IMG/VR virus record: IMGVR_UViG_3300034374_012765
Length of the DNA stretch: 60,629 nt
Reading direction: 5' to 3' (one strand)
Origin: an uncultured virus (IMG/VR IMGVR_UViG_3300034374_012765)
Taxonomy: Duplodnaviria; Heunggongvirae; Uroviricota; Caudoviricetes
Positions 1 through 60,629 of the stretch are shown one piece after another. The translations under genes and the position numbers were made by a program. A model generated the notes under the pieces. That model made no database searches. It was given only the letters and a program-made list of their open reading frames with translations, and was not told the origin of the DNA. Each line of letters begins with the position of its first letter. Position 1 is the stretch's first letter.

Positions 1-1819
1 AAGCAAGTATAATATTTCTAGAAGAATCTCTTAGACTAACAGCTCTCTTTGCTAATAGGGACTTAGTTTTATTAACCTTTGAAATCCCCCGGGTATCAGT
101 ATTGTCCCCATCAGGATCTGGTGGTTTATTGGTGATATAGAACTTTCTGTTTGTAAACTGAAGTATCTGGTTAGATATGGACTCATCCACTTTAAAAGCT
201 AATTCACCCTTAGAAGGTTTTGCTATATTGGCATCAGCAATAGAAGGGGCATATACCTTCTTATCCATATTATTTATGAATACCATATTGTAGGTACCAG
301 AGGAGCTAAGATCTATCTCCTGTGTTGTACCATCTGGTCCCTTTCTAAAGAATGAAAACTTATAATAGTTATCAAAAGGACTGACCCTAATATATGCCTT
401 CCCTATCCCGTAAGAAATAGAAGGGGCACTCGAATTGCTTCTCTCCGTAATATTAGTTCCATTAACATCTAGATTAGTCAATGATGTATTCACCAAATTT
501 CTATCAACGAATACATTAGCAAACTTGGTAATTTCTCTAGGTGACATTTGATTAAAAGGAACGGATATATCTGTTTTTCCGGCTAGTTTATTGTATATCT
601 TTTGCTGTTGCGGCAAAACTGAAAGTTGAAGCGGGGTAATTGTAGAACCATACTTACCCGGATCTGTCGATGTATATGTAGCTACCCTCATAATTCTGGT
701 CTGATCCTTGCTATTTATAAGGGTCATAGTATATCTCAATGAGAAGCTTGTAGCCACATTGGAATATCTAACTATTGGTCTAAAAAGATTCGGAACGTCA
801 TATGCAGATGTCTGGATGCTTGTAAAGTTAGAGGTTTCCAGCCAAGCAGCACCAACCTGCTCAAGAACCTCTATCCTATTTTCTATGTAATAGCTATTGC
901 CTATTGAATTCTGAAACAGTATAAAATCCTCAATAAACCCGCCATCATCCGTACCAAAATATTCAAAGAAATCTCCGGTATCAGCTGGGGAGATATAGGC
1001 ACCTATGTTATTGAACGGATCAGTGGGTTCCAGAGATAATGCTGCCAAAAGCTGAGTCCCGTATGTTTCATATCCGCTAACTACGGAGGTATCTGTGATC
1101 GAATATGCATTTACCCTTAGAGGTTGGGCAGCTAAAAATCCTCTTCCGCTCTTAGAGGTTTTAGCAGCAAGCGTGAGAGGCTTGTTTGATGGACTAGCTG
1201 CGTTATACTTATTGATCATATCTGAGAGAGAAGGTATCTTCACCTCAAAATACTTATCATATATGTTAGCCCCTATGGTTAAAGGATTAGGGTTTAGTGT
1301 GTATTGCTGTGAATTACCCTTCGAAAGCTTTATCTGGGAAAAAGTCACATAAGAACCATCAACATCCGGGTACTTGACATTAAGGATTAGTCCGTCCAGA
1401 TTGTCCAGGTTATATCCGGCGAGTATATGATATCTCACGGAGTCATAAACAACATTAAGATTTGATGAGAACGATATAGGTAGGTTTGCCGTATCAGTCA
1501 GCTCAGATTTAAAATCATTGTAAGGTACTATCAGGTTCGGATTAAGGGTTACGAAGGTGGTAAGATTGGTCTGTACAACGCTATTATTAGAGGTATTCTG
1601 TGTTATTGATGCATTTTCATCCAGATTAAAAATCTGAACATCATTAGAAACCTGTCCATCGGAGTCCTTGAGAATCCCATTCACAAGTCTATTATAACCC
1701 ACTGTAGGACTACCGACATTGACAAAGTAATCCTCAGGATTTGGAGGACTTGCATACATATACTCCATAACCAGATATGGAGAGAGTTGTACGTATTTAG
1801 ATGTCGTTGTAAAAGCCAT
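1..1819 (-). CDS. Large putative virion structural protein, 3' end outside window
   Basis: Absent from the ORF track, presumably because it has no stop in the window. ATG at 1819 gives MAFTTTSKYVQLSPYLVMEYMY..., and the same frame reads ...VSLRDSSRNIILA at the window edge. I translated the two ends, not every codon. Confidence 0.8.
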   Translation of the reverse strand, partial: MAFTTTSKYVQLSPYLVMEYMYASPPNPEDYFVNVGSPTVGYNRLVNGILKDSDGQVSNDVQIFNLDENASITQNTSNNSVVQTNLTTFVTLNPNLIVPYNDFKSELTDTANLPISFSSNLNVVYDSVRYHILAGYNLDNLDGLILNVKYPDVDGSYVTFSQIKLSKGNSQQYTLNPNPLTIGANIYDKYFEVKIPSLSDMINKYNAASPSNKPLTLAAKTSKSGRGFLAAQPLRVNAYSITDTSVVSGYETYGTQLLAALSLEPTDPFNNIGAYISPADTGDFFEYFGTDDGGFIEDFILFQNSIGNSYYIENRIEVLEQVGAAWLETSNFTSIQTSAYDVPNLFRPIVRYSNVATSFSLRYTMTLINSKDQTRIMRVATYTSTDPGKYGSTITPLQLSVLPQQQKIYNKLAGKTDISVPFNQMSPREITKFANVFVDRNLVNTSLTNLDVNGTNITERSNSSAPSISYGIGKAYIRVSPFDNYYKFSFFRKGPDGTTQEIDLSSSGTYNMVFINNMDKKVYAPSIADANIAKPSKGELAFKVDESISNQILQFTNRKFYITNKPPDPDGDNTDTRGISKVNKTKSLLAKRAVSLRDSSRNIILA

Positions 1820-1831
1820 TCTATCTATTTA

Positions 1832-2623
1832 TTATTTTCCAAATTGGAGCCATTTGGGAGAATAACTTAGTCCAATTCCTACGAAAGGTCCAACCGTATA
1901 TCCACCGTTATTTAAGCCAATCCCGTAACCCGCTGATATTCCAACACCAAAAGGTTTCCTTGCAGATTTTAAAGCCCTCCTGGTCTCAGGATCGTCTATC
2001 ATGTTAAGAGCTTGTAATTCTCTGAACTTTATACCTGGAAAATCAGTAGAGGCCCTTATGTATAATAAGCCATCAGAGGGATTACTATATAAACCAGTAA
2101 CAAGATCTATTCTCTGACTTATGTCAAGGGAGACCTTACCTGGAAAAATTGTGCTATCAGTATCAAATCTATATGGAATAGTCCCACCTATCAAGAGACG
2201 GTTTGTACCAGGTAAATCCGGATTATACTCAAATTCTATATAAGAAGAATCTCCTCTGTTGTGGTTTGTAGAAGCAACCAGTATTGTGGTATCTCTATAG
2301 ACTATCTCAGTTCTAATTATTACACCGGGTTTCTTTTTCCTTTCTAATTCCAATCTCCCCACCAAATTCTCTTGCTCAAGTGAAAGCTCTTTATACTTCA
2401 GCTGGAAGGCAGCTCTCTCAGCCACTACTGAGTTTAATCTGGATTCCAAGTGTTTAACAGAATCCTGCTCAGCAAGAAAGTTACCTAAATTGCGGTTAGC
2501 CTCTTTCTTTGCATTCTCTGCAATTCCACATTGTCTAAACAGTAGAAATATCAGCACAATTGATAGTGCAATCGGGAAAACCCTACCACTCAGAAAAGAT
2601 ATTATGTCATTATAAAGTTTCAT
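1832..2623 (-). CDS. Membrane-anchored coiled-coil protein, spanin-like
   Basis: N-terminal hydrophobic helix (VFPIALSIVLIFLLF) then RQC, a coiled coil, and a C-terminal Gly/aromatic beta-hairpin (FGVGISAGYG...FVGIGLSYSPKW). Confidence 0.5.
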   Translation of the reverse strand: MKLYNDIISFLSGRVFPIALSIVLIFLLFRQCGIAENAKKEANRNLGNFLAEQDSVKHLESRLNSVVAERAAFQLKYKELSLEQENLVGRLELERKKKPGVIIRTEIVYRDTTILVASTNHNRGDSSYIEFEYNPDLPGTNRLLIGGTIPYRFDTDSTIFPGKVSLDISQRIDLVTGLYSNPSDGLLYIRASTDFPGIKFRELQALNMIDDPETRRALKSARKPFGVGISAGYGIGLNNGGYTVGPFVGIGLSYSPKWLQFGK

Positions 2624-2855
2624 ACGTCATCTCAAATGGATTTAAATTCCCATCCCCATATTTTTTATTTAGTGACTCAATAAAATCTTTTTCAGACTCT
2701 CTCAGATCTTCCAATTCTCTAACTAGCGTTCCGGCTTTTAAGTTTAGTTCATCCATTCTTTCCCGGACTACATCTATCTCCGTTCTAACCCTCGAAAATT
2801 CAGATTTAATCGACTGTGCCTTTTTAAGCTCCACTTTAGTTAATTTTTTTATCAT
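2610..2855 (-). CDS. Small coiled-coil protein, possible tail-fibre chaperone (start revised to MIKKLT)
   Basis: 81 aa coiled coil ending LNKKYGDGNLNP. Lies directly after the fibre genes. The revised start avoids overlap with the upstream gene. Confidence 0.55.
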   Translation of the reverse strand: MIKKLTKVELKKAQSIKSEFSRVRTEIDVVRERMDELNLKAGTLVRELEDLRESEKDFIESLNKKYGDGNLNPFEMTYETL

Positions 2856-2862
2856 ATTTATC
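2855..2862 (-). promoter_or_regulatory. Putative late promoter GATAAATA
   Basis: Recurrent GATAWATA motif; abuts the ATG. Confidence 0.45.
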
Positions 2863-2886
2863 CAAAATTTAAAAACATTCGACAAT

Positions 2887-4575
2887 TTAAATAGCCACTC
2901 CACCGCCGCCGCCAGGAACAAATATCTCAGCACCACTAATCTGAAGCCATCCGGCAGCGACATTCTCGGAATCAGCCCAAGCTTCGTAAAAACAAGAATT
3001 ATTTCCTGATATGAAAGTCAATCTTATCCTTTTACAGCCTTTCTTCAGCGGATTAATTCCATCAGCGTAGTTGTCCGGGATTGAAATATAAGCCTTATTC
3101 AGAGTTCCTGCTGATATTGCCCTTATACCACCAAATGATCTATTGGCATCATTTACCAGATATTCAATGGTCCTGTATTTTCCAGTCGTGTAATTAATCC
3201 AGGAGTAGCTGCTACCTATACTGAGGTAAAACCTACCTTTCCTCCCATCCGCAAATATCAAAGAAGGAGAAGTGGCTATTGCTGCTGGTTCTATGACTAC
3301 CACATCTTCATTAGCAGCCACCGAAACATAATGGTAAGACTGACCGGAAAGGGTAAATGTCTGAGTGAAGGGGCTCGTAACAAGCTGGGTATATCTAGTT
3401 AGGGTTCCACCAGTAATACCAGAAGCTCCAGTTCGGGATCCAATCTGAAAAGCGTCTCCCATGGATCTTACCATGAAAGACTGCTCCCTGCTATGGCCAA
3501 CCTGCGGAATGGTACCATCACCGCCTACTGCTATACCTCTACCTCCAGTGGTCCCAGCAAGGTAAGCTTGCGTCAAGTCAGCAACAGCATTATATGGGGT
3601 TCCTGATAAATTAACACTTATACCCTTACTGTGGTTGGTATTGTATCCTCTAAAGGCTTGATAGATTGAGCCGTAAAAAGGTATCAGATTTCTGTTACTA
3701 AAAGCAATATCAGGAGTAAGTCCGGAGTTTCCGCTAAAGCTCAGAGAAAACTCTGCAGAATTTGTTCTTAGATTTGACGATTCAATGTTTACATTTCCTG
3801 AGAATGCATAGAGCTGTAAGTTAGTTCCAGTAGCACCAAGTTCAATAGAGCCAGAAGATTTTACATTTAGCAAATTGTTGCTCTGGGCGGTCACATTAGA
3901 CCCAGTTGATCCAATGGACACCGAGCTACCTGCATATCTACTAAGATTCGGATTCTTCCATACCAGGGAATAGTCAGAACTAGACGATGACGCCCAGTAA
4001 AAACCCGCTATATTACTTCTATCAGCAAATGGCTTATCCATACCGAAGATTGGGGATGAAGAATTAGCAGTAGAAATAAGAAGTTTAGCAAAATTAGGAT
4101 TAATATCCCCGGTGGTACCCTCCGAATCGGAAATAACCATGTATTTGTCTCCCGGAGATGAATTTATGACTACCGCATTATCTTCCACAGATCCAGCGGG
4201 ACCAGATATTTCAGTCAAGGTACCAAAAATACCCGTGGTTTGTATAGTTTCTCCGGTGTAAACCCAATCAGTTGTATATTGGTAAACCTTCTGTCCTCCC
4301 GTAATTCCCAGGTTTATCCAGATATCACCAGCCTGTGATATGACAGCAGATGGTTGATCTGGCGAGAAGTACCAATTTGCTGCTCTATCCCCGGTAGAAC
4401 CTTGGGATCCATCTTCACCGGCTTGACCTATAATACCAGTAGCACCTATGGCTCCATCTGGTCCCATTTCACCTACTCCATTGAAATAAACTTGATTGAA
4501 ATTCTGGTTTAGCTTGGACAACAAAACGTCTTTAGAATCTCCAGGTAAGATATATTTCGTATTAAATTGAGACAT
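2887..4575 (-). CDS. Collagen-motif tail fibre protein
   Basis: Short G-X-Y run (GEMGPDGAIGATGIIGQAGEDGSQGSTG), GDIWIN motif, Ser/Gly/Thr-rich beta body; paralogue of 4594-6117. Confidence 0.7.
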   Translation of the reverse strand: MSQFNTKYILPGDSKDVLLSKLNQNFNQVYFNGVGEMGPDGAIGATGIIGQAGEDGSQGSTGDRAANWYFSPDQPSAVISQAGDIWINLGITGGQKVYQYTTDWVYTGETIQTTGIFGTLTEISGPAGSVEDNAVVINSSPGDKYMVISDSEGTTGDINPNFAKLLISTANSSSPIFGMDKPFADRSNIAGFYWASSSSSDYSLVWKNPNLSRYAGSSVSIGSTGSNVTAQSNNLLNVKSSGSIELGATGTNLQLYAFSGNVNIESSNLRTNSAEFSLSFSGNSGLTPDIAFSNRNLIPFYGSIYQAFRGYNTNHSKGISVNLSGTPYNAVADLTQAYLAGTTGGRGIAVGGDGTIPQVGHSREQSFMVRSMGDAFQIGSRTGASGITGGTLTRYTQLVTSPFTQTFTLSGQSYHYVSVAANEDVVVIEPAAIATSPSLIFADGRKGRFYLSIGSSYSWINYTTGKYRTIEYLVNDANRSFGGIRAISAGTLNKAYISIPDNYADGINPLKKGCKRIRLTFISGNNSCFYEAWADSENVAAGWLQISGAEIFVPGGGGGVAI

Positions 4576-4593
4576 CAGATTTCTTTTTAGGTA

Positions 4594-6117
4594 TTATGTT
4601 ACAGAGATAATTCCAGCGTCCCCCTGGTCGTTATTATAGAATATGGACAGATCAGAAGAAGTGGTACCTCTATAAAGAACCAGATCAACATAGACCGCTC
4701 CTGAGCTGAAAGCCACGCTATCAAAATTAATACCACTTGCCCCTGGGTTTTGCCCTGACACAGACCCAGATTTAACTACATAAAGGCCGTTTATTTTCTG
4801 AGCACCTGTACCTGGATATACAATTCTAAGCTGCATGGCTGTATCGGGATTAAGATAATCACCCCAAGAGTCAGTGAGTCCGGCGGCATTAAAAACCAGA
4901 TATGCAACAGACCCAGTACCAGGGTTGAGGTCAACCTGCAAGAAGTTACCATTGTTTGCTCTGGTATAACCTATGAGCCACTGGTTATTTGTTCCTCCTC
5001 CTCCGGCACTACCATAAGCATTACCAGAATTTCCAGTAAATGTGGATGTTCCCTGTATCATTTTACTCCCCTCTATTCTTCCATCCGCTCTTACTCCGAA
5101 GTATCTTGTTCCTGAAACCTTAAGATCCAATAAGTAAGAGGTGGTAGAAGTGGTATAGACATCAACAAATAAGCCACCGCCAACGGTGCCCGTGCTGGTG
5201 TTAATTATCTCCATAACATAATTATTAGAAGGTGCATTAACCGTTACTGGACAATTAGTTACAAGATTACCAAGTCCTATGTAGAGGTTACTGGAATTAA
5301 CAGTAAACACGCTCGCCTCACCGAAGATACTACCATTAGTGGATTGAAACTTCATAATCGATCCCGAAGTGAAAGTTGTGGAACCAGCGGACGTGATGTT
5401 TAGATCTCCATTGGTACTCAAGAGATCCAGGGATCCTCCTGACTGGAGGGTAAGGGAATCTTGAGGAACCGTGAATAATAAATCATATGTTGTTCCTACT
5501 GGTGTTAACCATCTAAATTGCGGATGTCGATTATAATCTGCTGGGGTTCCGATACCGGATGCATTGGTTTTAGCAAATTCAACCAGAGGATAATCATTAG
5601 CACCGTTTGTCGAAATAAGAAGCTTAGAATAAGTAGGATTTGCAGTGGTAGTTGTGGATATGGAATCGCTCAGAACCATCGTAGTTTTATCGGGGAATGG
5701 CGTACTAAAAACTATCGCATCTTTATTTCCAGTTGGTCCTGATATACCCTCTACTAGCTTAAATGATTCCTGAGCCTTTAGGGTTTCCCCCGTATCAACC
5801 CAGCCAGAACTACTATATTGGAAAATCTTATTATCCTGTAGAGGATCCGCCCAATAGTCGCCGACAATTATAGGGTCTGATACTCCACCAAGAGGCTCAG
5901 TACTTTGAATAAACCATTTCGTTCCCCTAGTTCCTTGTTGCCCAGGATCTCCCTTAGGACCAGCAGCACCCACAGGACCCTGAGGACCAGTTTTACCTCT
6001 GATACCTTGAGGTCCACCTCCATTGGAGACTATGGAATCGAAGTTGTTATTAACCTTCCTAATTATATCTTCCTGTGAATCTCCCTGGTTAAGGTTCGAT
6101 ATATTCAAATTCGGCAT
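4594..6117 (-). CDS. Collagen-motif tail fibre protein
   Basis: G-X-Y run GPQGIRGKTGPQGPVGAAGPKGDPGQQGTRG; N-terminal KVNNNF anchor motif. Confidence 0.7.
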   Translation of the reverse strand: MPNLNISNLNQGDSQEDIIRKVNNNFDSIVSNGGGPQGIRGKTGPQGPVGAAGPKGDPGQQGTRGTKWFIQSTEPLGGVSDPIIVGDYWADPLQDNKIFQYSSSGWVDTGETLKAQESFKLVEGISGPTGNKDAIVFSTPFPDKTTMVLSDSISTTTTANPTYSKLLISTNGANDYPLVEFAKTNASGIGTPADYNRHPQFRWLTPVGTTYDLLFTVPQDSLTLQSGGSLDLLSTNGDLNITSAGSTTFTSGSIMKFQSTNGSIFGEASVFTVNSSNLYIGLGNLVTNCPVTVNAPSNNYVMEIINTSTGTVGGGLFVDVYTTSTTSYLLDLKVSGTRYFGVRADGRIEGSKMIQGTSTFTGNSGNAYGSAGGGGTNNQWLIGYTRANNGNFLQVDLNPGTGSVAYLVFNAAGLTDSWGDYLNPDTAMQLRIVYPGTGAQKINGLYVVKSGSVSGQNPGASGINFDSVAFSSGAVYVDLVLYRGTTSSDLSIFYNNDQGDAGIISVT

Positions 6118-6137
6118 GTTGAAATCTTATCTTTGTT

Positions 6138-6146
6138 TATATATTC
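6138..6146 (-). promoter_or_regulatory. Putative late promoter variant GAATATATA
   Basis: Intergenic, 20 nt upstream of the fibre gene. Confidence 0.5.
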
Positions 6147-6161
6147 CAAATTTAACTGTCA

Positions 6162-9100
6162 TCAAATTTTCTCAATCTGGAATGTAAATGTTGTTGAATA
6201 ATTGCTGCCAGCCTCCAGGGGTAACTCAAATGTGTACGAGAGCGAATTCCTCCTGGTTAAACGGTAATTATCGTTTAGATAATAGCGATACCTTACCCTA
6301 TCCGGATTTATCAAATCACCCCTTAATAGTATCTCAGTGGAGGATAAATCAGTACCTGTTTTTTTAACATACATATCGAATGTTATCCCCTGATATATCG
6401 GGGCTATATTGTTATCGATGTAAGCATTAATATCATCCTCGATACTGTTAGGATCACCCACGCCATACTCGGAAATGATATTATCAACGAAAACTTTATC
6501 TATACCCGCATTGAGCAAATACCTTCTGAGTATTCTATCCAATCTAATAGATCCCACGAGCTTATTATTAAGATCATCCTTCTGCCAGAAAACCTCAACA
6601 TCCGGGTATATTCCTTCATCCACAGATTGTAAATCCACACTACTAAAAGCAGTTCCCAACTGACCTACGCCTTTATTGGAATTGGAAGGACCGATATTCT
6701 GTATCTGGGAAACCGAAGCTCTGGCATTATCATTTATGAGTTGTATATCAGTAGATCCCGAGATCCTAGATATTTCCAAAGTAATGAAGGTGTAAGATGT
6801 TATTAAGTAAGGGGTCTGCATCATTTTCGATCCAAGGAAAGATTTATTTTCCCTCATAGATCTGGTGCCAGCAACTGGTGTCTGAGTTGTGGAATTGGAA
6901 TAAAGGTTATAATATCCAGGGTCCCAAGAGGACAGAAATATGGAGAAGTTTTTCCTATCTATGGGGGTTTGTCCAATTAGGGGATAAACAGGACCGCTAG
7001 GGAGTTCTTCAGATGCACTCAGAATGTTACTTCCTCTATCTACCTTGCTATAATTAAGATTCTTTAATAGTCCGAAATCTTTTTTCTCTGGGGCAAATGT
7101 GCAGTTTCTATAAGATAGATCAGCAGCTGTATATCCGGTAACCGTATCACCCTTGTCTCCCTTATACCTGATCACTTTATCAAATAGCGGCTCATAGGAG
7201 CCAGCATATCTTAATATATCGGATGCATATGATCGGCCTCCGTCAGATATACGATATCCAGTTGGTTCAGTTTGTCCTAAAGTTTGTGGACCTGCATAGG
7301 ACTTTATCGGGGCAAGCCCGGAGTTCCTTAAAAAAGAAGTGGGCTTTTCGAGACGCATAAGAAAGTTATTGGATCTTGACTTTGTTGATAATGTATCCTC
7401 GTCCCAGTAGTATGTTGTGTATGAGATGTATTGACTTTCAGAATTTACTCTCTCCGATATTTGGGAAAGGGAGATTCTTCTCATTATATAAGCCATATTA
7501 TTGACCCCCCCACCAATCTGGAAAACTGGGTTGCCTCGATAAGTACTTTGAGAACCAATCGGAACCGTAGCAGGACTGCTAAAAGCAAAAGGGATATCAA
7601 ATTCATAATTGGTGCCTATAGGACCAAAAGACACAAGATTTTTAGATCTCCCTATCGGCCAAGGATACTTACTGGAAATAGCTGGAACGTCGAAACTTCC
7701 AGGGCCGGTTAAACCAAGAGATCCAGTTCCTCCCACAGGGTAGATAAGGTTTATCTCCTCTCTTAGATCGGTATCGTAAGATTGATTTGGTATTATGTAG
7801 ATAAACCCGGGATTTGTCGTTTCCGTCACGGAGCTCGGAGATACCACGGAGAGATCCAAGGCTGAACTTAGTTTTACATCACTTAGTCCATAAAGTTGAA
7901 GCCCGCCGGCGACTCCTGCGGTTACGCCTATCTGCAAATCCTTCTTTTTATCAACCATACTGTATAATAATGTATAGTCAACAAAAGCACCAGTAGGTCC
8001 GGGATCATTTAAATTAAATGCTCTATAGTCATTTACGACAATATTGCATATAAAGAGTATCGACTTCTGCTGGGTATTTTCTATGAATTCATAACTGACC
8101 GGAGACTGTATAGTATCAGGCGTCTCGTCGACTACTCTCAGGACTGCAGAAAATTTATAATCCTCAAAACCCCTGTAATTGGAGATAAATTTCTCAGAAT
8201 CAGTAGTTGGATTAGCTACATTACTCTTCCTTTTTAAAGACATCTTTACCCCTCTAAACACAGTATCGTAATATCCTGTGGCCTGATTATAGAAAAAAGG
8301 TGTGAAAAGCTCCTTTGTGAAGTTATCTCCAGAATTGTAGGGTGATGGATAATCAAGACTATCCACAGTGAAGAAAGACGAGAAATAAAGATAATCGCTT
8401 GGGTCCGCACTCTGAATTAAATCCAGATCGACAGCACCAGGTAGATAATTCCTCTGGTCATTTATTTTATCTACGGGATACCCAGGAGGTATACCTTCAA
8501 GTAGCATCCATTCGTGGGTAAGATACTTAGGATCCGGGATTTCCCTCTCGAAACTCGGAGAAAAATTAGTGGGGCTAAAAGCTGGAGATACGTTCAATCT
8601 GTAAGAATTTCCTCTAGCGTCGGTTCCACCAAAATACCCCCATTTATTGATATACGGGACTATTTTAGATCTATTAGCCCTCCTCTGCGTGTAATTCTCT
8701 CTCAGGTATTCATACTCACTCTCTAGTTTTCCATATTCAAATAGAGCGCCCTTATTTTCATCAGATGGAACTTGTTCATCCGAATCTATAGATTGAATAC
8801 CATAAAATCCATCAAAAGCATCTAGATTTTCCTCAAATTTAATGGAGCCAACATCATAAATAGTACTAGGATTATCCCAGAAGACCTGGGTAAAAATGGC
8901 AGGAACTACAACCGAAGGAGTCCCGTCTATAGCTATCCCCTCGTCGTAAAAGATACTAACAGATGAACCTATAAAAGCAGATCCTGAGCCTAAAACCCTT
9001 TCGGACGGCAGTCCCCGATCAACCCTAACAGATCCTTTCATCACCAAATATTTGGCATTCTCCACTATCTGTCCGGAGACTCCCGGAATAAGGTCAAAAT

Positions 9101-11687
9101 ATCTGTGGTATTCCCCGGTAGGTGTTTGTCCATAGGAAGAACTCCAAAGATCGAAATCAAGAGTCTTAAGATCAAAGAATGAAAATACACCGCTATAAGA
9201 TTTAGCTACATCAAAAACCTTAAATCTAGAATCACTACCCAGATCTATCTTGATCTTCTGATTACTAAGATTAGCAACCAATAGGTCCTGGAATCCACCA
9301 AAACCAGTTACAGTTCCCGAGGATGTAATGGGATCTTCAACGTATCTTGATATTGACTCAATCATACCTATTCCTCCAGTAACTCCAGTTCCCTCGTCTA
9401 CCTCTATCCAGTAGTCTTTTTTAACCTTATCTGAGTCGTCTATACTAAAGGCCACACGACATAATGGATAATCAGTTCCACCTGAGAAATAAACAACTCC
9501 ATTAGTTTCGGAAGCATCTACGCCTCCTATTTTGACGTATCCCTCACTACTGAAAGTCGAATATGGAGACCAATCGTTGGAATCTACATTAGGGGGATTA
9601 TTAGGAGATGATGATGTAGCTGATGGTATACCGGTAGATTCCGTAACCTCATAATATTTTCCTGCATAGAAAACTATGTCACCTAGAGAGAAAGCGGATG
9701 TCCCATTCCAAACACCAGCATAGGAGCTATTAAATGAATCATAGTCCTCGTACAGAACTATAGAAAAATTCCTATTTAGGGAATATCCGGAAGATTTAGA
9801 GGCAATCACAACCGAATTATCTGAGGTTGCACAATCCCAGACAGAGGTATCTATCGACTTTACACATTCAGCAAAAGAGTCTGCAAAGTCGGTTTTTTTC
9901 CCGTCCATCCAATTGAAGTAATGGTAATCTCCAGAGTTATAAGCCTTCCCTTTACCCCATCCGAGAACGCTACCAGAAAAGTTCCCGCTTCGTATTAGAT
10001 CATACCTCCCGCTATCTTCTGAATATGTGCCGTTGGGCCAAAATATCTTAAAAACAACCTCGGAGGGTAAATCAAGTTTTTTTAGAAATTCCACATAGGA
10101 ATTAGCTTTACCCCTAGTCCTGGGTAAAATTCCTGCATAATTTCCTATAAGCTCGTCCGCCCCAGTAAAGTTAGACAAATTCACAGATTTATCAAAAACA
10201 ACCAAGCTACCAGTACTTGCACCAGTATTACCCGTTATCCCAAAATCCCCATTGTAATAGGGACCATATTTGGCATATTCGGGAGTGTTATTACTCCATG
10301 TTTTATTAGAAGAAATATAGTTCTCTGTCCTTTTTAGAGAATAAAATTTATCTCTTTTGTCCGTGATATAGTATAACTTCTGAGGATCATTTACGTTAAC
10401 ATCATAGGAACCCGGTATCCATCCACTGGCGCCTTCATAATATAATCTAACCCCACCGGTACTGCTCTGGAACTGTGGCTTATTATTATAGTAGTAACCC
10501 GTATTATTTCTAGAAGGCTTAGGAAGATTCAGGTTATTGTTAGCGTCTTTGAACCTATAAAAATAATCACCATTCAGCCTAAATTCACCCAGGTCATTAC
10601 GGGAAACATAAAATCCAAAATACCTATTTATAGTATAGAGATCGGAATCCTGGTCATTGAAAAGAAACTCCAAATTTAGGAGTGATGGTGATATGATCCC
10701 ATTTCTAGAAAACCCAGAGGTTACATAATCTTCAAAATCCGACTGAATCATAGAATTAGGAGAGGAGAGATAATCATAGTAAAACTCACCAGACCTGGTA
10801 TAAACTCCATCTTTAATCGATACCCCATTATAATAGGTATACGTATTATTCTCAAGGGAAAAATCTATGGGGTTGTACTTAAATCCTGGATCATTCACTA
10901 TACCACGGATATAGCTTCCTATAAGTGTATCCTCCCTTAAGTCAAAGGTGGCTACTACAGAGCAATTTGGCAAAATCTTGCTGTTAAAAAATTCCTCCAC
11001 ATTATCAACATCAGGCTGATATTTTAGCTCTGTCATTTCAACTACCTTTCCAGTCCCAGAAAGAACGGAGTACGTGGGGTAGTTATCAACACCAGTAAAC
11101 ATGTCATCAGCTACATAAGATATAGGATCACCGAAGTTATCGATCGAGTATGATATGGAAAAAGTCTGTGGGGAATCCGGGTCCTGCACAAGCTTGTATT
11201 CCTTTCCTACAACTATTGTCTCCTGGTTAGTGCTGTATGGATATGAGAGGGGTTCAGGAACCTTGAAGACAACAAAGAATTCCGGAAGCTCCTTCCTTAA
11301 CCAAAGGGGCTGGAAATATCTAAAATTCTCGGTATAATTCCTATCTATTAAAGTGGAAGCACCCGATCCATAAAAGAAATCATACTGCAGATCAAAGTTA
11401 TCTACCGCTTTATTCTCACCGTCAGTAAACTTACCAACTTCAAAGATTATATCATTAGGAACCGCCCCTTCCTCGAAAAAATTATAAACATCCTTAGCGT
11501 ATGGAAGATTACCAGTTACCTGATATTTCTTAAACCTTTGGGAGCTAAGGGTCGGGTTAGCATTAAATGAATTTAACCACACTCCCCCGGTGGAATCTAA
11601 AGTGATCTTGAGATTCCCAGTCAGGAGAGGATTGGTTCTAAGAACCCCGAAGGATGTATTATAGTCAAAGAGTTTTGGTGAAGACAT
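6162..11687 (-). CDS. Very large virion (baseplate/tail) protein with an internal CBM5/12-like carbohydrate-binding module
   Basis: 1841 aa ORF in the structural operon; WNGTSAFSLGDIVFYAGKYYEV...DW fits the CBM5/12 pattern. Confidence 0.6.
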   Translation of the reverse strand: MSSPKLFDYNTSFGVLRTNPLLTGNLKITLDSTGGVWLNSFNANPTLSSQRFKKYQVTGNLPYAKDVYNFFEEGAVPNDIIFEVGKFTDGENKAVDNFDLQYDFFYGSGASTLIDRNYTENFRYFQPLWLRKELPEFFVVFKVPEPLSYPYSTNQETIVVGKEYKLVQDPDSPQTFSISYSIDNFGDPISYVADDMFTGVDNYPTYSVLSGTGKVVEMTELKYQPDVDNVEEFFNSKILPNCSVVATFDLREDTLIGSYIRGIVNDPGFKYNPIDFSLENNTYTYYNGVSIKDGVYTRSGEFYYDYLSSPNSMIQSDFEDYVTSGFSRNGIISPSLLNLEFLFNDQDSDLYTINRYFGFYVSRNDLGEFRLNGDYFYRFKDANNNLNLPKPSRNNTGYYYNNKPQFQSSTGGVRLYYEGASGWIPGSYDVNVNDPQKLYYITDKRDKFYSLKRTENYISSNKTWSNNTPEYAKYGPYYNGDFGITGNTGASTGSLVVFDKSVNLSNFTGADELIGNYAGILPRTRGKANSYVEFLKKLDLPSEVVFKIFWPNGTYSEDSGRYDLIRSGNFSGSVLGWGKGKAYNSGDYHYFNWMDGKKTDFADSFAECVKSIDTSVWDCATSDNSVVIASKSSGYSLNRNFSIVLYEDYDSFNSSYAGVWNGTSAFSLGDIVFYAGKYYEVTESTGIPSATSSSPNNPPNVDSNDWSPYSTFSSEGYVKIGGVDASETNGVVYFSGGTDYPLCRVAFSIDDSDKVKKDYWIEVDEGTGVTGGIGMIESISRYVEDPITSSGTVTGFGGFQDLLVANLSNQKIKIDLGSDSRFKVFDVAKSYSGVFSFFDLKTLDFDLWSSSYGQTPTGEYHRYFDLIPGVSGQIVENAKYLVMKGSVRVDRGLPSERVLGSGSAFIGSSVSIFYDEGIAIDGTPSVVVPAIFTQVFWDNPSTIYDVGSIKFEENLDAFDGFYGIQSIDSDEQVPSDENKGALFEYGKLESEYEYLRENYTQRRANRSKIVPYINKWGYFGGTDARGNSYRLNVSPAFSPTNFSPSFEREIPDPKYLTHEWMLLEGIPPGYPVDKINDQRNYLPGAVDLDLIQSADPSDYLYFSSFFTVDSLDYPSPYNSGDNFTKELFTPFFYNQATGYYDTVFRGVKMSLKRKSNVANPTTDSEKFISNYRGFEDYKFSAVLRVVDETPDTIQSPVSYEFIENTQQKSILFICNIVVNDYRAFNLNDPGPTGAFVDYTLLYSMVDKKKDLQIGVTAGVAGGLQLYGLSDVKLSSALDLSVVSPSSVTETTNPGFIYIIPNQSYDTDLREEINLIYPVGGTGSLGLTGPGSFDVPAISSKYPWPIGRSKNLVSFGPIGTNYEFDIPFAFSSPATVPIGSQSTYRGNPVFQIGGGVNNMAYIMRRISLSQISERVNSESQYISYTTYYWDEDTLSTKSRSNNFLMRLEKPTSFLRNSGLAPIKSYAGPQTLGQTEPTGYRISDGGRSYASDILRYAGSYEPLFDKVIRYKGDKGDTVTGYTAADLSYRNCTFAPEKKDFGLLKNLNYSKVDRGSNILSASEELPSGPVYPLIGQTPIDRKNFSIFLSSWDPGYYNLYSNSTTQTPVAGTRSMRENKSFLGSKMMQTPYLITSYTFITLEISRISGSTDIQLINDNARASVSQIQNIGPSNSNKGVGQLGTAFSSVDLQSVDEGIYPDVEVFWQKDDLNNKLVGSIRLDRILRRYLLNAGIDKVFVDNIISEYGVGDPNSIEDDINAYIDNNIAPIYQGITFDMYVKKTGTDLSSTEILLRGDLINPDRVRYRYYLNDNYRLTRRNSLSYTFELPLEAGSNYSTTFTFQIEKI

Positions 11688-11707
11688 ATTTTTCCCTTTA
11701 TCCTATC

Positions 11708-14700
11708 TTATCCAATAATCCGTGAGGAAGTAAAGTTTGGAGAAGAAAGGGTATCATTTTTATATTTTCCGGTAACTTCAACGTCAAATGAGAATGGACT
11801 CTGGTTTTTAACCTGTATATCTATCCCCGCTTTTTTAGTGTATGTAATATTAGTTGGGTTACCATCAGCTCTAAATCCTCCTATATTACCAAGAGCATCC
11901 GTAGCTCTAAATTGAAATATGAGAGGTACATTTATGGAACCGGAAGAATCCGCTATATTCTTGGTAGCTAGTTGTGTTGACCCCTCGACCTGGATAAGAG
12001 ATGCAGTTGGTGGTCCAAGAAAGAGGTAAGCACCACAAGTGTATCTCCCGATTAGATATAAATCATCCTCAGTAAATCCTAATTTCTGTGGGTACATACC
12101 ATCATCTCTAACTGAAGCTGTTGGGCCAGTCACAAAATCTTCAGAGACTTCCTGATACCCTAGCTGCATAAAGTTACTTGGTAGAGTTGTGTCGACATAG
12201 AAATAATCAGATTGCCTGAAATACGGGTAAACTACCACATCGTTACTAAAATCTGGTTTAACTAGATTTTCAAAATCTATTCCAGAGCCGGTATTTAGAA
12301 TAGGGTGATTCTTATGTATACAGAACTCCGAAAGTGTTCCATTGCCAGCTGGGGTGTATGATCCGGTACTTCCGCTATATGTTCCATTCCAAACGTTAGC
12401 ATTCGTACCAGAAGCTGTGGGGACTGAAGCAACCACGGGATCGAAGGGCAAAAGCTGGCTTCCATTCCTAGGTAAACCGTCCGTGTCCCCAGTATATGCA
12501 TATGAAGAATTAAAAGCGGATGGCTGGATATAGAGGTCGTTGTCTAGACCTACACTCCTCCATCTGGGATATAAATACTGGCTACTCGAATTACCCGAAG
12601 CATACGGTGGTGCCTGCCTGAATAATTGAAAAGAGGTATCAGTAGCCAGGGATGAACCTGGAACAACAATGTCCGACGGATTGAGTGATGTGATGGATAT
12701 AGGAACCTCACCATATCTTAAATTTGTGCTGTATCCGGAAGGAAGAGGATAAGTACTATCAGTTCCTGCCAAAACACTTAATCCACCGGGCAAAATGGAG
12801 GAAAGTTCCAGCACACCCGCAGAAGAATTACTGATCCGGATCTCATAGATAGAGGAAGCTATTTTACCAGCGTCCCCACCAGCTGTAGTTGGTGTTTCAT
12901 ATATCTGATTATAGAAACCTCCACTAATCTTGATAGTCGATCCATTCTCCACAATCTGAGAATTACCCGACGAGTCAACAATTGAGACCTCCAGAATTCC
13001 TGCTGCACTGGTGAGTCTTGCACTCAATGAGTTAATTTGGTCCTGTAACTCTGTTATCTTTCTGAGTAGATCAACCGGACTCCCTGAGCTATCATAGAAT
13101 CCACTCGCAATCGAGTCGGATCCGAGATAATAAACCTTATCACCCGTTGTGAACTGTTGAGAAAGAAGGCCATCGATTCCTTTTGAGGAAAGATCCTGTT
13201 GAACCTGTAAAACTGCAGCATCCTTAAGGTTGTTATTCATATTAGCAGCAGTACTTTGTGTACTCGCATCCTCAGGAAAAGCTATAATTACAGATTCACT
13301 AAAATCAGACATTGCAGGATTATCTGGCCACCCTGCTTCAGAGATGGATCTTATTCTGACCTCCACCCTCTCTCCCTTAGTTATGGGAATATCAAGCTGA
13401 TTTATATTTATATTATCAGCATTATCTGGCTGCTCCTCGACCCATACGTATGTTCCAGTATTGGGGTCATATACTTTTTGTCTGATCTCACTCTTTATCT
13501 CATTCCAATTGGAAAAAGCCCCGGTTTTCTCCTGTCCGTTTTCATCAACATAGTTAATCTGATCCACTGCTGGGGAAGCCCCAGAATCGCTAAGATACCT
13601 GTATTGTATCAGGAATTGTATAACATTCTGAGGACCAGTTAGAGGGCTATCCTTAGCTGCAGGCATTGCCCAAAACCCCCTGGCCCTATATTTCGGAGCC
13701 ACTGAAATTTGAGGGGTGGATTCGGATAAAGTTGTTATATCAGAAACAACGGAAGTCAGCAATTGCTGTTTCTGCACCCTTTGTTCGGTAAGGGAGATTA
13801 AACTAGCTTGTTGCGATTGATTAGAATTACCTGTTGTTCTAGAGGAGTTAGCACGCGAAATCGCATTAGAAGACCCAAGAACGGCAGAATTAGAAGCACT
13901 GTTGATTGAAGATCTCACTCTCGAGATGGAATTATCTATCTGGGATATTTCGCTCTGGAGTGTAGACTTTAGGGCAACCTTTTCATTCAAAGTTTGAACA
14001 TCCGTTCCCTGAGTTAACTGCTTGTTTATCTGTACTACCTTGAAGTTGCTCGCAGATAAAACCGGTGGGTTGGGAAGCTCAGCATTAATAGCTGCTATTT
14101 TTTTCTCCTTAGCCATTCCTAGGAAAATTTGTCCTATATCAGCCACGTTACTTAGGTAAAACTGCTCTAGAGTTCTAACCCCAGATTGTGTATTTATATT
14201 GAGATTATTACTAAAGAAAATTATACCAGTAGACCAGGTAGATCCGACTATATTATAGTTGTCGTCGATCTTTTTAAAGAATATTCCCTGTCTCTCGTCA
14301 AATCCAATATTAACCTGTATAGTTCTCTCACTAAATTGAGTGGAAAGGAGAGTCAGAGTGTCACTTCCTATTTCTATAGGCTGATAGCCAGAAGTCCTTT
14401 TTAACTGTACAGAAGTTTCCTCTATATTTACACTCGTTATACGGTATCTAGAACCATCAGCGGTTAGGAGGGTATCACCGACTCTCAATGTCTTACCGTC
14501 GGTTACATTAGTGGATGTATCCGTGTAATTTACCGTGGTAAGCTTATAATTTCTCCTTGTTTCCTCAGTGGATCTGCCATTAGCATCAGTAAGGGTCACA
14601 ACATCATCATAAAATGATATCACGCCGAAATTACCCTTGTTCCTGATGGTCCTAAGTGGAAGATCTATATTATCCTCATCGATAAAATATAATATTCCAG

Positions 14701-15268
14701 CATCATCCAGGGCTTCTATAAATGCCTCCTCGGTTAGATCGTTTCGTCCGCTTAAAGACTGATCAAAGTAATTTTTCTTCTCCTCAGTATCGGTGTTTGC
14801 TATGATCCTCTTTACTCTTACCCGATCTGCATCATCCTCGATCTGACCAGTAACATCTACAGTTATGTACAGAAGAGGAGTTAGAAAACTCTCAAAGAAC
14901 CAGTTGTCCCTAGTATCAAAAGTGCTAGGAACCTGCAAGTTTTGGAGAGGTGTAGGATCCTTCACCGGCTGGGATTTATAAACCTGGGAATATGTGCCAT
15001 CAGGGTTTCTAACAGTAGCAAAGTTATCACCTAATCCAGCCAAAGATTGTATATTGGAATCTAATCTTTGTATTTGAGATCTGAGATATCCATAGCCTGG
15101 CAGATTGGCAAAAGAGGGTAATCCATCCTCGTCCAAAACCTCTATCTGCACACTATCGCTGGTCGATGTTGCTACCTCGTTTAGTCCATTTATTATTTCT
15201 ATGGAATTCTTCTGAAGTCTTAAAAACTGAGCTACTAAAGAGCTAATTGAATTTTGTGTAGATGCCAT
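11708..15268 (-). CDS. Large virion structural protein with coiled-coil and Fn3-like segments
   Basis: 1186 aa; coiled coil near aa 420-510; VEVRIRSISEAGWP...SDFSES resembles an Fn3 C-terminal strand. Confidence 0.55.
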   Translation of the reverse strand: MASTQNSISSLVAQFLRLQKNSIEIINGLNEVATSTSDSVQIEVLDEDGLPSFANLPGYGYLRSQIQRLDSNIQSLAGLGDNFATVRNPDGTYSQVYKSQPVKDPTPLQNLQVPSTFDTRDNWFFESFLTPLLYITVDVTGQIEDDADRVRVKRIIANTDTEEKKNYFDQSLSGRNDLTEEAFIEALDDAGILYFIDEDNIDLPLRTIRNKGNFGVISFYDDVVTLTDANGRSTEETRRNYKLTTVNYTDTSTNVTDGKTLRVGDTLLTADGSRYRITSVNIEETSVQLKRTSGYQPIEIGSDTLTLLSTQFSERTIQVNIGFDERQGIFFKKIDDNYNIVGSTWSTGIIFFSNNLNINTQSGVRTLEQFYLSNVADIGQIFLGMAKEKKIAAINAELPNPPVLSASNFKVVQINKQLTQGTDVQTLNEKVALKSTLQSEISQIDNSISRVRSSINSASNSAVLGSSNAISRANSSRTTGNSNQSQQASLISLTEQRVQKQQLLTSVVSDITTLSESTPQISVAPKYRARGFWAMPAAKDSPLTGPQNVIQFLIQYRYLSDSGASPAVDQINYVDENGQEKTGAFSNWNEIKSEIRQKVYDPNTGTYVWVEEQPDNADNININQLDIPITKGERVEVRIRSISEAGWPDNPAMSDFSESVIIAFPEDASTQSTAANMNNNLKDAAVLQVQQDLSSKGIDGLLSQQFTTGDKVYYLGSDSIASGFYDSSGSPVDLLRKITELQDQINSLSARLTSAAGILEVSIVDSSGNSQIVENGSTIKISGGFYNQIYETPTTAGGDAGKIASSIYEIRISNSSAGVLELSSILPGGLSVLAGTDSTYPLPSGYSTNLRYGEVPISITSLNPSDIVVPGSSLATDTSFQLFRQAPPYASGNSSSQYLYPRWRSVGLDNDLYIQPSAFNSSYAYTGDTDGLPRNGSQLLPFDPVVASVPTASGTNANVWNGTYSGSTGSYTPAGNGTLSEFCIHKNHPILNTGSGIDFENLVKPDFSNDVVVYPYFRQSDYFYVDTTLPSNFMQLGYQEVSEDFVTGPTASVRDDGMYPQKLGFTEDDLYLIGRYTCGAYLFLGPPTASLIQVEGSTQLATKNIADSSGSINVPLIFQFRATDALGNIGGFRADGNPTNITYTKKAGIDIQVKNQSPFSFDVEVTGKYKNDTLSSPNFTSSRIIG

Positions 15269-15284
15269 TTTTTACTTTAAAATT

Positions 15285-17495
15285 TTACCCATTGTTAGTT
15301 AAACTTTTTCCTATTATGTCGGCTTGAAAAACCAAGTTGTCTGGATCGACACAAACAATGTCTATCACAGGCAGATAGTCATAGGTGCTAACATCCGAAT
15401 CAACTAGAGAAATTATCAACGACGAGTAGCTAACCCCGCTAGGGTTCGACAGTGGATATCTACCGGCAGCGTCAGTAAGGAAGGTTATGTTGAAATCCCC
15501 GGGTATAATCTGATCGCCGAAGCTAAATCTCATAACCTGACCCCTTTGCCATCTAGAGGTAAGATCACTCACCTGTATAACAAGATCTGATGAGAGAGTA
15601 ATAGGAACCCCGTCATTAACGTGTTTCAAGTAGTTTGTGTAATTAACCAGCGTAACCACATTCGGGGAGGAGTTTTGTAAAGTTACTGTGCCAAGATTAG
15701 ATCCGATATTAAAATCCTGATTGTTATTGGATATAGTGACCTGATCCGGAACACTTCTATCTACGATAACACCAGATCCCTGTTTTATGCCATCAAGATT
15801 ATATGAAATCTCAACTGAGGTCTCATTATTAACTATGGCTCTTATAAGCTCGTAGTTCTGATTTATTAGAGACATAACAGCTTGAGTATTGTTAAAAAGG
15901 GCCTGATTGGAAGCATAGGAGCTTTCCAGGGAAGCTATTCTCCTATCTAGATTGGCAGTTGTATCGGTAGAAAGAGTGAGATTCTCTAGATTAGAAACTC
16001 TGTTCTCCAGTTGGGTGTAAGTGGAAGCACTGTTGTTCAGGGTAGAGGAAGCATCCTGAAGAACGTTCATGGCATCCATGAACATGGTCAAGGAAAAAGG
16101 TGAATAATCGTTTATAGCCTGTTCTACCCCGGTCTGGTCAATATCTACATCGAACTTGATATTAAGTTTTAAACCATAGGAATTTCCATTGAGTTTGGAT
16201 ACAACATTTGGTTTAAATTTCTTAAATGCTGGTATACTGTATATGTCAGAACCGACAGACTGGACATCATCCAAAAATAATACCCCATATAAATTAGTAG
16301 CGGAATCCGAAGGTACTGCAGGATCATAAACATCATAATAAATCAAGACACAATTAAAATCGAAATCCTCAGATATGGAGGTGGAATTAAACTCCTCTAT
16401 GGTGCTTATGGAAGCGTCATCCACGACCTGCTTATACGAGTCAGGGTCGAAGTCTATACCAATGGAATCTAATCTGGTTCTAACATATTTCTGGAATCCC
16501 GCACCTCCAGTAGCTCCACTATATGATTTGGAAAGTATCTGGGAAGTAGTATCGGTAAATGAGGAATCACTAAAATAAGTATTAGCGGTATCTCTTGGGC
16601 TATACCAATTTCCATCACCAGTAGCCCCATCTGAGGTATCCTCAAAGGTTACCGTGGGTGATCCCAAGACATCATCATCAAAAATGGCTAAGTTGGTAAG
16701 TCCGCTTGGATTTAATTCGTCATATGCTCTACCAGTCAGATACTCGGTATCTAAGGGATCCGAGGGACTGTTGGTCCACTGGTAATCAGGATAATAATTA
16801 CTATCAACCACATTCTTAAATAGAACAGTTGGAGTGTTACCGTCCTTGGTAGGTACATGCACATATACTTCCGAATATGTGTTATTGTTATTTTTAACCG
16901 AGTTAACTATATCAAGATTCCCTATGTATTGAACAACTCTATTATAAGTGGATCCAGTTAAACCATAAGATCCAGTCCCACCAGAAGGGTCCCCCTCAAC
17001 GTACCTCTTTTGTGTAACCGGGAGGGAATCAACTACAGTGACCGTATTTTGGTCTAGTGCTGAAACCACCTGATCGCTAGAAGCAGGCTGGAATCTAATA
17101 GCCCCGAGTTCTTTTAGCCACTTAAAGAATACTCTCTCAGAAACATTCTGCTTTAAATCCGAGTCATATACATCAGAACTAAGGATGGTGGTCTCCAAAT
17201 TTAAACAGTAGCTTTGAAAGCTCTGCGAAAAGTCGATATTAGCATTACCTGTAATAATTTTACCAGCGCTAGTAGCCTTGTCCAAGAAAGCACCATCAGG
17301 TGCGTTCAGTTTAATGGAGTTTCCGAGGGGATCTCCGGAATTTATTTGCGGTATATCGAGTAGAGCAAATTTAGAAAACTTAAATTTGTTTACCGAATTA
17401 TTAAACGTAAAGGATAAATCCTCCGCAGCAGAAGAGAAGGCGTAAAACGTTCCGCCCTGTACTTGTAGAGGCCTTATAAAAGGTGTTTTTGCCAT
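15285..17495 (-). CDS. Virion structural protein (baseplate/tail associated)
   Basis: 736 aa, D/S/T/N-rich, short coiled coil, operon context. Confidence 0.55.
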   Translation of the reverse strand: MAKTPFIRPLQVQGGTFYAFSSAAEDLSFTFNNSVNKFKFSKFALLDIPQINSGDPLGNSIKLNAPDGAFLDKATSAGKIITGNANIDFSQSFQSYCLNLETTILSSDVYDSDLKQNVSERVFFKWLKELGAIRFQPASSDQVVSALDQNTVTVVDSLPVTQKRYVEGDPSGGTGSYGLTGSTYNRVVQYIGNLDIVNSVKNNNNTYSEVYVHVPTKDGNTPTVLFKNVVDSNYYPDYQWTNSPSDPLDTEYLTGRAYDELNPSGLTNLAIFDDDVLGSPTVTFEDTSDGATGDGNWYSPRDTANTYFSDSSFTDTTSQILSKSYSGATGGAGFQKYVRTRLDSIGIDFDPDSYKQVVDDASISTIEEFNSTSISEDFDFNCVLIYYDVYDPAVPSDSATNLYGVLFLDDVQSVGSDIYSIPAFKKFKPNVVSKLNGNSYGLKLNIKFDVDIDQTGVEQAINDYSPFSLTMFMDAMNVLQDASSTLNNSASTYTQLENRVSNLENLTLSTDTTANLDRRIASLESSYASNQALFNNTQAVMSLINQNYELIRAIVNNETSVEISYNLDGIKQGSGVIVDRSVPDQVTISNNNQDFNIGSNLGTVTLQNSSPNVVTLVNYTNYLKHVNDGVPITLSSDLVIQVSDLTSRWQRGQVMRFSFGDQIIPGDFNITFLTDAAGRYPLSNPSGVSYSSLIISLVDSDVSTYDYLPVIDIVCVDPDNLVFQADIIGKSLTNNG

Positions 17496-17515
17496 CTATC
17501 TTTGCTTTTTTATTA

Positions 17516-18397
17516 TTACCAGGTCATATTAGTAGATCCGAGTACTACCCACGATCCTTCCTGATTTCCGGTGCCTTTACCAATTCTAGGCTCCCACTGG
17601 AGCTGAATTGATGATTGATAAGGTTTGCCACCATCTACGGTAATTCCGGTAGACGGGAATTCCCCGTAACTGCTAACCGTGTTAAATCCGGTATATGCTG
17701 AACTTTGTACACCAGTTTTAATACTTCCCGATGTATTATCAGTGTTCACTATGGTTACTCTTAAACCAGCAGGGAGATTGGATGCAGTTCCACCTGTCGT
17801 ACCTACGCTTAAATAAAGGCCAGAGCTACAACTAGCATAAATTACATCTTCTAGTCCCGTAATAGCATATGGTGTTCCTGAGGTAGTCGTTATTCCACCC
17901 CCACCAGTGGCAGAATTAGGGAATGCAGTTCCTGCAGTGATGCCGGGGGATACCGTGGTGTTCTGACTCCTGATGTTACCAGTTAGATACCCATAAGTTA
18001 ATGAAGAATTTAGAGAGGAAGCTCCATTTAAATTGGTAGAACCAGAGAAAGTTGTTGTTCCGCTCTGATTTAAGTTACCCGACAGAGTGAAGGTACCGCT
18101 ACCTGTCAGGGTTGTAGTGCTAATGCTTTGGAAACTACCAGCTCCAGTGGATGTTATCTGTGCTAGTGCTGTTCCCCCGCTTGGGATCGTGATTGAATCG
18201 AATTTACCAGTCTTCGCTGATATTCTCCCAGTGGATGCATTTGTAAGATCCAATATACCATTGGTTGAATCTATACCAAAGGTGTTATTGTATGCATTAA
18301 TCCAATTCTCCAATAATAGAAAATTAGAATTAAGTGTTGTCCTTGAGGAAGAAATCGAGTCAGATCCTAGAATCGTTGTTGTGCTTACTGTGGCCAT
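17516..18397 (-). CDS. Thr/Ser/Gly-rich fibre-like structural protein (start revised to MATVST)
   Basis: DSISSSRTTLNSNF N-terminal anchor motif; a GATATATA motif lies between the ORF-track start and this ATG. Confidence 0.65.
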   Translation of the reverse strand: MATVSTTTILGSDSISSSRTTLNSNFLLLENWINAYNNTFGIDSTNGILDLTNASTGRISAKTGKFDSITIPSGGTALAQITSTGAGSFQSISTTTLTGSGTFTLSGNLNQSGTTTFSGSTNLNGASSLNSSLTYGYLTGNIRSQNTTVSPGITAGTAFPNSATGGGGITTTSGTPYAITGLEDVIYASCSSGLYLSVGTTGGTASNLPAGLRVTIVNTDNTSGSIKTGVQSSAYTGFNTVSSYGEFPSTGITVDGGKPYQSSIQLQWEPRIGKGTGNQEGSWVVLGSTNMTW

Positions 18398-18432
18398 TTG
18401 ATGTAAATTTTTTGATTTCCTTAGTTTTGAAA

Positions 18433-18440
18433 TATATATC
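18433..18440 (-). promoter_or_regulatory. Putative late promoter GATATATA
   Basis: Divergent intergenic region heading the large structural operon. Confidence 0.6.
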
Positions 18441-18464
18441 ACATCCATTTTCAAACTCTAAAAT

Positions 18465-19253
18465 ATGCTTGGAAATAAACACTCCCATAGGAGAGTATAT
18501 GATTTGAAGCTTAATAAATCCGAATTGAGACTGATTGATTCGGACAAACCCAAGCTTGTCCCGGTCATTATATGTACCTGGATGAGGGTAGAAGGGTTCA
18601 ATAAAGTGGTGGAAGCCCTAAATAAACAGACAAACAAGAACTTCAAGCTGTTTATATGGAACAACAATTCGGATATTACCGAGGATATACTAGATATATT
18701 AACAAAAAAAGCATCCTTTAGCTCAGAGATTTTCGAAAGCGATTTTAATATAGGAGGGTTTGGTAGATTCTATTTTGCAAATCACCTATATGGAAATCCA
18801 GAATTGAGCAGGTATTGCATCTTCATAGATGACGACCAAACGTTTGAGGAAGATACGATAGAAAAATTCTTAAAAGAGGCCCTACCTAAGACCATACTTT
18901 CCCAGTGGTCCTGGAAATTTAATTCAACGAGATACTTCGGAAGAGAAAACAGGATACTAGTTGACCCACACGAAGAAGTTCACCACTGTGGAACTGGGGG
19001 TATGGTAGCAGATATGGAAATATTCATGGAAAAAGGTCTCTATGAATGTCCAAAGAAATACTGGTTTATAGAGGATCTCTGGCTTTCATACTTCTCAAGT
19101 CATAAAAAAGGATATAAACTACTAAAGAGTTCCACAGTATTTAAGAACGGGTCAGATAAGTATAATCTGAACGATATAGTAAAAGATCAAAAAGAAACCA
19201 TGCTAGCCGAATTGATAGAAGATCTAGGATGGAGCATACTCAAAAATAATTAA
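18465..19253 (+). CDS. Glycosyltransferase, GT-A fold (family 2-like)
   Basis: VIICTW..R, ALNKQTNKNFKLFIWNN, NIGGFGRF, IFIDDD (DxD) and IEDLWLS motifs; exact start uncertain. Confidence 0.8.
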   Translation: MLGNKHSHRRVYDLKLNKSELRLIDSDKPKLVPVIICTWMRVEGFNKVVEALNKQTNKNFKLFIWNNNSDITEDILDILTKKASFSSEIFESDFNIGGFGRFYFANHLYGNPELSRYCIFIDDDQTFEEDTIEKFLKEALPKTILSQWSWKFNSTRYFGRENRILVDPHEEVHHCGTGGMVADMEIFMEKGLYECPKKYWFIEDLWLSYFSSHKKGYKLLKSSTVFKNGSDKYNLNDIVKDQKETMLAELIEDLGWSILKNN

Positions 19254-19257
19254 AAAA

Positions 19258-19920
19258 ATGCCTGAAAACACCCAAAAGAGAGTACCCAAAGGGGATATAA
19301 AGTTCACAATCTCCTTATCAGAGGAGCAGAAACTAGCAAAAGCAGAAATTAGAAACCATCCATTTAGCTTTATAACAGGGAAGGCAGGTAGTGGCAAAAC
19401 TCTGTTAGCGGTCCAAATAGCTCTGGACTCATACTTCAAAAGGGAGGTAAACAAAATAGTAATCACCAGACCCACGGTATCTAACGAGGATAATGGTTTT
19501 TTACCAGGTTCTTTAGAGGAAAAGATGGAACCTTGGCTAGTTCCTATAAGATCCAACATGAGAAAGGTCTACAATAAACCGGATATACTAGAAAAAATGG
19601 AAAAAGATGAGAACATAGAGCTTGTGTCTCTAACACATTTTAGGGGCAGAACTTTTGATGACTGCATCGTGATTGTAGACGAATTCCAAAATCTCACTAA
19701 ACAGCAGCTAGGGATGGTACTAGGTAGACTTGGAAAGAACTCAAAAATGATGTTGTGCGGGGACGGGCAACAAATAGATCTTAAATTCAATAACGACTCA
19801 GCAATACATGAGGTTCCCAAACTTAAGGATTCATCCTTTGTTTATACGATTTCACTTAAGGACAACCATAGACACGAATCAATAGACGAGGTACTTAGGC
19901 TACTTGCTAATAGTTACTGA
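19258..19920 (+). CDS. phoH: PhoH-family ATPase
   Basis: GKAGSGKT Walker A, ITRP, GFLPG..EEKMEPW, RGRTF, DEFQN, GD..QIDL and HR motifs. Confidence 0.95.
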   Translation: MPENTQKRVPKGDIKFTISLSEEQKLAKAEIRNHPFSFITGKAGSGKTLLAVQIALDSYFKREVNKIVITRPTVSNEDNGFLPGSLEEKMEPWLVPIRSNMRKVYNKPDILEKMEKDENIELVSLTHFRGRTFDDCIVIVDEFQNLTKQQLGMVLGRLGKNSKMMLCGDGQQIDLKFNNDSAIHEVPKLKDSSFVYTISLKDNHRHESIDEVLRLLANSY

Positions 19921-22900
19921 TTGAAAGTGGCATCCGGATTATTTGGTATCACTATACCAGATCCGAATTTCACTCTTTGGTTGAGCATAATCTCAAGTTG
20001 ATCTAAATTCATGTCTCTACCAAGCTCAAGAGCTTTAGAATTTCTATCCAGATTAGCAGGTATGTACCCGTAATCAGCTGAGTTAACATATTCAGGGTTC
20101 GGGTCGTTGGCAAGAGGTATAGACTGATTTACAACCTTAACAAAAGCTGGTTTGGAAACCTCATATACATTTCCAGCAGAATCCTCCACCGAGTTAACAA
20201 TCGAGTAATAGCCACTTTCAGCAAAGGTATAGATAAAATAGGGAACGGATTTCACATCAAGCAAAACCTCGCCCGTTCCTGCATTAGTTAATATCCACCT
20301 GTTATTATTTTTCCCAAATATCTTGGAATCATAATTACTCAAAAATAGGGTAGAAAGCATAGGAACGTATAGGTCAGAATTGCTATTATGGACATCTACC
20401 CAGGACCATGACCCAGAACCAACTCTGGAAATAATATCGCCCATTGCCTTACCAGGGGATTTCTTATATCCCTTAAACATCGAGGTGAAATTGCCATCGC
20501 CCGAAACATAAGGGAGATTTGCTGGACCGGTAACACCCGAATGTGAGCCAGCTAAAAACATATTATTCCCTCCCGATATAGTAAATGTGAAATCGCTCTG
20601 TTCACCAACTGAAGGGGTAAGCTTGAATGAGACCTCACCAAGGATAAGATCCTCTGGTTTCGTCCCTACTACACCACCAGAAAGAACACTAAATTGATAA
20701 ACACCCGGGCTAACCAGGCTAACACCTGGGTCATCATAGTATCCCGAATTTCCACCAATATCGGTCCATTCGGCTCTTCCATTTCTAATAAGAAAGTCAT
20801 TAAACTGATCTGTTAGATCGGCTCCTTCCTGTATAGAGTTTATGAAGAGGACATCTACAAAAGGGATCAGATTATAAACCGAAGCCTGATTTGAGCCAGG
20901 AAGATCAACACCCCCTATATGGAAAAGATCGCTCTTAAATGATTCCGGACTTCTCTGGGAGGTCGAGAAAGAATCTATAAATGTCCCAGTGACATTCCTT
21001 TTCACAATATTATAAGAATCCCCAACAATCGCAGGATCCTGAGGATATTTTAGGGATACGTAATAGTCTCCGTCGCTATCAACCCTGCTACATTGGGTCA
21101 AGGAAACCTTGTATGGTTCCCCATAAGATGAAGGTAAAAAATTATAGCTAGATGCAAGTGAATATCCACCCCCGGGTCTTAACGAGATCGTTCCTAGATT
21201 GACACCCCCCGAAGTTCCAGTTACAATCCCATTAGTTCCTGCTGGAGGAGGTGTGATAGTAGCATTTCCACTATATAGGAAATCAAAATAATATTGACTA
21301 TTAGATCGATAGACTAGACCAGTAGAACTCCAATCTGAATACAGGGGATCAGCAGAATTGAAGTTTCTCACGAAAGCACCTGTAATCCCAAGATTAGATG
21401 AAGAGTTCAGTAGGAAAAAGGGTCTAGATACTCCGGTGGGTCCAGGATGATTAAGACTGACCCCGCCTGAAGAAAAACTCGAACTAGAGGATCCACTCAA
21501 GACATAAGTTGAACTATCTCTCAGCGACTGGATTTCCTTAAGATGAAATCCTGTGGATCCCAATGTAAATCCATTCTTCAAATCTAAGTAAGAATCCATA
21601 TCAATCACAAATCCGTTGCTGTAATAGCTCCCTCCCTCGAATTCAGAGAAAAGAAAATACGGAGAATTTGGTATGTCCTCAGTTCGGCCATACCCGTTTG
21701 AGAGAGTCGATATTCCACCTTCTATATTAGTGGTAAGTCTTACTGAATTCTTAGATATTGATAAGTCAGAAATACCCACCGAGGTGTCATTACTCGACGT
21801 AGGAGATCCTGGCCTGACATCATATGAATAACTTGCCCTTGGGAAGTACCTAAAGTTACTTAGACAGTAGCTTGATTGTATAGCGTTAGGCTGGGAAAAA
21901 TCTATACCACCGTAGCTAACCTGATTTCCTATATCATAGTCAACCTCAGCGATAAAATATCCAGAACTGCCGTCCAAGACAGATTCATCTGGTATATAAG
22001 CACCGCTGGTAGCTCCAGTGGGCCCATTTAATATCCAAGGGTAGTCATAGCTGGCTGTAATACCAGGAGTAGCTATATTGGAAAAACCTATAGGGGCACC
22101 AGTTGGACCGCTAACCCCAGTGGCATTCATCTCAGAAGCACCAGGAAACTTAGATCCATATACAAATTTACCTGCCTCTATGTAATTACTAAATGATCCA
22201 GCAACGAAGAGTGTAGAGTCATCCAGAGAGGGGCAAGCTCTGAGAGCCCTCGTCGATTTTCCTCTAAATGGTATAGCTCCCATAATTTGCCCTGCATCAC
22301 TATAAAAAGCCACGAATCCAACCTCCCCAGTTCCTCCAGTACCTCCGCTAGGATTTGGATTTACAAGGGAATATGCGGATTCTAAATTTGATGGCTCTCC
22401 TAGATTTATAGACGATTCGCTCGAATATCCAGTTACCACATTATAACCCTTATATCTGCAAGATGATGTGATAGTAAAGCTATCTATATCGTCAAGCCAA
22501 GAATATTCATCAGGGATTAATTTCATTCTGTCTACATCAGTATAACTTAGAACCGGTGGATTACTCCAATAGCTCCTATTACCAGCGGAGTTGTTAGCTA
22601 TATCCTTGAAGTCGGTCTCAAGGAATAGATTCCTTGGGTCCATTCCAGGATGGTTATTTAGCAAAGGCGAAAGATCTCTATTAGTCCAGGTAGGAAATTC
22701 CCAAGTATATTTATTAGATTTTGGTAATCTTGCGGTGTCCGTAGTACCGCCTTCGGTAGTTGGGGTATACGATACAAAATTCCACCCGGTAGTTCCAGTG
22801 TACTTAGAGGTCCCATATACATGGGGTATAGTATAATCAAAGAGGGTTATATAATTTCCAGCTACAACCCAAAGGTCCGATGAATACGCGGTTTTATTAG

Positions 22901-23903
22901 TATATTGACTTTTCTCTTGGATAACGAGTAGGTCTATAACCCTATCATCAATCAAATCAGAGTTGGATTGCGTATAATTTGTAAATGTTGTCCCGTTAAA
23001 GTGGTAAAAGCCATCCGTGTTTGGAACTGCCACCATGTTAGGAGATCCAATCTTAAAAAATACATGACCATTTTTTCTGGACACCACTTTGGTTACACCG
23101 ACACCAGCACCAATGGACCACCGATAATATTTCTCGCCATCCCAATACACCAATCCATCAGAGGTACCAAGCCAGTAGTTTCCATTCTCGTCAAATGATA
23201 TGGAGTAAACAACATCGGATCCTATATTAGAATTAGAGGTGTTTTTCTTCACCATCTCGGGGATTGATATTATACCCCCCTCCAGATCATCCGTTGCTAT
23301 TTTTCCATCAGGTATTATTTGAAGTCCATCATCAGTACATAGATAGTAGTCATAATCTCCACCCTTGGTACCTACTGCAGTCATTTCGTAAATATGTGGC
23401 CAAGTATAGCCTGGGGCAACCTCAGACCAGGATTCGTCAACTTTATCATATCTCCATAGATAACCACCGGTTACACCGATATCTCCGCTAGCCCCCGTTC
23501 CTCCCCCACCATTAAGAGGGGAGATAAAAGCTAATACGTCATTACCATAGGGACAGGCATAAATCGATGGAACGTCCCAAGAAGATTCAGACGAAATTAT
23601 ATCGCCAAATTCCGATTTATCCCAGGAATTGCCTGAATTAACATCATCTCCAGAAATATAGAAAACCAAATTCTGATCCACACCTGTAGTGACAGCTGAA
23701 CCAACCCACTTATTATTCTGTGGGTCGATGGAAATTGATCTAGTGTCCTTGAAATAGGAAGCATTAGAGGGAACAGCGGAGTTTATTGAATTATAATAAT
23801 TCCATTGGTTCCCGTCATAGTTGCTTAGACCCCTACCAACAACCCAAACAGATCCATCGGAATCGAGAGAAGCCTCGTTTATATAAAGATTCAAATTAGC
23901 CAT
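19914..23903 (-). CDS. Large beta-propeller virion protein with a C-terminal PKD-like domain
   Basis: Two-component-regulator-type propeller repeats (SDVVYSISFDENGNYWLGTSDGL; NYTQSNSDLIDDRVIDL); C-terminal YTFAESGYYSIVNSVEDSAGN. Confidence 0.65.
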   Translation of the reverse strand: MANLNLYINEASLDSDGSVWVVGRGLSNYDGNQWNYYNSINSAVPSNASYFKDTRSISIDPQNNKWVGSAVTTGVDQNLVFYISGDDVNSGNSWDKSEFGDIISSESSWDVPSIYACPYGNDVLAFISPLNGGGGTGASGDIGVTGGYLWRYDKVDESWSEVAPGYTWPHIYEMTAVGTKGGDYDYYLCTDDGLQIIPDGKIATDDLEGGIISIPEMVKKNTSNSNIGSDVVYSISFDENGNYWLGTSDGLVYWDGEKYYRWSIGAGVGVTKVVSRKNGHVFFKIGSPNMVAVPNTDGFYHFNGTTFTNYTQSNSDLIDDRVIDLLVIQEKSQYTNKTAYSSDLWVVAGNYITLFDYTIPHVYGTSKYTGTTGWNFVSYTPTTEGGTTDTARLPKSNKYTWEFPTWTNRDLSPLLNNHPGMDPRNLFLETDFKDIANNSAGNRSYWSNPPVLSYTDVDRMKLIPDEYSWLDDIDSFTITSSCRYKGYNVVTGYSSESSINLGEPSNLESAYSLVNPNPSGGTGGTGEVGFVAFYSDAGQIMGAIPFRGKSTRALRACPSLDDSTLFVAGSFSNYIEAGKFVYGSKFPGASEMNATGVSGPTGAPIGFSNIATPGITASYDYPWILNGPTGATSGAYIPDESVLDGSSGYFIAEVDYDIGNQVSYGGIDFSQPNAIQSSYCLSNFRYFPRASYSYDVRPGSPTSSNDTSVGISDLSISKNSVRLTTNIEGGISTLSNGYGRTEDIPNSPYFLFSEFEGGSYYSNGFVIDMDSYLDLKNGFTLGSTGFHLKEIQSLRDSSTYVLSGSSSSSFSSGGVSLNHPGPTGVSRPFFLLNSSSNLGITGAFVRNFNSADPLYSDWSSTGLVYRSNSQYYFDFLYSGNATITPPPAGTNGIVTGTSGGVNLGTISLRPGGGYSLASSYNFLPSSYGEPYKVSLTQCSRVDSDGDYYVSLKYPQDPAIVGDSYNIVKRNVTGTFIDSFSTSQRSPESFKSDLFHIGGVDLPGSNQASVYNLIPFVDVLFINSIQEGADLTDQFNDFLIRNGRAEWTDIGGNSGYYDDPGVSLVSPGVYQFSVLSGGVVGTKPEDLILGEVSFKLTPSVGEQSDFTFTISGGNNMFLAGSHSGVTGPANLPYVSGDGNFTSMFKGYKKSPGKAMGDIISRVGSGSWSWVDVHNSNSDLYVPMLSTLFLSNYDSKIFGKNNNRWILTNAGTGEVLLDVKSVPYFIYTFAESGYYSIVNSVEDSAGNVYEVSKPAFVKVVNQSIPLANDPNPEYVNSADYGYIPANLDRNSKALELGRDMNLDQLEIMLNQRVKFGSGIVIPNNPDATFNQ

Positions 23904-23912
23904 TCTTATTCA

Positions 23913-23920
23913 TATTTATC
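23913..23920 (-). promoter_or_regulatory. Putative late promoter GATAAATA
   Basis: In the 17-nt gap upstream of the propeller gene. Confidence 0.55.
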
Positions 23921-25561
23921 TTAAAAAATACTTCCCCCAATTTGTACTTGAGAACCAGTTAGCTGATAACTAACCAGGTCATTGACCACTTTAAGACACC
24001 CGCTACAAGTAGCTGCTGCACTTACAGTACCAGCGAAAGGTAAAATTTTAGGGTTGCCACTTAAAAGTGCAGTCAACGCGGCGGAATTATCGTCAATTTC
24101 TAACTTATTTATATCAGTGCTCTTTATCAACAACTTAAGCCCATAGAAATTAAAAGGATCACCTCCAGAATCAACATTAAATCTACTTAGTGCTACAGCT
24201 TCGATATCCCCAGTTCCCCCCGGAAAATTAGAAACAAAGGCAGAATTCAACTGAGAAGCAACACCTAAATCAGGACCAACATCCTGCATGGAATAGAATT
24301 CTCCCGCTGTCCCTGGGGCATTACCAATTCCAGAGTTTCCATTCATGGTAACGGTAAAGCTTCCGGTAGATCCGCTAGCCAACGAATAGTTAAAAGTTAT
24401 CTCATAAGATGTGCCAGAGAATCCTCTATTTGTAAAAAACAGAGTAGAATATACAACTGGATCATTCCCAGAAAGACCCGTATACGTAAAATTAGTACCC
24501 GGGAACCCTCTGCTGATTATCGTTACTAACTGAGCAGAATGCATAATCGGATATCTGCTCCCGATGATCTCAGCAACAAGATCCTCAGTATACCCATAGT
24601 TATCTATTAAATTGGTCACAAATGGACCAACGGAGAAAAATATGGTATCCACACTTCCATATCCTAGTATGTAATTTCCGCTTGCAACAGTAGGGACAGT
24701 GCCACCATACAAGGGGGGATTAAGACAAGTAAAACAATCAGTAATATCTCCCCATCCTTTGCTATACATACTGGTACCTATAGTAGCCATACCCGTACAT
24801 CTTATTTTGACGTCCTCCTGGGTTGAATGAAAGAACTTGATCGGCTGAATTCCAGATCCGCTAGCTCCAGGCTTTATAGACATAATAGCCTCGTCAGGAG
24901 AAAGTCCTATTGCGGATGTTCTGTATGTAGTGCTATAAACTGGGGATTCTTCCGTATAACTTGTCAATGGAATAATTGGATAATTGGCATTTATATAGTA
25001 ATTTTCAATGGGACCGATCTTAGATACGGTATAGGTCTTAGAAACAGTATCAAAAGCAGTGGGGGAGGAAGCAATGGCAGTTAGCTGAACAGTAACAGTC
25101 CTTGTTGTTCCTGGCGGATCCAAAGGGGAAGCACCCGGTACATCAACCCAATCATCATACTGAAACCCAGTCACGTTTTGTGTTGTAAAGACGTCAGTAC
25201 CTACGAACCAAGCCCACGCAACAGGATCATTAGGAGATCCTGTACTCGTATCATAAAACTCGTTCACCTGCGACATCAACCTTGAGGTATACAATCTGCT
25301 GAAATTTGCGTTCATTATAGCAGGGTTAACTGTCACCAAACCACTCTGCAATAAATAGGAATTAACCCCAGCATTATCAGTTACATCCAGCCTAACGTTG
25401 TAATCACCAGCTGAAGCATAGGTAACTGAAGCAGTAGCTCCAGTAGCAGAGGATGGGGTTCCACCACTAAATTGCCAGGAATACTGGTAAGGTGGAGTTC
25501 CTCCTGAGGTTGTGTCAGTAAAGATTATCTGTTGTCCTTGGTAAATGGTTATATTAGACAT
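23921..25561 (-). CDS. PKD-domain structural protein
   Basis: FTDTTSGGTPPYQYSWQFSGGTP...VTYASAGDYNVRLDVTD is a typical PKD domain; a second, degenerate PKD follows. Confidence 0.75.
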   Translation of the reverse strand: MSNITIYQGQQIIFTDTTSGGTPPYQYSWQFSGGTPSSATGATASVTYASAGDYNVRLDVTDNAGVNSYLLQSGLVTVNPAIMNANFSRLYTSRLMSQVNEFYDTSTGSPNDPVAWAWFVGTDVFTTQNVTGFQYDDWVDVPGASPLDPPGTTRTVTVQLTAIASSPTAFDTVSKTYTVSKIGPIENYYINANYPIIPLTSYTEESPVYSTTYRTSAIGLSPDEAIMSIKPGASGSGIQPIKFFHSTQEDVKIRCTGMATIGTSMYSKGWGDITDCFTCLNPPLYGGTVPTVASGNYILGYGSVDTIFFSVGPFVTNLIDNYGYTEDLVAEIIGSRYPIMHSAQLVTIISRGFPGTNFTYTGLSGNDPVVYSTLFFTNRGFSGTSYEITFNYSLASGSTGSFTVTMNGNSGIGNAPGTAGEFYSMQDVGPDLGVASQLNSAFVSNFPGGTGDIEAVALSRFNVDSGGDPFNFYGLKLLIKSTDINKLEIDDNSAALTALLSGNPKILPFAGTVSAAATCSGCLKVVNDLVSYQLTGSQVQIGGSIF

Positions 25562-25576
25562 ATTTCTTCTCTATTA

Positions 25577-28500
25577 TTAAGGTCCGGTTGCATAGGTGAA
25601 AGAAACTACCAACGGAGGAGGTGCACCTGGCATTGTGGCAGGAGCTGGCGCAGTCCCACCAGAGACCGATGCATCATAAAATGCAGGATCTATTGGCCCA
25701 GAGGTGGTCAAATAAGCAGTGGCTCCAGTTGGAATTGTTCTATAGTAAAAATTGGTTATGTTTACATCATTCGATGAATTTAGCTGGGACGAGGCAGAAC
25801 CTAGGGTAAGATATGACGTGGAACCCGTGCCACCATCCTTAGCAAATGTGACCCCTGTGGGCAGCGGATAATTATCAGCTCCCATACTCAATTCAATATG
25901 ATCTCCAGGTTTAATACTATGAATCTCGTATCCACCTAGCCATCCGCTTTCATATCCAAAATCAGCCCAAGAGTGAGCGTAAGCTTCATTCCAAGACGAA
26001 TCAGTAAAAGTTTCCCAATTCAGAAATTTAGTACCAAAGTACTTGAGATTCTCAACTGGTAAATCTCCATTTGCAGGATCCCAGGAAACATAAGCTGTAC
26101 CTCCAGTAATTCCGCCTCCCAAATTGGGATCGCTAGATACGAGGGATAGGGAACCAGATAGATTAACTCGTAATTTATCGCCATTCCCAATATTTCCGCT
26201 CTCAGCATCAGCTACTATGTTTACTGTAGCAGGAATATTATCAGGATAAAAAGATTGTGCAAAATAATCTGGCTGAGTATAAACTCGGTTGATCTCCGTT
26301 ATTATTCCATTGACGGTGGATTGCAAGTTAGATCCGGAAGACGTTGCACCTATTATGCGATCGTTTATATAAACCTCTATTTGACCCCCACCCGTAGTCT
26401 TTTGACTTGGGTATGAATCAGGTAAGACATAGTATGCAGTAGCACCTATAAGGGAACCTGTACCGGAGGTAGCACCAACTCCGGATTGATTGCTCAGGAT
26501 ATAAGGAACAGTAAAACTGTATCCGGTAGCGCCGTCGGGAATTGAGGTAATTGCCCACGATTTATTTAGATCATCTATCGATCCACTAATATAAACAGTT
26601 TGACCTCCGATAAAATTATGGGGTTGAACCGTATGTACAGTAGCATATCCGTATTGACCCCCGCTAATTAGCAAAGAATACACATATCTAATATCCAAAA
26701 TTTCCTGGTTGATGGTAAAGTTACCCGAAGCACCTACTCCTTCAGTATATTTACTAACGCTAAGTTTTTGCCCATCTATAGCATTATTACCATATACAGC
26801 AAAATCCAATATCTCCTCAGGGATTTCTTTTGCAACCTGGTCAAAAGTCTTACCTTCTGAAGGATACTCCCAAATTGAATTATATGAGTTCCATGTCCTA
26901 ATAGTCTGATCCCAGAGATAATTCTCATTTTCTCTATATCTGGTCCAACCATCTATCAATATGCTCCTCGGGGATACCTCTATGGTAGATTTTTTTATTT
27001 TAACATTCTTAAAATTAAAAGAATCGTAAAGGTTACATGTAACGTCATAGGTTCCAACATAAGGTAAGAAGTGGGCTAACTTATAATAATCCATAGCGTA
27101 GCCTCTCCTGGAGAAATAATATGGGCTGCCCTCTTGTGTGGGTGATTTTGTTATCTCCCACTCTATCTCATTATATGCAGAAAAATCTATAGATGACCAA
27201 GTTAAAGCTTTACTGCTAAATGTAAATGTCGGAAGGGTTAAAGCATCCCATGTCATTCCCATCTCATCCCAAACCCATCTATCTACACCTAGCTCTAAAA
27301 TTACTGGCATTCCCAGAGGATTTAGATATTTATTACCAGTGGTTCTATTTAAATCAATCACGGGATCATTAACGTCATCACCCAGATTTTTTAGCATCTC
27401 ATTCTCCTTTATGTAGTAAAAATTAGAGATAGCGTTGATCATCCTTCTATTTTGCTCCGGCGTGTATATCTGACCATTAGAGAGAGGATTCACATCGTTA
27501 CCAAAGTCCGATATACTGGAATCAATAATGTTAATTGATCCATTAAGCAAGGAACTAGTAGTGGAATAGTAATATAAATTGTCAGATTCCTGAGGATTAA
27601 CATCTATTGTTACAGTTCCCCCTGTAGCTCCGTTATTTGATACACCTAGGGGATCTATCTGGGTAAGACCTGGATCCGTTGTCAAGTACAAGTCATAAGC
27701 ATAAGAACCCTGGGTAAGGTTTAGCTTATATTTTTTACCTCTCATTAACGAGAGGGCTGGGTTAAAACCAGTAATACCATTAACTATGAAAGCATTCCCG
27801 GATGGACCAGTTGCAGCAAAATTCAAATCAACCACATCGTAGTAGTTCATAGGAGCCTGCACAGAAGTCTTGCTTGGTCTCGTGCCAAAAGCTCTAAGAT
27901 CCTCTATAAACCCAAAATCTGGGTTTGGGGTAAATTCTATATTATTACCAATGTCTATATCCTCCCTTTCCAGTACATCCGTCCAGGCCTTGGTATTATA
28001 AACATTGTAATAAACACCCTCCCCAGTAATATCAATGATTCTAGCATTAAGTGGCAAATACGAATTCTTAAGCCTCTCCTTGAGAGCAAATAATTTAACA
28101 AGAACTTCCTCTTGAGTAAAAGCAAAGGCCTCCGGTGTATTTGGATATCCGTAATCATCCTCAGTAGGTGCAGTGGTGTTTATATTATAATAGAGACCAA
28201 AAAGAGATGTCTTTTTGTAAGTTCTGCTAGGCACCAAGGTATTTTCAGACGAAATATCTAGCACATATTCGCCATCTGAGTTCGGCCCATAGGTCTGCTC
28301 CAATCTGTACTTCCCGGTGTTCTCATTATCAAAAACATCAGCAATAAGATTAGACTGATTAGGGACTGGAGTATTACCATACTTATTAAGAAACATCTTA
28401 TTCTCCTCCAGAGGAGATAGATTTAGCTTGTTGTATCTTAGATTGAGCCAGTACTCTTTTATTCTCAGATCTTGATAGCCAAAGAATTTTAAAGCACCTA

Positions 28501-29629
28501 TGAGTCCCTTATAGCTTCCTATGTACGGGAATATATCATCCCCGGCAACCATGAGTTCCTTCCTCTTCTCATTTATTTCAACGTAATCAGGCAAGGGTTC
28601 AGAGGGATCATGCTCTCTTAGTATGGGTGAGTCGCTACCGAAAAAAGCCCTACCCAAATTATTGGTCAAAACATTGAGTCTTGAGTCCTCACCTATTACC
28701 TGCCCATAAAATAAAACCTCCGCAATCTTTTCTGCACCCCCCGAGGTTATGTCCTCTATAATTAACTTCCTCTCATATATTTCAGCAGCAAAATCAGGGG
28801 CACTAAGTGCAACATTAACTGAGATAGCTCTAGATGGTGTACCCGCCTCCGGTGTAACAATATACCCATTGCTATAAGAATCTGTGACATCCTTAATTAT
28901 GGGAATTGCTATATTCTCGTAATTTATTATTGATGGATCCCCGCCTAAATCAGGGTCATTCTCGGTTATTTTGTAAGTGAATAAGACATCCGTAACGTCA
29001 GTATTTCCGTAGGTATCGTTTTCCCATCTAGTTCTCCACAAAGGATCATTGGATGAACCTGTGGAGCCAGTGTGAGGAACTCCTAGAAAATCAGATCCGG
29101 TTACGCTATCTTTAAATTGCTGAACTACGAATATCTGTTCATTCTCATAAAGACCAGCAGAAACTGGGTCAAAGAATATGGAGCCAGTGAAATATCCGCC
29201 AGGCAAATCTGAGGTTATACACTCTATATAAGCTGTATTATCATTAGATATGGTGGTTACCCCAATAACCCTGGATAGATTTATTTTAAGTATGGATCCA
29301 GATATTACAATCGAGGATATATCACCCTGCAGAATATTAGCTGGATAAAAAGTTACCTTAAGGGTTAGCTTTCCTCCTTGGGAAACATTAGAATTAACCG
29401 AATTAGCCCAAGCAGTTAAATCATAACCATTCATATCCTTCTTGTTCATATAAAGAACATTTGAAGAAATATCAAATAAGGATATCCTCCCTTGGGGAGG
29501 ATTAGCATCGGTGGACCTAGATTCGTAGTTGAAGTTATAAGTTAACGGTGCAGCTGCAGTAGCTCCAACATACTCAAAATTTAAAGGTTCTCCCTTTTTA
29601 TCAAAAAATTTAAGGTGCCGATTTGCCAT
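25577..29629 (-). CDS. Baseplate wedge protein, gp7-like, with accessory domains
   Basis: YIGSYKGLIGALKFFGY resembles the gp7/P2 gpI helix motif; lies two genes downstream of the gp6-like gene. Confidence 0.6.
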   Translation of the reverse strand: MANRHLKFFDKKGEPLNFEYVGATAAAPLTYNFNYESRSTDANPPQGRISLFDISSNVLYMNKKDMNGYDLTAWANSVNSNVSQGGKLTLKVTFYPANILQGDISSIVISGSILKINLSRVIGVTTISNDNTAYIECITSDLPGGYFTGSIFFDPVSAGLYENEQIFVVQQFKDSVTGSDFLGVPHTGSTGSSNDPLWRTRWENDTYGNTDVTDVLFTYKITENDPDLGGDPSIINYENIAIPIIKDVTDSYSNGYIVTPEAGTPSRAISVNVALSAPDFAAEIYERKLIIEDITSGGAEKIAEVLFYGQVIGEDSRLNVLTNNLGRAFFGSDSPILREHDPSEPLPDYVEINEKRKELMVAGDDIFPYIGSYKGLIGALKFFGYQDLRIKEYWLNLRYNKLNLSPLEENKMFLNKYGNTPVPNQSNLIADVFDNENTGKYRLEQTYGPNSDGEYVLDISSENTLVPSRTYKKTSLFGLYYNINTTAPTEDDYGYPNTPEAFAFTQEEVLVKLFALKERLKNSYLPLNARIIDITGEGVYYNVYNTKAWTDVLEREDIDIGNNIEFTPNPDFGFIEDLRAFGTRPSKTSVQAPMNYYDVVDLNFAATGPSGNAFIVNGITGFNPALSLMRGKKYKLNLTQGSYAYDLYLTTDPGLTQIDPLGVSNNGATGGTVTIDVNPQESDNLYYYSTTSSLLNGSINIIDSSISDFGNDVNPLSNGQIYTPEQNRRMINAISNFYYIKENEMLKNLGDDVNDPVIDLNRTTGNKYLNPLGMPVILELGVDRWVWDEMGMTWDALTLPTFTFSSKALTWSSIDFSAYNEIEWEITKSPTQEGSPYYFSRRGYAMDYYKLAHFLPYVGTYDVTCNLYDSFNFKNVKIKKSTIEVSPRSILIDGWTRYRENENYLWDQTIRTWNSYNSIWEYPSEGKTFDQVAKEIPEEILDFAVYGNNAIDGQKLSVSKYTEGVGASGNFTINQEILDIRYVYSLLISGGQYGYATVHTVQPHNFIGGQTVYISGSIDDLNKSWAITSIPDGATGYSFTVPYILSNQSGVGATSGTGSLIGATAYYVLPDSYPSQKTTGGGQIEVYINDRIIGATSSGSNLQSTVNGIITEINRVYTQPDYFAQSFYPDNIPATVNIVADAESGNIGNGDKLRVNLSGSLSLVSSDPNLGGGITGGTAYVSWDPANGDLPVENLKYFGTKFLNWETFTDSSWNEAYAHSWADFGYESGWLGGYEIHSIKPGDHIELSMGADNYPLPTGVTFAKDGGTGSTSYLTLGSASSQLNSSNDVNITNFYYRTIPTGATAYLTTSGPIDPAFYDASVSGGTAPAPATMPGAPPPLVVSFTYATGP

Positions 29630-29631
29630 CT

Positions 29632-30162
29632 TTAGAATACTCTCTTATTATTAAATGGTACCGTGTAATTGAAAGAATTTCTTATCTGCTTTACGGACTC
29701 AACTAAAGCAAAAACAACCCTCTGTAGATAATAGAGTATCTCAGATTTCTTAGGATCTCTAAATATCACATTAGACATGGTGTTTTGGAAAATCTTCTCC
29801 TTATAATCATAGCCACTTCTTATATTATCATAGGAAGAGTCCCGTATATCGAATAGATTATCCGTAGGATCAAATTGGTAGTACCTCCTCTGCATATTAT
29901 TACCCTGGATTTTCTTCATGATTCCTGTGTATGTATCATTGCTAGAGCAAGGACCATATAGGGTATCACCCTTTGAGCTAACCGTCACCTTTCTATAACC
30001 ACTACATCCAATGTTATAGGATCTCTCCTGTGCCCTTGATATCGTTTTGTAAAGGTCATCGGGGGTTTTAAAAACGGGGGTCTGCGTTTTAAATGCTATA
30101 TTACTCGTAGTGAATGAATATACCTTCTCTCTTTCCAAATATGGGCTATAATCTCTTTTCAT
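29632..30162 (-). CDS. Hypothetical baseplate-associated protein
   Basis: 176 aa between the gp6-like and gp7-like genes; IGCSGY...YGPC Cys pair. Confidence 0.5.
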   Translation of the reverse strand: MKRDYSPYLEREKVYSFTTSNIAFKTQTPVFKTPDDLYKTISRAQERSYNIGCSGYRKVTVSSKGDTLYGPCSSNDTYTGIMKKIQGNNMQRRYYQFDPTDNLFDIRDSSYDNIRSGYDYKEKIFQNTMSNVIFRDPKKSEILYYLQRVVFALVESVKQIRNSFNYTVPFNNKRVF

Positions 30163-30163
30163 A

Positions 30164-31894
30164 TTACCTATTTGAAGCTATTAGATTTGCCTTCGCCTCT
30201 GAATTAAGTTCGTTCATATAATTTCTAGGATTAACAGAAGCGATGGAGATGTTAAGAGCAGACGGTTTGCCCGAGACAATACCCTCCTGGTACTCTACAC
30301 CATTACGATCCTGCCATCCTCCTCTCATCAAAACTAATTCGTCCCTCTGTATTATTATATCACCAAAATCATCAAGACCGATCTGTCTATTCCTTTGTGC
30401 AGCGCTTGCATTTTTGAGACCATCAATAGTTCTGTGATAATTTTCATTTTCCTCTCCAATAAAATAGAAAGAAACTGAATCAATACCCTCAATAGATTCG
30501 AGTATTGCTATTATATCAGACTTTGGTATTCTGTCCCTTCTTTTATTATTCAGCATATACTCGGAAATGGATGTCCTAACCTTATCCTTTATAATCTCAG
30601 GGTCATTTCCTTCGAATATGGAGATAATAGCATTCCCGATAAACCTTCTTATCCTAGGCTCTATGATTTTAACAACAGTGGTAGCTATCATCCTTCCAGA
30701 ATCCTCTATTAGATTCAATATCGAAAGCCTTTGTGAATTGGTCAGAAGGAAGCTTGTCTCCGGGATATCAAAATAATCCTGGTTACTAGTCATAGTAATA
30801 GTAACATCAGGCACAAGAAATATGTAAACCACATTATCATCATCCAAATACTCATCATCAAAGGTAGAAAAGGCCTGTATCTGTGAGAATATATTAAATT
30901 TCTGTAGGTAGATCTCATAATTTTCAGCATTGGCAAACACAAAAGCACGGCTAGTTTTCGGAGCAACTAACCTGGTAACTTCAATAGGCTCCGGATCTGA
31001 ACCAAATGAGGGATCGAGTACACCGGTCACCCTAACATAATCATCTAAGTTAACAGTATTCCCAAATAAATCCTCCCCACTATCCATAAATTTATAGGTA
31101 AGTATCTGGTCCTCTCTACTCTGGAGATTTCCGCTAAATCCAGATGTTTGTAAATACTCTACCCTTATCGTAGCCCCTTGCTGAGGAACTTTACCGAAAT
31201 TAGAATTACCAAAGTAGATATCTATTCCCTCCTGTATACCACTCTTAACCAGGTATCCCTCTTTGTTTAGCGGAATATCATAAAGGGATTCATATCTTTC
31301 CCATTTATTCCCATTCACATATACATCAACATAGAACTGATCTATCAGTGCACCAGCTTTGGAGGGTAAGTTAAAGCTCTGAAGAGCTCTCCCAGTACCG
31401 GTAAAAGTTGAGGATCCGAAAGATCCCTGTACTATCTTGAAGTTAAAAACTGCGGATCTATTAAGAGGTATCTTTACCGAAGGAGATCCAAGGATTACTG
31501 AATAAGGAAGACCGTTTTGTATACACTGAATTCTGGGTGTCCCCTTAAGAATTACCGCACCCCCACCAACATCAGATTCCCGAAGATTCCACCCCAGTGA
31601 AATTTCACCCTGAGCTGCCATGCCTCTGGATGGATCGTGGCCTGCTATTCTAGCTAAACTCTTTATAGAATAATTCCTTGTTGCTTCCTGAATGTTTAAT
31701 TCGGTTATCGAATCCTCGATAAAGTACAGAATCATCTGGGATAGATTTTCTAAGACGAAGAGAATCTGTCCCCAAGCAGATGCAACTGTAAATACATTTC
31801 TAGATTGGTTATAAGTTCTCTGTAGAAACTGATAGGAGTCGTTCAGAAGACCTCCAATTAAAATGTTGTTTTTCTTAAAAATATTTTGTGCCAT
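30164..31894 (-). CDS. gp6: Baseplate wedge protein gp6 / baseplate-J-like
   Basis: EATRNYSIKSLARIAGH, IYFGNSNFGKVP..GATIRVEYLQTSG..GN, GSDPEPIE..R..AP and AENYE motifs; follows gp25. Confidence 0.85.
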   Translation of the reverse strand: MAQNIFKKNNILIGGLLNDSYQFLQRTYNQSRNVFTVASAWGQILFVLENLSQMILYFIEDSITELNIQEATRNYSIKSLARIAGHDPSRGMAAQGEISLGWNLRESDVGGGAVILKGTPRIQCIQNGLPYSVILGSPSVKIPLNRSAVFNFKIVQGSFGSSTFTGTGRALQSFNLPSKAGALIDQFYVDVYVNGNKWERYESLYDIPLNKEGYLVKSGIQEGIDIYFGNSNFGKVPQQGATIRVEYLQTSGFSGNLQSREDQILTYKFMDSGEDLFGNTVNLDDYVRVTGVLDPSFGSDPEPIEVTRLVAPKTSRAFVFANAENYEIYLQKFNIFSQIQAFSTFDDEYLDDDNVVYIFLVPDVTITMTSNQDYFDIPETSFLLTNSQRLSILNLIEDSGRMIATTVVKIIEPRIRRFIGNAIISIFEGNDPEIIKDKVRTSISEYMLNNKRRDRIPKSDIIAILESIEGIDSVSFYFIGEENENYHRTIDGLKNASAAQRNRQIGLDDFGDIIIQRDELVLMRGGWQDRNGVEYQEGIVSGKPSALNISIASVNPRNYMNELNSEAKANLIASNR

Positions 31895-31898
31895 CTTC

Positions 31899-32270
31899 TT
31901 AACTTACTTTCAAAGCAATTGCTGGTGAGGTATTGCTTAAACCCGGAATATAAAAATCTAGGTACGCAATATCCCTATTTGTACCCTGATAAAATTTTAG
32001 ATCGAAATACCCATTAAGTTGGGAAAAAAGAGGAACATAAATCCTAAGATGTTCGTTTATTCTTTCTCTCAGACTAGTTTCGGAAAGGTTCAGAGAAAAA
32101 ACTAGATCCTCTAAATTTAACCCAAATTTAGGATCACCAAGGACCTCTCCCCGATTCGTAATGAGCATCATCTTAAGTTGCCCAACACATATATCGGCAG
32201 GGTTTGTTATCTCAAGGATATTCTCCTTGTAGTTAAAATCTTCTGGATCCTTGTTATAAATTTCGACCAT
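31899..32270 (-). CDS. gp25: Baseplate wedge gp25-like protein
   Basis: MLITNRGEVLGDPKFGLNLEDLVF, the gp25/GpW signature (TxxGERxxxPxFG); 123 aa. Confidence 0.85.
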   Translation of the reverse strand: MVEIYNKDPEDFNYKENILEITNPADICVGQLKMMLITNRGEVLGDPKFGLNLEDLVFSLNLSETSLRERINEHLRIYVPLFSQLNGYFDLKFYQGTNRDIAYLDFYIPGLSNTSPAIALKVS

Positions 32271-32289
32271 TGGGAATTTATTTTCCCAA

Positions 32290-32297
32290 TATATATC
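32290..32297 (-). promoter_or_regulatory. Putative late promoter GATATATA
   Basis: Intergenic, upstream of gp25. Confidence 0.6.
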
Positions 32298-32301
32298 GAG
32301 A

Positions 32302-33078
32302 TTAATTCCACTGTAAGAAATAGGAAGGAGTATTCTCTCCGTTGATCATATCCATCACTTCTTGAAGCTCTTTTTCACCGTCGCTTCTAAGCTCAGAAGT
32401 ATTAACACTAACCCCACCAGGAAGGTTATAATTGAATGCACTTAGGACTCTGGATAGGCTTATCTTGGATTTAGCTAGGCAATATCTTATGAACAGCTCA
32501 TCGTCATATAAATCATCATCATCTATCGCGACAAAACATCTAACAGCAACGTCCATTCCATTCTGGTCATACCCTGTACCAACCCCTGACATGCCAGATC
32601 TATTGGGGTCCCTACCCAATATGGTTAGTTTTTTAGTGTTCTTATTCCACTTAAATGCATAAGTAGGCAATAGATAAGCTTGAGCAAGATCAAAATAGGA
32701 ATACATGACAGTACGATAAACTAAATTATCCCCAGTAAAGGGTGATAATAGAAGCTCAGATCCTAGGAGTTTAGAATCTCCAAAGTCTCTATCTGGGGTT
32801 CCTGATATACCCATTCCATTAACTTCTCTCACATCATATACAGTGACTATAGAAGGAGGGAGCTGTATTTGTCTAGTGTTTCTAAAACTAGGATTTGCAA
32901 AAAGATTATTAGCCAGTATAAATACCCGATCTTCTACGGCATATTGATAGTTATCGTACATATAATCCCTCGCCCTTCTAATGATTCTGTGTATTTCATC
33001 ATCATTTAGGTTATAAGGCAGCGAGCAGCTTGCCGATAAATCATCTTTAATCTCCTGTACTAATTCCTCTAATGTCAT
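32302..33078 (-). CDS. gp13: Neck / head-completion protein gp13-like
   Basis: C-terminal LPGGVSVN..LRSDGEKELQEV and FKWNKNTKKLTILG are typical of T4-like gp13. Confidence 0.8.
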   Translation of the reverse strand: MTLEELVQEIKDDLSASCSLPYNLNDDEIHRIIRRARDYMYDNYQYAVEDRVFILANNLFANPSFRNTRQIQLPPSIVTVYDVREVNGMGISGTPDRDFGDSKLLGSELLLSPFTGDNLVYRTVMYSYFDLAQAYLLPTYAFKWNKNTKKLTILGRDPNRSGMSGVGTGYDQNGMDVAVRCFVAIDDDDLYDDELFIRYCLAKSKISLSRVLSAFNYNLPGGVSVNTSELRSDGEKELQEVMDMINGENTPSYFLQWN

Positions 33079-33079
33079 C

Positions 33080-34477
33080 TCAATAATTCTGATTTTTAAA
33101 TATTATCCTGCGAATAGGATCATTCAGATTCTTAAGTCTAGAGTCTGTTATAAATCTACTCTGTCTTATATCACTGAATCCTTTTACCTCCTCTGTTTCC
33201 TTACTAACGTTGGCGCTGCTACCCAGATCAGCTTTTCTAATCACACCACCGTTAACTTCACAGTTTATCATTTTCCTCGGACAATCGATATAGCAGGAAT
33301 CTAAAAGATTCCCGTAATCGGCACTGGTATTATGAACCTTACTGTTATAAACCTTATTAGAATTGGCAATTTGTGACTCCAAAATTTCAGAATCCTTCAC
33401 CTCGCAACCATATAGGTTACAGTTAGCCAATTTGCAATTTCTAATTTTACAGTCTATCAGATCAAGATCAGAAAGATATCCAGACCCTTTGCACTTAGCG
33501 TTTTTCAATTGAAATCTACCAGTAGAGGTATCATAGTTAAAGAACGCATATTTAACCCCACCTTCAACTATTATATCAAATACCTTCTCGCGAATAACCG
33601 GAAAATAAGTCTTTATATTTTCCTCGTAACCCTTGAGGTCGACAAGTAGATGAAAATCAGGAAAATTCATAAAGAAAGACTCAGGGTCAGAAAAACTTCT
33701 AACTACCTTTGTGTACTCCTTCATCATCTCCTGAAGTCTCTTGAGGTCGGATTGACTATAAACCCTCTTTCCTGAAAGTATGTCATAGAGATATAATACC
33801 ACATAATCGACAACTTCCCGTATGGCGGAGATTTTCTTCTGATAGTCCTTCCCACCTAGGTATCTTATTTCTAGGTATCCCTTAGGGACTTTCGTGAAAT
33901 TAGCACCGTAATACTTCTCCTCTGGTATTTTAAAAAGTCTAGGATCTATGGATGAGATATTCTCGAGTATAGAAAATCTATTCCTTGGAACTATTTTCTT
34001 AACCGATTTAGCATAAACGTTATTGGTTCTATTACCAAACTTGGAATAAATCAAGCCTTCGTCTATACCAAGAACGAACTTAAGCTTATCCAGCTCTTCC
34101 ATTTTTTGCAAATCCCGGTTAGCTTTAGAAAAGCTGACCGAAAATTGGAAGGCACACTTGTCGCTTGTCCATCCATTTTCATCAATCCACCTTAAGGTCT
34201 TAATTAAAATGGGTATAGCCTCCACGTATGGAAGGGGACCAGTAATAAGCTCATTCATGTTAGATCCACCGGAATAATCAGGCTCCAACTTAAAGGTATC
34301 AGAAGTAACCGGGACCTTCGAGTGATATTTATTGCTCAGGACTACCTTCTTACCAAGGAGTTTGGACAACTGATCCACTATTCTCCCCCTAACCATCTCC
34401 GAGTAAAATTCGAACTCAAATCCGATAAGAGAAGAGGCTAAAGCAGTAGCTTTATCAAAGTGGGTATCCTTACTCAT
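33080..34477 (-). CDS. Putative amidoligase (COOH-NH2 ligase) family protein with a C-terminal beta-helix repeat region
   Basis: IGFEFEF, EPDYS..NELITGP, KYYGANF and YLEIRYLGG motifs; start MSKDTH overlaps the S1 stop (ATGAGTAA). Confidence 0.7.
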   Translation of the reverse strand: MSKDTHFDKATALASSLIGFEFEFYSEMVRGRIVDQLSKLLGKKVVLSNKYHSKVPVTSDTFKLEPDYSGGSNMNELITGPLPYVEAIPILIKTLRWIDENGWTSDKCAFQFSVSFSKANRDLQKMEELDKLKFVLGIDEGLIYSKFGNRTNNVYAKSVKKIVPRNRFSILENISSIDPRLFKIPEEKYYGANFTKVPKGYLEIRYLGGKDYQKKISAIREVVDYVVLYLYDILSGKRVYSQSDLKRLQEMMKEYTKVVRSFSDPESFFMNFPDFHLLVDLKGYEENIKTYFPVIREKVFDIIVEGGVKYAFFNYDTSTGRFQLKNAKCKGSGYLSDLDLIDCKIRNCKLANCNLYGCEVKDSEILESQIANSNKVYNSKVHNTSADYGNLLDSCYIDCPRKMINCEVNGGVIRKADLGSSANVSKETEEVKGFSDIRQSRFITDSRLKNLNDPIRRIIFKNQNY

Positions 34478-35627
34478 CCAGTGGTTTAGCAAATATTTTT
34501 CCCATTACAGCATCAACTTCATATATCTCAACAAGAACAGAATCTCCAGATTTTAGACCTTTATGGTCTCTTGTCATGCGTCCTTGAGGAATCATAGCCA
34601 TCAAGTCAAGTTCTGGAATTTCTATCAAAGCTCCATTCTTTCTTTTGTGCTTTATTATTGCCTTTACTGGCTCATGTGTACCATCATCAACGTCCTTTTT
34701 AAGGTCATATACGCGAACGGTCTTTTCTAAAGGACCTCCAAAAGTCAAGGTAAGCCTGTTATCGTCCTTAACCTCCTTAACATAGAATTCTATCTCGTCT
34801 CCAGCTCTAAACCCTTCAACCACATGATTCTCAAATTCAGTCTTGTGTATAAGACCAGTATAGATATCCTCCCATTCCACGAAAACTCCGAATTTAGAAG
34901 TGCCAGTAACATAACCCTTGTATTTCTTGGTCAAATCCAATTCCTGTATCTTCTGATCCATTATCTTCTCCAAATACTTCTTATAAGAAACTACGAATAT
35001 TCCTTTATGCTGTACATAACCATCTATCATAACGTAGATAACCTTCCCGATGTATGAGTCGAAGTCAGTTATCTTATTAGCAGCAGCAAGAGATCCAGGG
35101 AGAAAGCATTCAATTCCTTGCACATCCACGAGATATCCACCTTTATTAACAGATTTTATTCTGGCTTCATAGGCAAGACTTTCCTTATGAATCTGTTCAA
35201 AGAATTCGATCTTCATATCATTAATAAATCCATCAACAACCGAACCATAATAAGTACCCATTACATTCCTGACTGTGGTGTTAACCTTAGTCCCTACTGA
35301 AAAATCTAATCCGGAAATACCAAGTCTTTTAGCGTCCTTGATCTCTTTTGCCAGATCTATGTAAATGGACTGGCCACTATCGGTCTGGGCTATGCAGTAT
35401 TCGTCGTTGGACCGGAGGATTTCACACTCGTACGAGTTACCTGTTATGAGGTCTTTAGTATAGGCTTTATCTCCCATGAAGTCAAACATTTTATCATAAA
35501 CATCCTGCGCATAAGGCTCATGACAATAAACTTTGGAACCATCCTTGGTTCTCACTTTTTGGTTTACGGTAAATCCATTGGGTACGTCCCAGTTAAAGTC
35601 CTCAATCGGAGTGTTTTGTTCGATCAT
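34470..35627 (-). CDS. rpsA: Ribosomal protein bS1-like multi-S1-domain RNA-binding protein
   Basis: About four OB/S1 repeats, including ARIKSVNKGGYLVDVQGIECFLPGS and YKGYVTGTSKFGVFVEW..TGLIHKTE. Confidence 0.85.
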   Translation of the reverse strand: MIEQNTPIEDFNWDVPNGFTVNQKVRTKDGSKVYCHEPYAQDVYDKMFDFMGDKAYTKDLITGNSYECEILRSNDEYCIAQTDSGQSIYIDLAKEIKDAKRLGISGLDFSVGTKVNTTVRNVMGTYYGSVVDGFINDMKIEFFEQIHKESLAYEARIKSVNKGGYLVDVQGIECFLPGSLAAANKITDFDSYIGKVIYVMIDGYVQHKGIFVVSYKKYLEKIMDQKIQELDLTKKYKGYVTGTSKFGVFVEWEDIYTGLIHKTEFENHVVEGFRAGDEIEFYVKEVKDDNRLTLTFGGPLEKTVRVYDLKKDVDDGTHEPVKAIIKHKRKNGALIEIPELDLMAMIPQGRMTRDHKGLKSGDSVLVEIYEVDAVMGKIFAKPLDE

Positions 35628-35656
35628 TTTTTTTGTATTAAAGTGTTATAACCACT

Positions 35657-35664
35657 TATATATC
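35657..35664 (-). promoter_or_regulatory. Putative late promoter GATATATA
   Basis: Intergenic, upstream of the S1 gene. Confidence 0.6.
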
Positions 35665-35693
35665 TAATACAAAAAAACTAAATAAGCCGATTC

Positions 35694-38426
35694 CTACTCC
35701 ATTACGGAGGGCATGATTAAATATCGGATAAGATAGAATTCCCTGTTAATCCGGATACGCAAAGCACTCGATTCAATTAAATCAGGATATTCAGAATTTA
35801 TTACCCTATATCTGTTCAAAGCAGTTCTTACACTACCCGAAAAAAGAGTATTCTTATTACCATCCGAATCCACACCAGGTATGTTAATCTGTGCATTCTC
35901 CAAACTCAAAACGGATAAGTCATTAAGATTATCATCGCGCAAAGTGTATAAAACTGCTAGAAACACCTTCACGCTATCACCAATCTCAGTCAATTTTCTC
36001 TCCCCCCAATAAAAAGAAGATCTCACTGGATAAAGAGGTTCATAAACATAGCCAGCATCACCTATAGGTATATTATAAAAAGATGAACCAGTCGCACTGG
36101 ATGATTCGGGGAGCTTGTTTTTATAAACGGAAGTACTCATACCATTATCCATCAACTGATCCGAAAGGTCATAAAAGAAAGTCTCTATTGGGGAGTTTCC
36201 GTCGATATCATAAGTGATAGAATACCAAAGATCCCTATCATCAGAACTATAAGAACCAAAAGTTCCCTTTTTAGTCCCTTGCCAATACCAGCTATTTGTC
36301 TTGTTAGTAACTAAAAGGTCTAGAACTTCATTTATGGATTCTACTGTAAGATCTGATAAACCCGCACCCTCACCAGGGGAGCCTATACCAAATAAACTCC
36401 TTACAACAGCAGGAAATAAAGATGGAACCTCAGCAGCTAACCCGCCAACGACGGCAATTATACCCTTTATGGACTCCCAAACCCCTATAAGCTTAATTGG
36501 GAGATATTTTTCTATAATATAAAGAGATACCTTATTTGGGTTATCAACGGTCAGATATGATTCAAATTCGCTCTGATTTATTCCCCTAATAATTTTCTCT
36601 ATATCGCTAAGACCCTCGTAGTCGCTTTCCTTGACATCACTCAGAACTCCATATTCGACGTATTTGTTTTCTACCTTTCTGTAGGAAACCCTAAAGACGG
36701 AGTAGTCAGAATCTACACTCAACCTAATCAAGTCACCAGGATTTACATTAATAAGGGAACCGAGAGAATTTTTAACGTCATCACTTACTAAAGAAACCCT
36801 CATCGTAGTAATATCCTTCACATTTCTAGAATTAGCAGAAATTTGCCCCTCCTCAGGAACAATAAGTTCCCCACTAAAGCTATACGGGAAGGTGACAGGG
36901 AAAGTGTCTAGATCCTCATTTTTTATTTGTCCTCTGATGGAATCAAAGAAATCTCCATTTGGCTGATATGAGCTAAGACCTCTAGAAAAAGCACCACAGA
37001 CCATATCGCTTATCAGCGGTTTTAACCCACGGTTAGAATCAGAAGGATCAACTTTGGCCTCCTCGTACGGCATAATAGTTGTAATCGCAGGTGAAATATA
37101 GGGTTCTAAAAACTGGAGGAAAGCCTCAGATATGAGATCACATATAAGGCCGAGAGGGTCAGTGAGACCTTTAATTACAGTCCTTATCAATGATATTGGA
37201 TTAGTTATTTTTTCAGCCAATCCTTTCAGGACCCCCAGTATCACCTTAATAGGTAAGAGGAGTAGCTTTAAATAATTGAGAAGTATTCTGATTAAGAAAA
37301 AAGGATTCTCGGCTCCTATCTGTAACACTCTGGCAAAAGATACCAAATCCTCTTTACTACTTTCGGTTAAATCCGGAGATCCGCTTAGTGTAGTTTCCTG
37401 TATTTTGGTAAAATCTATCTTCGGGAACTTCCCCTCAAAAACCCCAGAAAGAACCTCATCATATGCAATCCCAGACTGATTTGAGAGCTGATCTAGGTAT
37501 TGCCTGGTTGGAGAGTCTGGGGAAACATCAGAGAAATCCCCAAGAACTAAATTTATTCTTGAAAGTCCCGGAAAACTAAGTCCAAGAACCGAGAATGGTA
37601 TGGAGATCCTACCATTTGAAGTAAAGTCACGAAGTGCGAGCCTTCGGGAAGACCTAAGGGAAGCACTGGAGAATCCAGGAATAACTACACTTCCATCCCC
37701 AGGAACCTCCTCAACATTCAGCGATTTTATCTCTAAATCGATCCTATAATAAGGATCTGAAGAATTTATTTTTCTGACAGAAGTAACCTCAAAAACCCCA
37801 TATTTTCCATCACTACTCACCTCTATCTCATCTCCACTTTTAAGTAATCCGAGGGATCCATTATTATCCTCGACGTCGGTTACTTCGCTAACGTTTATCG
37901 AGGTTAGATTCTCTATCCCGGAAGACGTTGTTGTTATTTGTCCATCCGAGGGTGCTTGATTGATGTTATATGTTATGGAATATGAGAACCGATCAAGCTC
38001 GTCGTCTACATTATCGGGAGATGATGAATTAATAAGACTCTTCAACCTTCCTATATCACCACCAACGTCAGCCAAATTTAAAGATATAGGGAATGGGAAT
38101 TCCTTAAGCTGCTCATTTATGCCCTCATCCAGCATGAATTGGAGGGGATTAGAAAATAGGGTCCTTATCGAGGAGAGTGTTTCTCTAATCTCACGAATTC
38201 CGCTACTCATTATCTTTTTACCCATAAAAATGGGAGCAAATGCTGTAGCTAAGCTTCTCTCGAAAGTCCTTATCTGTAGCTTAATCAAAAGTCCAAGTCC
38301 AAATAGGTTTGAATTGGGTATTTTGAATTTACTGTCGCTTACTATACTGTCAGCGGTGTCATTTACCCTGTCTATAAATGCGTTAATTTCCGCATCTTCC
38401 AATATCTTGTCGGGTAATACAGCCAT
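35694..38426 (-). CDS. Large hypothetical protein with hydrophobic helices and an internal domain duplication
   Basis: 910 aa directly after the gp5-like gene; amphipathic/hydrophobic helices (FFLIRILLNYLKLLLLPIKVILGVL). Confidence 0.6.
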   Translation of the reverse strand: MAVLPDKILEDAEINAFIDRVNDTADSIVSDSKFKIPNSNLFGLGLLIKLQIRTFERSLATAFAPIFMGKKIMSSGIREIRETLSSIRTLFSNPLQFMLDEGINEQLKEFPFPISLNLADVGGDIGRLKSLINSSSPDNVDDELDRFSYSITYNINQAPSDGQITTTSSGIENLTSINVSEVTDVEDNNGSLGLLKSGDEIEVSSDGKYGVFEVTSVRKINSSDPYYRIDLEIKSLNVEEVPGDGSVVIPGFSSASLRSSRRLALRDFTSNGRISIPFSVLGLSFPGLSRINLVLGDFSDVSPDSPTRQYLDQLSNQSGIAYDEVLSGVFEGKFPKIDFTKIQETTLSGSPDLTESSKEDLVSFARVLQIGAENPFFLIRILLNYLKLLLLPIKVILGVLKGLAEKITNPISLIRTVIKGLTDPLGLICDLISEAFLQFLEPYISPAITTIMPYEEAKVDPSDSNRGLKPLISDMVCGAFSRGLSSYQPNGDFFDSIRGQIKNEDLDTFPVTFPYSFSGELIVPEEGQISANSRNVKDITTMRVSLVSDDVKNSLGSLINVNPGDLIRLSVDSDYSVFRVSYRKVENKYVEYGVLSDVKESDYEGLSDIEKIIRGINQSEFESYLTVDNPNKVSLYIIEKYLPIKLIGVWESIKGIIAVVGGLAAEVPSLFPAVVRSLFGIGSPGEGAGLSDLTVESINEVLDLLVTNKTNSWYWQGTKKGTFGSYSSDDRDLWYSITYDIDGNSPIETFFYDLSDQLMDNGMSTSVYKNKLPESSSATGSSFYNIPIGDAGYVYEPLYPVRSSFYWGERKLTEIGDSVKVFLAVLYTLRDDNLNDLSVLSLENAQINIPGVDSDGNKNTLFSGSVRTALNRYRVINSEYPDLIESSALRIRINREFYLIRYLIMPSVME

Positions 38427-38429
38427 TCA

Positions 38430-39098
38430 TTATTTGGTTTTGGATACATTGGAAAGGTGAGACGGATCAGAAGGAATTACAGGAGGAGAAGTAGGGGCTC
38501 CCAGGTTCCCCAGATGCGTATGGGAATTAAAGTAACTTTGGAAAATGTTTCCCTTTATTACAGACTCCGTTGCAGCTTCACCAAGCTCTATATTGTTGCA
38601 ATTAACAATGACTTTATTATTCTCCATCCTTATCTGATCGTTACCCATCTCAACCACTATTCTTAATTCACCATCGTCCTGAGTATCCAATTGTACCTTG
38701 GCATCACCAAGGATCAGATTAAGTCCTTTCTTCTGCGTGTAGAATATCTGAAGTGGACCAGGTACAGCATCATTATCATAAATCAAGGAATGAGCTCCCT
38801 CGTACGAATCAGAGATTTCAGACAACAAATCGGGCGAGGTTTCCCAATCGGAATAGTAATTCATTCTATAGTAGTTCTGCCCGTCGAAATCAACAGCCAC
38901 TACCGCTCCGATTCGAGGAACAGAAATATTTCCCTTACCCCCTCTACCAAAGGAGGGATTTTGTACCTGACTAGCCCAGGGGATATCCTCCGTTTCCAAT
39001 CCATCGAAGAGTCCAAAAACCCGGATCTTTGCCCTACCAGATTTCTGGGGATCATCAATATCTACTATTTCTCCTAAGTATATCTTTGGATTTGCCAT
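38430..39098 (-). CDS. gp5: Baseplate central spike, gp5/gpV-like
   Basis: OB-fold YLGEIVDIDDPQKSGRAKIRVFG..IPWA..VPRIGAVV; C-terminal HTH (HxH) apex motif followed by GAPTSPP. Confidence 0.88.
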   Translation of the reverse strand: MANPKIYLGEIVDIDDPQKSGRAKIRVFGLFDGLETEDIPWASQVQNPSFGRGGKGNISVPRIGAVVAVDFDGQNYYRMNYYSDWETSPDLLSEISDSYEGAHSLIYDNDAVPGPLQIFYTQKKGLNLILGDAKVQLDTQDDGELRIVVEMGNDQIRMENNKVIVNCNNIELGEAATESVIKGNIFQSYFNSHTHLGNLGAPTSPPVIPSDPSHLSNVSKTK

Positions 39099-39101
39099 CT
39101 G

Positions 39102-41468
39102 TTAAATTTCATCTTCATCCGGATTAAATCCTCCTAAGCTAACATTATACTTATCAGGGGGCTTAGTGTTTCCGAGATTCAATGGGGGATCCACTATAAA
39201 ATCACCATTAGTAACCGGATAAACTTTACCAATATTTCCCTCTGGATAATTCCTTCTCACTTCCTGATAAACCTTTCCTGGAGGTTGAGAAAAATTATTC
39301 TCCGGCGATCTTATCTCACCCCTGGAAGACACAAGATTGGCCTCGTCATAAACACTGTCAGGCTGGAGGAGCTCATTAGAATACTTATCCTCATATACTC
39401 TATCGTTGAAGTTAGCATATTTTCTATCGGGGACTCCTAAATCACTACCAGGAACTCCACTATATACATCATCACTTGATAGACTATCATAATTTCTATC
39501 AGGGACGCCAAGATCCGCACCAGGGACATCTGGATAAACATCATCTCCAAAATCAGGATAAACTCGATCAGGGACGCCAAGATCCGCACCAGGGACATCT
39601 GGATATGCATCTCCAGAAGGCTCTTGATAAACTCGATCAGGGACGCCAAGATCCGCACCAGGGACATCTGGATATGCATCTCCCGCTGGATCCTGGTAAA
39701 CTCGATCGGGGACTCCAAGATCCGCACCAGGGACATCTGGATATGCATCTCCCGCTGGATCCTGGTAAACTCGATCGGGGACTCCAAGATCAGTTCCGGG
39801 TACGTTCGCATAAGCATCACCAGAAGGCTCAGGATAAACCCGATCAGGAACTCCGAGATCAGTTCCAGGTACGTTCGCATAAGCATCACCAGAAGGCTCA
39901 GGATAAACCCGATCAGGAACTCCGAGATCAGTTCCAGGTACGTTCGGGTATTCATCCTTCACTCCTTGTATAGGTGGATACACTCTCTCCGGAGGACCTC
40001 CCTCTCCAGTGGTTTGGGGGTTTGGCAGATTTCCCTTAAATATGTTGTCTATTCCGGTTTCCGCTGCACCGTTTAAAAAATTCTCCAGATTATTAAATCC
40101 GAATCTACCACCATCATTTGTCAATCTGCCTAGCTGAGACGGATTAAGGGAATATATGTTACCAAGAAGGGATTGATCAAGGCCATCCAAGTTGCTTGTA
40201 AGTGCACTAACCCCTTCATTAACCAGATCATTCACTACATTAGAAACAGCATTAGTTAAAAGCTGACCGCCAAGACCTAAAAGTTTCTCCAAATCTAATG
40301 ATGAATCCCCTAGCTCCTCTAACGAAGAAGAATTTTGGTCATATCCATCCGCGAGTATCAATGGCTTTTTATCACCTCTGATATTTGGATACTGACTCTT
40401 AACTCTAACTTTACCTACATGAACCTTAAAGGAGTTGGTTTCAGGATCGGCTGAACTTGATCCCATATCTATCGAGCTTTTATAAGGAACGCTTTCACTA
40501 AAATCAAACTCACACTGCTGGCATTCGTAAATTTTTACAGGCTTGATCCCACTCTGATCCTGCTGGTTAGTAAAGGCTGCAAAATCATTAGACAGTCCAC
40601 TCTGATCTAATACATTACCCACAAAGCTAGAAAATGATCCTCCACCTCCCCCACTGTCGGACCCAGCTGATCTATCAAAATCAGAACCAGCAAGTCCACC
40701 AAAGCTAGATATAATACTCCCACCAGGATTGGTGTTAGAATTGATAAGACCTCCTAGATCATTAAGAGCAGTCAATGCAGTGCTAGACGCAGTAAGTCTA
40801 CTTGTTTTAAAGAAGTTCCTTATCTCAGTTACGAATATCCACATAGTGAACTTCCTGAGATTTCTTGGTACAAGCCATCTCATGTTATCAAAATCAAAGG
40901 TAGCCTGATTATAGAGATCTGCTAATGCAGAGATTCTAAGGTTTAAAGATTCAAGTGTATTGAAGGTTAAAACCTTATCACCGGTCCTTTGAGTATCAAA
41001 CCCATCAATCTCATTAGAAGGCTGAAATCCATTTTTACTTACAAGTGAAAGCTGGTCAAGACCCTCTATGGACTGGAAAAACCAGGGGGAATTTGTATTT
41101 ATATCTTTCAGCAAGCTTTGGAACTGCAATATAGCGTTTGCTCTCTTTCTTTGATTATTATCGGCAAATCCTGCGTCTCTTTGGATTAGATAGTTATATG
41201 CGGAATAATAAGCAACCTCCGGATTTGAAAGTTGGTACTGTGGCTGTCCACTAAAAGAATTCTGTATGTTAGACATGCCAGAGTTCTCATTGGTATAATT
41301 ATCTCTCTTAAGTAATGGACTTGGAGCCCATCCCCATTCTGTACTTATCGGCAAAGAACCAAAATCAAACATAACTTTAAACCCAAGATATGTAGGATCT
41401 TCATTTCCGCCAGAATTGGATAATTTAAATCCTTTCAGGAATAAGTTTCTATTTCTATCGGTTGCCAT
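39102..41468 (-). CDS. Baseplate/tail-tube-fold-like protein with a C-terminal acidic tandem repeat
   Basis: PWFFQSIEGL, ESLNLRI, VPRNLRKFTMWIFVTEIR and CEFD motifs suggest a tube-like fold; 8 x 23-aa repeats. Confidence 0.55.
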   Translation of the reverse strand: MATDRNRNLFLKGFKLSNSGGNEDPTYLGFKVMFDFGSLPISTEWGWAPSPLLKRDNYTNENSGMSNIQNSFSGQPQYQLSNPEVAYYSAYNYLIQRDAGFADNNQRKRANAILQFQSLLKDINTNSPWFFQSIEGLDQLSLVSKNGFQPSNEIDGFDTQRTGDKVLTFNTLESLNLRISALADLYNQATFDFDNMRWLVPRNLRKFTMWIFVTEIRNFFKTSRLTASSTALTALNDLGGLINSNTNPGGSIISSFGGLAGSDFDRSAGSDSGGGGGSFSSFVGNVLDQSGLSNDFAAFTNQQDQSGIKPVKIYECQQCEFDFSESVPYKSSIDMGSSSADPETNSFKVHVGKVRVKSQYPNIRGDKKPLILADGYDQNSSSLEELGDSSLDLEKLLGLGGQLLTNAVSNVVNDLVNEGVSALTSNLDGLDQSLLGNIYSLNPSQLGRLTNDGGRFGFNNLENFLNGAAETGIDNIFKGNLPNPQTTGEGGPPERVYPPIQGVKDEYPNVPGTDLGVPDRVYPEPSGDAYANVPGTDLGVPDRVYPEPSGDAYANVPGTDLGVPDRVYQDPAGDAYPDVPGADLGVPDRVYQDPAGDAYPDVPGADLGVPDRVYQEPSGDAYPDVPGADLGVPDRVYPDFGDDVYPDVPGADLGVPDRNYDSLSSDDVYSGVPGSDLGVPDRKYANFNDRVYEDKYSNELLQPDSVYDEANLVSSRGEIRSPENNFSQPPGKVYQEVRRNYPEGNIGKVYPVTNGDFIVDPPLNLGNTKPPDKYNVSLGGFNPDEDEI
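39402..39956 (-). repeat. In-frame tandem repeat, 8 copies of about 69 bp (DxYxxVPGxDLGVPDRxY)
   Basis: Visible directly in DNA and protein; 555 bp = 185 codons. Confidence 0.95.
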
Positions 41469-41486
41469 TAGAGTTTATTCTTTTTA

Positions 41487-41494
41487 TATTTATC
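41487..41494 (-). promoter_or_regulatory. Putative late promoter GATAAATA
   Basis: Overlaps the hub stop codon, upstream of 39102-41468. Confidence 0.5.
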
Positions 41495-42995
41495 CGGTAA
41501 ACAGGTTTATGGGGAAAGATTTAGGGAATGTTCCTGAGCTATTCAGGAACCACTCTCTCCTTCTTAAATGGAGTACCTGTTTCATCAAAGAAAATCCCTC
41601 ATAAACCACCTCTATACCATCCAGAACGTATATACCGGAAAGGAATTGATCTAATACAGGATTTATCTCATTCTCAGGTTTCTGATTTTCCGAAATACCA
41701 GCATTCTGCTTTCTTATTCCCTGATCATTCACATAGATAAGAACAGGTATAGCTTGACCCCGATAAAATCCAGCATAATACGGTTGTGTTTCCACCCGGA
41801 GTGTAAACTTATTTAAATCCTCTATATTGAATTCATTCTGAACCAAAGCCTGTATGAAATTCTCATGAACTCCTCCTCCCTGTCCACCAAAACTATTTAA
41901 GCTTCCGTACCAATTTTTTCTAATTTCTCTCAGATACTCATCTTCCTTAGGTCTCCCTTTTTGCAATACCTGGTTCTCCCCTACATTCTCGGTAGTTACA
42001 CTTTCTATGGTATATTTTATGTACTTCTCCGGATAATTATCAGTTTCCAGCCCATCATCATAAAACTGTACTTCCCTGATATACCCGCTACCGTTATTTA
42101 TATTACCAGCTTGAGAAACTAGGGTGTAATTAGAAATATAGAGAGGAATATCGTTACTACCTTTTTGATTTGTTAAGGCTAATGGCATTTCCTGTGAGTT
42201 GAGATCTAATCCCTCGAAAGCTGTGTCGTTAGCAGTATTGTTAGAAACACCACGTATAACTTTTACTTGCTGAACATAATCATCCGCAGTTAATTGGCTG
42301 TCCATATTCACAACATTAAGGTTATAGTATGGGTCGATCCATATTTTAAAAAAACTTCTATCGTCCTTATATGATCTTGAAGCAACCTCCTTCAGGAAAT
42401 CGTAATAGGAAAGGTTGGGACATATCCATGTCATAGTATCGTTCCTTTCTGGATCATTAGAGGAAAAACCCAAATCCAGATCCTGTGAGATCTCAAACAA
42501 TGCATCGTAAGAACTTTTAGCTCTGAAAGCCTTAGAAACCTCCGAATAGATGCCAGGAATTCTAGCCTCCCCGAGTACACTAAACGCGATGCCATTACCC
42601 TCAGGATCCACGGATTGACCAGACTGTACCGATAGAATATTAAAGTCCATTCTTATAGGCTTATAAACTTCCACCCAAGATCTAATGTAAATAGAAACTA
42701 TATCCCCATCCTTGGGGTAATTTACACTTAGGAAAAGAGGGTCTCCCATTACAAAATTGAATCTCACAACTGGTAAAATACCAGTCATATCAAGAGAAAA
42801 ATATGACATGAACTTCTCTACGTAGTACCCATTAATAAAAACAACGGGTCTGTAAGCACCGAAAGACTTCTCATCCGCATCTTGCAACAGAGGTTCATTC
42901 TTGTTATCTGGTCCACTGCGATTAGGTACAACAAGCTCGTCCAGTCTGATACTGGTTTTGGCAAAATTATTTATGACTATCTGCTCTGAAGGCAT
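41490..42995 (-). CDS. Baseplate hub protein (gp27/gpD-like)
   Basis: 501 aa near the LysM/gp53 and spike genes; WIDPYYNLNVVN and FLSGIYVLDGIEVVY resemble hub motifs. Confidence 0.6.
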   Translation of the reverse strand: MPSEQIVINNFAKTSIRLDELVVPNRSGPDNKNEPLLQDADEKSFGAYRPVVFINGYYVEKFMSYFSLDMTGILPVVRFNFVMGDPLFLSVNYPKDGDIVSIYIRSWVEVYKPIRMDFNILSVQSGQSVDPEGNGIAFSVLGEARIPGIYSEVSKAFRAKSSYDALFEISQDLDLGFSSNDPERNDTMTWICPNLSYYDFLKEVASRSYKDDRSFFKIWIDPYYNLNVVNMDSQLTADDYVQQVKVIRGVSNNTANDTAFEGLDLNSQEMPLALTNQKGSNDIPLYISNYTLVSQAGNINNGSGYIREVQFYDDGLETDNYPEKYIKYTIESVTTENVGENQVLQKGRPKEDEYLREIRKNWYGSLNSFGGQGGGVHENFIQALVQNEFNIEDLNKFTLRVETQPYYAGFYRGQAIPVLIYVNDQGIRKQNAGISENQKPENEINPVLDQFLSGIYVLDGIEVVYEGFSLMKQVLHLRRREWFLNSSGTFPKSFPINLFTG

Positions 42996-43008
42996 ATGTA
43001 ATCAGATT

Positions 43009-43593
43009 TTATAAATTAGCATTCGGATTTGGAGATGCATTACTAACGTCAGGACCTAAAGCAATCACCGCATTAGTTCTAACTGTTTGCCTTTCCCCGT
43101 CCTGTAATATATTGGACGGAAGTACCTGCGGAGGTGTGTTTTTAGCTTTATTTCTCATTTCCAAGAACTTCTTCCTGGAGTCGCTAGTTTTAAACCTCCT
43201 TTGTTCCTGTGATTTTCTAAACTTACTATTAGGATTTTCTGCTCCAGATCCCTTGCTGATAAGCTTGCTCTTTGCATCCAGTGCAGCATCTAATCCAGCT
43301 TGAAGTGGGAAAACTACTAAGTCCCCGGAGTTCATTGCAAACGGATTAGATATTCCATTAAACTTCAGGAAAGTCCCTGTATAAGCAAGATCACCATAAG
43401 CACTAAATGCAAACCTATCAGGTCTCATTACATAGTCATCAGGTACTATCTTGTAACTTTTTATCTGTACATTGACCCCAGTGTAATTTATACTGGATCT
43501 AGTTAAGTCCCATATACCTATGTTTTTGGTTTGTAAATCCGAATCAGGGTTATATACGTTCTTGTTCTTTGCTAGTGTATCAATCTTAAGCAT
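43009..43593 (-). CDS. gp53: Baseplate wedge gp53 / LysM-like protein
   Basis: MRPDRFAFSAYGD...LKFNGISNPFAMNSGDLVVFP. Confidence 0.75.
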   Translation of the reverse strand: MLKIDTLAKNKNVYNPDSDLQTKNIGIWDLTRSSINYTGVNVQIKSYKIVPDDYVMRPDRFAFSAYGDLAYTGTFLKFNGISNPFAMNSGDLVVFPLQAGLDAALDAKSKLISKGSGAENPNSKFRKSQEQRRFKTSDSRKKFLEMRNKAKNTPPQVLPSNILQDGERQTVRTNAVIALGPDVSNASPNPNANL

Positions 43594-43607
43594 ATTACAT
43601 TCTATTT

Positions 43608-45509
43608 TTAATTAGCTGTAAATCCACTTTGCTGGGTGAGCTGTTCCGACGGGTTGATAGAAGTGGTATCATTAGGATCCACCACTATAGGACTTCCATC
43701 ACTAGTTCCTAGTGAGTTGAGTGATTGGCTATTAGAATAAGTTGGGATAGAGCTTTGATATAACCTAATTTTACCTCGGTTAAACATGGATTCTATCTCA
43801 CCCCTTTCTCTGTCCCTGCCATGTTTTAGTGTGTAGGTAGCAACTATCTCGGTAGGAAAATCATCTGGACCTAAAACCTCACCAAATTCAACACTGACGT
43901 TTTCGCATATAAGATTACCTATCATGGCAATAGGATTCATAGGGTTACCAACAACCAGATGCCATTCTCCAACTGGTGCCCCCGTATAGAGGGATAGTGG
44001 TAATCGAACCTGCTCTATCAAATCGTCGGCCAAAGCTGCAGCTAATATATTTCCAACTGCGGAGTTGTCATCAAGCTCTGCAGCAACTTGAGCCAAATCC
44101 TGTGTACTTAACTGCTGTATAACACTGTTTAAATCCTGAACTGCTTTATCAACCTGATTCTGAGTCTCCTGTAGAGCTTCAAAATCAGGATTGTTCATAG
44201 TCGTCCCGCTAGGATCCGCCAAAAACTTAATAGCTGTCTTAGTCCAACCTAGCGGATCACTATAGAATCTTTTTAGACCATCATCTCCACCTGGGAATCC
44301 AATTGAGGGAAATTTGTTATCGTATCTTATATCGGGGGTAAGATAATTACCATAGTTTGTGCCGAGTCCCAAGCAATTGCCTATGATATCCAGCATGGCT
44401 GCTTTAGTATTAATCTCCGAAACTGAAGTTAACTCGTAATGAAATTTCAGCTCAATCGACTTATCGCCAAAGGTCAAACCCCTACCTCTAATCCAGGTTT
44501 TATCAACGGTATCAACCGAGGTGAATATAAAATCACTAAGAGGTCCGCCCTCGGGTCTAGTCATTTTATCTCTGAGAGCGAAGTTTATTTTAGGTGTAGT
44601 TACCTGCTCTCTACCAGCATCAGTTGCCTGAATAGCCAGATTAGCAGTATCGCCCAGAACAGAAAGAAGATCCCCCGCTCCTGCAGAAGTAGCAGTCCCA
44701 GAAAAAGCCCTTCCGAGAACCGATTTAAAGAAACCCTGATCAAACCCCTCCTGGGTTTGAACCTCAGCCTGTGTTTTAGAGTTCCATTTTAAACCCGAAG
44801 CAAATCCGATAATACTATTTAAAGAGTTATCAGTTGCTCCACCCCACCAAGTAACAGCCTGTGCTACAGGTCTACCAGCTCCCTCAGCTTTATAGAAATC
44901 TGATTGTATTACACCATCAGGGAGAGATAAATTATCCCTCATCGGAGCAGGGAATCTCCTAAGTGTTAACATATAATTATTAGGGATTGATCCGTAATAT
45001 TTGCAGTAGAGGAAATCAGCCCATGTGTAGGGGGCAGATGCACCTCCTATAATCGGATTATCCGTATTGGGGTCAGCCTCATTTCCCGCCGCTTGCTTCA
45101 GAGCATTTTCTTGCTCCATGGATGCCCCTACAAGAGATCCAGCACTGGGGTTCTTGGAAGCTGTGGAGGTTATCCCTGAATTATACTCGGATCTCTCAGA
45201 TTTATAGTATCTGTCGATAAAATCGTTGCCATTGGACTCATGGAGGGAGTAAAAAAGAAATTGGCCATACTTATCAGATCCATTCTCATAGAAACCACCA
45301 CGATAAAAAAGGGTCCTAGCGGTGGGAACAGTAAGAGGTACAGCTGATCCTAGATTAGACTTCTGATCAACAACCGCAGTTGCTGCCTGCTCGATAAGCT
45401 GCTCCCCGTTGGAAAAATATTGTCCAGTTTGGTTATTCCTATTGGACTGCTCCCTCCCTCCAAAGCCAGGGGTAGGTGAATTAGTGTTATTATAGGCTTC
45501 GCCACTCAT
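43608..45509 (-). CDS. Tail-tube initiator / baseplate protein (gp48/gp54-like)
   Basis: C-terminal WHLVVGNP..IGNLICENVSVEF..DDFPTEIVATYTL tube-fold pattern; precedes the gp53-like gene. Confidence 0.55.
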   Translation of the reverse strand: MSGEAYNNTNSPTPGFGGREQSNRNNQTGQYFSNGEQLIEQAATAVVDQKSNLGSAVPLTVPTARTLFYRGGFYENGSDKYGQFLFYSLHESNGNDFIDRYYKSERSEYNSGITSTASKNPSAGSLVGASMEQENALKQAAGNEADPNTDNPIIGGASAPYTWADFLYCKYYGSIPNNYMLTLRRFPAPMRDNLSLPDGVIQSDFYKAEGAGRPVAQAVTWWGGATDNSLNSIIGFASGLKWNSKTQAEVQTQEGFDQGFFKSVLGRAFSGTATSAGAGDLLSVLGDTANLAIQATDAGREQVTTPKINFALRDKMTRPEGGPLSDFIFTSVDTVDKTWIRGRGLTFGDKSIELKFHYELTSVSEINTKAAMLDIIGNCLGLGTNYGNYLTPDIRYDNKFPSIGFPGGDDGLKRFYSDPLGWTKTAIKFLADPSGTTMNNPDFEALQETQNQVDKAVQDLNSVIQQLSTQDLAQVAAELDDNSAVGNILAAALADDLIEQVRLPLSLYTGAPVGEWHLVVGNPMNPIAMIGNLICENVSVEFGEVLGPDDFPTEIVATYTLKHGRDRERGEIESMFNRGKIRLYQSSIPTYSNSQSLNSLGTSDGSPIVVDPNDTTSINPSEQLTQQSGFTAN

Positions 45510-45525
45510 TCATATAGTACTTATT

Positions 45526-45861
45526 TTACTCCATCTTTATGGTGTACTCTATATCTAAGTCGTTGTTATTATCTAAGAAGTGTCTTAGATTATCAGCGAA
45601 AGACTCTGATATGTTCTTGTACACCACAAGGATATCATTGCATCTAGTACTATATATTCCCTGAGTAATTTTCTTCTGAACTGCGTAATTTATGACAAAC
45701 TCGGACTCAATGGTAAGATCATCTGTATCATATCCCAGTTCTCTAATAATTTTTCCTATATCCACTATGTAATAGGTAGCATCAGAGCAAAATTTTCTCT
45801 TCGCTTCCTTCAACGAGCATCTGGTAAGTACAAATCTTATCTCCTCCAGGTCTTTATCCAT
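45526..45861 (-). CDS. Hypothetical protein (start revised to MDKDLEE)
   Basis: ATG overlaps the upstream stop (ATGGATAA). Confidence 0.6.
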   Translation of the reverse strand: MDKDLEEIRFVLTRCSLKEAKRKFCSDATYYIVDIGKIIRELGYDTDDLTIESEFVINYAVQKKITQGIYSTRCNDILVVYKNISESFADNLRHFLDNNNDLDIEYTIKME

Positions 45862-46189
45862 TATTATCAGAATTTTCTCCGGATGCTTTAGGACCTTCAC
45901 CCCCCACATCATCAGGCAATCCGAGAAATTCAAAGGGCTTAGAATTCTCTTCCTGATTTGACGTAGATTCACCTAAAGTAGAAATGGTAGCATCCTGATC
46001 GTCTAGGAGCTTCTGTGATTTGGCCTCCAGTTGATCGTTTTTAATTCTCTGCAGGTGCTGAAGATGTAGTTGCTTTCCCATTTCCTGAGATCTTCTGATC
46101 CTCTCCCTTTGCTCCTTTAGAGTCTCATTTTTACCTATATAGCCAAATTGCTTGGCCATTTGTCTTCTCTGTCTTCTAGATAAACTCAT
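45854..46189 (-). CDS. Small basic helical hypothetical protein
   Basis: MSLSRRQRRQMAKQFG; translationally coupled on both sides. Confidence 0.65.
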   Translation of the reverse strand: MSLSRRQRRQMAKQFGYIGKNETLKEQRERIRRSQEMGKQLHLQHLQRIKNDQLEAKSQKLLDDQDATISTLGESTSNQEENSKPFEFLGLPDDVGGEGPKASGENSDNNG

Positions 46190-46776
46190 TATATAGAAAA
46201 ATTAAATCCCTTACTTTTTTTCCCACCTGAACCGTCTTGGTTAGATCCTTGGATATCTATTCCCAGGACATATTTAAAGAGCTTCAGGAAAAGACCAGGG
46301 ATAAAAATATCCTTTGATTTAACCACGTCATTAGCAGGAATAAACTTGAATTCCATACTTTGCTCTTGTTCGCTGCCATCTGTAGGAGCTTCCATTTTAT
46401 CCAATCCGGTAACATCAACGGCAAAACATGGCTGCTCGTGATCGACAAACTTAGAGGAAGTAACAGACCCTAAAAAATACCATCTTTCATTCTCAGATGC
46501 TTCAAATCCACTTTCTTCAAAAAGCTCTCTCTTTGCAGTTGACAATAAATCAGGATCCTCCTCATCACTAGTCCCAGTTATAAGTGTAACACACCTACCG
46601 CCCTCCCTAAATGGGTTATTCTCCTCCAGAACTCCAACTGCAAGGGGTAATCCTTGCTCATCAGAAACGAATGGCATGATTACAACATTCATAAAAAGGG
46701 GTATTACCCCTACCATACCGTCTCTCTCCACCATATGGAGATTCGGTGATTCGTATAATACCTTATTCTGACTCAT
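46189..46776 (-). CDS. Nudix hydrolase
   Basis: Nudix box GTSDEEDPDLLSTAKRELFEESG. Confidence 0.88.
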   Translation of the reverse strand: MSQNKVLYESPNLHMVERDGMVGVIPLFMNVVIMPFVSDEQGLPLAVGVLEENNPFREGGRCVTLITGTSDEEDPDLLSTAKRELFEESGFEASENERWYFLGSVTSSKFVDHEQPCFAVDVTGLDKMEAPTDGSEQEQSMEFKFIPANDVVKSKDIFIPGLFLKLFKYVLGIDIQGSNQDGSGGKKSKGFNFSI

Positions 46777-47398
46777 CTTCTTTCACTACGCTTCGTGTAG
46801 TCTTATTTTTATCATAATAGGATAGAATAGATTCTCCTAAAGCAGCCCTAATATCTTCTATATCAATACCTTCAGTAACATAATCCACTATCTCTGTTTC
46901 AGCTTCATCAAAGGACGAGATTAAAACAGAGTAAAGACTCTTTGGCGGAAGATTTAGCTTAAGACTAATTGAAACATTCACCCAATTATTTTTCTGCTTT
47001 TTAAGTAGTGTATATATCGGAGAATCCTCAACTTGAACAGAGGATACTGTATTCATCTCCCTAGATGATATAGTATTTCTTTTCTGAGGTATGCTATCCG
47101 CAGTAGGAGGAGGGATAACCTGTGGTTCCTTATTAAAATCAACTCGAGAGGCTGGAAATGCATCCATATATTCGTTCAGGAGATCTATGTTAATTCTTCT
47201 ACCACTATTAAAGGTAAGGAAAGTCATACCCGTACCCTCATCACGCTCAACGTCCTTATACTTCTCTGAATTCCCCATCTGGTCACTCTTCAACCAGACG
47301 TAGTCCATTTTTGAAAGATCCTCCTTGAGTTCCTCTATAGATTTATCCTGTAGGTCCATTTTTTTCTTCTTTGAAAATATCTTCTTCAGCCATTTCAT
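46763..47398 (-). CDS. Hypothetical protein
   Basis: 211 aa ORF coupled to the Nudix gene; the start may be the downstream MDLQD. Confidence 0.65.
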   Translation of the reverse strand: MKWLKKIFSKKKKMDLQDKSIEELKEDLSKMDYVWLKSDQMGNSEKYKDVERDEGTGMTFLTFNSGRRINIDLLNEYMDAFPASRVDFNKEPQVIPPPTADSIPQKRNTISSREMNTVSSVQVEDSPIYTLLKKQKNNWVNVSISLKLNLPPKSLYSVLISSFDEAETEIVDYVTEGIDIEDIRAALGESILSYYDKNKTTRSVVKEDESE

Positions 47399-47484
47399 AT
47401 GCTTACATCTAACAGCAAAAGCTAATTAAACAACTCTTAAAAAAGTAAACATAAACCTCAATAGCATCAGCTTAGTTTACTTTT

Positions 47485-47512
47485 TTATAGATCTTATTAC
47501 GGTATATGTTCC
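47485..47512 (-). promoter_or_regulatory. Putative bipartite promoter GGAAC-N18-TATAA
   Basis: Heads the Nudix-containing operon. Confidence 0.45.
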
Positions 47513-47520
47513 GGATAAAA

Positions 47521-48438
47521 TTATTTAGGAGAGAAATTGCTTCTAGCATCAGTATACATCTCCTCAATATGTGACTCAGGAATGGTGTTTTTTAATACAT
47601 CCATCAATTCCATTATCTCCTTTCTCTCCCTCTTTTTACGATCCTCGATATTCTGGTCGCTATCCATAGAATGATATTTCAGCATCTTAAGAAGGTTATC
47701 CACCAATTTTTTCTGAGTTTCCTCTGTATCCCTTCCGGTCACGAGTGAAAGCAAATATTGATCCATTGGATCAGATATTAGGGTTTGTATTTTATCATGT
47801 GAGGTGTTGTATGTACCTTTATCTGTTTTGTACCTACAAGAGAACTTTCCCCCGTTCTTCCTCAGAATAAACACCGGGTGGATTTCGTTACTATCTTTAT
47901 AAACTCTTAAGGATTTAAATAGATCGCCGTCTCCCTTGCGGTCCAGCTCCACCTGCATCCCGTTATTAAGATCAGCCTCATAAGTATTTTTATCTATTTC
48001 GGCGAGATTAGAAACAGAGCAATCCACACCCAAGGTGTCCATCATCAACTCTATATCATCGCACACGGAGGAAGACTTGTCCCTAATAGGGGAGATTTTG
48101 GAAGAGATATAACCCTCCAGAAATTCATCGAGAAGCTCGATGTTTTTTTTATCATTAAACCAATTAAGCGAAGTATTAATTTTCAAAACATCGAAGTCTG
48201 AATACCCCTTCCTATCAAGACATTTGATGGGCAGAGATATCTTGCTATCACCGTAGGATAAGCTGTGAGAGTCTTGTTTTTGCTCGTGAAAAATGTAATT
48301 TTTGTCCACGGATCTAGGTATCCTAATCTTAACAACACCATCATTGAAAGGACCCAGTATTCCTAGATCTACCTTGGAGGTTGAGTTATTCTCGTTAATT
48401 GAATTGAATTCATTAAAATTTAGAACCAGCTTAGTCAT
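47521..48438 (-). CDS. Hypothetical protein, candidate internal head protein
   Basis: N-terminus MTKLVLNFNEFNSINE; ATG overlaps the upstream stop. Confidence 0.6.
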   Translation of the reverse strand: MTKLVLNFNEFNSINENNSTSKVDLGILGPFNDGVVKIRIPRSVDKNYIFHEQKQDSHSLSYGDSKISLPIKCLDRKGYSDFDVLKINTSLNWFNDKKNIELLDEFLEGYISSKISPIRDKSSSVCDDIELMMDTLGVDCSVSNLAEIDKNTYEADLNNGMQVELDRKGDGDLFKSLRVYKDSNEIHPVFILRKNGGKFSCRYKTDKGTYNTSHDKIQTLISDPMDQYLLSLVTGRDTEETQKKLVDNLLKMLKYHSMDSDQNIEDRKKRERKEIMELMDVLKNTIPESHIEEMYTDARSNFSPK

Positions 48439-48868
48439 TATCTCCAAATAAGACGTCTATTTTAAAATCCTTGGGATTCATGGATTTTCTCATATCCACT
48501 ACAATTTTTGATGGATTACAAGGAATTAGATTCTTACCTTTTTTACACAATACCGAAGAATGATCTATATTTTCACCGGGAACAATATCCATCTCATATT
48601 CCTTTGGCGGATCCGGATAAGAGTCCACCTTAATTTCCAACTCGATGTTACTGATTTTAAATTGGAGATCTTGTATACCGGACTTGGATCTCCCGATAGA
48701 AACGTCATATTCAACATCGCATTCCTTCTCGTCGACATCTACCAGCTCCGGTGGTCTATTGATTAGATCAATATCCAGATAACCTAGCTCGTGAGAAAAT
48801 GAATATTCGCTTGATACTCTTTTTCCCTTCGCATTATCAAAAGAAACATAGTCATGAATTCTAGGCAT
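48431..48868 (-). CDS. Hypothetical acidic protein
   Basis: 145 aa ORF preceded by promoter motifs. Confidence 0.65.
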   Translation of the reverse strand: MPRIHDYVSFDNAKGKRVSSEYSFSHELGYLDIDLINRPPELVDVDEKECDVEYDVSIGRSKSGIQDLQFKISNIELEIKVDSYPDPPKEYEMDIVPGENIDHSSVLCKKGKNLIPCNPSKIVVDMRKSMNPKDFKIDVLFGDND

Positions 48869-48894
48869 TATCTTACTGCACTTTTTTTATGTAT

Positions 48895-48902
48895 TATATA
48901 TC
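48895..48902 (-). promoter_or_regulatory. Putative late promoter GATATATA
   Basis: Intergenic, upstream of 48868. Confidence 0.55.
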
Positions 48903-48962
48903 CCTCACCTTTAAAGGTTCTTTTAATGTCTTATCCAAAAACTCAAAGGGGAAATATATAAG

Positions 48963-49703
48963 ATGAACATAAAAAATCATACCATGAAAGATCTCAAGAC
49001 AACATGGTTTATACAACATCCAATAGACCAAGAGCACAAGCAATACGTGCTATTAGATTTTCTCAAAAGTGTAAACACCGAGATATCCAAAGAAAATATC
49101 TATTACCCGGTCAAGAAAATATTCTCGATTATCAAGGAGCTAACCTTTGTAAAAAACCTCCTAGAGGGAAAAAATGTAGATCCGTATGTAAAAATAGGAA
49201 GGATCAAGAAATTAAAGGAATGTATTGAGGAGAATCACCTCTCGCTAAATGAAAAAATCGAATGTCTCAAGATAGTTGATTCGTCACTCGCCATACTATA
49301 TAAGTATGCTGATCTCGGTATGAGTTTATGGAGAAATATAGAGAAAAGAATTAAGACTTTTGACCTGTTCCACCCAGATAAGGAAACGGGCGAATATGGA
49401 ATCCTCATCCTTAGAAATATGTCGAGTGATGGAATGTTAGCATATTTATGGCAAAACGGGGATGATATGAAGTCGGTCAAAGGGACTATTATGAAAAATA
49501 TCCCACTCAAGAATCCTTATTTTTCACTCTCATATGAATTTTCAGTCCATGAGATAATGCAAATTCTAGGTATAAGTGTGAATCCACCGAGGGTAACAGT
49601 GATGGAAATATCGGAAGATTTCAGAGAAGACTCGGTTATAGTCAAAATAGCAAAGGAGCTATTTATAAGAGAAATCTCATCAAGTAAAGAAAGGGAAATC
49701 TAA
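48963..49703 (+). CDS. Hypothetical protein
   Basis: 246 aa plus-strand ORF filling the gap between minus-strand genes; WFIQHPIDQEHKQYVLLDFL; possible start at 48984. Confidence 0.75.
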   Translation: MNIKNHTMKDLKTTWFIQHPIDQEHKQYVLLDFLKSVNTEISKENIYYPVKKIFSIIKELTFVKNLLEGKNVDPYVKIGRIKKLKECIEENHLSLNEKIECLKIVDSSLAILYKYADLGMSLWRNIEKRIKTFDLFHPDKETGEYGILILRNMSSDGMLAYLWQNGDDMKSVKGTIMKNIPLKNPYFSLSYEFSVHEIMQILGISVNPPRVTVMEISEDFREDSVIVKIAKELFIREISSSKEREI

Positions 49704-50378
49704 TTATTGGGATTCCTTCCACACGTTATCTATAAGAGAAACGCCCTCATACTGGCGTGCTAATCTATCTCTAATTATACCCATCTTGTTTATACCCTCC
49801 CTCCATTGGACCTCGTTAAACCATATATCCGGGCTATCCCAAGAATACTTTTCGAGACACTCCAAATAAAAATCTCTGGAAGCAGCAGGTAGTATAACAC
49901 AATGAGCAAGTATTATCTTATTGGTTAAATAAAAATCAGGATAATCCGGATCTGAATCATTTCCTATAGGAGGGGATTGCAAATAGTTGTTTACATATCT
50001 GGATCCAAGTGAAGTATAATAAAGGTTATGTAAATTAGAAAATTCAACGGACTCCTTCAGCTTATTCATGAAATCCTGATGATCACAAAGCAAAACACAA
50101 TCACATTCACATAGGACAAGAGCATCTATATCATCCGAGAAGTTTTCCATAATAGCTTTCTTAAAAGAATGGAAAGCACCATAATGTCCCGGACCGTGAT
50201 TTGTGTAGCCAGATTGACTTATTGCCTTCTTTTCCTTCCAGGCATCTCCCGTATATCTCTGATTTATCTGCTGGATGTATTCTAATCCCATATAACCCAG
50301 AGGAGAAAGTGATTCTATAGATTTTTTCTCTCTCTCCTCCTCAATCTCGGTTAAAATATGTACAAGCTTAATCTTCAT
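49704..50378 (-). CDS. Glycosyltransferase family 25-like protein
   Basis: GHYGAFHSF, ALVLCECD and LAHCVIL align with the GT25 GCxxSH / LILEDD / AYII motifs. Confidence 0.6.
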   Translation of the reverse strand: MKIKLVHILTEIEEEREKKSIESLSPLGYMGLEYIQQINQRYTGDAWKEKKAISQSGYTNHGPGHYGAFHSFKKAIMENFSDDIDALVLCECDCVLLCDHQDFMNKLKESVEFSNLHNLYYTSLGSRYVNNYLQSPPIGNDSDPDYPDFYLTNKIILAHCVILPAASRDFYLECLEKYSWDSPDIWFNEVQWREGINKMGIIRDRLARQYEGVSLIDNVWKESQ

Positions 50379-50390
50379 GCTTATTTTTAG

Positions 50391-50419
50391 ATTATATCAC
50401 AAAAAAAGAGGCAAGTTTC
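50391..50419 (-). promoter_or_regulatory. Putative bipartite promoter GAAAC-N18-TATAAT
   Basis: Upstream of the GT25-like gene; overlaps the terminator. Confidence 0.5.
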
Positions 50420-50434
50420 AAAGAAACCGCCTCT
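50401..50434 (-). terminator. Intrinsic terminator
   Basis: Minus strand AGAGGCGGTTTC-TTT-GAAACTTGCCTCT followed by a T run, downstream of 50479-50835. Confidence 0.7.
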
Positions 50435-50478
50435 AATGATTAAGACCGCTTAATCGCAGCTTACTCAGTGTAAGTTTT

Positions 50479-50835
50479 TTAATAGTCCTTCAGCCTAATG
50501 ATAAATGACTCACTAATGGCTCCTTCCGAAGTATCCATCGTGGCTCTCATCCCAGGATCTGGAATTCCCTGTCCACCAATGCCATTTACATAATCTCTAT
50601 CCCCGGTTGCATTATATCCAGGTACTTGAATTCCAGCCTTCTCTGGACTAAACACAGCATCCGCGTAGCCAACCCAATCATAAGCTGGTTCTCTTTTTAT
50701 CTTATGTAAACCAGTTTTCTCCTCTCCCCCCGTTTGATTCTCAGCAGAGAAAGGCTTAAATGTCTCGTCGTGTACTTTTTGTCTAAACTGCTCGAAGTCC
50801 AAAACCTCTCTTTTTGCAACATCATTTATATTCAT
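50479..50835 (-). CDS. Small hypothetical protein, candidate internal head protein
   Basis: VLDFEQF near the N-terminus and ISE near the C-terminus. Confidence 0.6.
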   Translation of the reverse strand: MNINDVAKREVLDFEQFRQKVHDETFKPFSAENQTGGEEKTGLHKIKREPAYDWVGYADAVFSPEKAGIQVPGYNATGDRDYVNGIGGQGIPDPGMRATMDTSEGAISESFIIRLKDY

Positions 50836-50867
50836 GATCCTTAATTTTCTTTTTTCTTGTGACCAAT

Positions 50868-51539
50868 TTAAGATGGATTATACCCAAAGCTATTCCTATT
50901 AGCTGGTGCAGATGAGATCAGGCCTCCGATAAAATCATCAACTATATTTCCCCTATCCAGCTCAAGCTTATTTCCGCTCCTGTCTATATCAGTTCTGATT
51001 GCTCTTTCTATACTACCTTTATCAGTAGGACTTAATCCTCTTATGAAATTCTCCCTATCAACCGGCTCGAAACCATTAAAAGCCTCGAGATAGAAAACTT
51101 CCAATTGATCTCTAAAGTTGTTCCTTCTTACTTCATTACTAAACATTTCCGAGATAGTACGATAGATCCACCCATTTTTATCTACACCAAGCTTTTCTGC
51201 TATTCCATCCAGCCCCATTTCTGTTAAAAATTCCATGGTAGCATCAGCAGCTTTTGGTGCCAGATACCCAGCACTGGTTTTTCCGCTAAATAGAATACTG
51301 AAATAATCACTGATTGGAATTTGCTCCACGAAGTTCTGAACAAGCTTACTGAAGATTGAATTTTCAGTTATTCCCAGATTACCTAGCAAATAAGCCGTTA
51401 CCTTTCCTTTGAATACATCGCTAAGGGGATTTGTAATTGAGGATAAAGCCCCAGTTATGTAATCGTATACCCCAGATTCGCTAATATCCGGATTTGACCT
51501 AAACTCCTTAAAGGTCTTTATTCCATTATCCATCTGCAT
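50868..51539 (-). CDS. Candidate internal head protein
   Basis: IKTFKEF...ISE N-terminus; upstream GATATATA motif. Confidence 0.65.
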   Translation of the reverse strand: MQMDNGIKTFKEFRSNPDISESGVYDYITGALSSITNPLSDVFKGKVTAYLLGNLGITENSIFSKLVQNFVEQIPISDYFSILFSGKTSAGYLAPKAADATMEFLTEMGLDGIAEKLGVDKNGWIYRTISEMFSNEVRRNNFRDQLEVFYLEAFNGFEPVDRENFIRGLSPTDKGSIERAIRTDIDRSGNKLELDRGNIVDDFIGGLISSAPANRNSFGYNPS

Positions 51540-51555
51540 GCGGAAGTTTTTTCTT

Positions 51556-51563
51556 TATATATC
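51556..51563 (-). promoter_or_regulatory. Putative late promoter GATATATA
   Basis: Intergenic, upstream of 51539. Confidence 0.6.
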
Positions 51564-51581
51564 TATCCACATTGGCTTATT

Positions 51582-52976
51582 TTATCCCATGAACAAATCA
51601 ACAGCAGTCTGTCGATAGGCCAATTTATCCTTCTTAATCTGAGGGTTTTTAAGAGGAGCTTTAGTTCTATCCAGGATATCAAGAGGAAGAAGAGGACCAA
51701 AAGTATCCTTCAGTATCTTTTTATCTGTTCTCCACTCTAGCGGGATTGATAGTGCAAATCTAACTATGTCTAGATTCAAGAATGGGCTACGTAGCTCTAA
51801 TGTATGGGCCATTGACATCTTATCAAGCCTTGGTAGATGATAGTAGCTAAGCTCATCAAAAATGTCGGACCTTTGAGAATCATATTCGTGAATCCTTTTA
51901 TATCCGCCAAAGAGTTCGTCCGCACCATCTCCACTTAAAACTATCCGGTATCCACCAAATTTCTTAACAGCATCAAAGAGATGATATTGTGGAATTACCG
52001 ATCCTAAATCTATGGGACTTTCATTCCACATCTTATAGATCTCTCCATTCATCCTAGGATCCATCGAATAATCCAGAAAAGAAACTTCAGAGCCTAAATG
52101 GTCAGCGAGAATCTTAACATACTCAGTTTCATTATTTTCTATAGTAAACCAGCGAACATCAGATCCAGTTTCTTTCAGTATGGCAGCAATTATCGAAGAA
52201 TCTAGTCCGCCCGAAACCAGAAGGGAAATCGGGTAGTCCTTAGATATTAACCTATTACGAACAGATTCAAACATCTTAGTCCAAAGCCATTCCATATGAT
52301 CCTCATAGCTACCACCTTCGAGCTCATATATCGGGTGTTCAAATCCCTTAAAATAAGAAGGATACACATTCTTGAATTCGGGACTTATCAAATTAAAAGA
52401 ATAGATATTATTAGGTAGGAATCTCTTAACCTCTGAGTATGAAGTTCTTTCATCGGTATTATAACCCCATTTCCTTATAGTACTCATGGTGGTAAGATCA
52501 ATTTCACTATTCAAGCTAGCTAGTGATTTCACCTCCGAAGATATCTCACCCAAGTTGTTGTAGTAGAGTGGCTTTCTACCAAGTGGATCAGTAAATGCTA
52601 TTACGTCCTTTGTATTCGAGTCAAATATAACTAATGCCCAAAATCCGTCCCATGTCTGTATCTCAGGTAAAAACATCCCACAGAACATCTCAAAAGAACC
52701 GCCAGCATATTTGCTGAACATATTGCAAAGATATTCAGTATCAGACGAGAACCTTTCATTATCATAATTAAATATCTCACCATTAAACAGCATATAAATA
52801 CCCTTAGAGACTTCGATTGGTTGATCCCATGTATCACCATCGGAGGTTTGAATAGGAAGTCTATGATGACATAGATACCATCCGTCACTCTCTATCGTTT
52901 TACTCTCTATCCCCCTATGCTTTATAGTGTTTAGATTCTCTTCAGTCCCTGTTTGTGTTAAAAGTATACCACACAT
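51582..52976 (-). CDS. asnB: Asparagine synthetase B-like glutamine amidotransferase
   Basis: MCGI (Ntn Cys), HRG, FNGEIFNY, SDTE, SGGLDSS, SGDGADELFGGY and ELRSPFL motifs. Confidence 0.93.
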   Translation of the reverse strand: MCGILLTQTGTEENLNTIKHRGIESKTIESDGWYLCHHRLPIQTSDGDTWDQPIEVSKGIYMLFNGEIFNYDNERFSSDTEYLCNMFSKYAGGSFEMFCGMFLPEIQTWDGFWALVIFDSNTKDVIAFTDPLGRKPLYYNNLGEISSEVKSLASLNSEIDLTTMSTIRKWGYNTDERTSYSEVKRFLPNNIYSFNLISPEFKNVYPSYFKGFEHPIYELEGGSYEDHMEWLWTKMFESVRNRLISKDYPISLLVSGGLDSSIIAAILKETGSDVRWFTIENNETEYVKILADHLGSEVSFLDYSMDPRMNGEIYKMWNESPIDLGSVIPQYHLFDAVKKFGGYRIVLSGDGADELFGGYKRIHEYDSQRSDIFDELSYYHLPRLDKMSMAHTLELRSPFLNLDIVRFALSIPLEWRTDKKILKDTFGPLLPLDILDRTKAPLKNPQIKKDKLAYRQTAVDLFMG

Positions 52977-52977
52977 A

Positions 52978-53520
52978 TTAATCCATATTAATTAAAGCCT
53001 CAACTGATTTTTCATCAAAGTTGTTCGTAACGTATTTAATAGGAACGTTATATGGCTGATTTGTTATAATACCCCTAAGATTTTCCATTATTTTAGCTTC
53101 TCTATCATCACCATCCCTAAAATCCCAATTATCCTTTTCCCTATTTCCAACATCCGGATTTTTACCAATTACATAAAAGATCTCGCAATCATTAAGAAGA
53201 CCCTGATTGGCTATCATTTCAACTTGGTCCTTAGCTTCCTCCTCCGTGATTCTGCCAGAAAGTATACCCCATGTTAATACAGTAAGTATACCCCTATCCA
53301 AAATAAAATCTGGGAGAAGCCCGTCCCTATTGAGCTGAAGTAGCATTAATTCCTTACCTAAAGCAAAGGAATGAGTAATTTCGTTATCGTCAGGTAGAGA
53401 TAACCTATTGAACCAGCCAACAAAATCAAACTTAAATATACTCAAATTCGCTTTAGAGGCATATTTACGTGCTAAAAATGTCTTCCCTGAATTCCTGGGT
53501 CCTTCGAATATCCTGATCAT
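52978..53520 (-). CDS. Thymidylate-kinase-like dNMP kinase
   Basis: IFEGPRNSGKT P-loop and ILDRG motif. Confidence 0.8.
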   Translation of the reverse strand: MIRIFEGPRNSGKTFLARKYASKANLSIFKFDFVGWFNRLSLPDDNEITHSFALGKELMLLQLNRDGLLPDFILDRGILTVLTWGILSGRITEEEAKDQVEMIANQGLLNDCEIFYVIGKNPDVGNREKDNWDFRDGDDREAKIMENLRGIITNQPYNVPIKYVTNNFDEKSVEALINMD

Positions 53521-54391
53521 CTCCTATTTCCTTCGGTTCTTTTCTTTTTATTACTCTACCCTCCATATATTTCCACAATTTATGATTTATTCTATATTTC
53601 TCATACATTCCTAGGATTAATCTTCGGTCGGTAAAATAATAAATAGGGAACCCAACATTTAGCTTTCCGTCGAGTATGTATTTGTAAATTAGACAATTAT
53701 ATACGTGCTGTTCTGGGCAAAGATGCGTAAACATATGGTAAGGGCTTGGATCCGGCTCCTCCATTAAGAGAGACTTATCCTCACATAGGTCTTTATACTC
53801 AGCAAAAAATTCCCTGGATTTCTCAGTATTCCTAACTATCATCCTGCTAGAAGCTATCTCATAACACTCAGAAACAACTTCCCCATCATCCGGGTTGTCA
53901 AATATCTTTTCAGAGGTATATCTCTTTCCGTGCATACCAACTAGTGGGGGATTACCATCTAGAAGATTAGCTTCAAAGGGAGAGAAGAAGTCAGAGCCAC
54001 ACATTTCCAGAAGGTATTCACAGGTTTCCCTTACCTCACCCCATTTAGTTTGCCAGTATTGGGGATATTTAGAAAAATTACAGTCATGATAAAAGATTAT
54101 CGAACCATCCTCGGTCTGATTCAACATATAATCAATCAGAAAAGGCTTAAAATCCCCATATCCTATACTACTAATTCCAGGATTAACCTCAAGATCCCTA
54201 CCGAGTCGATTACAGAAATTACTCGAATTAGGCAAGGATTTTAGGGATTCTCTGTCATATATTAAGACCTCATCGAAATAAGGACTTAATAATCTCTTAA
54301 TATTGGAGATGCTATTCAATAGAGAGCTTCGCTCATCCAAGGAAGCACCGTCTCTCACATTACAAAAACTTAAGAAGTATATTTTTCCCAT
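53465..54391 (-). CDS. Putative GT-A fold glycosyltransferase-like protein
   Basis: GYGDFKPFLI...DGSIIFYHDC and a late EQ motif resemble nucleotide-diphospho-sugar transferases. Confidence 0.5.
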   Translation of the reverse strand: MGKIYFLSFCNVRDGASLDERSSLLNSISNIKRLLSPYFDEVLIYDRESLKSLPNSSNFCNRLGRDLEVNPGISSIGYGDFKPFLIDYMLNQTEDGSIIFYHDCNFSKYPQYWQTKWGEVRETCEYLLEMCGSDFFSPFEANLLDGNPPLVGMHGKRYTSEKIFDNPDDGEVVSECYEIASSRMIVRNTEKSREFFAEYKDLCEDKSLLMEEPDPSPYHMFTHLCPEQHVYNCLIYKYILDGKLNVGFPIYYFTDRRLILGMYEKYRINHKLWKYMEGRVIKRKEPKEIGDDQDIRRTQEFREDIFST

Positions 54392-54409
54392 ACTACAAAG
54401 AATGTAGAT

Positions 54410-54438
54410 ATTATATCAAGGAAAATAAACTATGTTTC
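54410..54438 (-). promoter_or_regulatory. Putative bipartite promoter GAAAC-N18-TATAAT
   Basis: Same spacing at four intergenic sites; heads the GT-kinase-AsnB operon. Confidence 0.55.
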
Positions 54439-54444
54439 TGCTTA

Positions 54445-56808
54445 TTAGACAGAACCAGGTATAATATAAATGGACTCCTTCATGTGGGTAGGAATTGTAT
54501 CCAGACCAGTAATAGAAATCCGATCCAAGTGCTTTGCTTTAGATCTTAAAACTGGTGGGATTTTCTTCAATGTATCCTTAACAGATAAAAAGTTATCGTC
54601 AGACACATCGCCATCGATTTCCATACACTCCAAACAATGAGCGTTTGTATCCGATTCCTTCACAGGGACCAGGGAGCACATCGACTCTTTCATCATAGGA
54701 GACTTAGATCTAAATGAATTGTTCTTAACTATATTTTTAGCTAGCCCCTCCGCATCCATATCATATTTTTCCAAAGCCATGTCTAGAGCACATTTCCACG
54801 ATTCCTTTTTATCGTCATACGAAATAAGAGGCGAAAGGAAGACAGCACAATTATATATAAATCTTTGCTCTGCAGGATTCATGTTATCTAGATCAATCTT
54901 ATCTCCACATACTCCCTCTATTGATCTTTTCATCTCCTTTAATGCGCTATGTGGTAAATACCCTCTACTGATGCTATCATTGCAAGATTTAAGGGATTCG
55001 GAGCAGCTTCTATATGCGGATTCCATCTCTTTAAGATTTTGTCCGGCACAATCAGCATTCTTCCCAAAAACATCCTCAACAGCCTTACCTTTGGTATCCG
55101 AATCTACCCCTGAAAAATTCTTATAATAGCCGGTATACCAGTCTCCGAATGAATCTACATCCTCAGAATCGGATCCATGAAATTTAGAGTAGCTGTTCCA
55201 ATTACATGGTTTATTCACATTGGTTGATAACCTCTTTGTCGGATAAACTGCGATATTACCGTCATCACCAACCATAGCAAAATGAGACACTTCTTTGCCG
55301 CCGTCAACGGCTTCAGTCCAAGAGCTAATAAAATCAGCAGGACAAGAACCCTTCAGTGTATTATCCTCTCTTAAAAAATTCTCAGCTTCTGCGTTCTTAT
55401 TATACCCTTTAGTCCTTAATAATTTTGCAAGTCTTTCAGCTAACATAAAATCGGACGTTGTTGGGTTTCCATCATTATGAACAGTCTCTAGCTCCTCCTG
55501 GTATTTTTTAAGTTCGTCGGATATTCTATCAGGATCGATGTATCTCTTATCCTCCCATAATCCCATGAAAGAGGAGATACTCATTACAGAAGACTCAGAC
55601 AAATTAGCATAGGAATTTCTCAGACTATCCAAACAGGACTTAATCAAATCCTTATTCTGAGATGAAACCTGATCTAGTTTCAATAGAGAATCTAATAGAG
55701 CCTTATCAACCTCCCCGTTTATATTCTTGTTATCCATAGCTCCTTGTATAGCTTTAACTGCTACTGAGGTACCCTCCTCGAATTTACCGTCCGCACCTCC
55801 ACGAGGATCTAGAATATTTTTTAATGGAGAGTAGGCATCGATCAAAGCCCTCTGTACAGCCTCGATTATACCAGATCCTCTTAACCTAGGATCCGTATCC
55901 TTGTCTCCCATTTTTAGGGGGAAAACACGATCATTCATGCTGGACTCCTTCTCTTCCATCTCCTCCCTTATCTTAATTTCAATAATTCCTTCCTGTGTAA
56001 AAGCCTTTGTCACATCGTCAAGAGCATTAGTAAAAAGATCATTAACATCGGAGAATTTTTGGTAAAGATCATCATCCTTTTGAATCTTGGCCATAACCTG
56101 CTCAGCAGATTTAACCTTATATTCGTTATACTCCTTACATAGGTTATCAACTTTCTTCTCTATCTCGGTAAGATCTTTCCTTTGTCCGCTGGAGGATAGA
56201 GAATCCAATCTTTGATTCAATTGTGAAAATATCCTCTGCCAATCTCTTCCGTAGCCATTCTTACTGTCCTTCCCTTTAGAATCACATATCAGGGAAATAA
56301 GAATTTTCCTAAGACGATCGACCCTACCGTCATATCCTATTATAAGACCCTCGTTTATAGCTTTCTCTTTTGCTATTTTATCCATCTCGATTTGCATCTT
56401 ACCTAAAGATTTCTCGAAAAGATCTATAAACTTAGCCTCCTTAGATGGATCTATCTCAATGGCTCTTTTAACAGCTTCACCAATCGATGATAGTGAATTG
56501 ATATACAGATTTTTTATCTCCGCAAAATGAGGATCTATAACCTCCACATCGTTGCAAATATCCTTAACCTTAGCCAGAAGATTCTTGGCAGATGAAGATC
56601 CACTAAGTTGCTCAACTTTCCTCCTAAACTGGTCCGGATTTCTGTTCTTATCCGAGGCTATATCAAAGCAGATTTTCTTACAGTTACTAGCAAGTGCATC
56701 AGCAATCCTCTTAATAAGATCCTCAACATTTTGATTCTCATTTAAGGTGAAATATGAACTAGAAAGGCTTCTAGCTACTGGATTATATCTTAGATATTCT
56801 TTTCCCAT
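54445..56808 (-). CDS. Large helical protein with a peptidoglycan-binding-like domain, candidate ejected head protein (start revised to MGKEY)
   Basis: LKMGDKD..IEAVQRAL..GADGKFEEGTSVAVKAIQ..INGEVDKALL matches the PG_binding_1 pattern; LNE, INE and LSE sites. Confidence 0.65.
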   Translation of the reverse strand: MGKEYLRYNPVARSLSSSYFTLNENQNVEDLIKRIADALASNCKKICFDIASDKNRNPDQFRRKVEQLSGSSSAKNLLAKVKDICNDVEVIDPHFAEIKNLYINSLSSIGEAVKRAIEIDPSKEAKFIDLFEKSLGKMQIEMDKIAKEKAINEGLIIGYDGRVDRLRKILISLICDSKGKDSKNGYGRDWQRIFSQLNQRLDSLSSSGQRKDLTEIEKKVDNLCKEYNEYKVKSAEQVMAKIQKDDDLYQKFSDVNDLFTNALDDVTKAFTQEGIIEIKIREEMEEKESSMNDRVFPLKMGDKDTDPRLRGSGIIEAVQRALIDAYSPLKNILDPRGGADGKFEEGTSVAVKAIQGAMDNKNINGEVDKALLDSLLKLDQVSSQNKDLIKSCLDSLRNSYANLSESSVMSISSFMGLWEDKRYIDPDRISDELKKYQEELETVHNDGNPTTSDFMLAERLAKLLRTKGYNKNAEAENFLREDNTLKGSCPADFISSWTEAVDGGKEVSHFAMVGDDGNIAVYPTKRLSTNVNKPCNWNSYSKFHGSDSEDVDSFGDWYTGYYKNFSGVDSDTKGKAVEDVFGKNADCAGQNLKEMESAYRSCSESLKSCNDSISRGYLPHSALKEMKRSIEGVCGDKIDLDNMNPAEQRFIYNCAVFLSPLISYDDKKESWKCALDMALEKYDMDAEGLAKNIVKNNSFRSKSPMMKESMCSLVPVKESDTNAHCLECMEIDGDVSDDNFLSVKDTLKKIPPVLRSKAKHLDRISITGLDTIPTHMKESIYIIPGSV

Positions 56809-56809
56809 C

Positions 56810-57079
56810 TTAATAAATATTTGTTGTGTCCCCGGAATCAGCTTTAGCTTGCATAGCGTTAGCCAGTGCATTCAGCAAAGCAGGCATTTGTCCAGTGAGA
56901 GTTGCTTGTCTTCTTATGCTTGCAGCTTTTTCTGCTAGGTCTGTAGCATCTTTCTGTTTTGCTATCTCTTCAGCGATCTCAGCTTGTTTTTCGTTCACAT
57001 CAGCTTTAGCCTTAACGAGATCTTCATTCACCCCTTCAAATAATTGGAATTCTCCGAGTCTTTTAATAGTATTATGCAT
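56810..57079 (-). CDS. Small Ala-rich helical protein, candidate internal head protein
   Basis: MHNTIKRLGEFQLFE N-terminus; ATG overlaps the upstream stop. Confidence 0.65.
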   Translation of the reverse strand: MHNTIKRLGEFQLFEGVNEDLVKAKADVNEKQAEIAEEIAKQKDATDLAEKAASIRRQATLTGQMPALLNALANAMQAKADSGDTTNIY

Positions 57080-57965
57080 ATCTCCTAGCAATAGTGATTT
57101 TTGTTCTTAGGTCCCTTATCTGACCCATCATCATTTCCCTTAGCTCCTTAATATCTTTATCTATGGAGTCCTTATCTAATCCCTTCCGCATAGCTTGTCC
57201 AATTAATCTATCCCTCTCTGTGTCTAGAGTGGCATACCTTTCATTTCTCTCAGTAGTCATGAACTTAATAAGATCCTTTATTTGATTTTTCTCTAGTCCT
57301 TGAGCATATTTAGTGAATTGAACCGCATTCATAGCTAATATAGGATCAAGAGAAAATTTAGATCTAGAGATCGAGGATGTACTGGGGTCAGGAATTTCAA
57401 AAGGTTTAGCAAGATCAAGCTTTCCAAATTTTTGTCTAAATTTATCATCCTTCTCTTTTGCCTGCAGTGCAGCTTCTTTATATTTATCATAAAGCTCGTC
57501 CGCTATATCCTGGTCTGTAAGCTGCTTGGCAAGCTTATAAAGTCTTTCTGTCAGATCTGCCTCCAGTTCCGATTTTTTAAGGTTCCAGTAAGAAACCAAC
57601 CTTGGGTTATCCTTAGTTATTTCTTCAACTTTACTATCAATTCTCCCAATTTCGGAGGATTTTTTCTTGTTTAGCGCACCCACTAATTTCCTATTTCTGT
57701 CTATTAGTCTATCAAGCTTTTTAGCTTCAGCTGGATCGCTTTTGGTTTGTGCCCTTTGTATTTGTAGAGCATCTATATCGGTTTGTATTTCATTCCAGTC
57801 TTTGGCGTACTGGGTTTCTATTTTGTTTATCTTAGTTAATAATGAATTTATCTTTGCTACAGATCCCCCGAAATTGGAGCTTAGCCAATTGATTATCTTA
57901 TCGGTTTTATTAGCCGACTCGTTAATATCATTATTCCTATTCCATTCCGCAAAATTTAGAAGCAT
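57072..57965 (-). CDS. Coiled-coil protein, candidate internal head protein
   Basis: MLLNFAEW...INE; paralogue of 57967-59067. Confidence 0.7.
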   Translation of the reverse strand: MLLNFAEWNRNNDINESANKTDKIINWLSSNFGGSVAKINSLLTKINKIETQYAKDWNEIQTDIDALQIQRAQTKSDPAEAKKLDRLIDRNRKLVGALNKKKSSEIGRIDSKVEEITKDNPRLVSYWNLKKSELEADLTERLYKLAKQLTDQDIADELYDKYKEAALQAKEKDDKFRQKFGKLDLAKPFEIPDPSTSSISRSKFSLDPILAMNAVQFTKYAQGLEKNQIKDLIKFMTTERNERYATLDTERDRLIGQAMRKGLDKDSIDKDIKELREMMMGQIRDLRTKITIARRYA

Positions 57966-57966
57966 A

Positions 57967-59067
57967 TCAGGATAATTTTTTTGTCAGGGATTTTATTTTA
58001 GAATCAGTCGGATTGTTAGATATGTCGATAACATCTTTCGTTAAACCAGACTGTGCGTCCTTGCCGTCGGTAACTGCAACGTTTATCTTACTGAAGATAT
58101 CAGTTAGAGAAGATGTACTAGATAGTTTTTTATCGATCGACTTCTTACCTCTACCCACGCTAGAATAAAGGACATATAAATTTTCCAAGGCATCGATTTC
58201 ATTAGCAATATCAGTTGCTTTAGCTAGATCAGCTTTTATTTTCTTCCTATTTCCGCCAGACTTCAAAGAAATCTCCTTCCTCAGGTCATTTAGAATTTTT
58301 ACTAGCTTTTCCTTTAAATCCTCCGATCTTTCCGCAGTTTTATCTCTTAAATCCATTAGGACCCCAGCGTCCTTATTGCCTATAATTTTTTTAAGCTCAC
58401 CTATATCAGATAGGTCTGAATCCTTTATGGAGCTGGATTTGTTTTTTCTTGCTGATATCCTAGCTATCAACTCATCGGCTTTCCTAGAAGCATCGTCAAA
58501 TTTGGATTTAAGCTTCTTAATCTCATCGGCATCCTCACTAGATTTTCTAGCCATTTCATATTCGAATTTAGTAAGCTCGTACTCATCGTCGGCAAGACCC
58601 GTTTCATAATATTCCCTTCTTCTCTCATTACCATCAATAACCTTGTGCATGAGATCTGATCCTTTATTCATCTGAGCATTCTTCATCTTAACAAATGCTG
58701 CATACTCCTTCTTTTTCTTATCAATCTCATTCTCAATCTGAATTAGAGCCTCTCTACTTCCTGCACTACGTGCTTTATTTCTTTTTATCTCCAAGGAATC
58801 GAGTTCATCTCTTAGTGCATATTTCTTAGTAATGATCTCTTTCTTAATATCGAGATCCCCCTTTCTTATATTGTCTATAAGATTTATTCTGGATAAACCA
58901 CCTAGAAGACTCTTTGAGAGGTTATTAACGAAACTATCCAAGGCTTTCTTCTCTGAAATATCATTCCCCATATAGTCCTCGTAATAAGACTCCGCTAATC
59001 TTTCACCAATCGGTTCAGATAGGTCCCGGAGCGAAATGAAATCCCTATGACTAAGTATTTTACGCAT
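57967..59067 (-). CDS. Coiled-coil protein, candidate internal head protein
   Basis: MRKILSHRDF...LSE..LAE..ISE; first gene after the MCP terminator, with its own GATATATA motif. Confidence 0.7.
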   Translation of the reverse strand: MRKILSHRDFISLRDLSEPIGERLAESYYEDYMGNDISEKKALDSFVNNLSKSLLGGLSRINLIDNIRKGDLDIKKEIITKKYALRDELDSLEIKRNKARSAGSREALIQIENEIDKKKKEYAAFVKMKNAQMNKGSDLMHKVIDGNERRREYYETGLADDEYELTKFEYEMARKSSEDADEIKKLKSKFDDASRKADELIARISARKNKSSSIKDSDLSDIGELKKIIGNKDAGVLMDLRDKTAERSEDLKEKLVKILNDLRKEISLKSGGNRKKIKADLAKATDIANEIDALENLYVLYSSVGRGKKSIDKKLSSTSSLTDIFSKINVAVTDGKDAQSGLTKDVIDISNNPTDSKIKSLTKKLS

Positions 59068-59089
59068 TATGCAGTATTCTCATTTATAC

Positions 59090-59097
59090 TATATATC
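59090..59097 (-). promoter_or_regulatory. Putative late promoter GATATATA
   Basis: Just downstream of the MCP terminator, upstream of 59067. Confidence 0.6.
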
Positions 59098-59106
59098 CAA
59101 GCAAAC

Positions 59107-59136
59107 AAAAAAACCCTAGGCCGAAGCCTAGGGTTT
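59107..59136 (-). terminator. Intrinsic terminator with a C(UUCG)G tetraloop
   Basis: Minus strand AAACCCTAGGC-TTCG-GCCTAGGGTTT followed by TTTT, right after the MCP stop. Confidence 0.92.
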
Positions 59137-59163
59137 AATATTGATTCTTATTCTAAATTAAGA

Positions 59164-60629
59164 TTAAGAAAGACCTCCAGCAGGTACGTTAACGTGGAAG
59201 CAGAAGTACATAGTTTCTGGGTGGAAACCAGCTTCTACTAGAGCGTAACGTGACTTAACTGCTACTTTAGGTGACATGGTACCTTCAGAGATTGTCTGAA
59301 TAGACTCAGCCATCATGTAAGGCATGAACTTAAGTCCTGGTTCGTCGTCACCACCTTTTCTTCCAATAAGAACTCTATTATCGCCGAACTTCATGTTCTG
59401 ATCAACATACACAGTCATACCAGCAAGCGAACCTACAGGGTAAAGTGTACCGTTGTTCTGAGTCAACGTGTTAGAGAAAGGAGCAAAGGTGAATTGAGAG
59501 ATGTCTTGCAATGCACTTGCAACGTTAGCGTTAGTAACGATGAAGTTAGCAGGACCTCTTCTTCCTCTGTTAGCTACTACGTTAGCACCAGCTAGGATTC
59601 TAGAGAATAGTCTTCTCTGTAGAGTCGACAAGTTCTCGTAAGTTCCTGAAGCAGGACCAGCAGTACCAGCAAGCGATAGACCTGTGTCGTCTTTACCTAC
59701 GTAAGAAGGAATCGTGTAAGAACCAGCAGTACCACCGATAACGAGGTTTAGGTTCAAGTTCTGTCCTTCTGTAGTGAAGAAGTCACTGTGGTTAGACCAG
59801 CCAAGAGCAAATGCTCTAGAAAGGATGTGCTTGTTGATCGCTTGAGAAACCTCGTTAACCAATGCGTTCTCGATCATAGAAATTACGTCGATACCGAATT
59901 GCTTGTTAAGGTCTTGGATCTGCTCAGTAGTTACTGAAGCAGCCACTTGGAAAGTGTCAGCCTCAACGAACTTAGTGAACGTTGATAGACCCATTGACTG
60001 GTAGTAGTTGCTCTCACCGTATGCTCTAAGCATTGGGTTGTAAGTCTTAGTACCGTCAACGAAAGGTCCTTGCCAATCGTCAGAGTTTTGGAAACCAGCT
60101 CCAGAGAATCCTTGGATGTGATCCTCAAGTGCTTTAACCAATTCCGCAGACGCTGTGGTAGTACCGTAAGTGTTATCGTTAGCAGCGTTTCCAATTTTGG
60201 TAGCATTTCCATCAAGAACTGAAGCTACTGATTCGCCAGCAGTTACTTCTTCAATTCTAAAGATAGGGTAGCCATCGATTCTTGAAAGGCCAACAAATAC
60301 AGTTTTTAAGTATGCACTTGCTGAGGAAGCCTGCGTGAAATAGACGTCCTGACCAACGGCAAAGTTACCTGGGTATCCAGATGCGGCAGTTCCTGAAGGC
60401 ATCTGAACCTTAATCATAGCAGGAGCAGCAGCCAAAGCGTCAGCTGCAGTAGTACCTACTGAATTAGGGCTTAGTTTACCGCCAGCGTATACGTAGTCTA
60501 GGTACGAAAGAACGCCAGTAGGACCTGACATAGGAATTACAGGAACGATGTCGAATCCAACAGTCTTCGCAGCAACCTGAATTGCCAACGGAAGAAGTGA
60601 AGGAAACTTATCACCTGATCCTTGATTTC
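59164..60629 (-). CDS. gp23: Major capsid protein, T4 gp23-like (5' end outside window)
   Basis: DIVPVIPMSGPTG, TTEQIQDL, INKHIL, RGRRGPANFIV, FMPY and KSRYAL motifs. The frame stays open upstream of the ORF-track start (NQGSGDKFPSLLPLAIQV). Confidence 0.95.
   Translation of the reverse strand, partial: NQGSGDKFPSLLPLAIQVAAKTVGFDIVPVIPMSGPTGVLSYLDYVYAGGKLSPNSVGTTAADALAAAPAMIKVQMPSGTAASGYPGNFAVGQDVYFTQASSASAYLKTVFVGLSRIDGYPIFRIEEVTAGESVASVLDGNATKIGNAANDNTYGTTTASAELVKALEDHIQGFSGAGFQNSDDWQGPFVDGTKTYNPMLRAYGESNYYQSMGLSTFTKFVEADTFQVAASVTTEQIQDLNKQFGIDVISMIENALVNEVSQAINKHILSRAFALGWSNHSDFFTTEGQNLNLNLVIGGTAGSYTIPSYVGKDDTGLSLAGTAGPASGTYENLSTLQRRLFSRILAGANVVANRGRRGPANFIVTNANVASALQDISQFTFAPFSNTLTQNNGTLYPVGSLAGMTVYVDQNMKFGDNRVLIGRKGGDDEPGLKFMPYMMAESIQTISEGTMSPKVAVKSRYALVEAGFHPETMYFCFHVNVPAGGLS

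Follow-up and report, generated by a model that had tools for sequence, protein, structure and literature searches.

A giant freshwater phage of a presumed Bacteroidota host carries its own shortened ribosomal protein S1 gene

S1-domain proteins have been reported from huge phages before. Al-Shayeb et al. (2020, PMC7162821) described them as "possible rpS1" in genomes that rarely have Shine-Dalgarno (SD) sequences, and proposed substitution for the host protein together with a role in initiation; phage S1 copies and the idea of a hijack were thus already published in 2020. The phage S1 analyzed here shares with that case the huge-phage setting, the SD-poor genes and the substitution idea. The accessible text of that report, however, maps no domains, describes neither a host-specific anchor nor a promoter, analyzes no synteny, and calls a true rpS1 hard to confirm; the searched parts of its supplements contained no text on S1. 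Mizuno et al. (PMC6375957) excluded S1 as ambiguous, and a bS1 claim for phage PhiMa05 was followed by a published comment. Another close parallel is provided by bS21-encoding Bacteroidetes phages (Chen et al. 2022, PMC9723584), which are large, T4-like and from freshwater, and in which an initiation-related ribosomal protein lies among structural genes, is late, and is proposed to be substituted into ribosomes. It is a different protein, however, and bS21 is close to its host copies and lies on the opposite strand. Searches of four complete relatives of our phage found no bS21, IF1 or IF3.

Late promoters of phage T4 have the sequence TATAAATA, which is recognized by gp55. The motif GATATATA, discussed below, is likewise a single short A/T box near the start, placed before virion and lysis genes; it differs from the T4 element in its sequence, in its predicted position (-12 to -5) and in having a leaderless class. 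The genome of one complete relative, G002, is T4-like (gp23, gp20, gp32, PolB) and has one sigma-70-type gene. Our literature search found no experimental study of the phage S1 family or of the GATATATA motif, although subscription papers and supplements could contain one, and the accessible parts of PMC7824862, PMC13282480, PMC12880540 and PMC11165621 hold nothing on phage S1.

The window, that is, the whole 60,629-nucleotide stretch of DNA that was analyzed, comes from an uncultured virus and ends in the major capsid gene. Its S1 gene and the surrounding features are listed in Table 1. The gene is real and conserved. A close-family search retained 2645 proteins among 5027 candidates, and the 120 close homologues listed are 56-100% identical and 383-403 amino acids long, some of them on contigs of 300-400 kb. 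Contigs from 4/4 metatranscriptome runs overlap parts of S1 at low depth; these runs were chosen through their match to the window, and the contigs are silent on strand, level and timing, while gaps in their coverage carry no weight.

Table 1. Features of the S1 locus (positions in the window; residues are those of the phage S1 protein)
Feature	Position	Strand	Evidence or remark
Upstream neighbours: 910-aa protein (differs among relatives), baseplate spike	35694..39098	minus	
Baseplate spike	38430..39098	minus	
GATATATA late-type promoter element, predicted -12..-5	35657..35664	minus	52/52 distinct S1 upstream regions; spacing analysis
Predicted 25-nt A/U-rich SD-less leader	35628..35652	minus	Start at 35652 predicted from spacing
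Phage S1 gene, 385 aa	34470..35627	minus	ATG start; N-terminal extension, helix, four OB folds
F11-N-W13 anchor, like aromatic helix of F. johnsoniae bS1	35589..35597	minus	Invariant F11, W13
Helix 40-51, counterpart of uS2-binding N-terminal bS1 helix	35475..35510	minus	Structural superposition
OB fold A (65-129), strongly diverged D1	35241..35435	minus	Model, domain-profile comparison
OB fold B (153-214), clear D2 orthologue	34986..35171	minus	hhalign 98-99% to D2
OB fold C (235-295), RNA-binding type, D4/D5-like	34743..34925	minus	Domain-profile comparison
OB fold D (321-382), without aromatic/His RNA residues in close clade; basic KHKRK patch	34482..34667	minus	Residue comparison
Amidoligase-like protein, pentapeptide-like tail	33080..34477	minus	ATG overlaps S1 stop; after S1 in 80/80 loci
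Neck/head-tail adaptor, third gene of predicted S1 unit	32302..33078	minus	phrog_211
Next GATATATA, ahead of gp25 and wedge genes	32290..32297	minus	50/50 distinct gp25 upstream regions

A preliminary description of this DNA had counted about four S1 repeats and called the protein shorter than the six-domain host bS1, and both statements agree with our results. The Pfam S1 model (PF00575, E 3e-17) rises above threshold on two stretches of the 385-aa reading frame only, but an AlphaFold model built from 60 homologues (pLDDT 77.7) contains four beta-barrels, preceded by the helix and by a low-confidence N-terminus. For the six-domain model TIGR00717, the protein scores 64 bits, compared with a cut-off of 577. 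In the PDB, both its sequence and its modelled structure match bS1 chains best; its pI of 5.2 is acidic, as in host bS1, and PHROGs has no family that matches it.

Individual domains were identified by comparison with D1-D6 sets cut from 59 bS1 sequences of four host groups, which provided the domain mapping that the preliminary description had called for. At the N-terminal end, a global profile alignment pairs phage residues 7-232 with the N-D1-D2 region of Bacteroidota bS1 (probability 99.8, E 1e-28), and residues 42-220 superpose on residues 3-174 of ribosome-bound E. coli bS1 (Z 13.0, rmsd 4.8, 169 aligned). Fold A is nearest to D1, yet weakly so (at best 17 bits, with a broad profile), whereas fold B scores 53 bits against Bacteroidota D2 and at most 10 against the other domains. 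The third domain is not D3-like: whichever of the four host groups is used, fold C matches D4 or D5 better than D3 (against Bacteroidota domains, 24 bits for D3, 33 for D4 and 43 for D5), and it carries the longer loop typical of D4/D5. When residues known to contact RNA from a study of bS1 (PMC8287937) are compared, fold C has RNA-type aromatic and histidine residues at F246, F249 and H261 in 60/60 close homologues. Fold D resembles D4/D5 when the broad family is considered, and these aromatic and histidine positions are lost in the close clade; a first mapping of this fold to D6 was not upheld with the broad profile. The S1 of phage Lak-A2 has three folds only, followed by an acidic tail, and fold D is absent in Lak.

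The retained N-terminal half is the part by which bS1 is held on the ribosome: the host protein is anchored through D1-D2 (PMC10123108; PMC3858243), and K43 of E. coli bS1 is inserted into the zinc pocket of uS2 (PMC10123108). The phage S1 is plausibly ribosome-bound. In the F. johnsoniae 30S subunit, an aromatic helix of bS1 additionally contacts uS8 (PMC13000457), and the phage protein has a similar element. Its F11 and W13 are invariant among 60 aligned close homologues, and the F[DN]W tag is present in 120/120 of the close homologues listed. Among 80 sampled bacterial bS1 loci, F[DN]W occurs about 127 residues ahead of the D2 motif in 22 of the 24 labelled as Bacteroidota and in 0/56 others; the two tag-less proteins with a Bacteroidota label have alphaproteobacterial-type N-termini. 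More distantly, 43 of 127 full-length members of the family carry the tag, Lak-A2 included, where the background is 0.004 per 75 aa, and 84 are without it. The resemblance to the host arrangement is imperfect: the N-terminal helix and D1 superpose on bS1, yet D1 is diverged, the counterpart of K43 is a glycine, and the distance from tag to helix is about a dozen residues longer than in hosts. On balance, the phage S1 probably sits on host ribosomes.

The wider family was explored by profile search, which returned 206 clusters at E <= 1e-30. In a phage collection, 33 records matched: 15 Lak phages, six uncultured phages of 462-735 kb, and 12 weak matches. Both of the weak matches that were fetched proved to be bacterial bS1 in records resembling contamination, so that the distant members are Lak and 460-735 kb phages. 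A tree of D1-D2 against host bS1, as the preliminary description had suggested, recovers the phage family as a single clade (SH-aLRT 100), which a long branch separates from the host proteins. The first tree included 25 phage rows and 50/80 host rows, after removal of random Alpha, Beta and Bacteroidota rows, of incomplete rows, and of L107, L116 and L169; in it, the family was attracted to fast-evolving Bacillota/CPR rows, which we treated as long-branch attraction. A second tree of 44 rows, from which long-branch rows chosen after sight of the first tree had been removed, attaches the family next to Bacteroidota and Calditrichota, in a fork without clear branching order. In both of these quick trees the family lies outside the Bacteroidota clade; a tree constrained to join the two is 0.35 log units worse (p-AU 0.35), a value at which Bacteroidota descent stays compatible with the data. 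The origin of phage S1 thus appears to be old. In overall comparison, Bacteroidota bS1 and phage S1 are alike in having an F[DN]W tag, an N-terminal helix, a D1 (strongly diverged in the phage), a D2, RNA-type OB folds and an acidic pI; they are unlike in having six as opposed to four domains, in the D4/D5-like third domain, in the missing K43 equivalent, and in the separate long-branch clade.

The element GATATATA sits 29 nt ahead of the S1 ATG, in a start region that has one A more than the preliminary description had quoted. The motif occurs seven times in the window, where 6.97 occurrences are expected by chance, so that its count is uninformative. Its placement does depart from chance: it is found at -50 to -11 of 5/36 curated starts, compared with 0.12 in shuffled sequences (0/2000 shuffles reached five). 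A sixth site, at 18433-18440, is 35 nt ahead of the probable real ATG of the reading frame at 17516-18454. Spacing was analyzed in the relatives G001-G004 and G006 (for G003, the first 390 of 434 kb), by using as start the first ATG that opens 60 codons and predicting the transcription start. In these five records, 211/256 sites have a reading-frame start within 70 nt. Distances show a peak at exactly 4 nt (30 sites from 21 protein families), are empty at 8-12, and are broadly spread over 13-35 nt (146 sites). Among 167 cases with a leader, 148 have a purine as the fifth base following the motif. The simplest reading of this spacing and of the purine is that transcripts start at the fifth base. 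With a likely start 5 nt downstream of GATATATA, 30 of the 211 linked genes would be leaderless and the others would have leaders of median length 17 nt, with 25 nt predicted for S1.

According to the preliminary description, the motif before S1 is the one that precedes structural genes. In the window this is so for gp25, together with genes of unknown identity, but not for most structural genes. Among relatives, GATATATA is ahead of the spike, amidoligase, neck and wedge genes in 0/48, 0/55, 0/56 and 0/50 distinct upstream regions, respectively. Because the motif is present before S1 and gp25 and absent before the amidoligase and neck genes, S1 is predicted to head a three-gene unit (S1, amidoligase, neck). 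In G002, 59/458 reading frames have GATATATA within 60 nt, and units for the head, sheath, baseplate, fibres and endolysins are among those marked by the motif. Annotated genes led by it include head closure (followed by terminase), sheath, prohead protease (followed by capsid), gp25, fibres and two endolysins, as well as Dps, a RimK-like ligase and homing endonucleases. The majority of genes with the motif have no annotation, and some, such as a MazG-like gene ahead of ribonucleotide reductase, are non-structural. The motif is not directly before the polymerase, RecA, DnaB, gp32 or topoisomerase genes of G002. A late-type promoter for S1 is suggested by the constant distance to a purine start and by the occurrence of the motif ahead of virion and lysis units. 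In a scan of 31800-36000 for sigma-70 promoters and terminators, no signal exceeded that of shuffled sequences and S1 was not preceded by a terminator on the minus strand, so read-through from the spike genes is possible.

The order of transcription is hub-like and repeat proteins, spike, 910-aa protein, S1, amidoligase-like protein, neck adaptor, gp25 and wedge. Placing S1 between spike and neck was thus right with respect to order, but not adjacency, since the 910-aa protein and the amidoligase intervene. In 80 viral loci selected by S1, the amidoligase gene is always next and the neck gene is present in 78. Conversely, in neck-selected loci having at least 2.7 kb upstream, S1 is present in 61/64 (16 of 80 were too short to count). 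The three exceptions (L322, L323 and L332) have no S1 gene at this position, with neck and baseplate genes intact, and in L332 a GATATATA is 5 nt ahead of the amidoligase ATG. A profile search of these three records, which are 6-32% complete, found no S1. Gene order is kept in most close loci and in a 462-kb phage (L087), but Lak and four other huge-phage loci have no structural neighbours within 12 kb of S1; in Lak, S1 is directly upstream of a DnaB-like gene, as identified from its translation. The baseplate position is therefore clade-specific.

Several features point to a Bacteroidota host. SD-like words precede 2/36 starts in the window, compared with 50/223 internal ATGs, which bears out the earlier observation that start regions are mostly SD-less; G002 is similarly depleted, with an SD in 21/458 reading frames. 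A gene with a T9SS C-terminal domain, which we take to be associated with Bacteroidota, is present in 3/4 complete relatives, and phage S1 has homologues in Prevotella phages. From these data, the Lak homologues and the F[DN]W tag, we infer that the host belongs to the Bacteroidota. In such hosts, too, SDs are lacking and adenines upstream of the start are used instead (PMC6847099), and in F. johnsoniae bS1 stimulates SD-less initiation (PMC9976891). The preliminary description had drawn from SD-less, A-rich starts a bias of ribosomes toward structural mRNAs. That step is not supported: SD-less, A-rich starts are usual in the inferred host and in phage genes at large, and structural and replication genes of G002 closely resemble each other in their start regions (A fraction 0.57 versus 0.51; SD in 1/38 versus 4/41), so SD-less starts are no evidence of bias.

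Kinship with bS1 and retention of the ribosome-docking half support, as the best reading, the earlier proposal that, late in infection, the protein takes over from host bS1 or competes with it, and the Bacteroidota-type anchor and late-type promoter add to this support. Our own version, held tentatively and at somewhat less than an even chance, is that it is a late substitute bS1 on the Bacteroidota 30S subunit that sustains initiation on short A-rich leaders. Made late from its own GATATATA promoter, it would dock at the bS1 site of the host 30S subunit, by the tag to uS8 and by helix and D1 to uS2, plus D2, and would take the place of host bS1 or add to it. Fold C would hold short, A-rich, unstructured leaders, so that initiation could run during mass production of virion proteins; it would provide an S1 function fitted to phage leaders, with no strong exclusion of host mRNA. 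Against the substitute reading stand the barely recognizable D1 with its glycine, the extra residues between tag and helix, the many tag-less distant members, the long branch of the family outside Bacteroidota, the S1-less neck-selected loci, the differing context in Lak and four huge phages, and the presence of the motif before non-structural genes in G002. A related but rather doubtful alternative, a sharper form of the preliminary proposal, is that the phage protein acts as a selective displacer of host bS1: lacking a D3-type domain and two repeats, it could not capture or unfold host leaders that are long or structured, and ribosomes would shift to late phage transcripts whose leaders are very short or missing. 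The D4/D5 character of fold C and the leaderless and short-leadered phage genes fit this idea, as do reports that D1-D3 is the minimal unfolding unit (PMC3858243) and that S1 of E. coli is displaced by fragments consisting of D1 or D1-D2, which stop bulk translation while sparing leaderless mRNA and 17-nt unstructured leaders (PMC3296737), although what holds in E. coli may not apply to Bacteroidota. Motif-led starts in G002 also fold less than those of a crude host sample (-1.8 versus -4.6 kcal/mol), but that sample is small (24 ORFs), uses first-ATG starts, and has a different G+C content. Moreover, fold C keeps its RNA residues and is no plain decoy, a D4/D5-type third domain may serve as D3, and host leaders are not very different (mean 33 nt, 13% of at most 10 nt; PMC6847099). 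In its boldest form, the proposal would be that huge Bacteroidota phages of a very old and widespread lineage displace host bS1 late by means of a D3-less bS1 bearing the host uS8 tag. Ribosomes would thereby be retuned to a late phage programme of leaderless and ~17-nt-leader messages, with promoter and ribosome specificity switching as a matched pair; we consider this doubtful.

Both of these readings, as well as one in which phage S1 restores S1 function after host bS1 has been cleaved, modified or depleted in defence, have ribosome docking in common. Docking itself we regard as likely, because an invariant host-lineage tag and a kept helix-D1-D2 unit are hard to explain otherwise. The restoration reading is nevertheless very improbable: G002 has an RNA ligase, a CCA enzyme, SmpB and 33 tRNA calls, and a long branch from hosts would fit escape from recognition, but late timing fits a supply role equally well. 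The same tag and unit weigh on the unlikely idea that the protein works off the ribosome, as an RNA chaperone or cofactor that binds phage mRNA, tmRNA, RNA polymerase or a nuclease. For that idea speak the diverged D1 with its lost K43 equivalent, the lack of the tag in most distant members, the service of host S1 to T4 RegB and Q-beta replicase (PMC13157829, PMC10123108), the SmpB, RNA ligase and sigma factor genes of G002, and the wording "on or off the ribosome" by which Al-Shayeb et al. (PMC7162821) allow for it. Finally, the fixed tail/neck position in neck-selected loci with enough flank, its recurrence in L087, and the late promoter would suit a virion-borne protein that is produced late, enters the virion and is injected to seize ribosomes as the next infection begins, or that acts as a structural or assembly factor. 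This we find quite improbable, given that there is no structural fold match, that the Lak position differs, and that S1 is cleanly absent from three relatives with intact neck and baseplate; packaging would in any case be compatible with ribosome binding.

Phage S1 as understood here is a variant of a published idea, and its selectivity for phage messages is a proposal. What is added is a D3-less domain map, the promoter geometry, relatives without S1, and the differing Lak context. Since S1 domains are everywhere, phage S1 genes were left aside as ambiguous in 2019-2020 (PMC6375957, PMC7162821); with its host-specific tag, D2 orthology and promoter geometry, the present family is a concrete candidate for an S1 that does bind ribosomes. 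It also bears on a question raised by PMC6847099, whether the upstream adenines that stand in for the SD in Bacteroidota are read by bS1, for which a natural variant with four domains (three in Lak) is a ready probe. If it is true that leaders are discriminated, the family would directly exemplify a change of ribosome specificity brought about by a phage.

Among the relatives of this phage, a subclade known from fragmentary records (L332, L322 and L323) lacks the gene for the ribosomal protein S1 homologue between the spike block and the amidoligase gene, and in one of these fragments the amidoligase ATG is preceded at 5 nt by the late-type promoter motif, GATATATA (L332:5581-5596). All of the Atlas clusters nearest to the amidoligase-like protein of the window are viral. 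The S1 homologue of the huge phage Lak-A2 reads identically with genetic codes 11 and 15 and has a DnaB-like gene downstream. A T9SS domain is present in three of the four complete relatives.

Features of the window and of related phages (G002, a complete relative; tag, the F[DN]W N-terminal anchor)
Feature	Source	Position	Remarks
Amidoligase_2-like protein	window	33080-34477	pentapeptide-like C-terminus; position fixed between S1 and neck
S1 homologue	Lak-A2	L084:11932-13041	tag, three OB folds, acidic tail
RimK-like ATP-grasp ligase	G002	L218:2306-3766	late motif upstream
SmpB	G002	L221:6480-6923	
CCA-type enzyme	G002	L221:9312-10043	
RNA ligase	G002	L221:1359-2498	
33 tRNA calls	G002	L225-L227	
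Phage gene encoding domains of cohesin-like and T9SS C-terminal sorting type		L227:12153-14054	

Two GenBank records titled "Bacteriophage sp." (L082 and L083) contain ordinary bacterial rpsA regions and are apparently contamination. Alphaproteobacterial-type bS1 occurs in two genomes labelled Bacteroidota/Flavobacteriaceae (L107 and L116), whose contigs are possibly mis-binned.

Elsewhere in the window, a 788-aa protein (39102-41468), the length of which differs among relatives, carries about 10 tandem proline/glycine/aspartate repeats of 21-22 residues each. Capsid and tail blocks are separated by Nudix, asparagine-synthase-like and kinase-like genes (46189-53520), and the Nudix gene keeps its position in relatives.

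The motif also bears on start assignment. One site (window 18433-18440) lies 35 nt upstream of an ATG internal to ORF 17516-18454, which suggests that this ATG is the true start codon in place of the listed TTG. Across 211 sites in five related phage records (G001-G004 and G006; L210-L277), no starts follow GATATATA at 8-12 nt, and a sharp class of 30 sites has the ATG at 4 nt. This sharp spacing implies that late mRNAs of the 4-nt class would be leaderless.

Follow-up and report, generated by a model that had tools for sequence, protein, structure and literature searches.

The gene at positions 33080 to 34477 (minus strand, 465 aa) of the 60,629-nt stretch of uncultured-virus DNA analysed here, hereafter the window, is predicted to encode an amidoligase of glutamine-synthetase (GS) fold fused to a beta-solenoid. 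This ligase-solenoid fusion, which is tied to neck genes and occurs in active and in dead forms, is conserved and apparently undescribed. Taken as a whole, our favoured reading, to which we give a little less than an even chance, is that of an intact carboxylate-amine ligase with a binding tail that would dock on the neck or baseplate and act in late morphogenesis. With its pairs of active and naturally dead members and its tie to neck genes, the family offers a direct way to probe a role in virion assembly.

The ORF of the ligase runs on the minus strand from an ATG at 34477 to a TGA at 33080, and an in-frame TTG at 34492 represents a possible alternative start that would add five residues. 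Upstream lies a ribosomal-protein-S1-like gene (34470 to 35627, minus strand, 385 aa; PF00575, E 3e-17), whose stop overlaps the ligase ATG by 8 nt, the junction reading ATGAGTAA. Downstream, only one base separates the ligase stop from the ATG of a gene for a neck protein or head-tail adaptor Ad2, similar to T4 gp13 (32302 to 33078, minus strand, 258 aa; phrog_211, E 2e-9), which matches the annotated neck protein of Tenacibaculum phage PTm1. Both junctions, noticed in a previous sequence-only reading of this DNA, were confirmed. Since 7 of the 14 junctions in the same minus-strand gene run are of 4 nt or less, such tight coupling is weak evidence of partnership. The run also holds genes for gp25-like and gp6-like baseplate wedge proteins (30164 to 32270, minus strand; PF04965, E 0.0024, and phrog_219, E 4e-31), a gp5-like baseplate hub/spike gene located upstream (38430 to 39098, minus strand; phrog_430, E 2e-14) and a gp23-like capsid gene. 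A scan for promoters and terminators gave results at chance level. Metatranscriptome contigs from three of four runs cover parts of the ligase gene and one of them spans the S1 junction, in libraries that may contain DNA.

Some other genes of the window are worth recording. Just upstream of the gp5-like gene, a 788-aa protein (39102 to 41468, minus strand) bears about ten tandem repeats of 20-22 residues (VPGxDLGVPDRVY-like), which leave long ORFs open in other frames, and the gene situated between gp5 and S1 (35694 to 38426, minus strand) ranges from about 100 to 1700 aa across relatives while its neighbours are constant in length. The structural region contains as well a PhoH-like gene (19258 to 19920, plus strand) and a NUDIX hydrolase gene (46189 to 46776, minus strand). 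An asparagine-synthetase-like gene with an amidotransferase domain (51582 to 52976, minus strand) is found 17 kb from the ligase and is not a conserved close neighbour in relatives.

An AlphaFold2 model of the ligase, built from a 134-row alignment and with a mean pLDDT of 92.8, shows at residues 6-245 (33743 to 34462, minus strand) a GS/carboxylate-amine-ligase catalytic domain that has the saddle-shaped GS catalytic fold and is devoid of the N-terminal beta-grasp domain. Comparison of this domain with GS (4bax) by VIA rendered a Z of 12.3 and an rmsd of 3.4 for 182 aligned residues, from 4bax residue 103 on, and Foldseek rendered a GS match with E 3e-5. Among the predicted viral structures of BFVD the top match was a full-length member of the ligase's own family, and hits 2-6 included four models named 'Amidoligase enzyme' (E 3.5e-14 to 3.3e-10). 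The amidoligase/glutamine-synthetase fold that had been proposed is thus borne out for the modelled structure; GCS/GshA and PafA were not among the top VIA rows, which is no argument against kinship. The Pfam family PF12224 scored 18.4 bits against the ligase (E 0.0022), under its gathering cut-off of 22, and when 70 relatives taken from 127 full-length representatives were scanned, 21 matched at E<=0.001 and 16 passed the cut-off. An Atlas score of 0.97 was obtained to clusters in which 14-29% of the members carry PF12224.

The catalytic domain is followed by a middle linker domain of helices and strands (residues 246-320; 33518 to 33742, minus strand), in which F268, D280 and N314 are conserved in active and dead members, and then by the beta-solenoid (residues 321-432; 33182 to 33517, minus strand), which has a period of 5 residues and a Cys/Ser ladder and is modelled with a DSSP strand every 5 residues at pLDDT above 90. 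The beta-helix had been assigned to the last ~110 residues; the model agrees as to the solenoid but not as to its extent, the last 33 residues (433-465; 33083 to 33181, minus strand) forming a non-repeat, low-confidence C-terminal tail with pLDDT below 60 from about residue 441. This tail contains a motif, RF-x-x-D-x-RLK, that is invariant in the close clade only, which is unusual for a disordered end, and that is possibly a docking peptide. Superposition of the solenoid on right-handed solenoids (bactofilin 2n3d, pectate lyase 1ee6, antigen 43 7kob) gave rmsd values of 2.2-2.6 over 97-111 residues, whereas left-handed beta-helices, in spite of the top Z (11-13.5), gave an rmsd of ~11; on account of this difference, the modelled solenoid is read as probably right-handed. 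The quadrilateral Rfr coil of pentapeptide-repeat proteins was considered and rejected, the Pfam scores of the ligase being below the cut-offs (17.1 of 38 bits for PF00805, 13 of 20.2 for PF13599) and the rmsd to 2j8k being 4.3, poorer than to the other right-handed solenoids. A sequence search of the PDB with the ligase produced only weak pentapeptide-like matches, an Atlas search with residues 262-435 produced a best score of 0.76 and no lead, and a single-sequence fold of the C-terminal 145 residues was unusable (pLDDT 32).

The sequence-only reading had raised the possibility that this ligase is inactive, because the strand-4 motif CAFQFS (residues 108-113; 34139 to 34156, minus strand) departs from the usual one, with Q111 in place of the usual His and S113 in place of the usual Asn/His. 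That motif (C108-A-F-Q-F-S113), as well as the GxExE, ELxT and ExR motifs described at the same time (G19-F-E21-F-E23, E76-L-I-T79 and E203-I-R205), is indeed present in the translated ORF. The superfamily features listed in the accessible part of PMC2588565 are the motif GhExE in strand 1, acidic residues in strands 2 and 3, two arginines, one within strand 5 and one in the loop preceding it, [HD]x[NH] on strand 4, which in PafA is [HQ]x[NH], and Ex[RK]x2D on strand 6. In the ligase, whose site residues were assigned by motif, GhExE corresponds to G19-F-E21-F-E23 on a predicted strand at 16-25, invariant in the 118 homologs (118/118) having those residues, and the acids of strands 2 and 3 to E65/D67 and E76, each found in 120/120 close homologs, as is Q111. 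E203 and R205 are invariant in close homologs, the next motif place being G208 family-wide and the strand-6 Asp being absent; R150 is invariant in intact members, and K188 is likely, from the motif assignment, the strand-5 basic residue, where Arg is usual. Over these 120 close homologs (59-86% identity), site residues are invariant at 11/11 positions as compared to 16/72 of the other polar positions, a test that is partly circular because three of the site residues had been picked beforehand from the family alignment.

Representatives of at least 400 aa numbered 127 among the 150 listed of 699 (E<=0.001). The core set E21/E23/E76/E203/R205 is complete in 83 of these 127 listed representatives, 35 retain at most one of the five residues, and only 9 lie in between. 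The 35 dead members keep full length and the solenoid, as does in particular one dead clade of 43 unique proteins with a mean identity of 48%. At position 111 the 83 intact representatives have H (68 of them), Q (14) or N (one), so that 82/83 carry H or Q, versus 8/44 of the other representatives, and on the tree built from intact members the position has changed no fewer than 11 times. Position 113 is N in 77 of the 83; among the 120 close homologs, 109 have S there and 11 have N. We take it that yeast glutamate-cysteine ligase presumably also uses Gln at this strand-4 place. A search for a Gln-metal precedent in solved ligases, with E. coli YbdK as the query, matched YbdK structures only, and in the accessible part of PMC5613772 Gln328 of the Leishmania enzyme is given as catalytic, with no Gln-Mg bond in the paper's table.

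It could still be argued that this copy is a pseudoenzyme with a purely structural role, since it bears two strand-4 changes (H to Q and N to S), belongs to a family that makes pseudoenzymes and lies within a structural operon. We regard this as very unlikely, because the true dead members lose their residues jointly, as the bimodal distribution (83 vs 35) indicates, while the other site residues of this copy are invariant in its 120 homologs, Gln recurs at position 111 in intact members and in PafA, and S and N alternate at 113 inside the close clade. The signature of a pseudoenzyme, i.e. joint loss of E21, E76, H/Q111, K188, E203 and R205, was not found, all of these being invariant in the window's clade. 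On the conserved residues, then, we hold with good confidence that this copy is probably active. As to the repurposed or structural role also suggested previously, the retention of dead members supports a non-catalytic or structural role for the family, but inactivity of this copy is not supported.

With regard to distribution, 655 homologs of like length were found, the representatives at E<=0.001 amounting to the 699 mentioned above, and the Atlas clusters containing the family are 100% viral. GTDB rendered 5 matches, all of them in MAG contigs. Three of these, L428 (PAUJ01000008.1), L427 and L429, carry the phage S1-ligase-neck block, one of them in a Flavobacteriaceae bin, and are probably binned phage DNA. 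In GenBank, matches were found in six records of uncultured phages of 462-735 kb, two of them duplicates; all five distinct huge-phage genomes carry both S1 and the ligase, and in 4/5 the two genes are ~48 to 440 kb apart by record coordinates. Four cultured relatives, found via the neck gene and a neighbouring gene (Tenacibaculum pT24, Flavobacterium MaF61, Chryseobacterium MA9V-1 and Sphingomonas PAU), gave no ligase match in searches that detected two positive controls, and S1 is likewise absent from them. Lak-A1 gave no ligase match either, with a recoded TAG that may lower sensitivity. Its S1-like gene (MK250015.1, 437361-438392; L362, L369) has a frame open in both codes, and its neck gene needs the TAG-recoded table. 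Because most relatives infect Bacteroidota, a host of this group is likely for the window phage. The ligase family is a widespread, virus-restricted gene of phages of 200-735 kb, which standard annotation misses because it falls below the Pfam cut-off and has no PHROG.

In the 79 close loci (56-100% identity; one locus belongs to this very phage), the gene directly upstream, where there is one, is S1 in 75/75 cases, and the neck gene lies downstream of the ligase in 78/78, the whole block being conserved there. A wider set, obtained from sub-alignments, comprised at least 361 loci, at least 276 unique proteins and at least 69 clusters at 60% identity. Among the loci listed, 45/68 assessable clusters have S1 no more than 2.5 kb upstream, a link that reaches down to 25% identity; 46/66 have the neck gene no more than 3.5 kb downstream, and 31/61 have gp5 no more than 9 kb upstream. 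The persistence of the S1 link in so many clusters and down to such identity indicates that the S1-ligase-neck order is old; it is an inherited operon order. Linkage to S1, on which the earlier reading had made its proposal depend, is thus conserved in part of the relatives and lost in two clades: on a family tree from a quick search, with SH-aLRT support only, the S1-unlinked clusters fall in two clades of 21 and 7 rows, both with support 100. Catalysis has been lost at least twice on this tree, once in a clade of 14 rows in which S1-ligase-neck is retained, and once within the 7-row unlinked clade. Two clusters scored as having partial sites, L125 and L134, turned out to be ORF-start artefacts. 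Full-length but catalytically dead lineages are represented by L236-L287 (clade of alignment A5) and L298-L331 (part of A6); in L236-L287, an inversion upstream has left S1 at the head of the run.

The S1 link could mean that the enzyme tags the phage S1 or its ribosome, or forms a complex with S1, and thereby favours late phage translation. In addition to the constant adjacency in close loci and its depth among the listed clusters, it can be adduced that in one clade the link has persisted although the gp5 block upstream is lost, that the four cultured relatives are without both genes, and that S1 is present elsewhere in 19/26 ligase-bearing records, many of them incomplete, in which the two genes are apart, something that favours some tie or simply reflects two core genes. 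Against it, 14/18 dead-site clusters, among the loci listed, keep S1 upstream, two well-supported clades have lost the link, and Lak-A1, in a search that detected its positive controls, has an S1 and yields no ligase match. Moreover, no S1 residue tracks ligase activity. A candidate substrate, K291 of S1, is K in 78% of 46 sequences labelled 'active' and R in 19/19 labelled 'dead', and was rejected since R is also present in the window's own S1 and in the S1s that accompany intact ligases of the same clade, one of the 'dead' labels behind the pattern (L293) being in addition an ORF-start artefact; the C-terminal Glu of S1, as a possible donor, is not conserved (5/46). A co-fold of ligase residues 1-445 with S1 scored 0.00, which speaks neither for nor against binding.

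In 18 genomes in which S1 and the ligase are apart, which represent two clades and hence two events rather than 18, eight block markers were sought in 20-kb windows and were found near the ligase in 11/18, near S1 in 0/18 and at arbitrary places in 1/20; with an Hc2 marker, added after the fact, the figures were 16/18, 0/18 and 2/20. Ligases without a nearby marker were accordingly 7/18 before Hc2 was added and 2/18 after, and one separated S1 adjoins the large terminase. The second neck gene, that for head-closure Hc2 (phrog_679), is directly upstream of the ligase in 25/25 loci of two clusters; it encodes a 690-aa protein with an Hc2/T4 gp14-like domain (L297:7903-9978, L315:7909-9972) that has no match in this window. 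Thus, because the order survives a dead site and is lost in two clades, because Lak-A1 has S1 without the ligase, and because the ligase, not S1, stays with neck/baseplate genes after separation, the dedicated S1-tagging module put forward earlier is unsupported, and we deem any S1-ligase module improbable. Nor does this gene seem to provide a new means of ribosome control. Since the ligase follows neck genes more faithfully than S1 does, a role in particle assembly is, from gene order, more likely than one in ribosome tagging.

Assembly has its own difficulties, however. The four cultured relatives and Lak-A1 build particles without a detectable member of the family, the site deviates from the published one (S113 vs N/H, K188 vs Arg, strand-6 Asp absent), the separated genomes reduce to two clades and some of their ligases have no marker nearby. 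An active ligase might alternatively act on a host protein or a small molecule, its place in a late operon serving only timing or packaging and injection. An intact site is uninformative as to the target, timing by itself could account for the gene order, and R2K ATP-grasp enzymes of jumbo phages are predicted, in the accessible part of PMC7824862, to modify host proteins. Nevertheless, a dead enzyme would be useless for such a purpose, yet full-length dead members persist in at least two clades, and the repeated placement beside either neck gene is better explained by an assembly partner; we therefore consider a host or small-molecule target unlikely.

A further alternative, a role in modifying the cell wall or envelope, would align the ligase with the Amidoligase_2 cassettes of smaller phages, PF12224 being its nearest family. 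Iyer et al. in 2009 reportedly predicted a cell-wall role for such cassettes. In LUZ24-like phages, amidoligases adjoin glutamine amidotransferase and ATP-grasp genes, according to the accessible part of PMC3890496. In the ligase family, on the contrary, the 144 unlabelled neighbours within two genes included no amidotransferase or cyclotransferase and a single ATP-grasp match at E<=1e-5, and the gene lies in a late structural run. The cell-wall modification contemplated in the earlier reading thus finds no support in gene context, and it is the least probable of the functions considered, highly unlikely in our estimation. As for other neighbours, genes for DUF7487 (often 400-600 aa) and for GIY-YIG/NUMOD3 endonucleases repeatedly adjoin the ligase or the neck gene (L212, L162, L178, L168, L288, L120, L133), in a pattern as for homing elements. 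Mahaphage-type S1 genes (L389, L390, L391, L392, L394, L396, L397) have a different recurring upstream pair, made of a ~130-aa protein, with a UvrB/UvrC motif in 3/3 scanned, and an unknown of 205-230 aa.

For the assembly reading, the following mechanism can be envisaged. The protein would be an ATP- and Mg-dependent ligase that belongs to a divergent branch of Amidoligase_2 confined to phages and that is fused to a beta-solenoid. By analogy with the superfamily, E21, E23, E65/D67, E76, Q111 and E203 would hold metals and ATP, R150, K188 and R205 would steady the substrate carboxylate and the acyl-phosphate, and a glutamate carboxylate would first be phosphorylated and afterwards coupled to an amine. 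The acceptor may more likely be a lysine side chain or another organic amine than ammonia, because the N-terminal part of glutamine synthetase has no counterpart in the domain. Judging from gene order and the dead relatives, the ligase would be made late, with neck and baseplate proteins, and would dock on one of them via the solenoid and the linker. Docking would be the more lasting role, and the ligase chemistry, which would modify or cross-link the partner in most lineages, would have been dropped at least twice; the S1 gene would be an old operon neighbour, not a dedicated substrate. A more specific version, in which huge phages of Bacteroidota type use a PafA-like ligase, docked on the neck or baseplate by its beta-helix, to make isopeptide bonds, on virion proteins or between them, while the particle is being assembled, is in our opinion a rather doubtful proposal. 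If true, it would mean enzyme-driven cross-linking or tagging in morphogenesis, frozen to a structural subunit where the active site was lost.

No description of an amidoligase-solenoid fusion or of the S1-ligase-neck order was found in the literature searched, subscription papers being mostly outside the search, nor was a phage amidoligase substrate found there. The family is not described in the accessible portions of PMC9723584 (text and supplement) and PMC7824862. In the accessible part of PMC7162821 (Al-Shayeb et al. 2020), a 'possible rpS1' of huge phages is proposed to redirect initiation, and the S1-like gene upstream of the ligase is of the same kind; 'amidoligase' and 'ligase' appear 0 times in its main text, and the annotation table has 'amidoligase' in at least 4 places, two inspected rows of which were not tied to the ligase family.

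Amidoligase_2 (PF12224; e.g. UFV-P2 ORF23) has the same fold as the window ligase and shares with it the motif order GxExE, DxS, E-x-x-T, strand-4 polar pair, K/R-Y-x-x-x-N and E-x-R. The window ligase differs in being fused to a linker and a solenoid, in belonging to a family of which about a quarter is dead among the listed representatives, and in lying among neck and baseplate genes rather than beside amidotransferase or ATP-grasp genes. With the GS/GCS2 (YbdK)/PafA superfamily, the catalytic domain gives Z values of 11-12 and rmsd values of 3.1-4.3 over 175-195 residues, at only 8-14% identity, without the N-terminal beta-grasp domain and with S113, K188 and G208 off the consensus. PafA is matched by Foldseek with E 1.1e-3 and nearly all of the published strand motifs are found in the ligase, but no gene for a small Pup-like partner is conserved. 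Finally, the right-handed beta-solenoids, such as bactofilin BacA and those of pectate-lyase type, have a common architecture that by itself shows no function, and that in the window ligase is fused to an enzyme.
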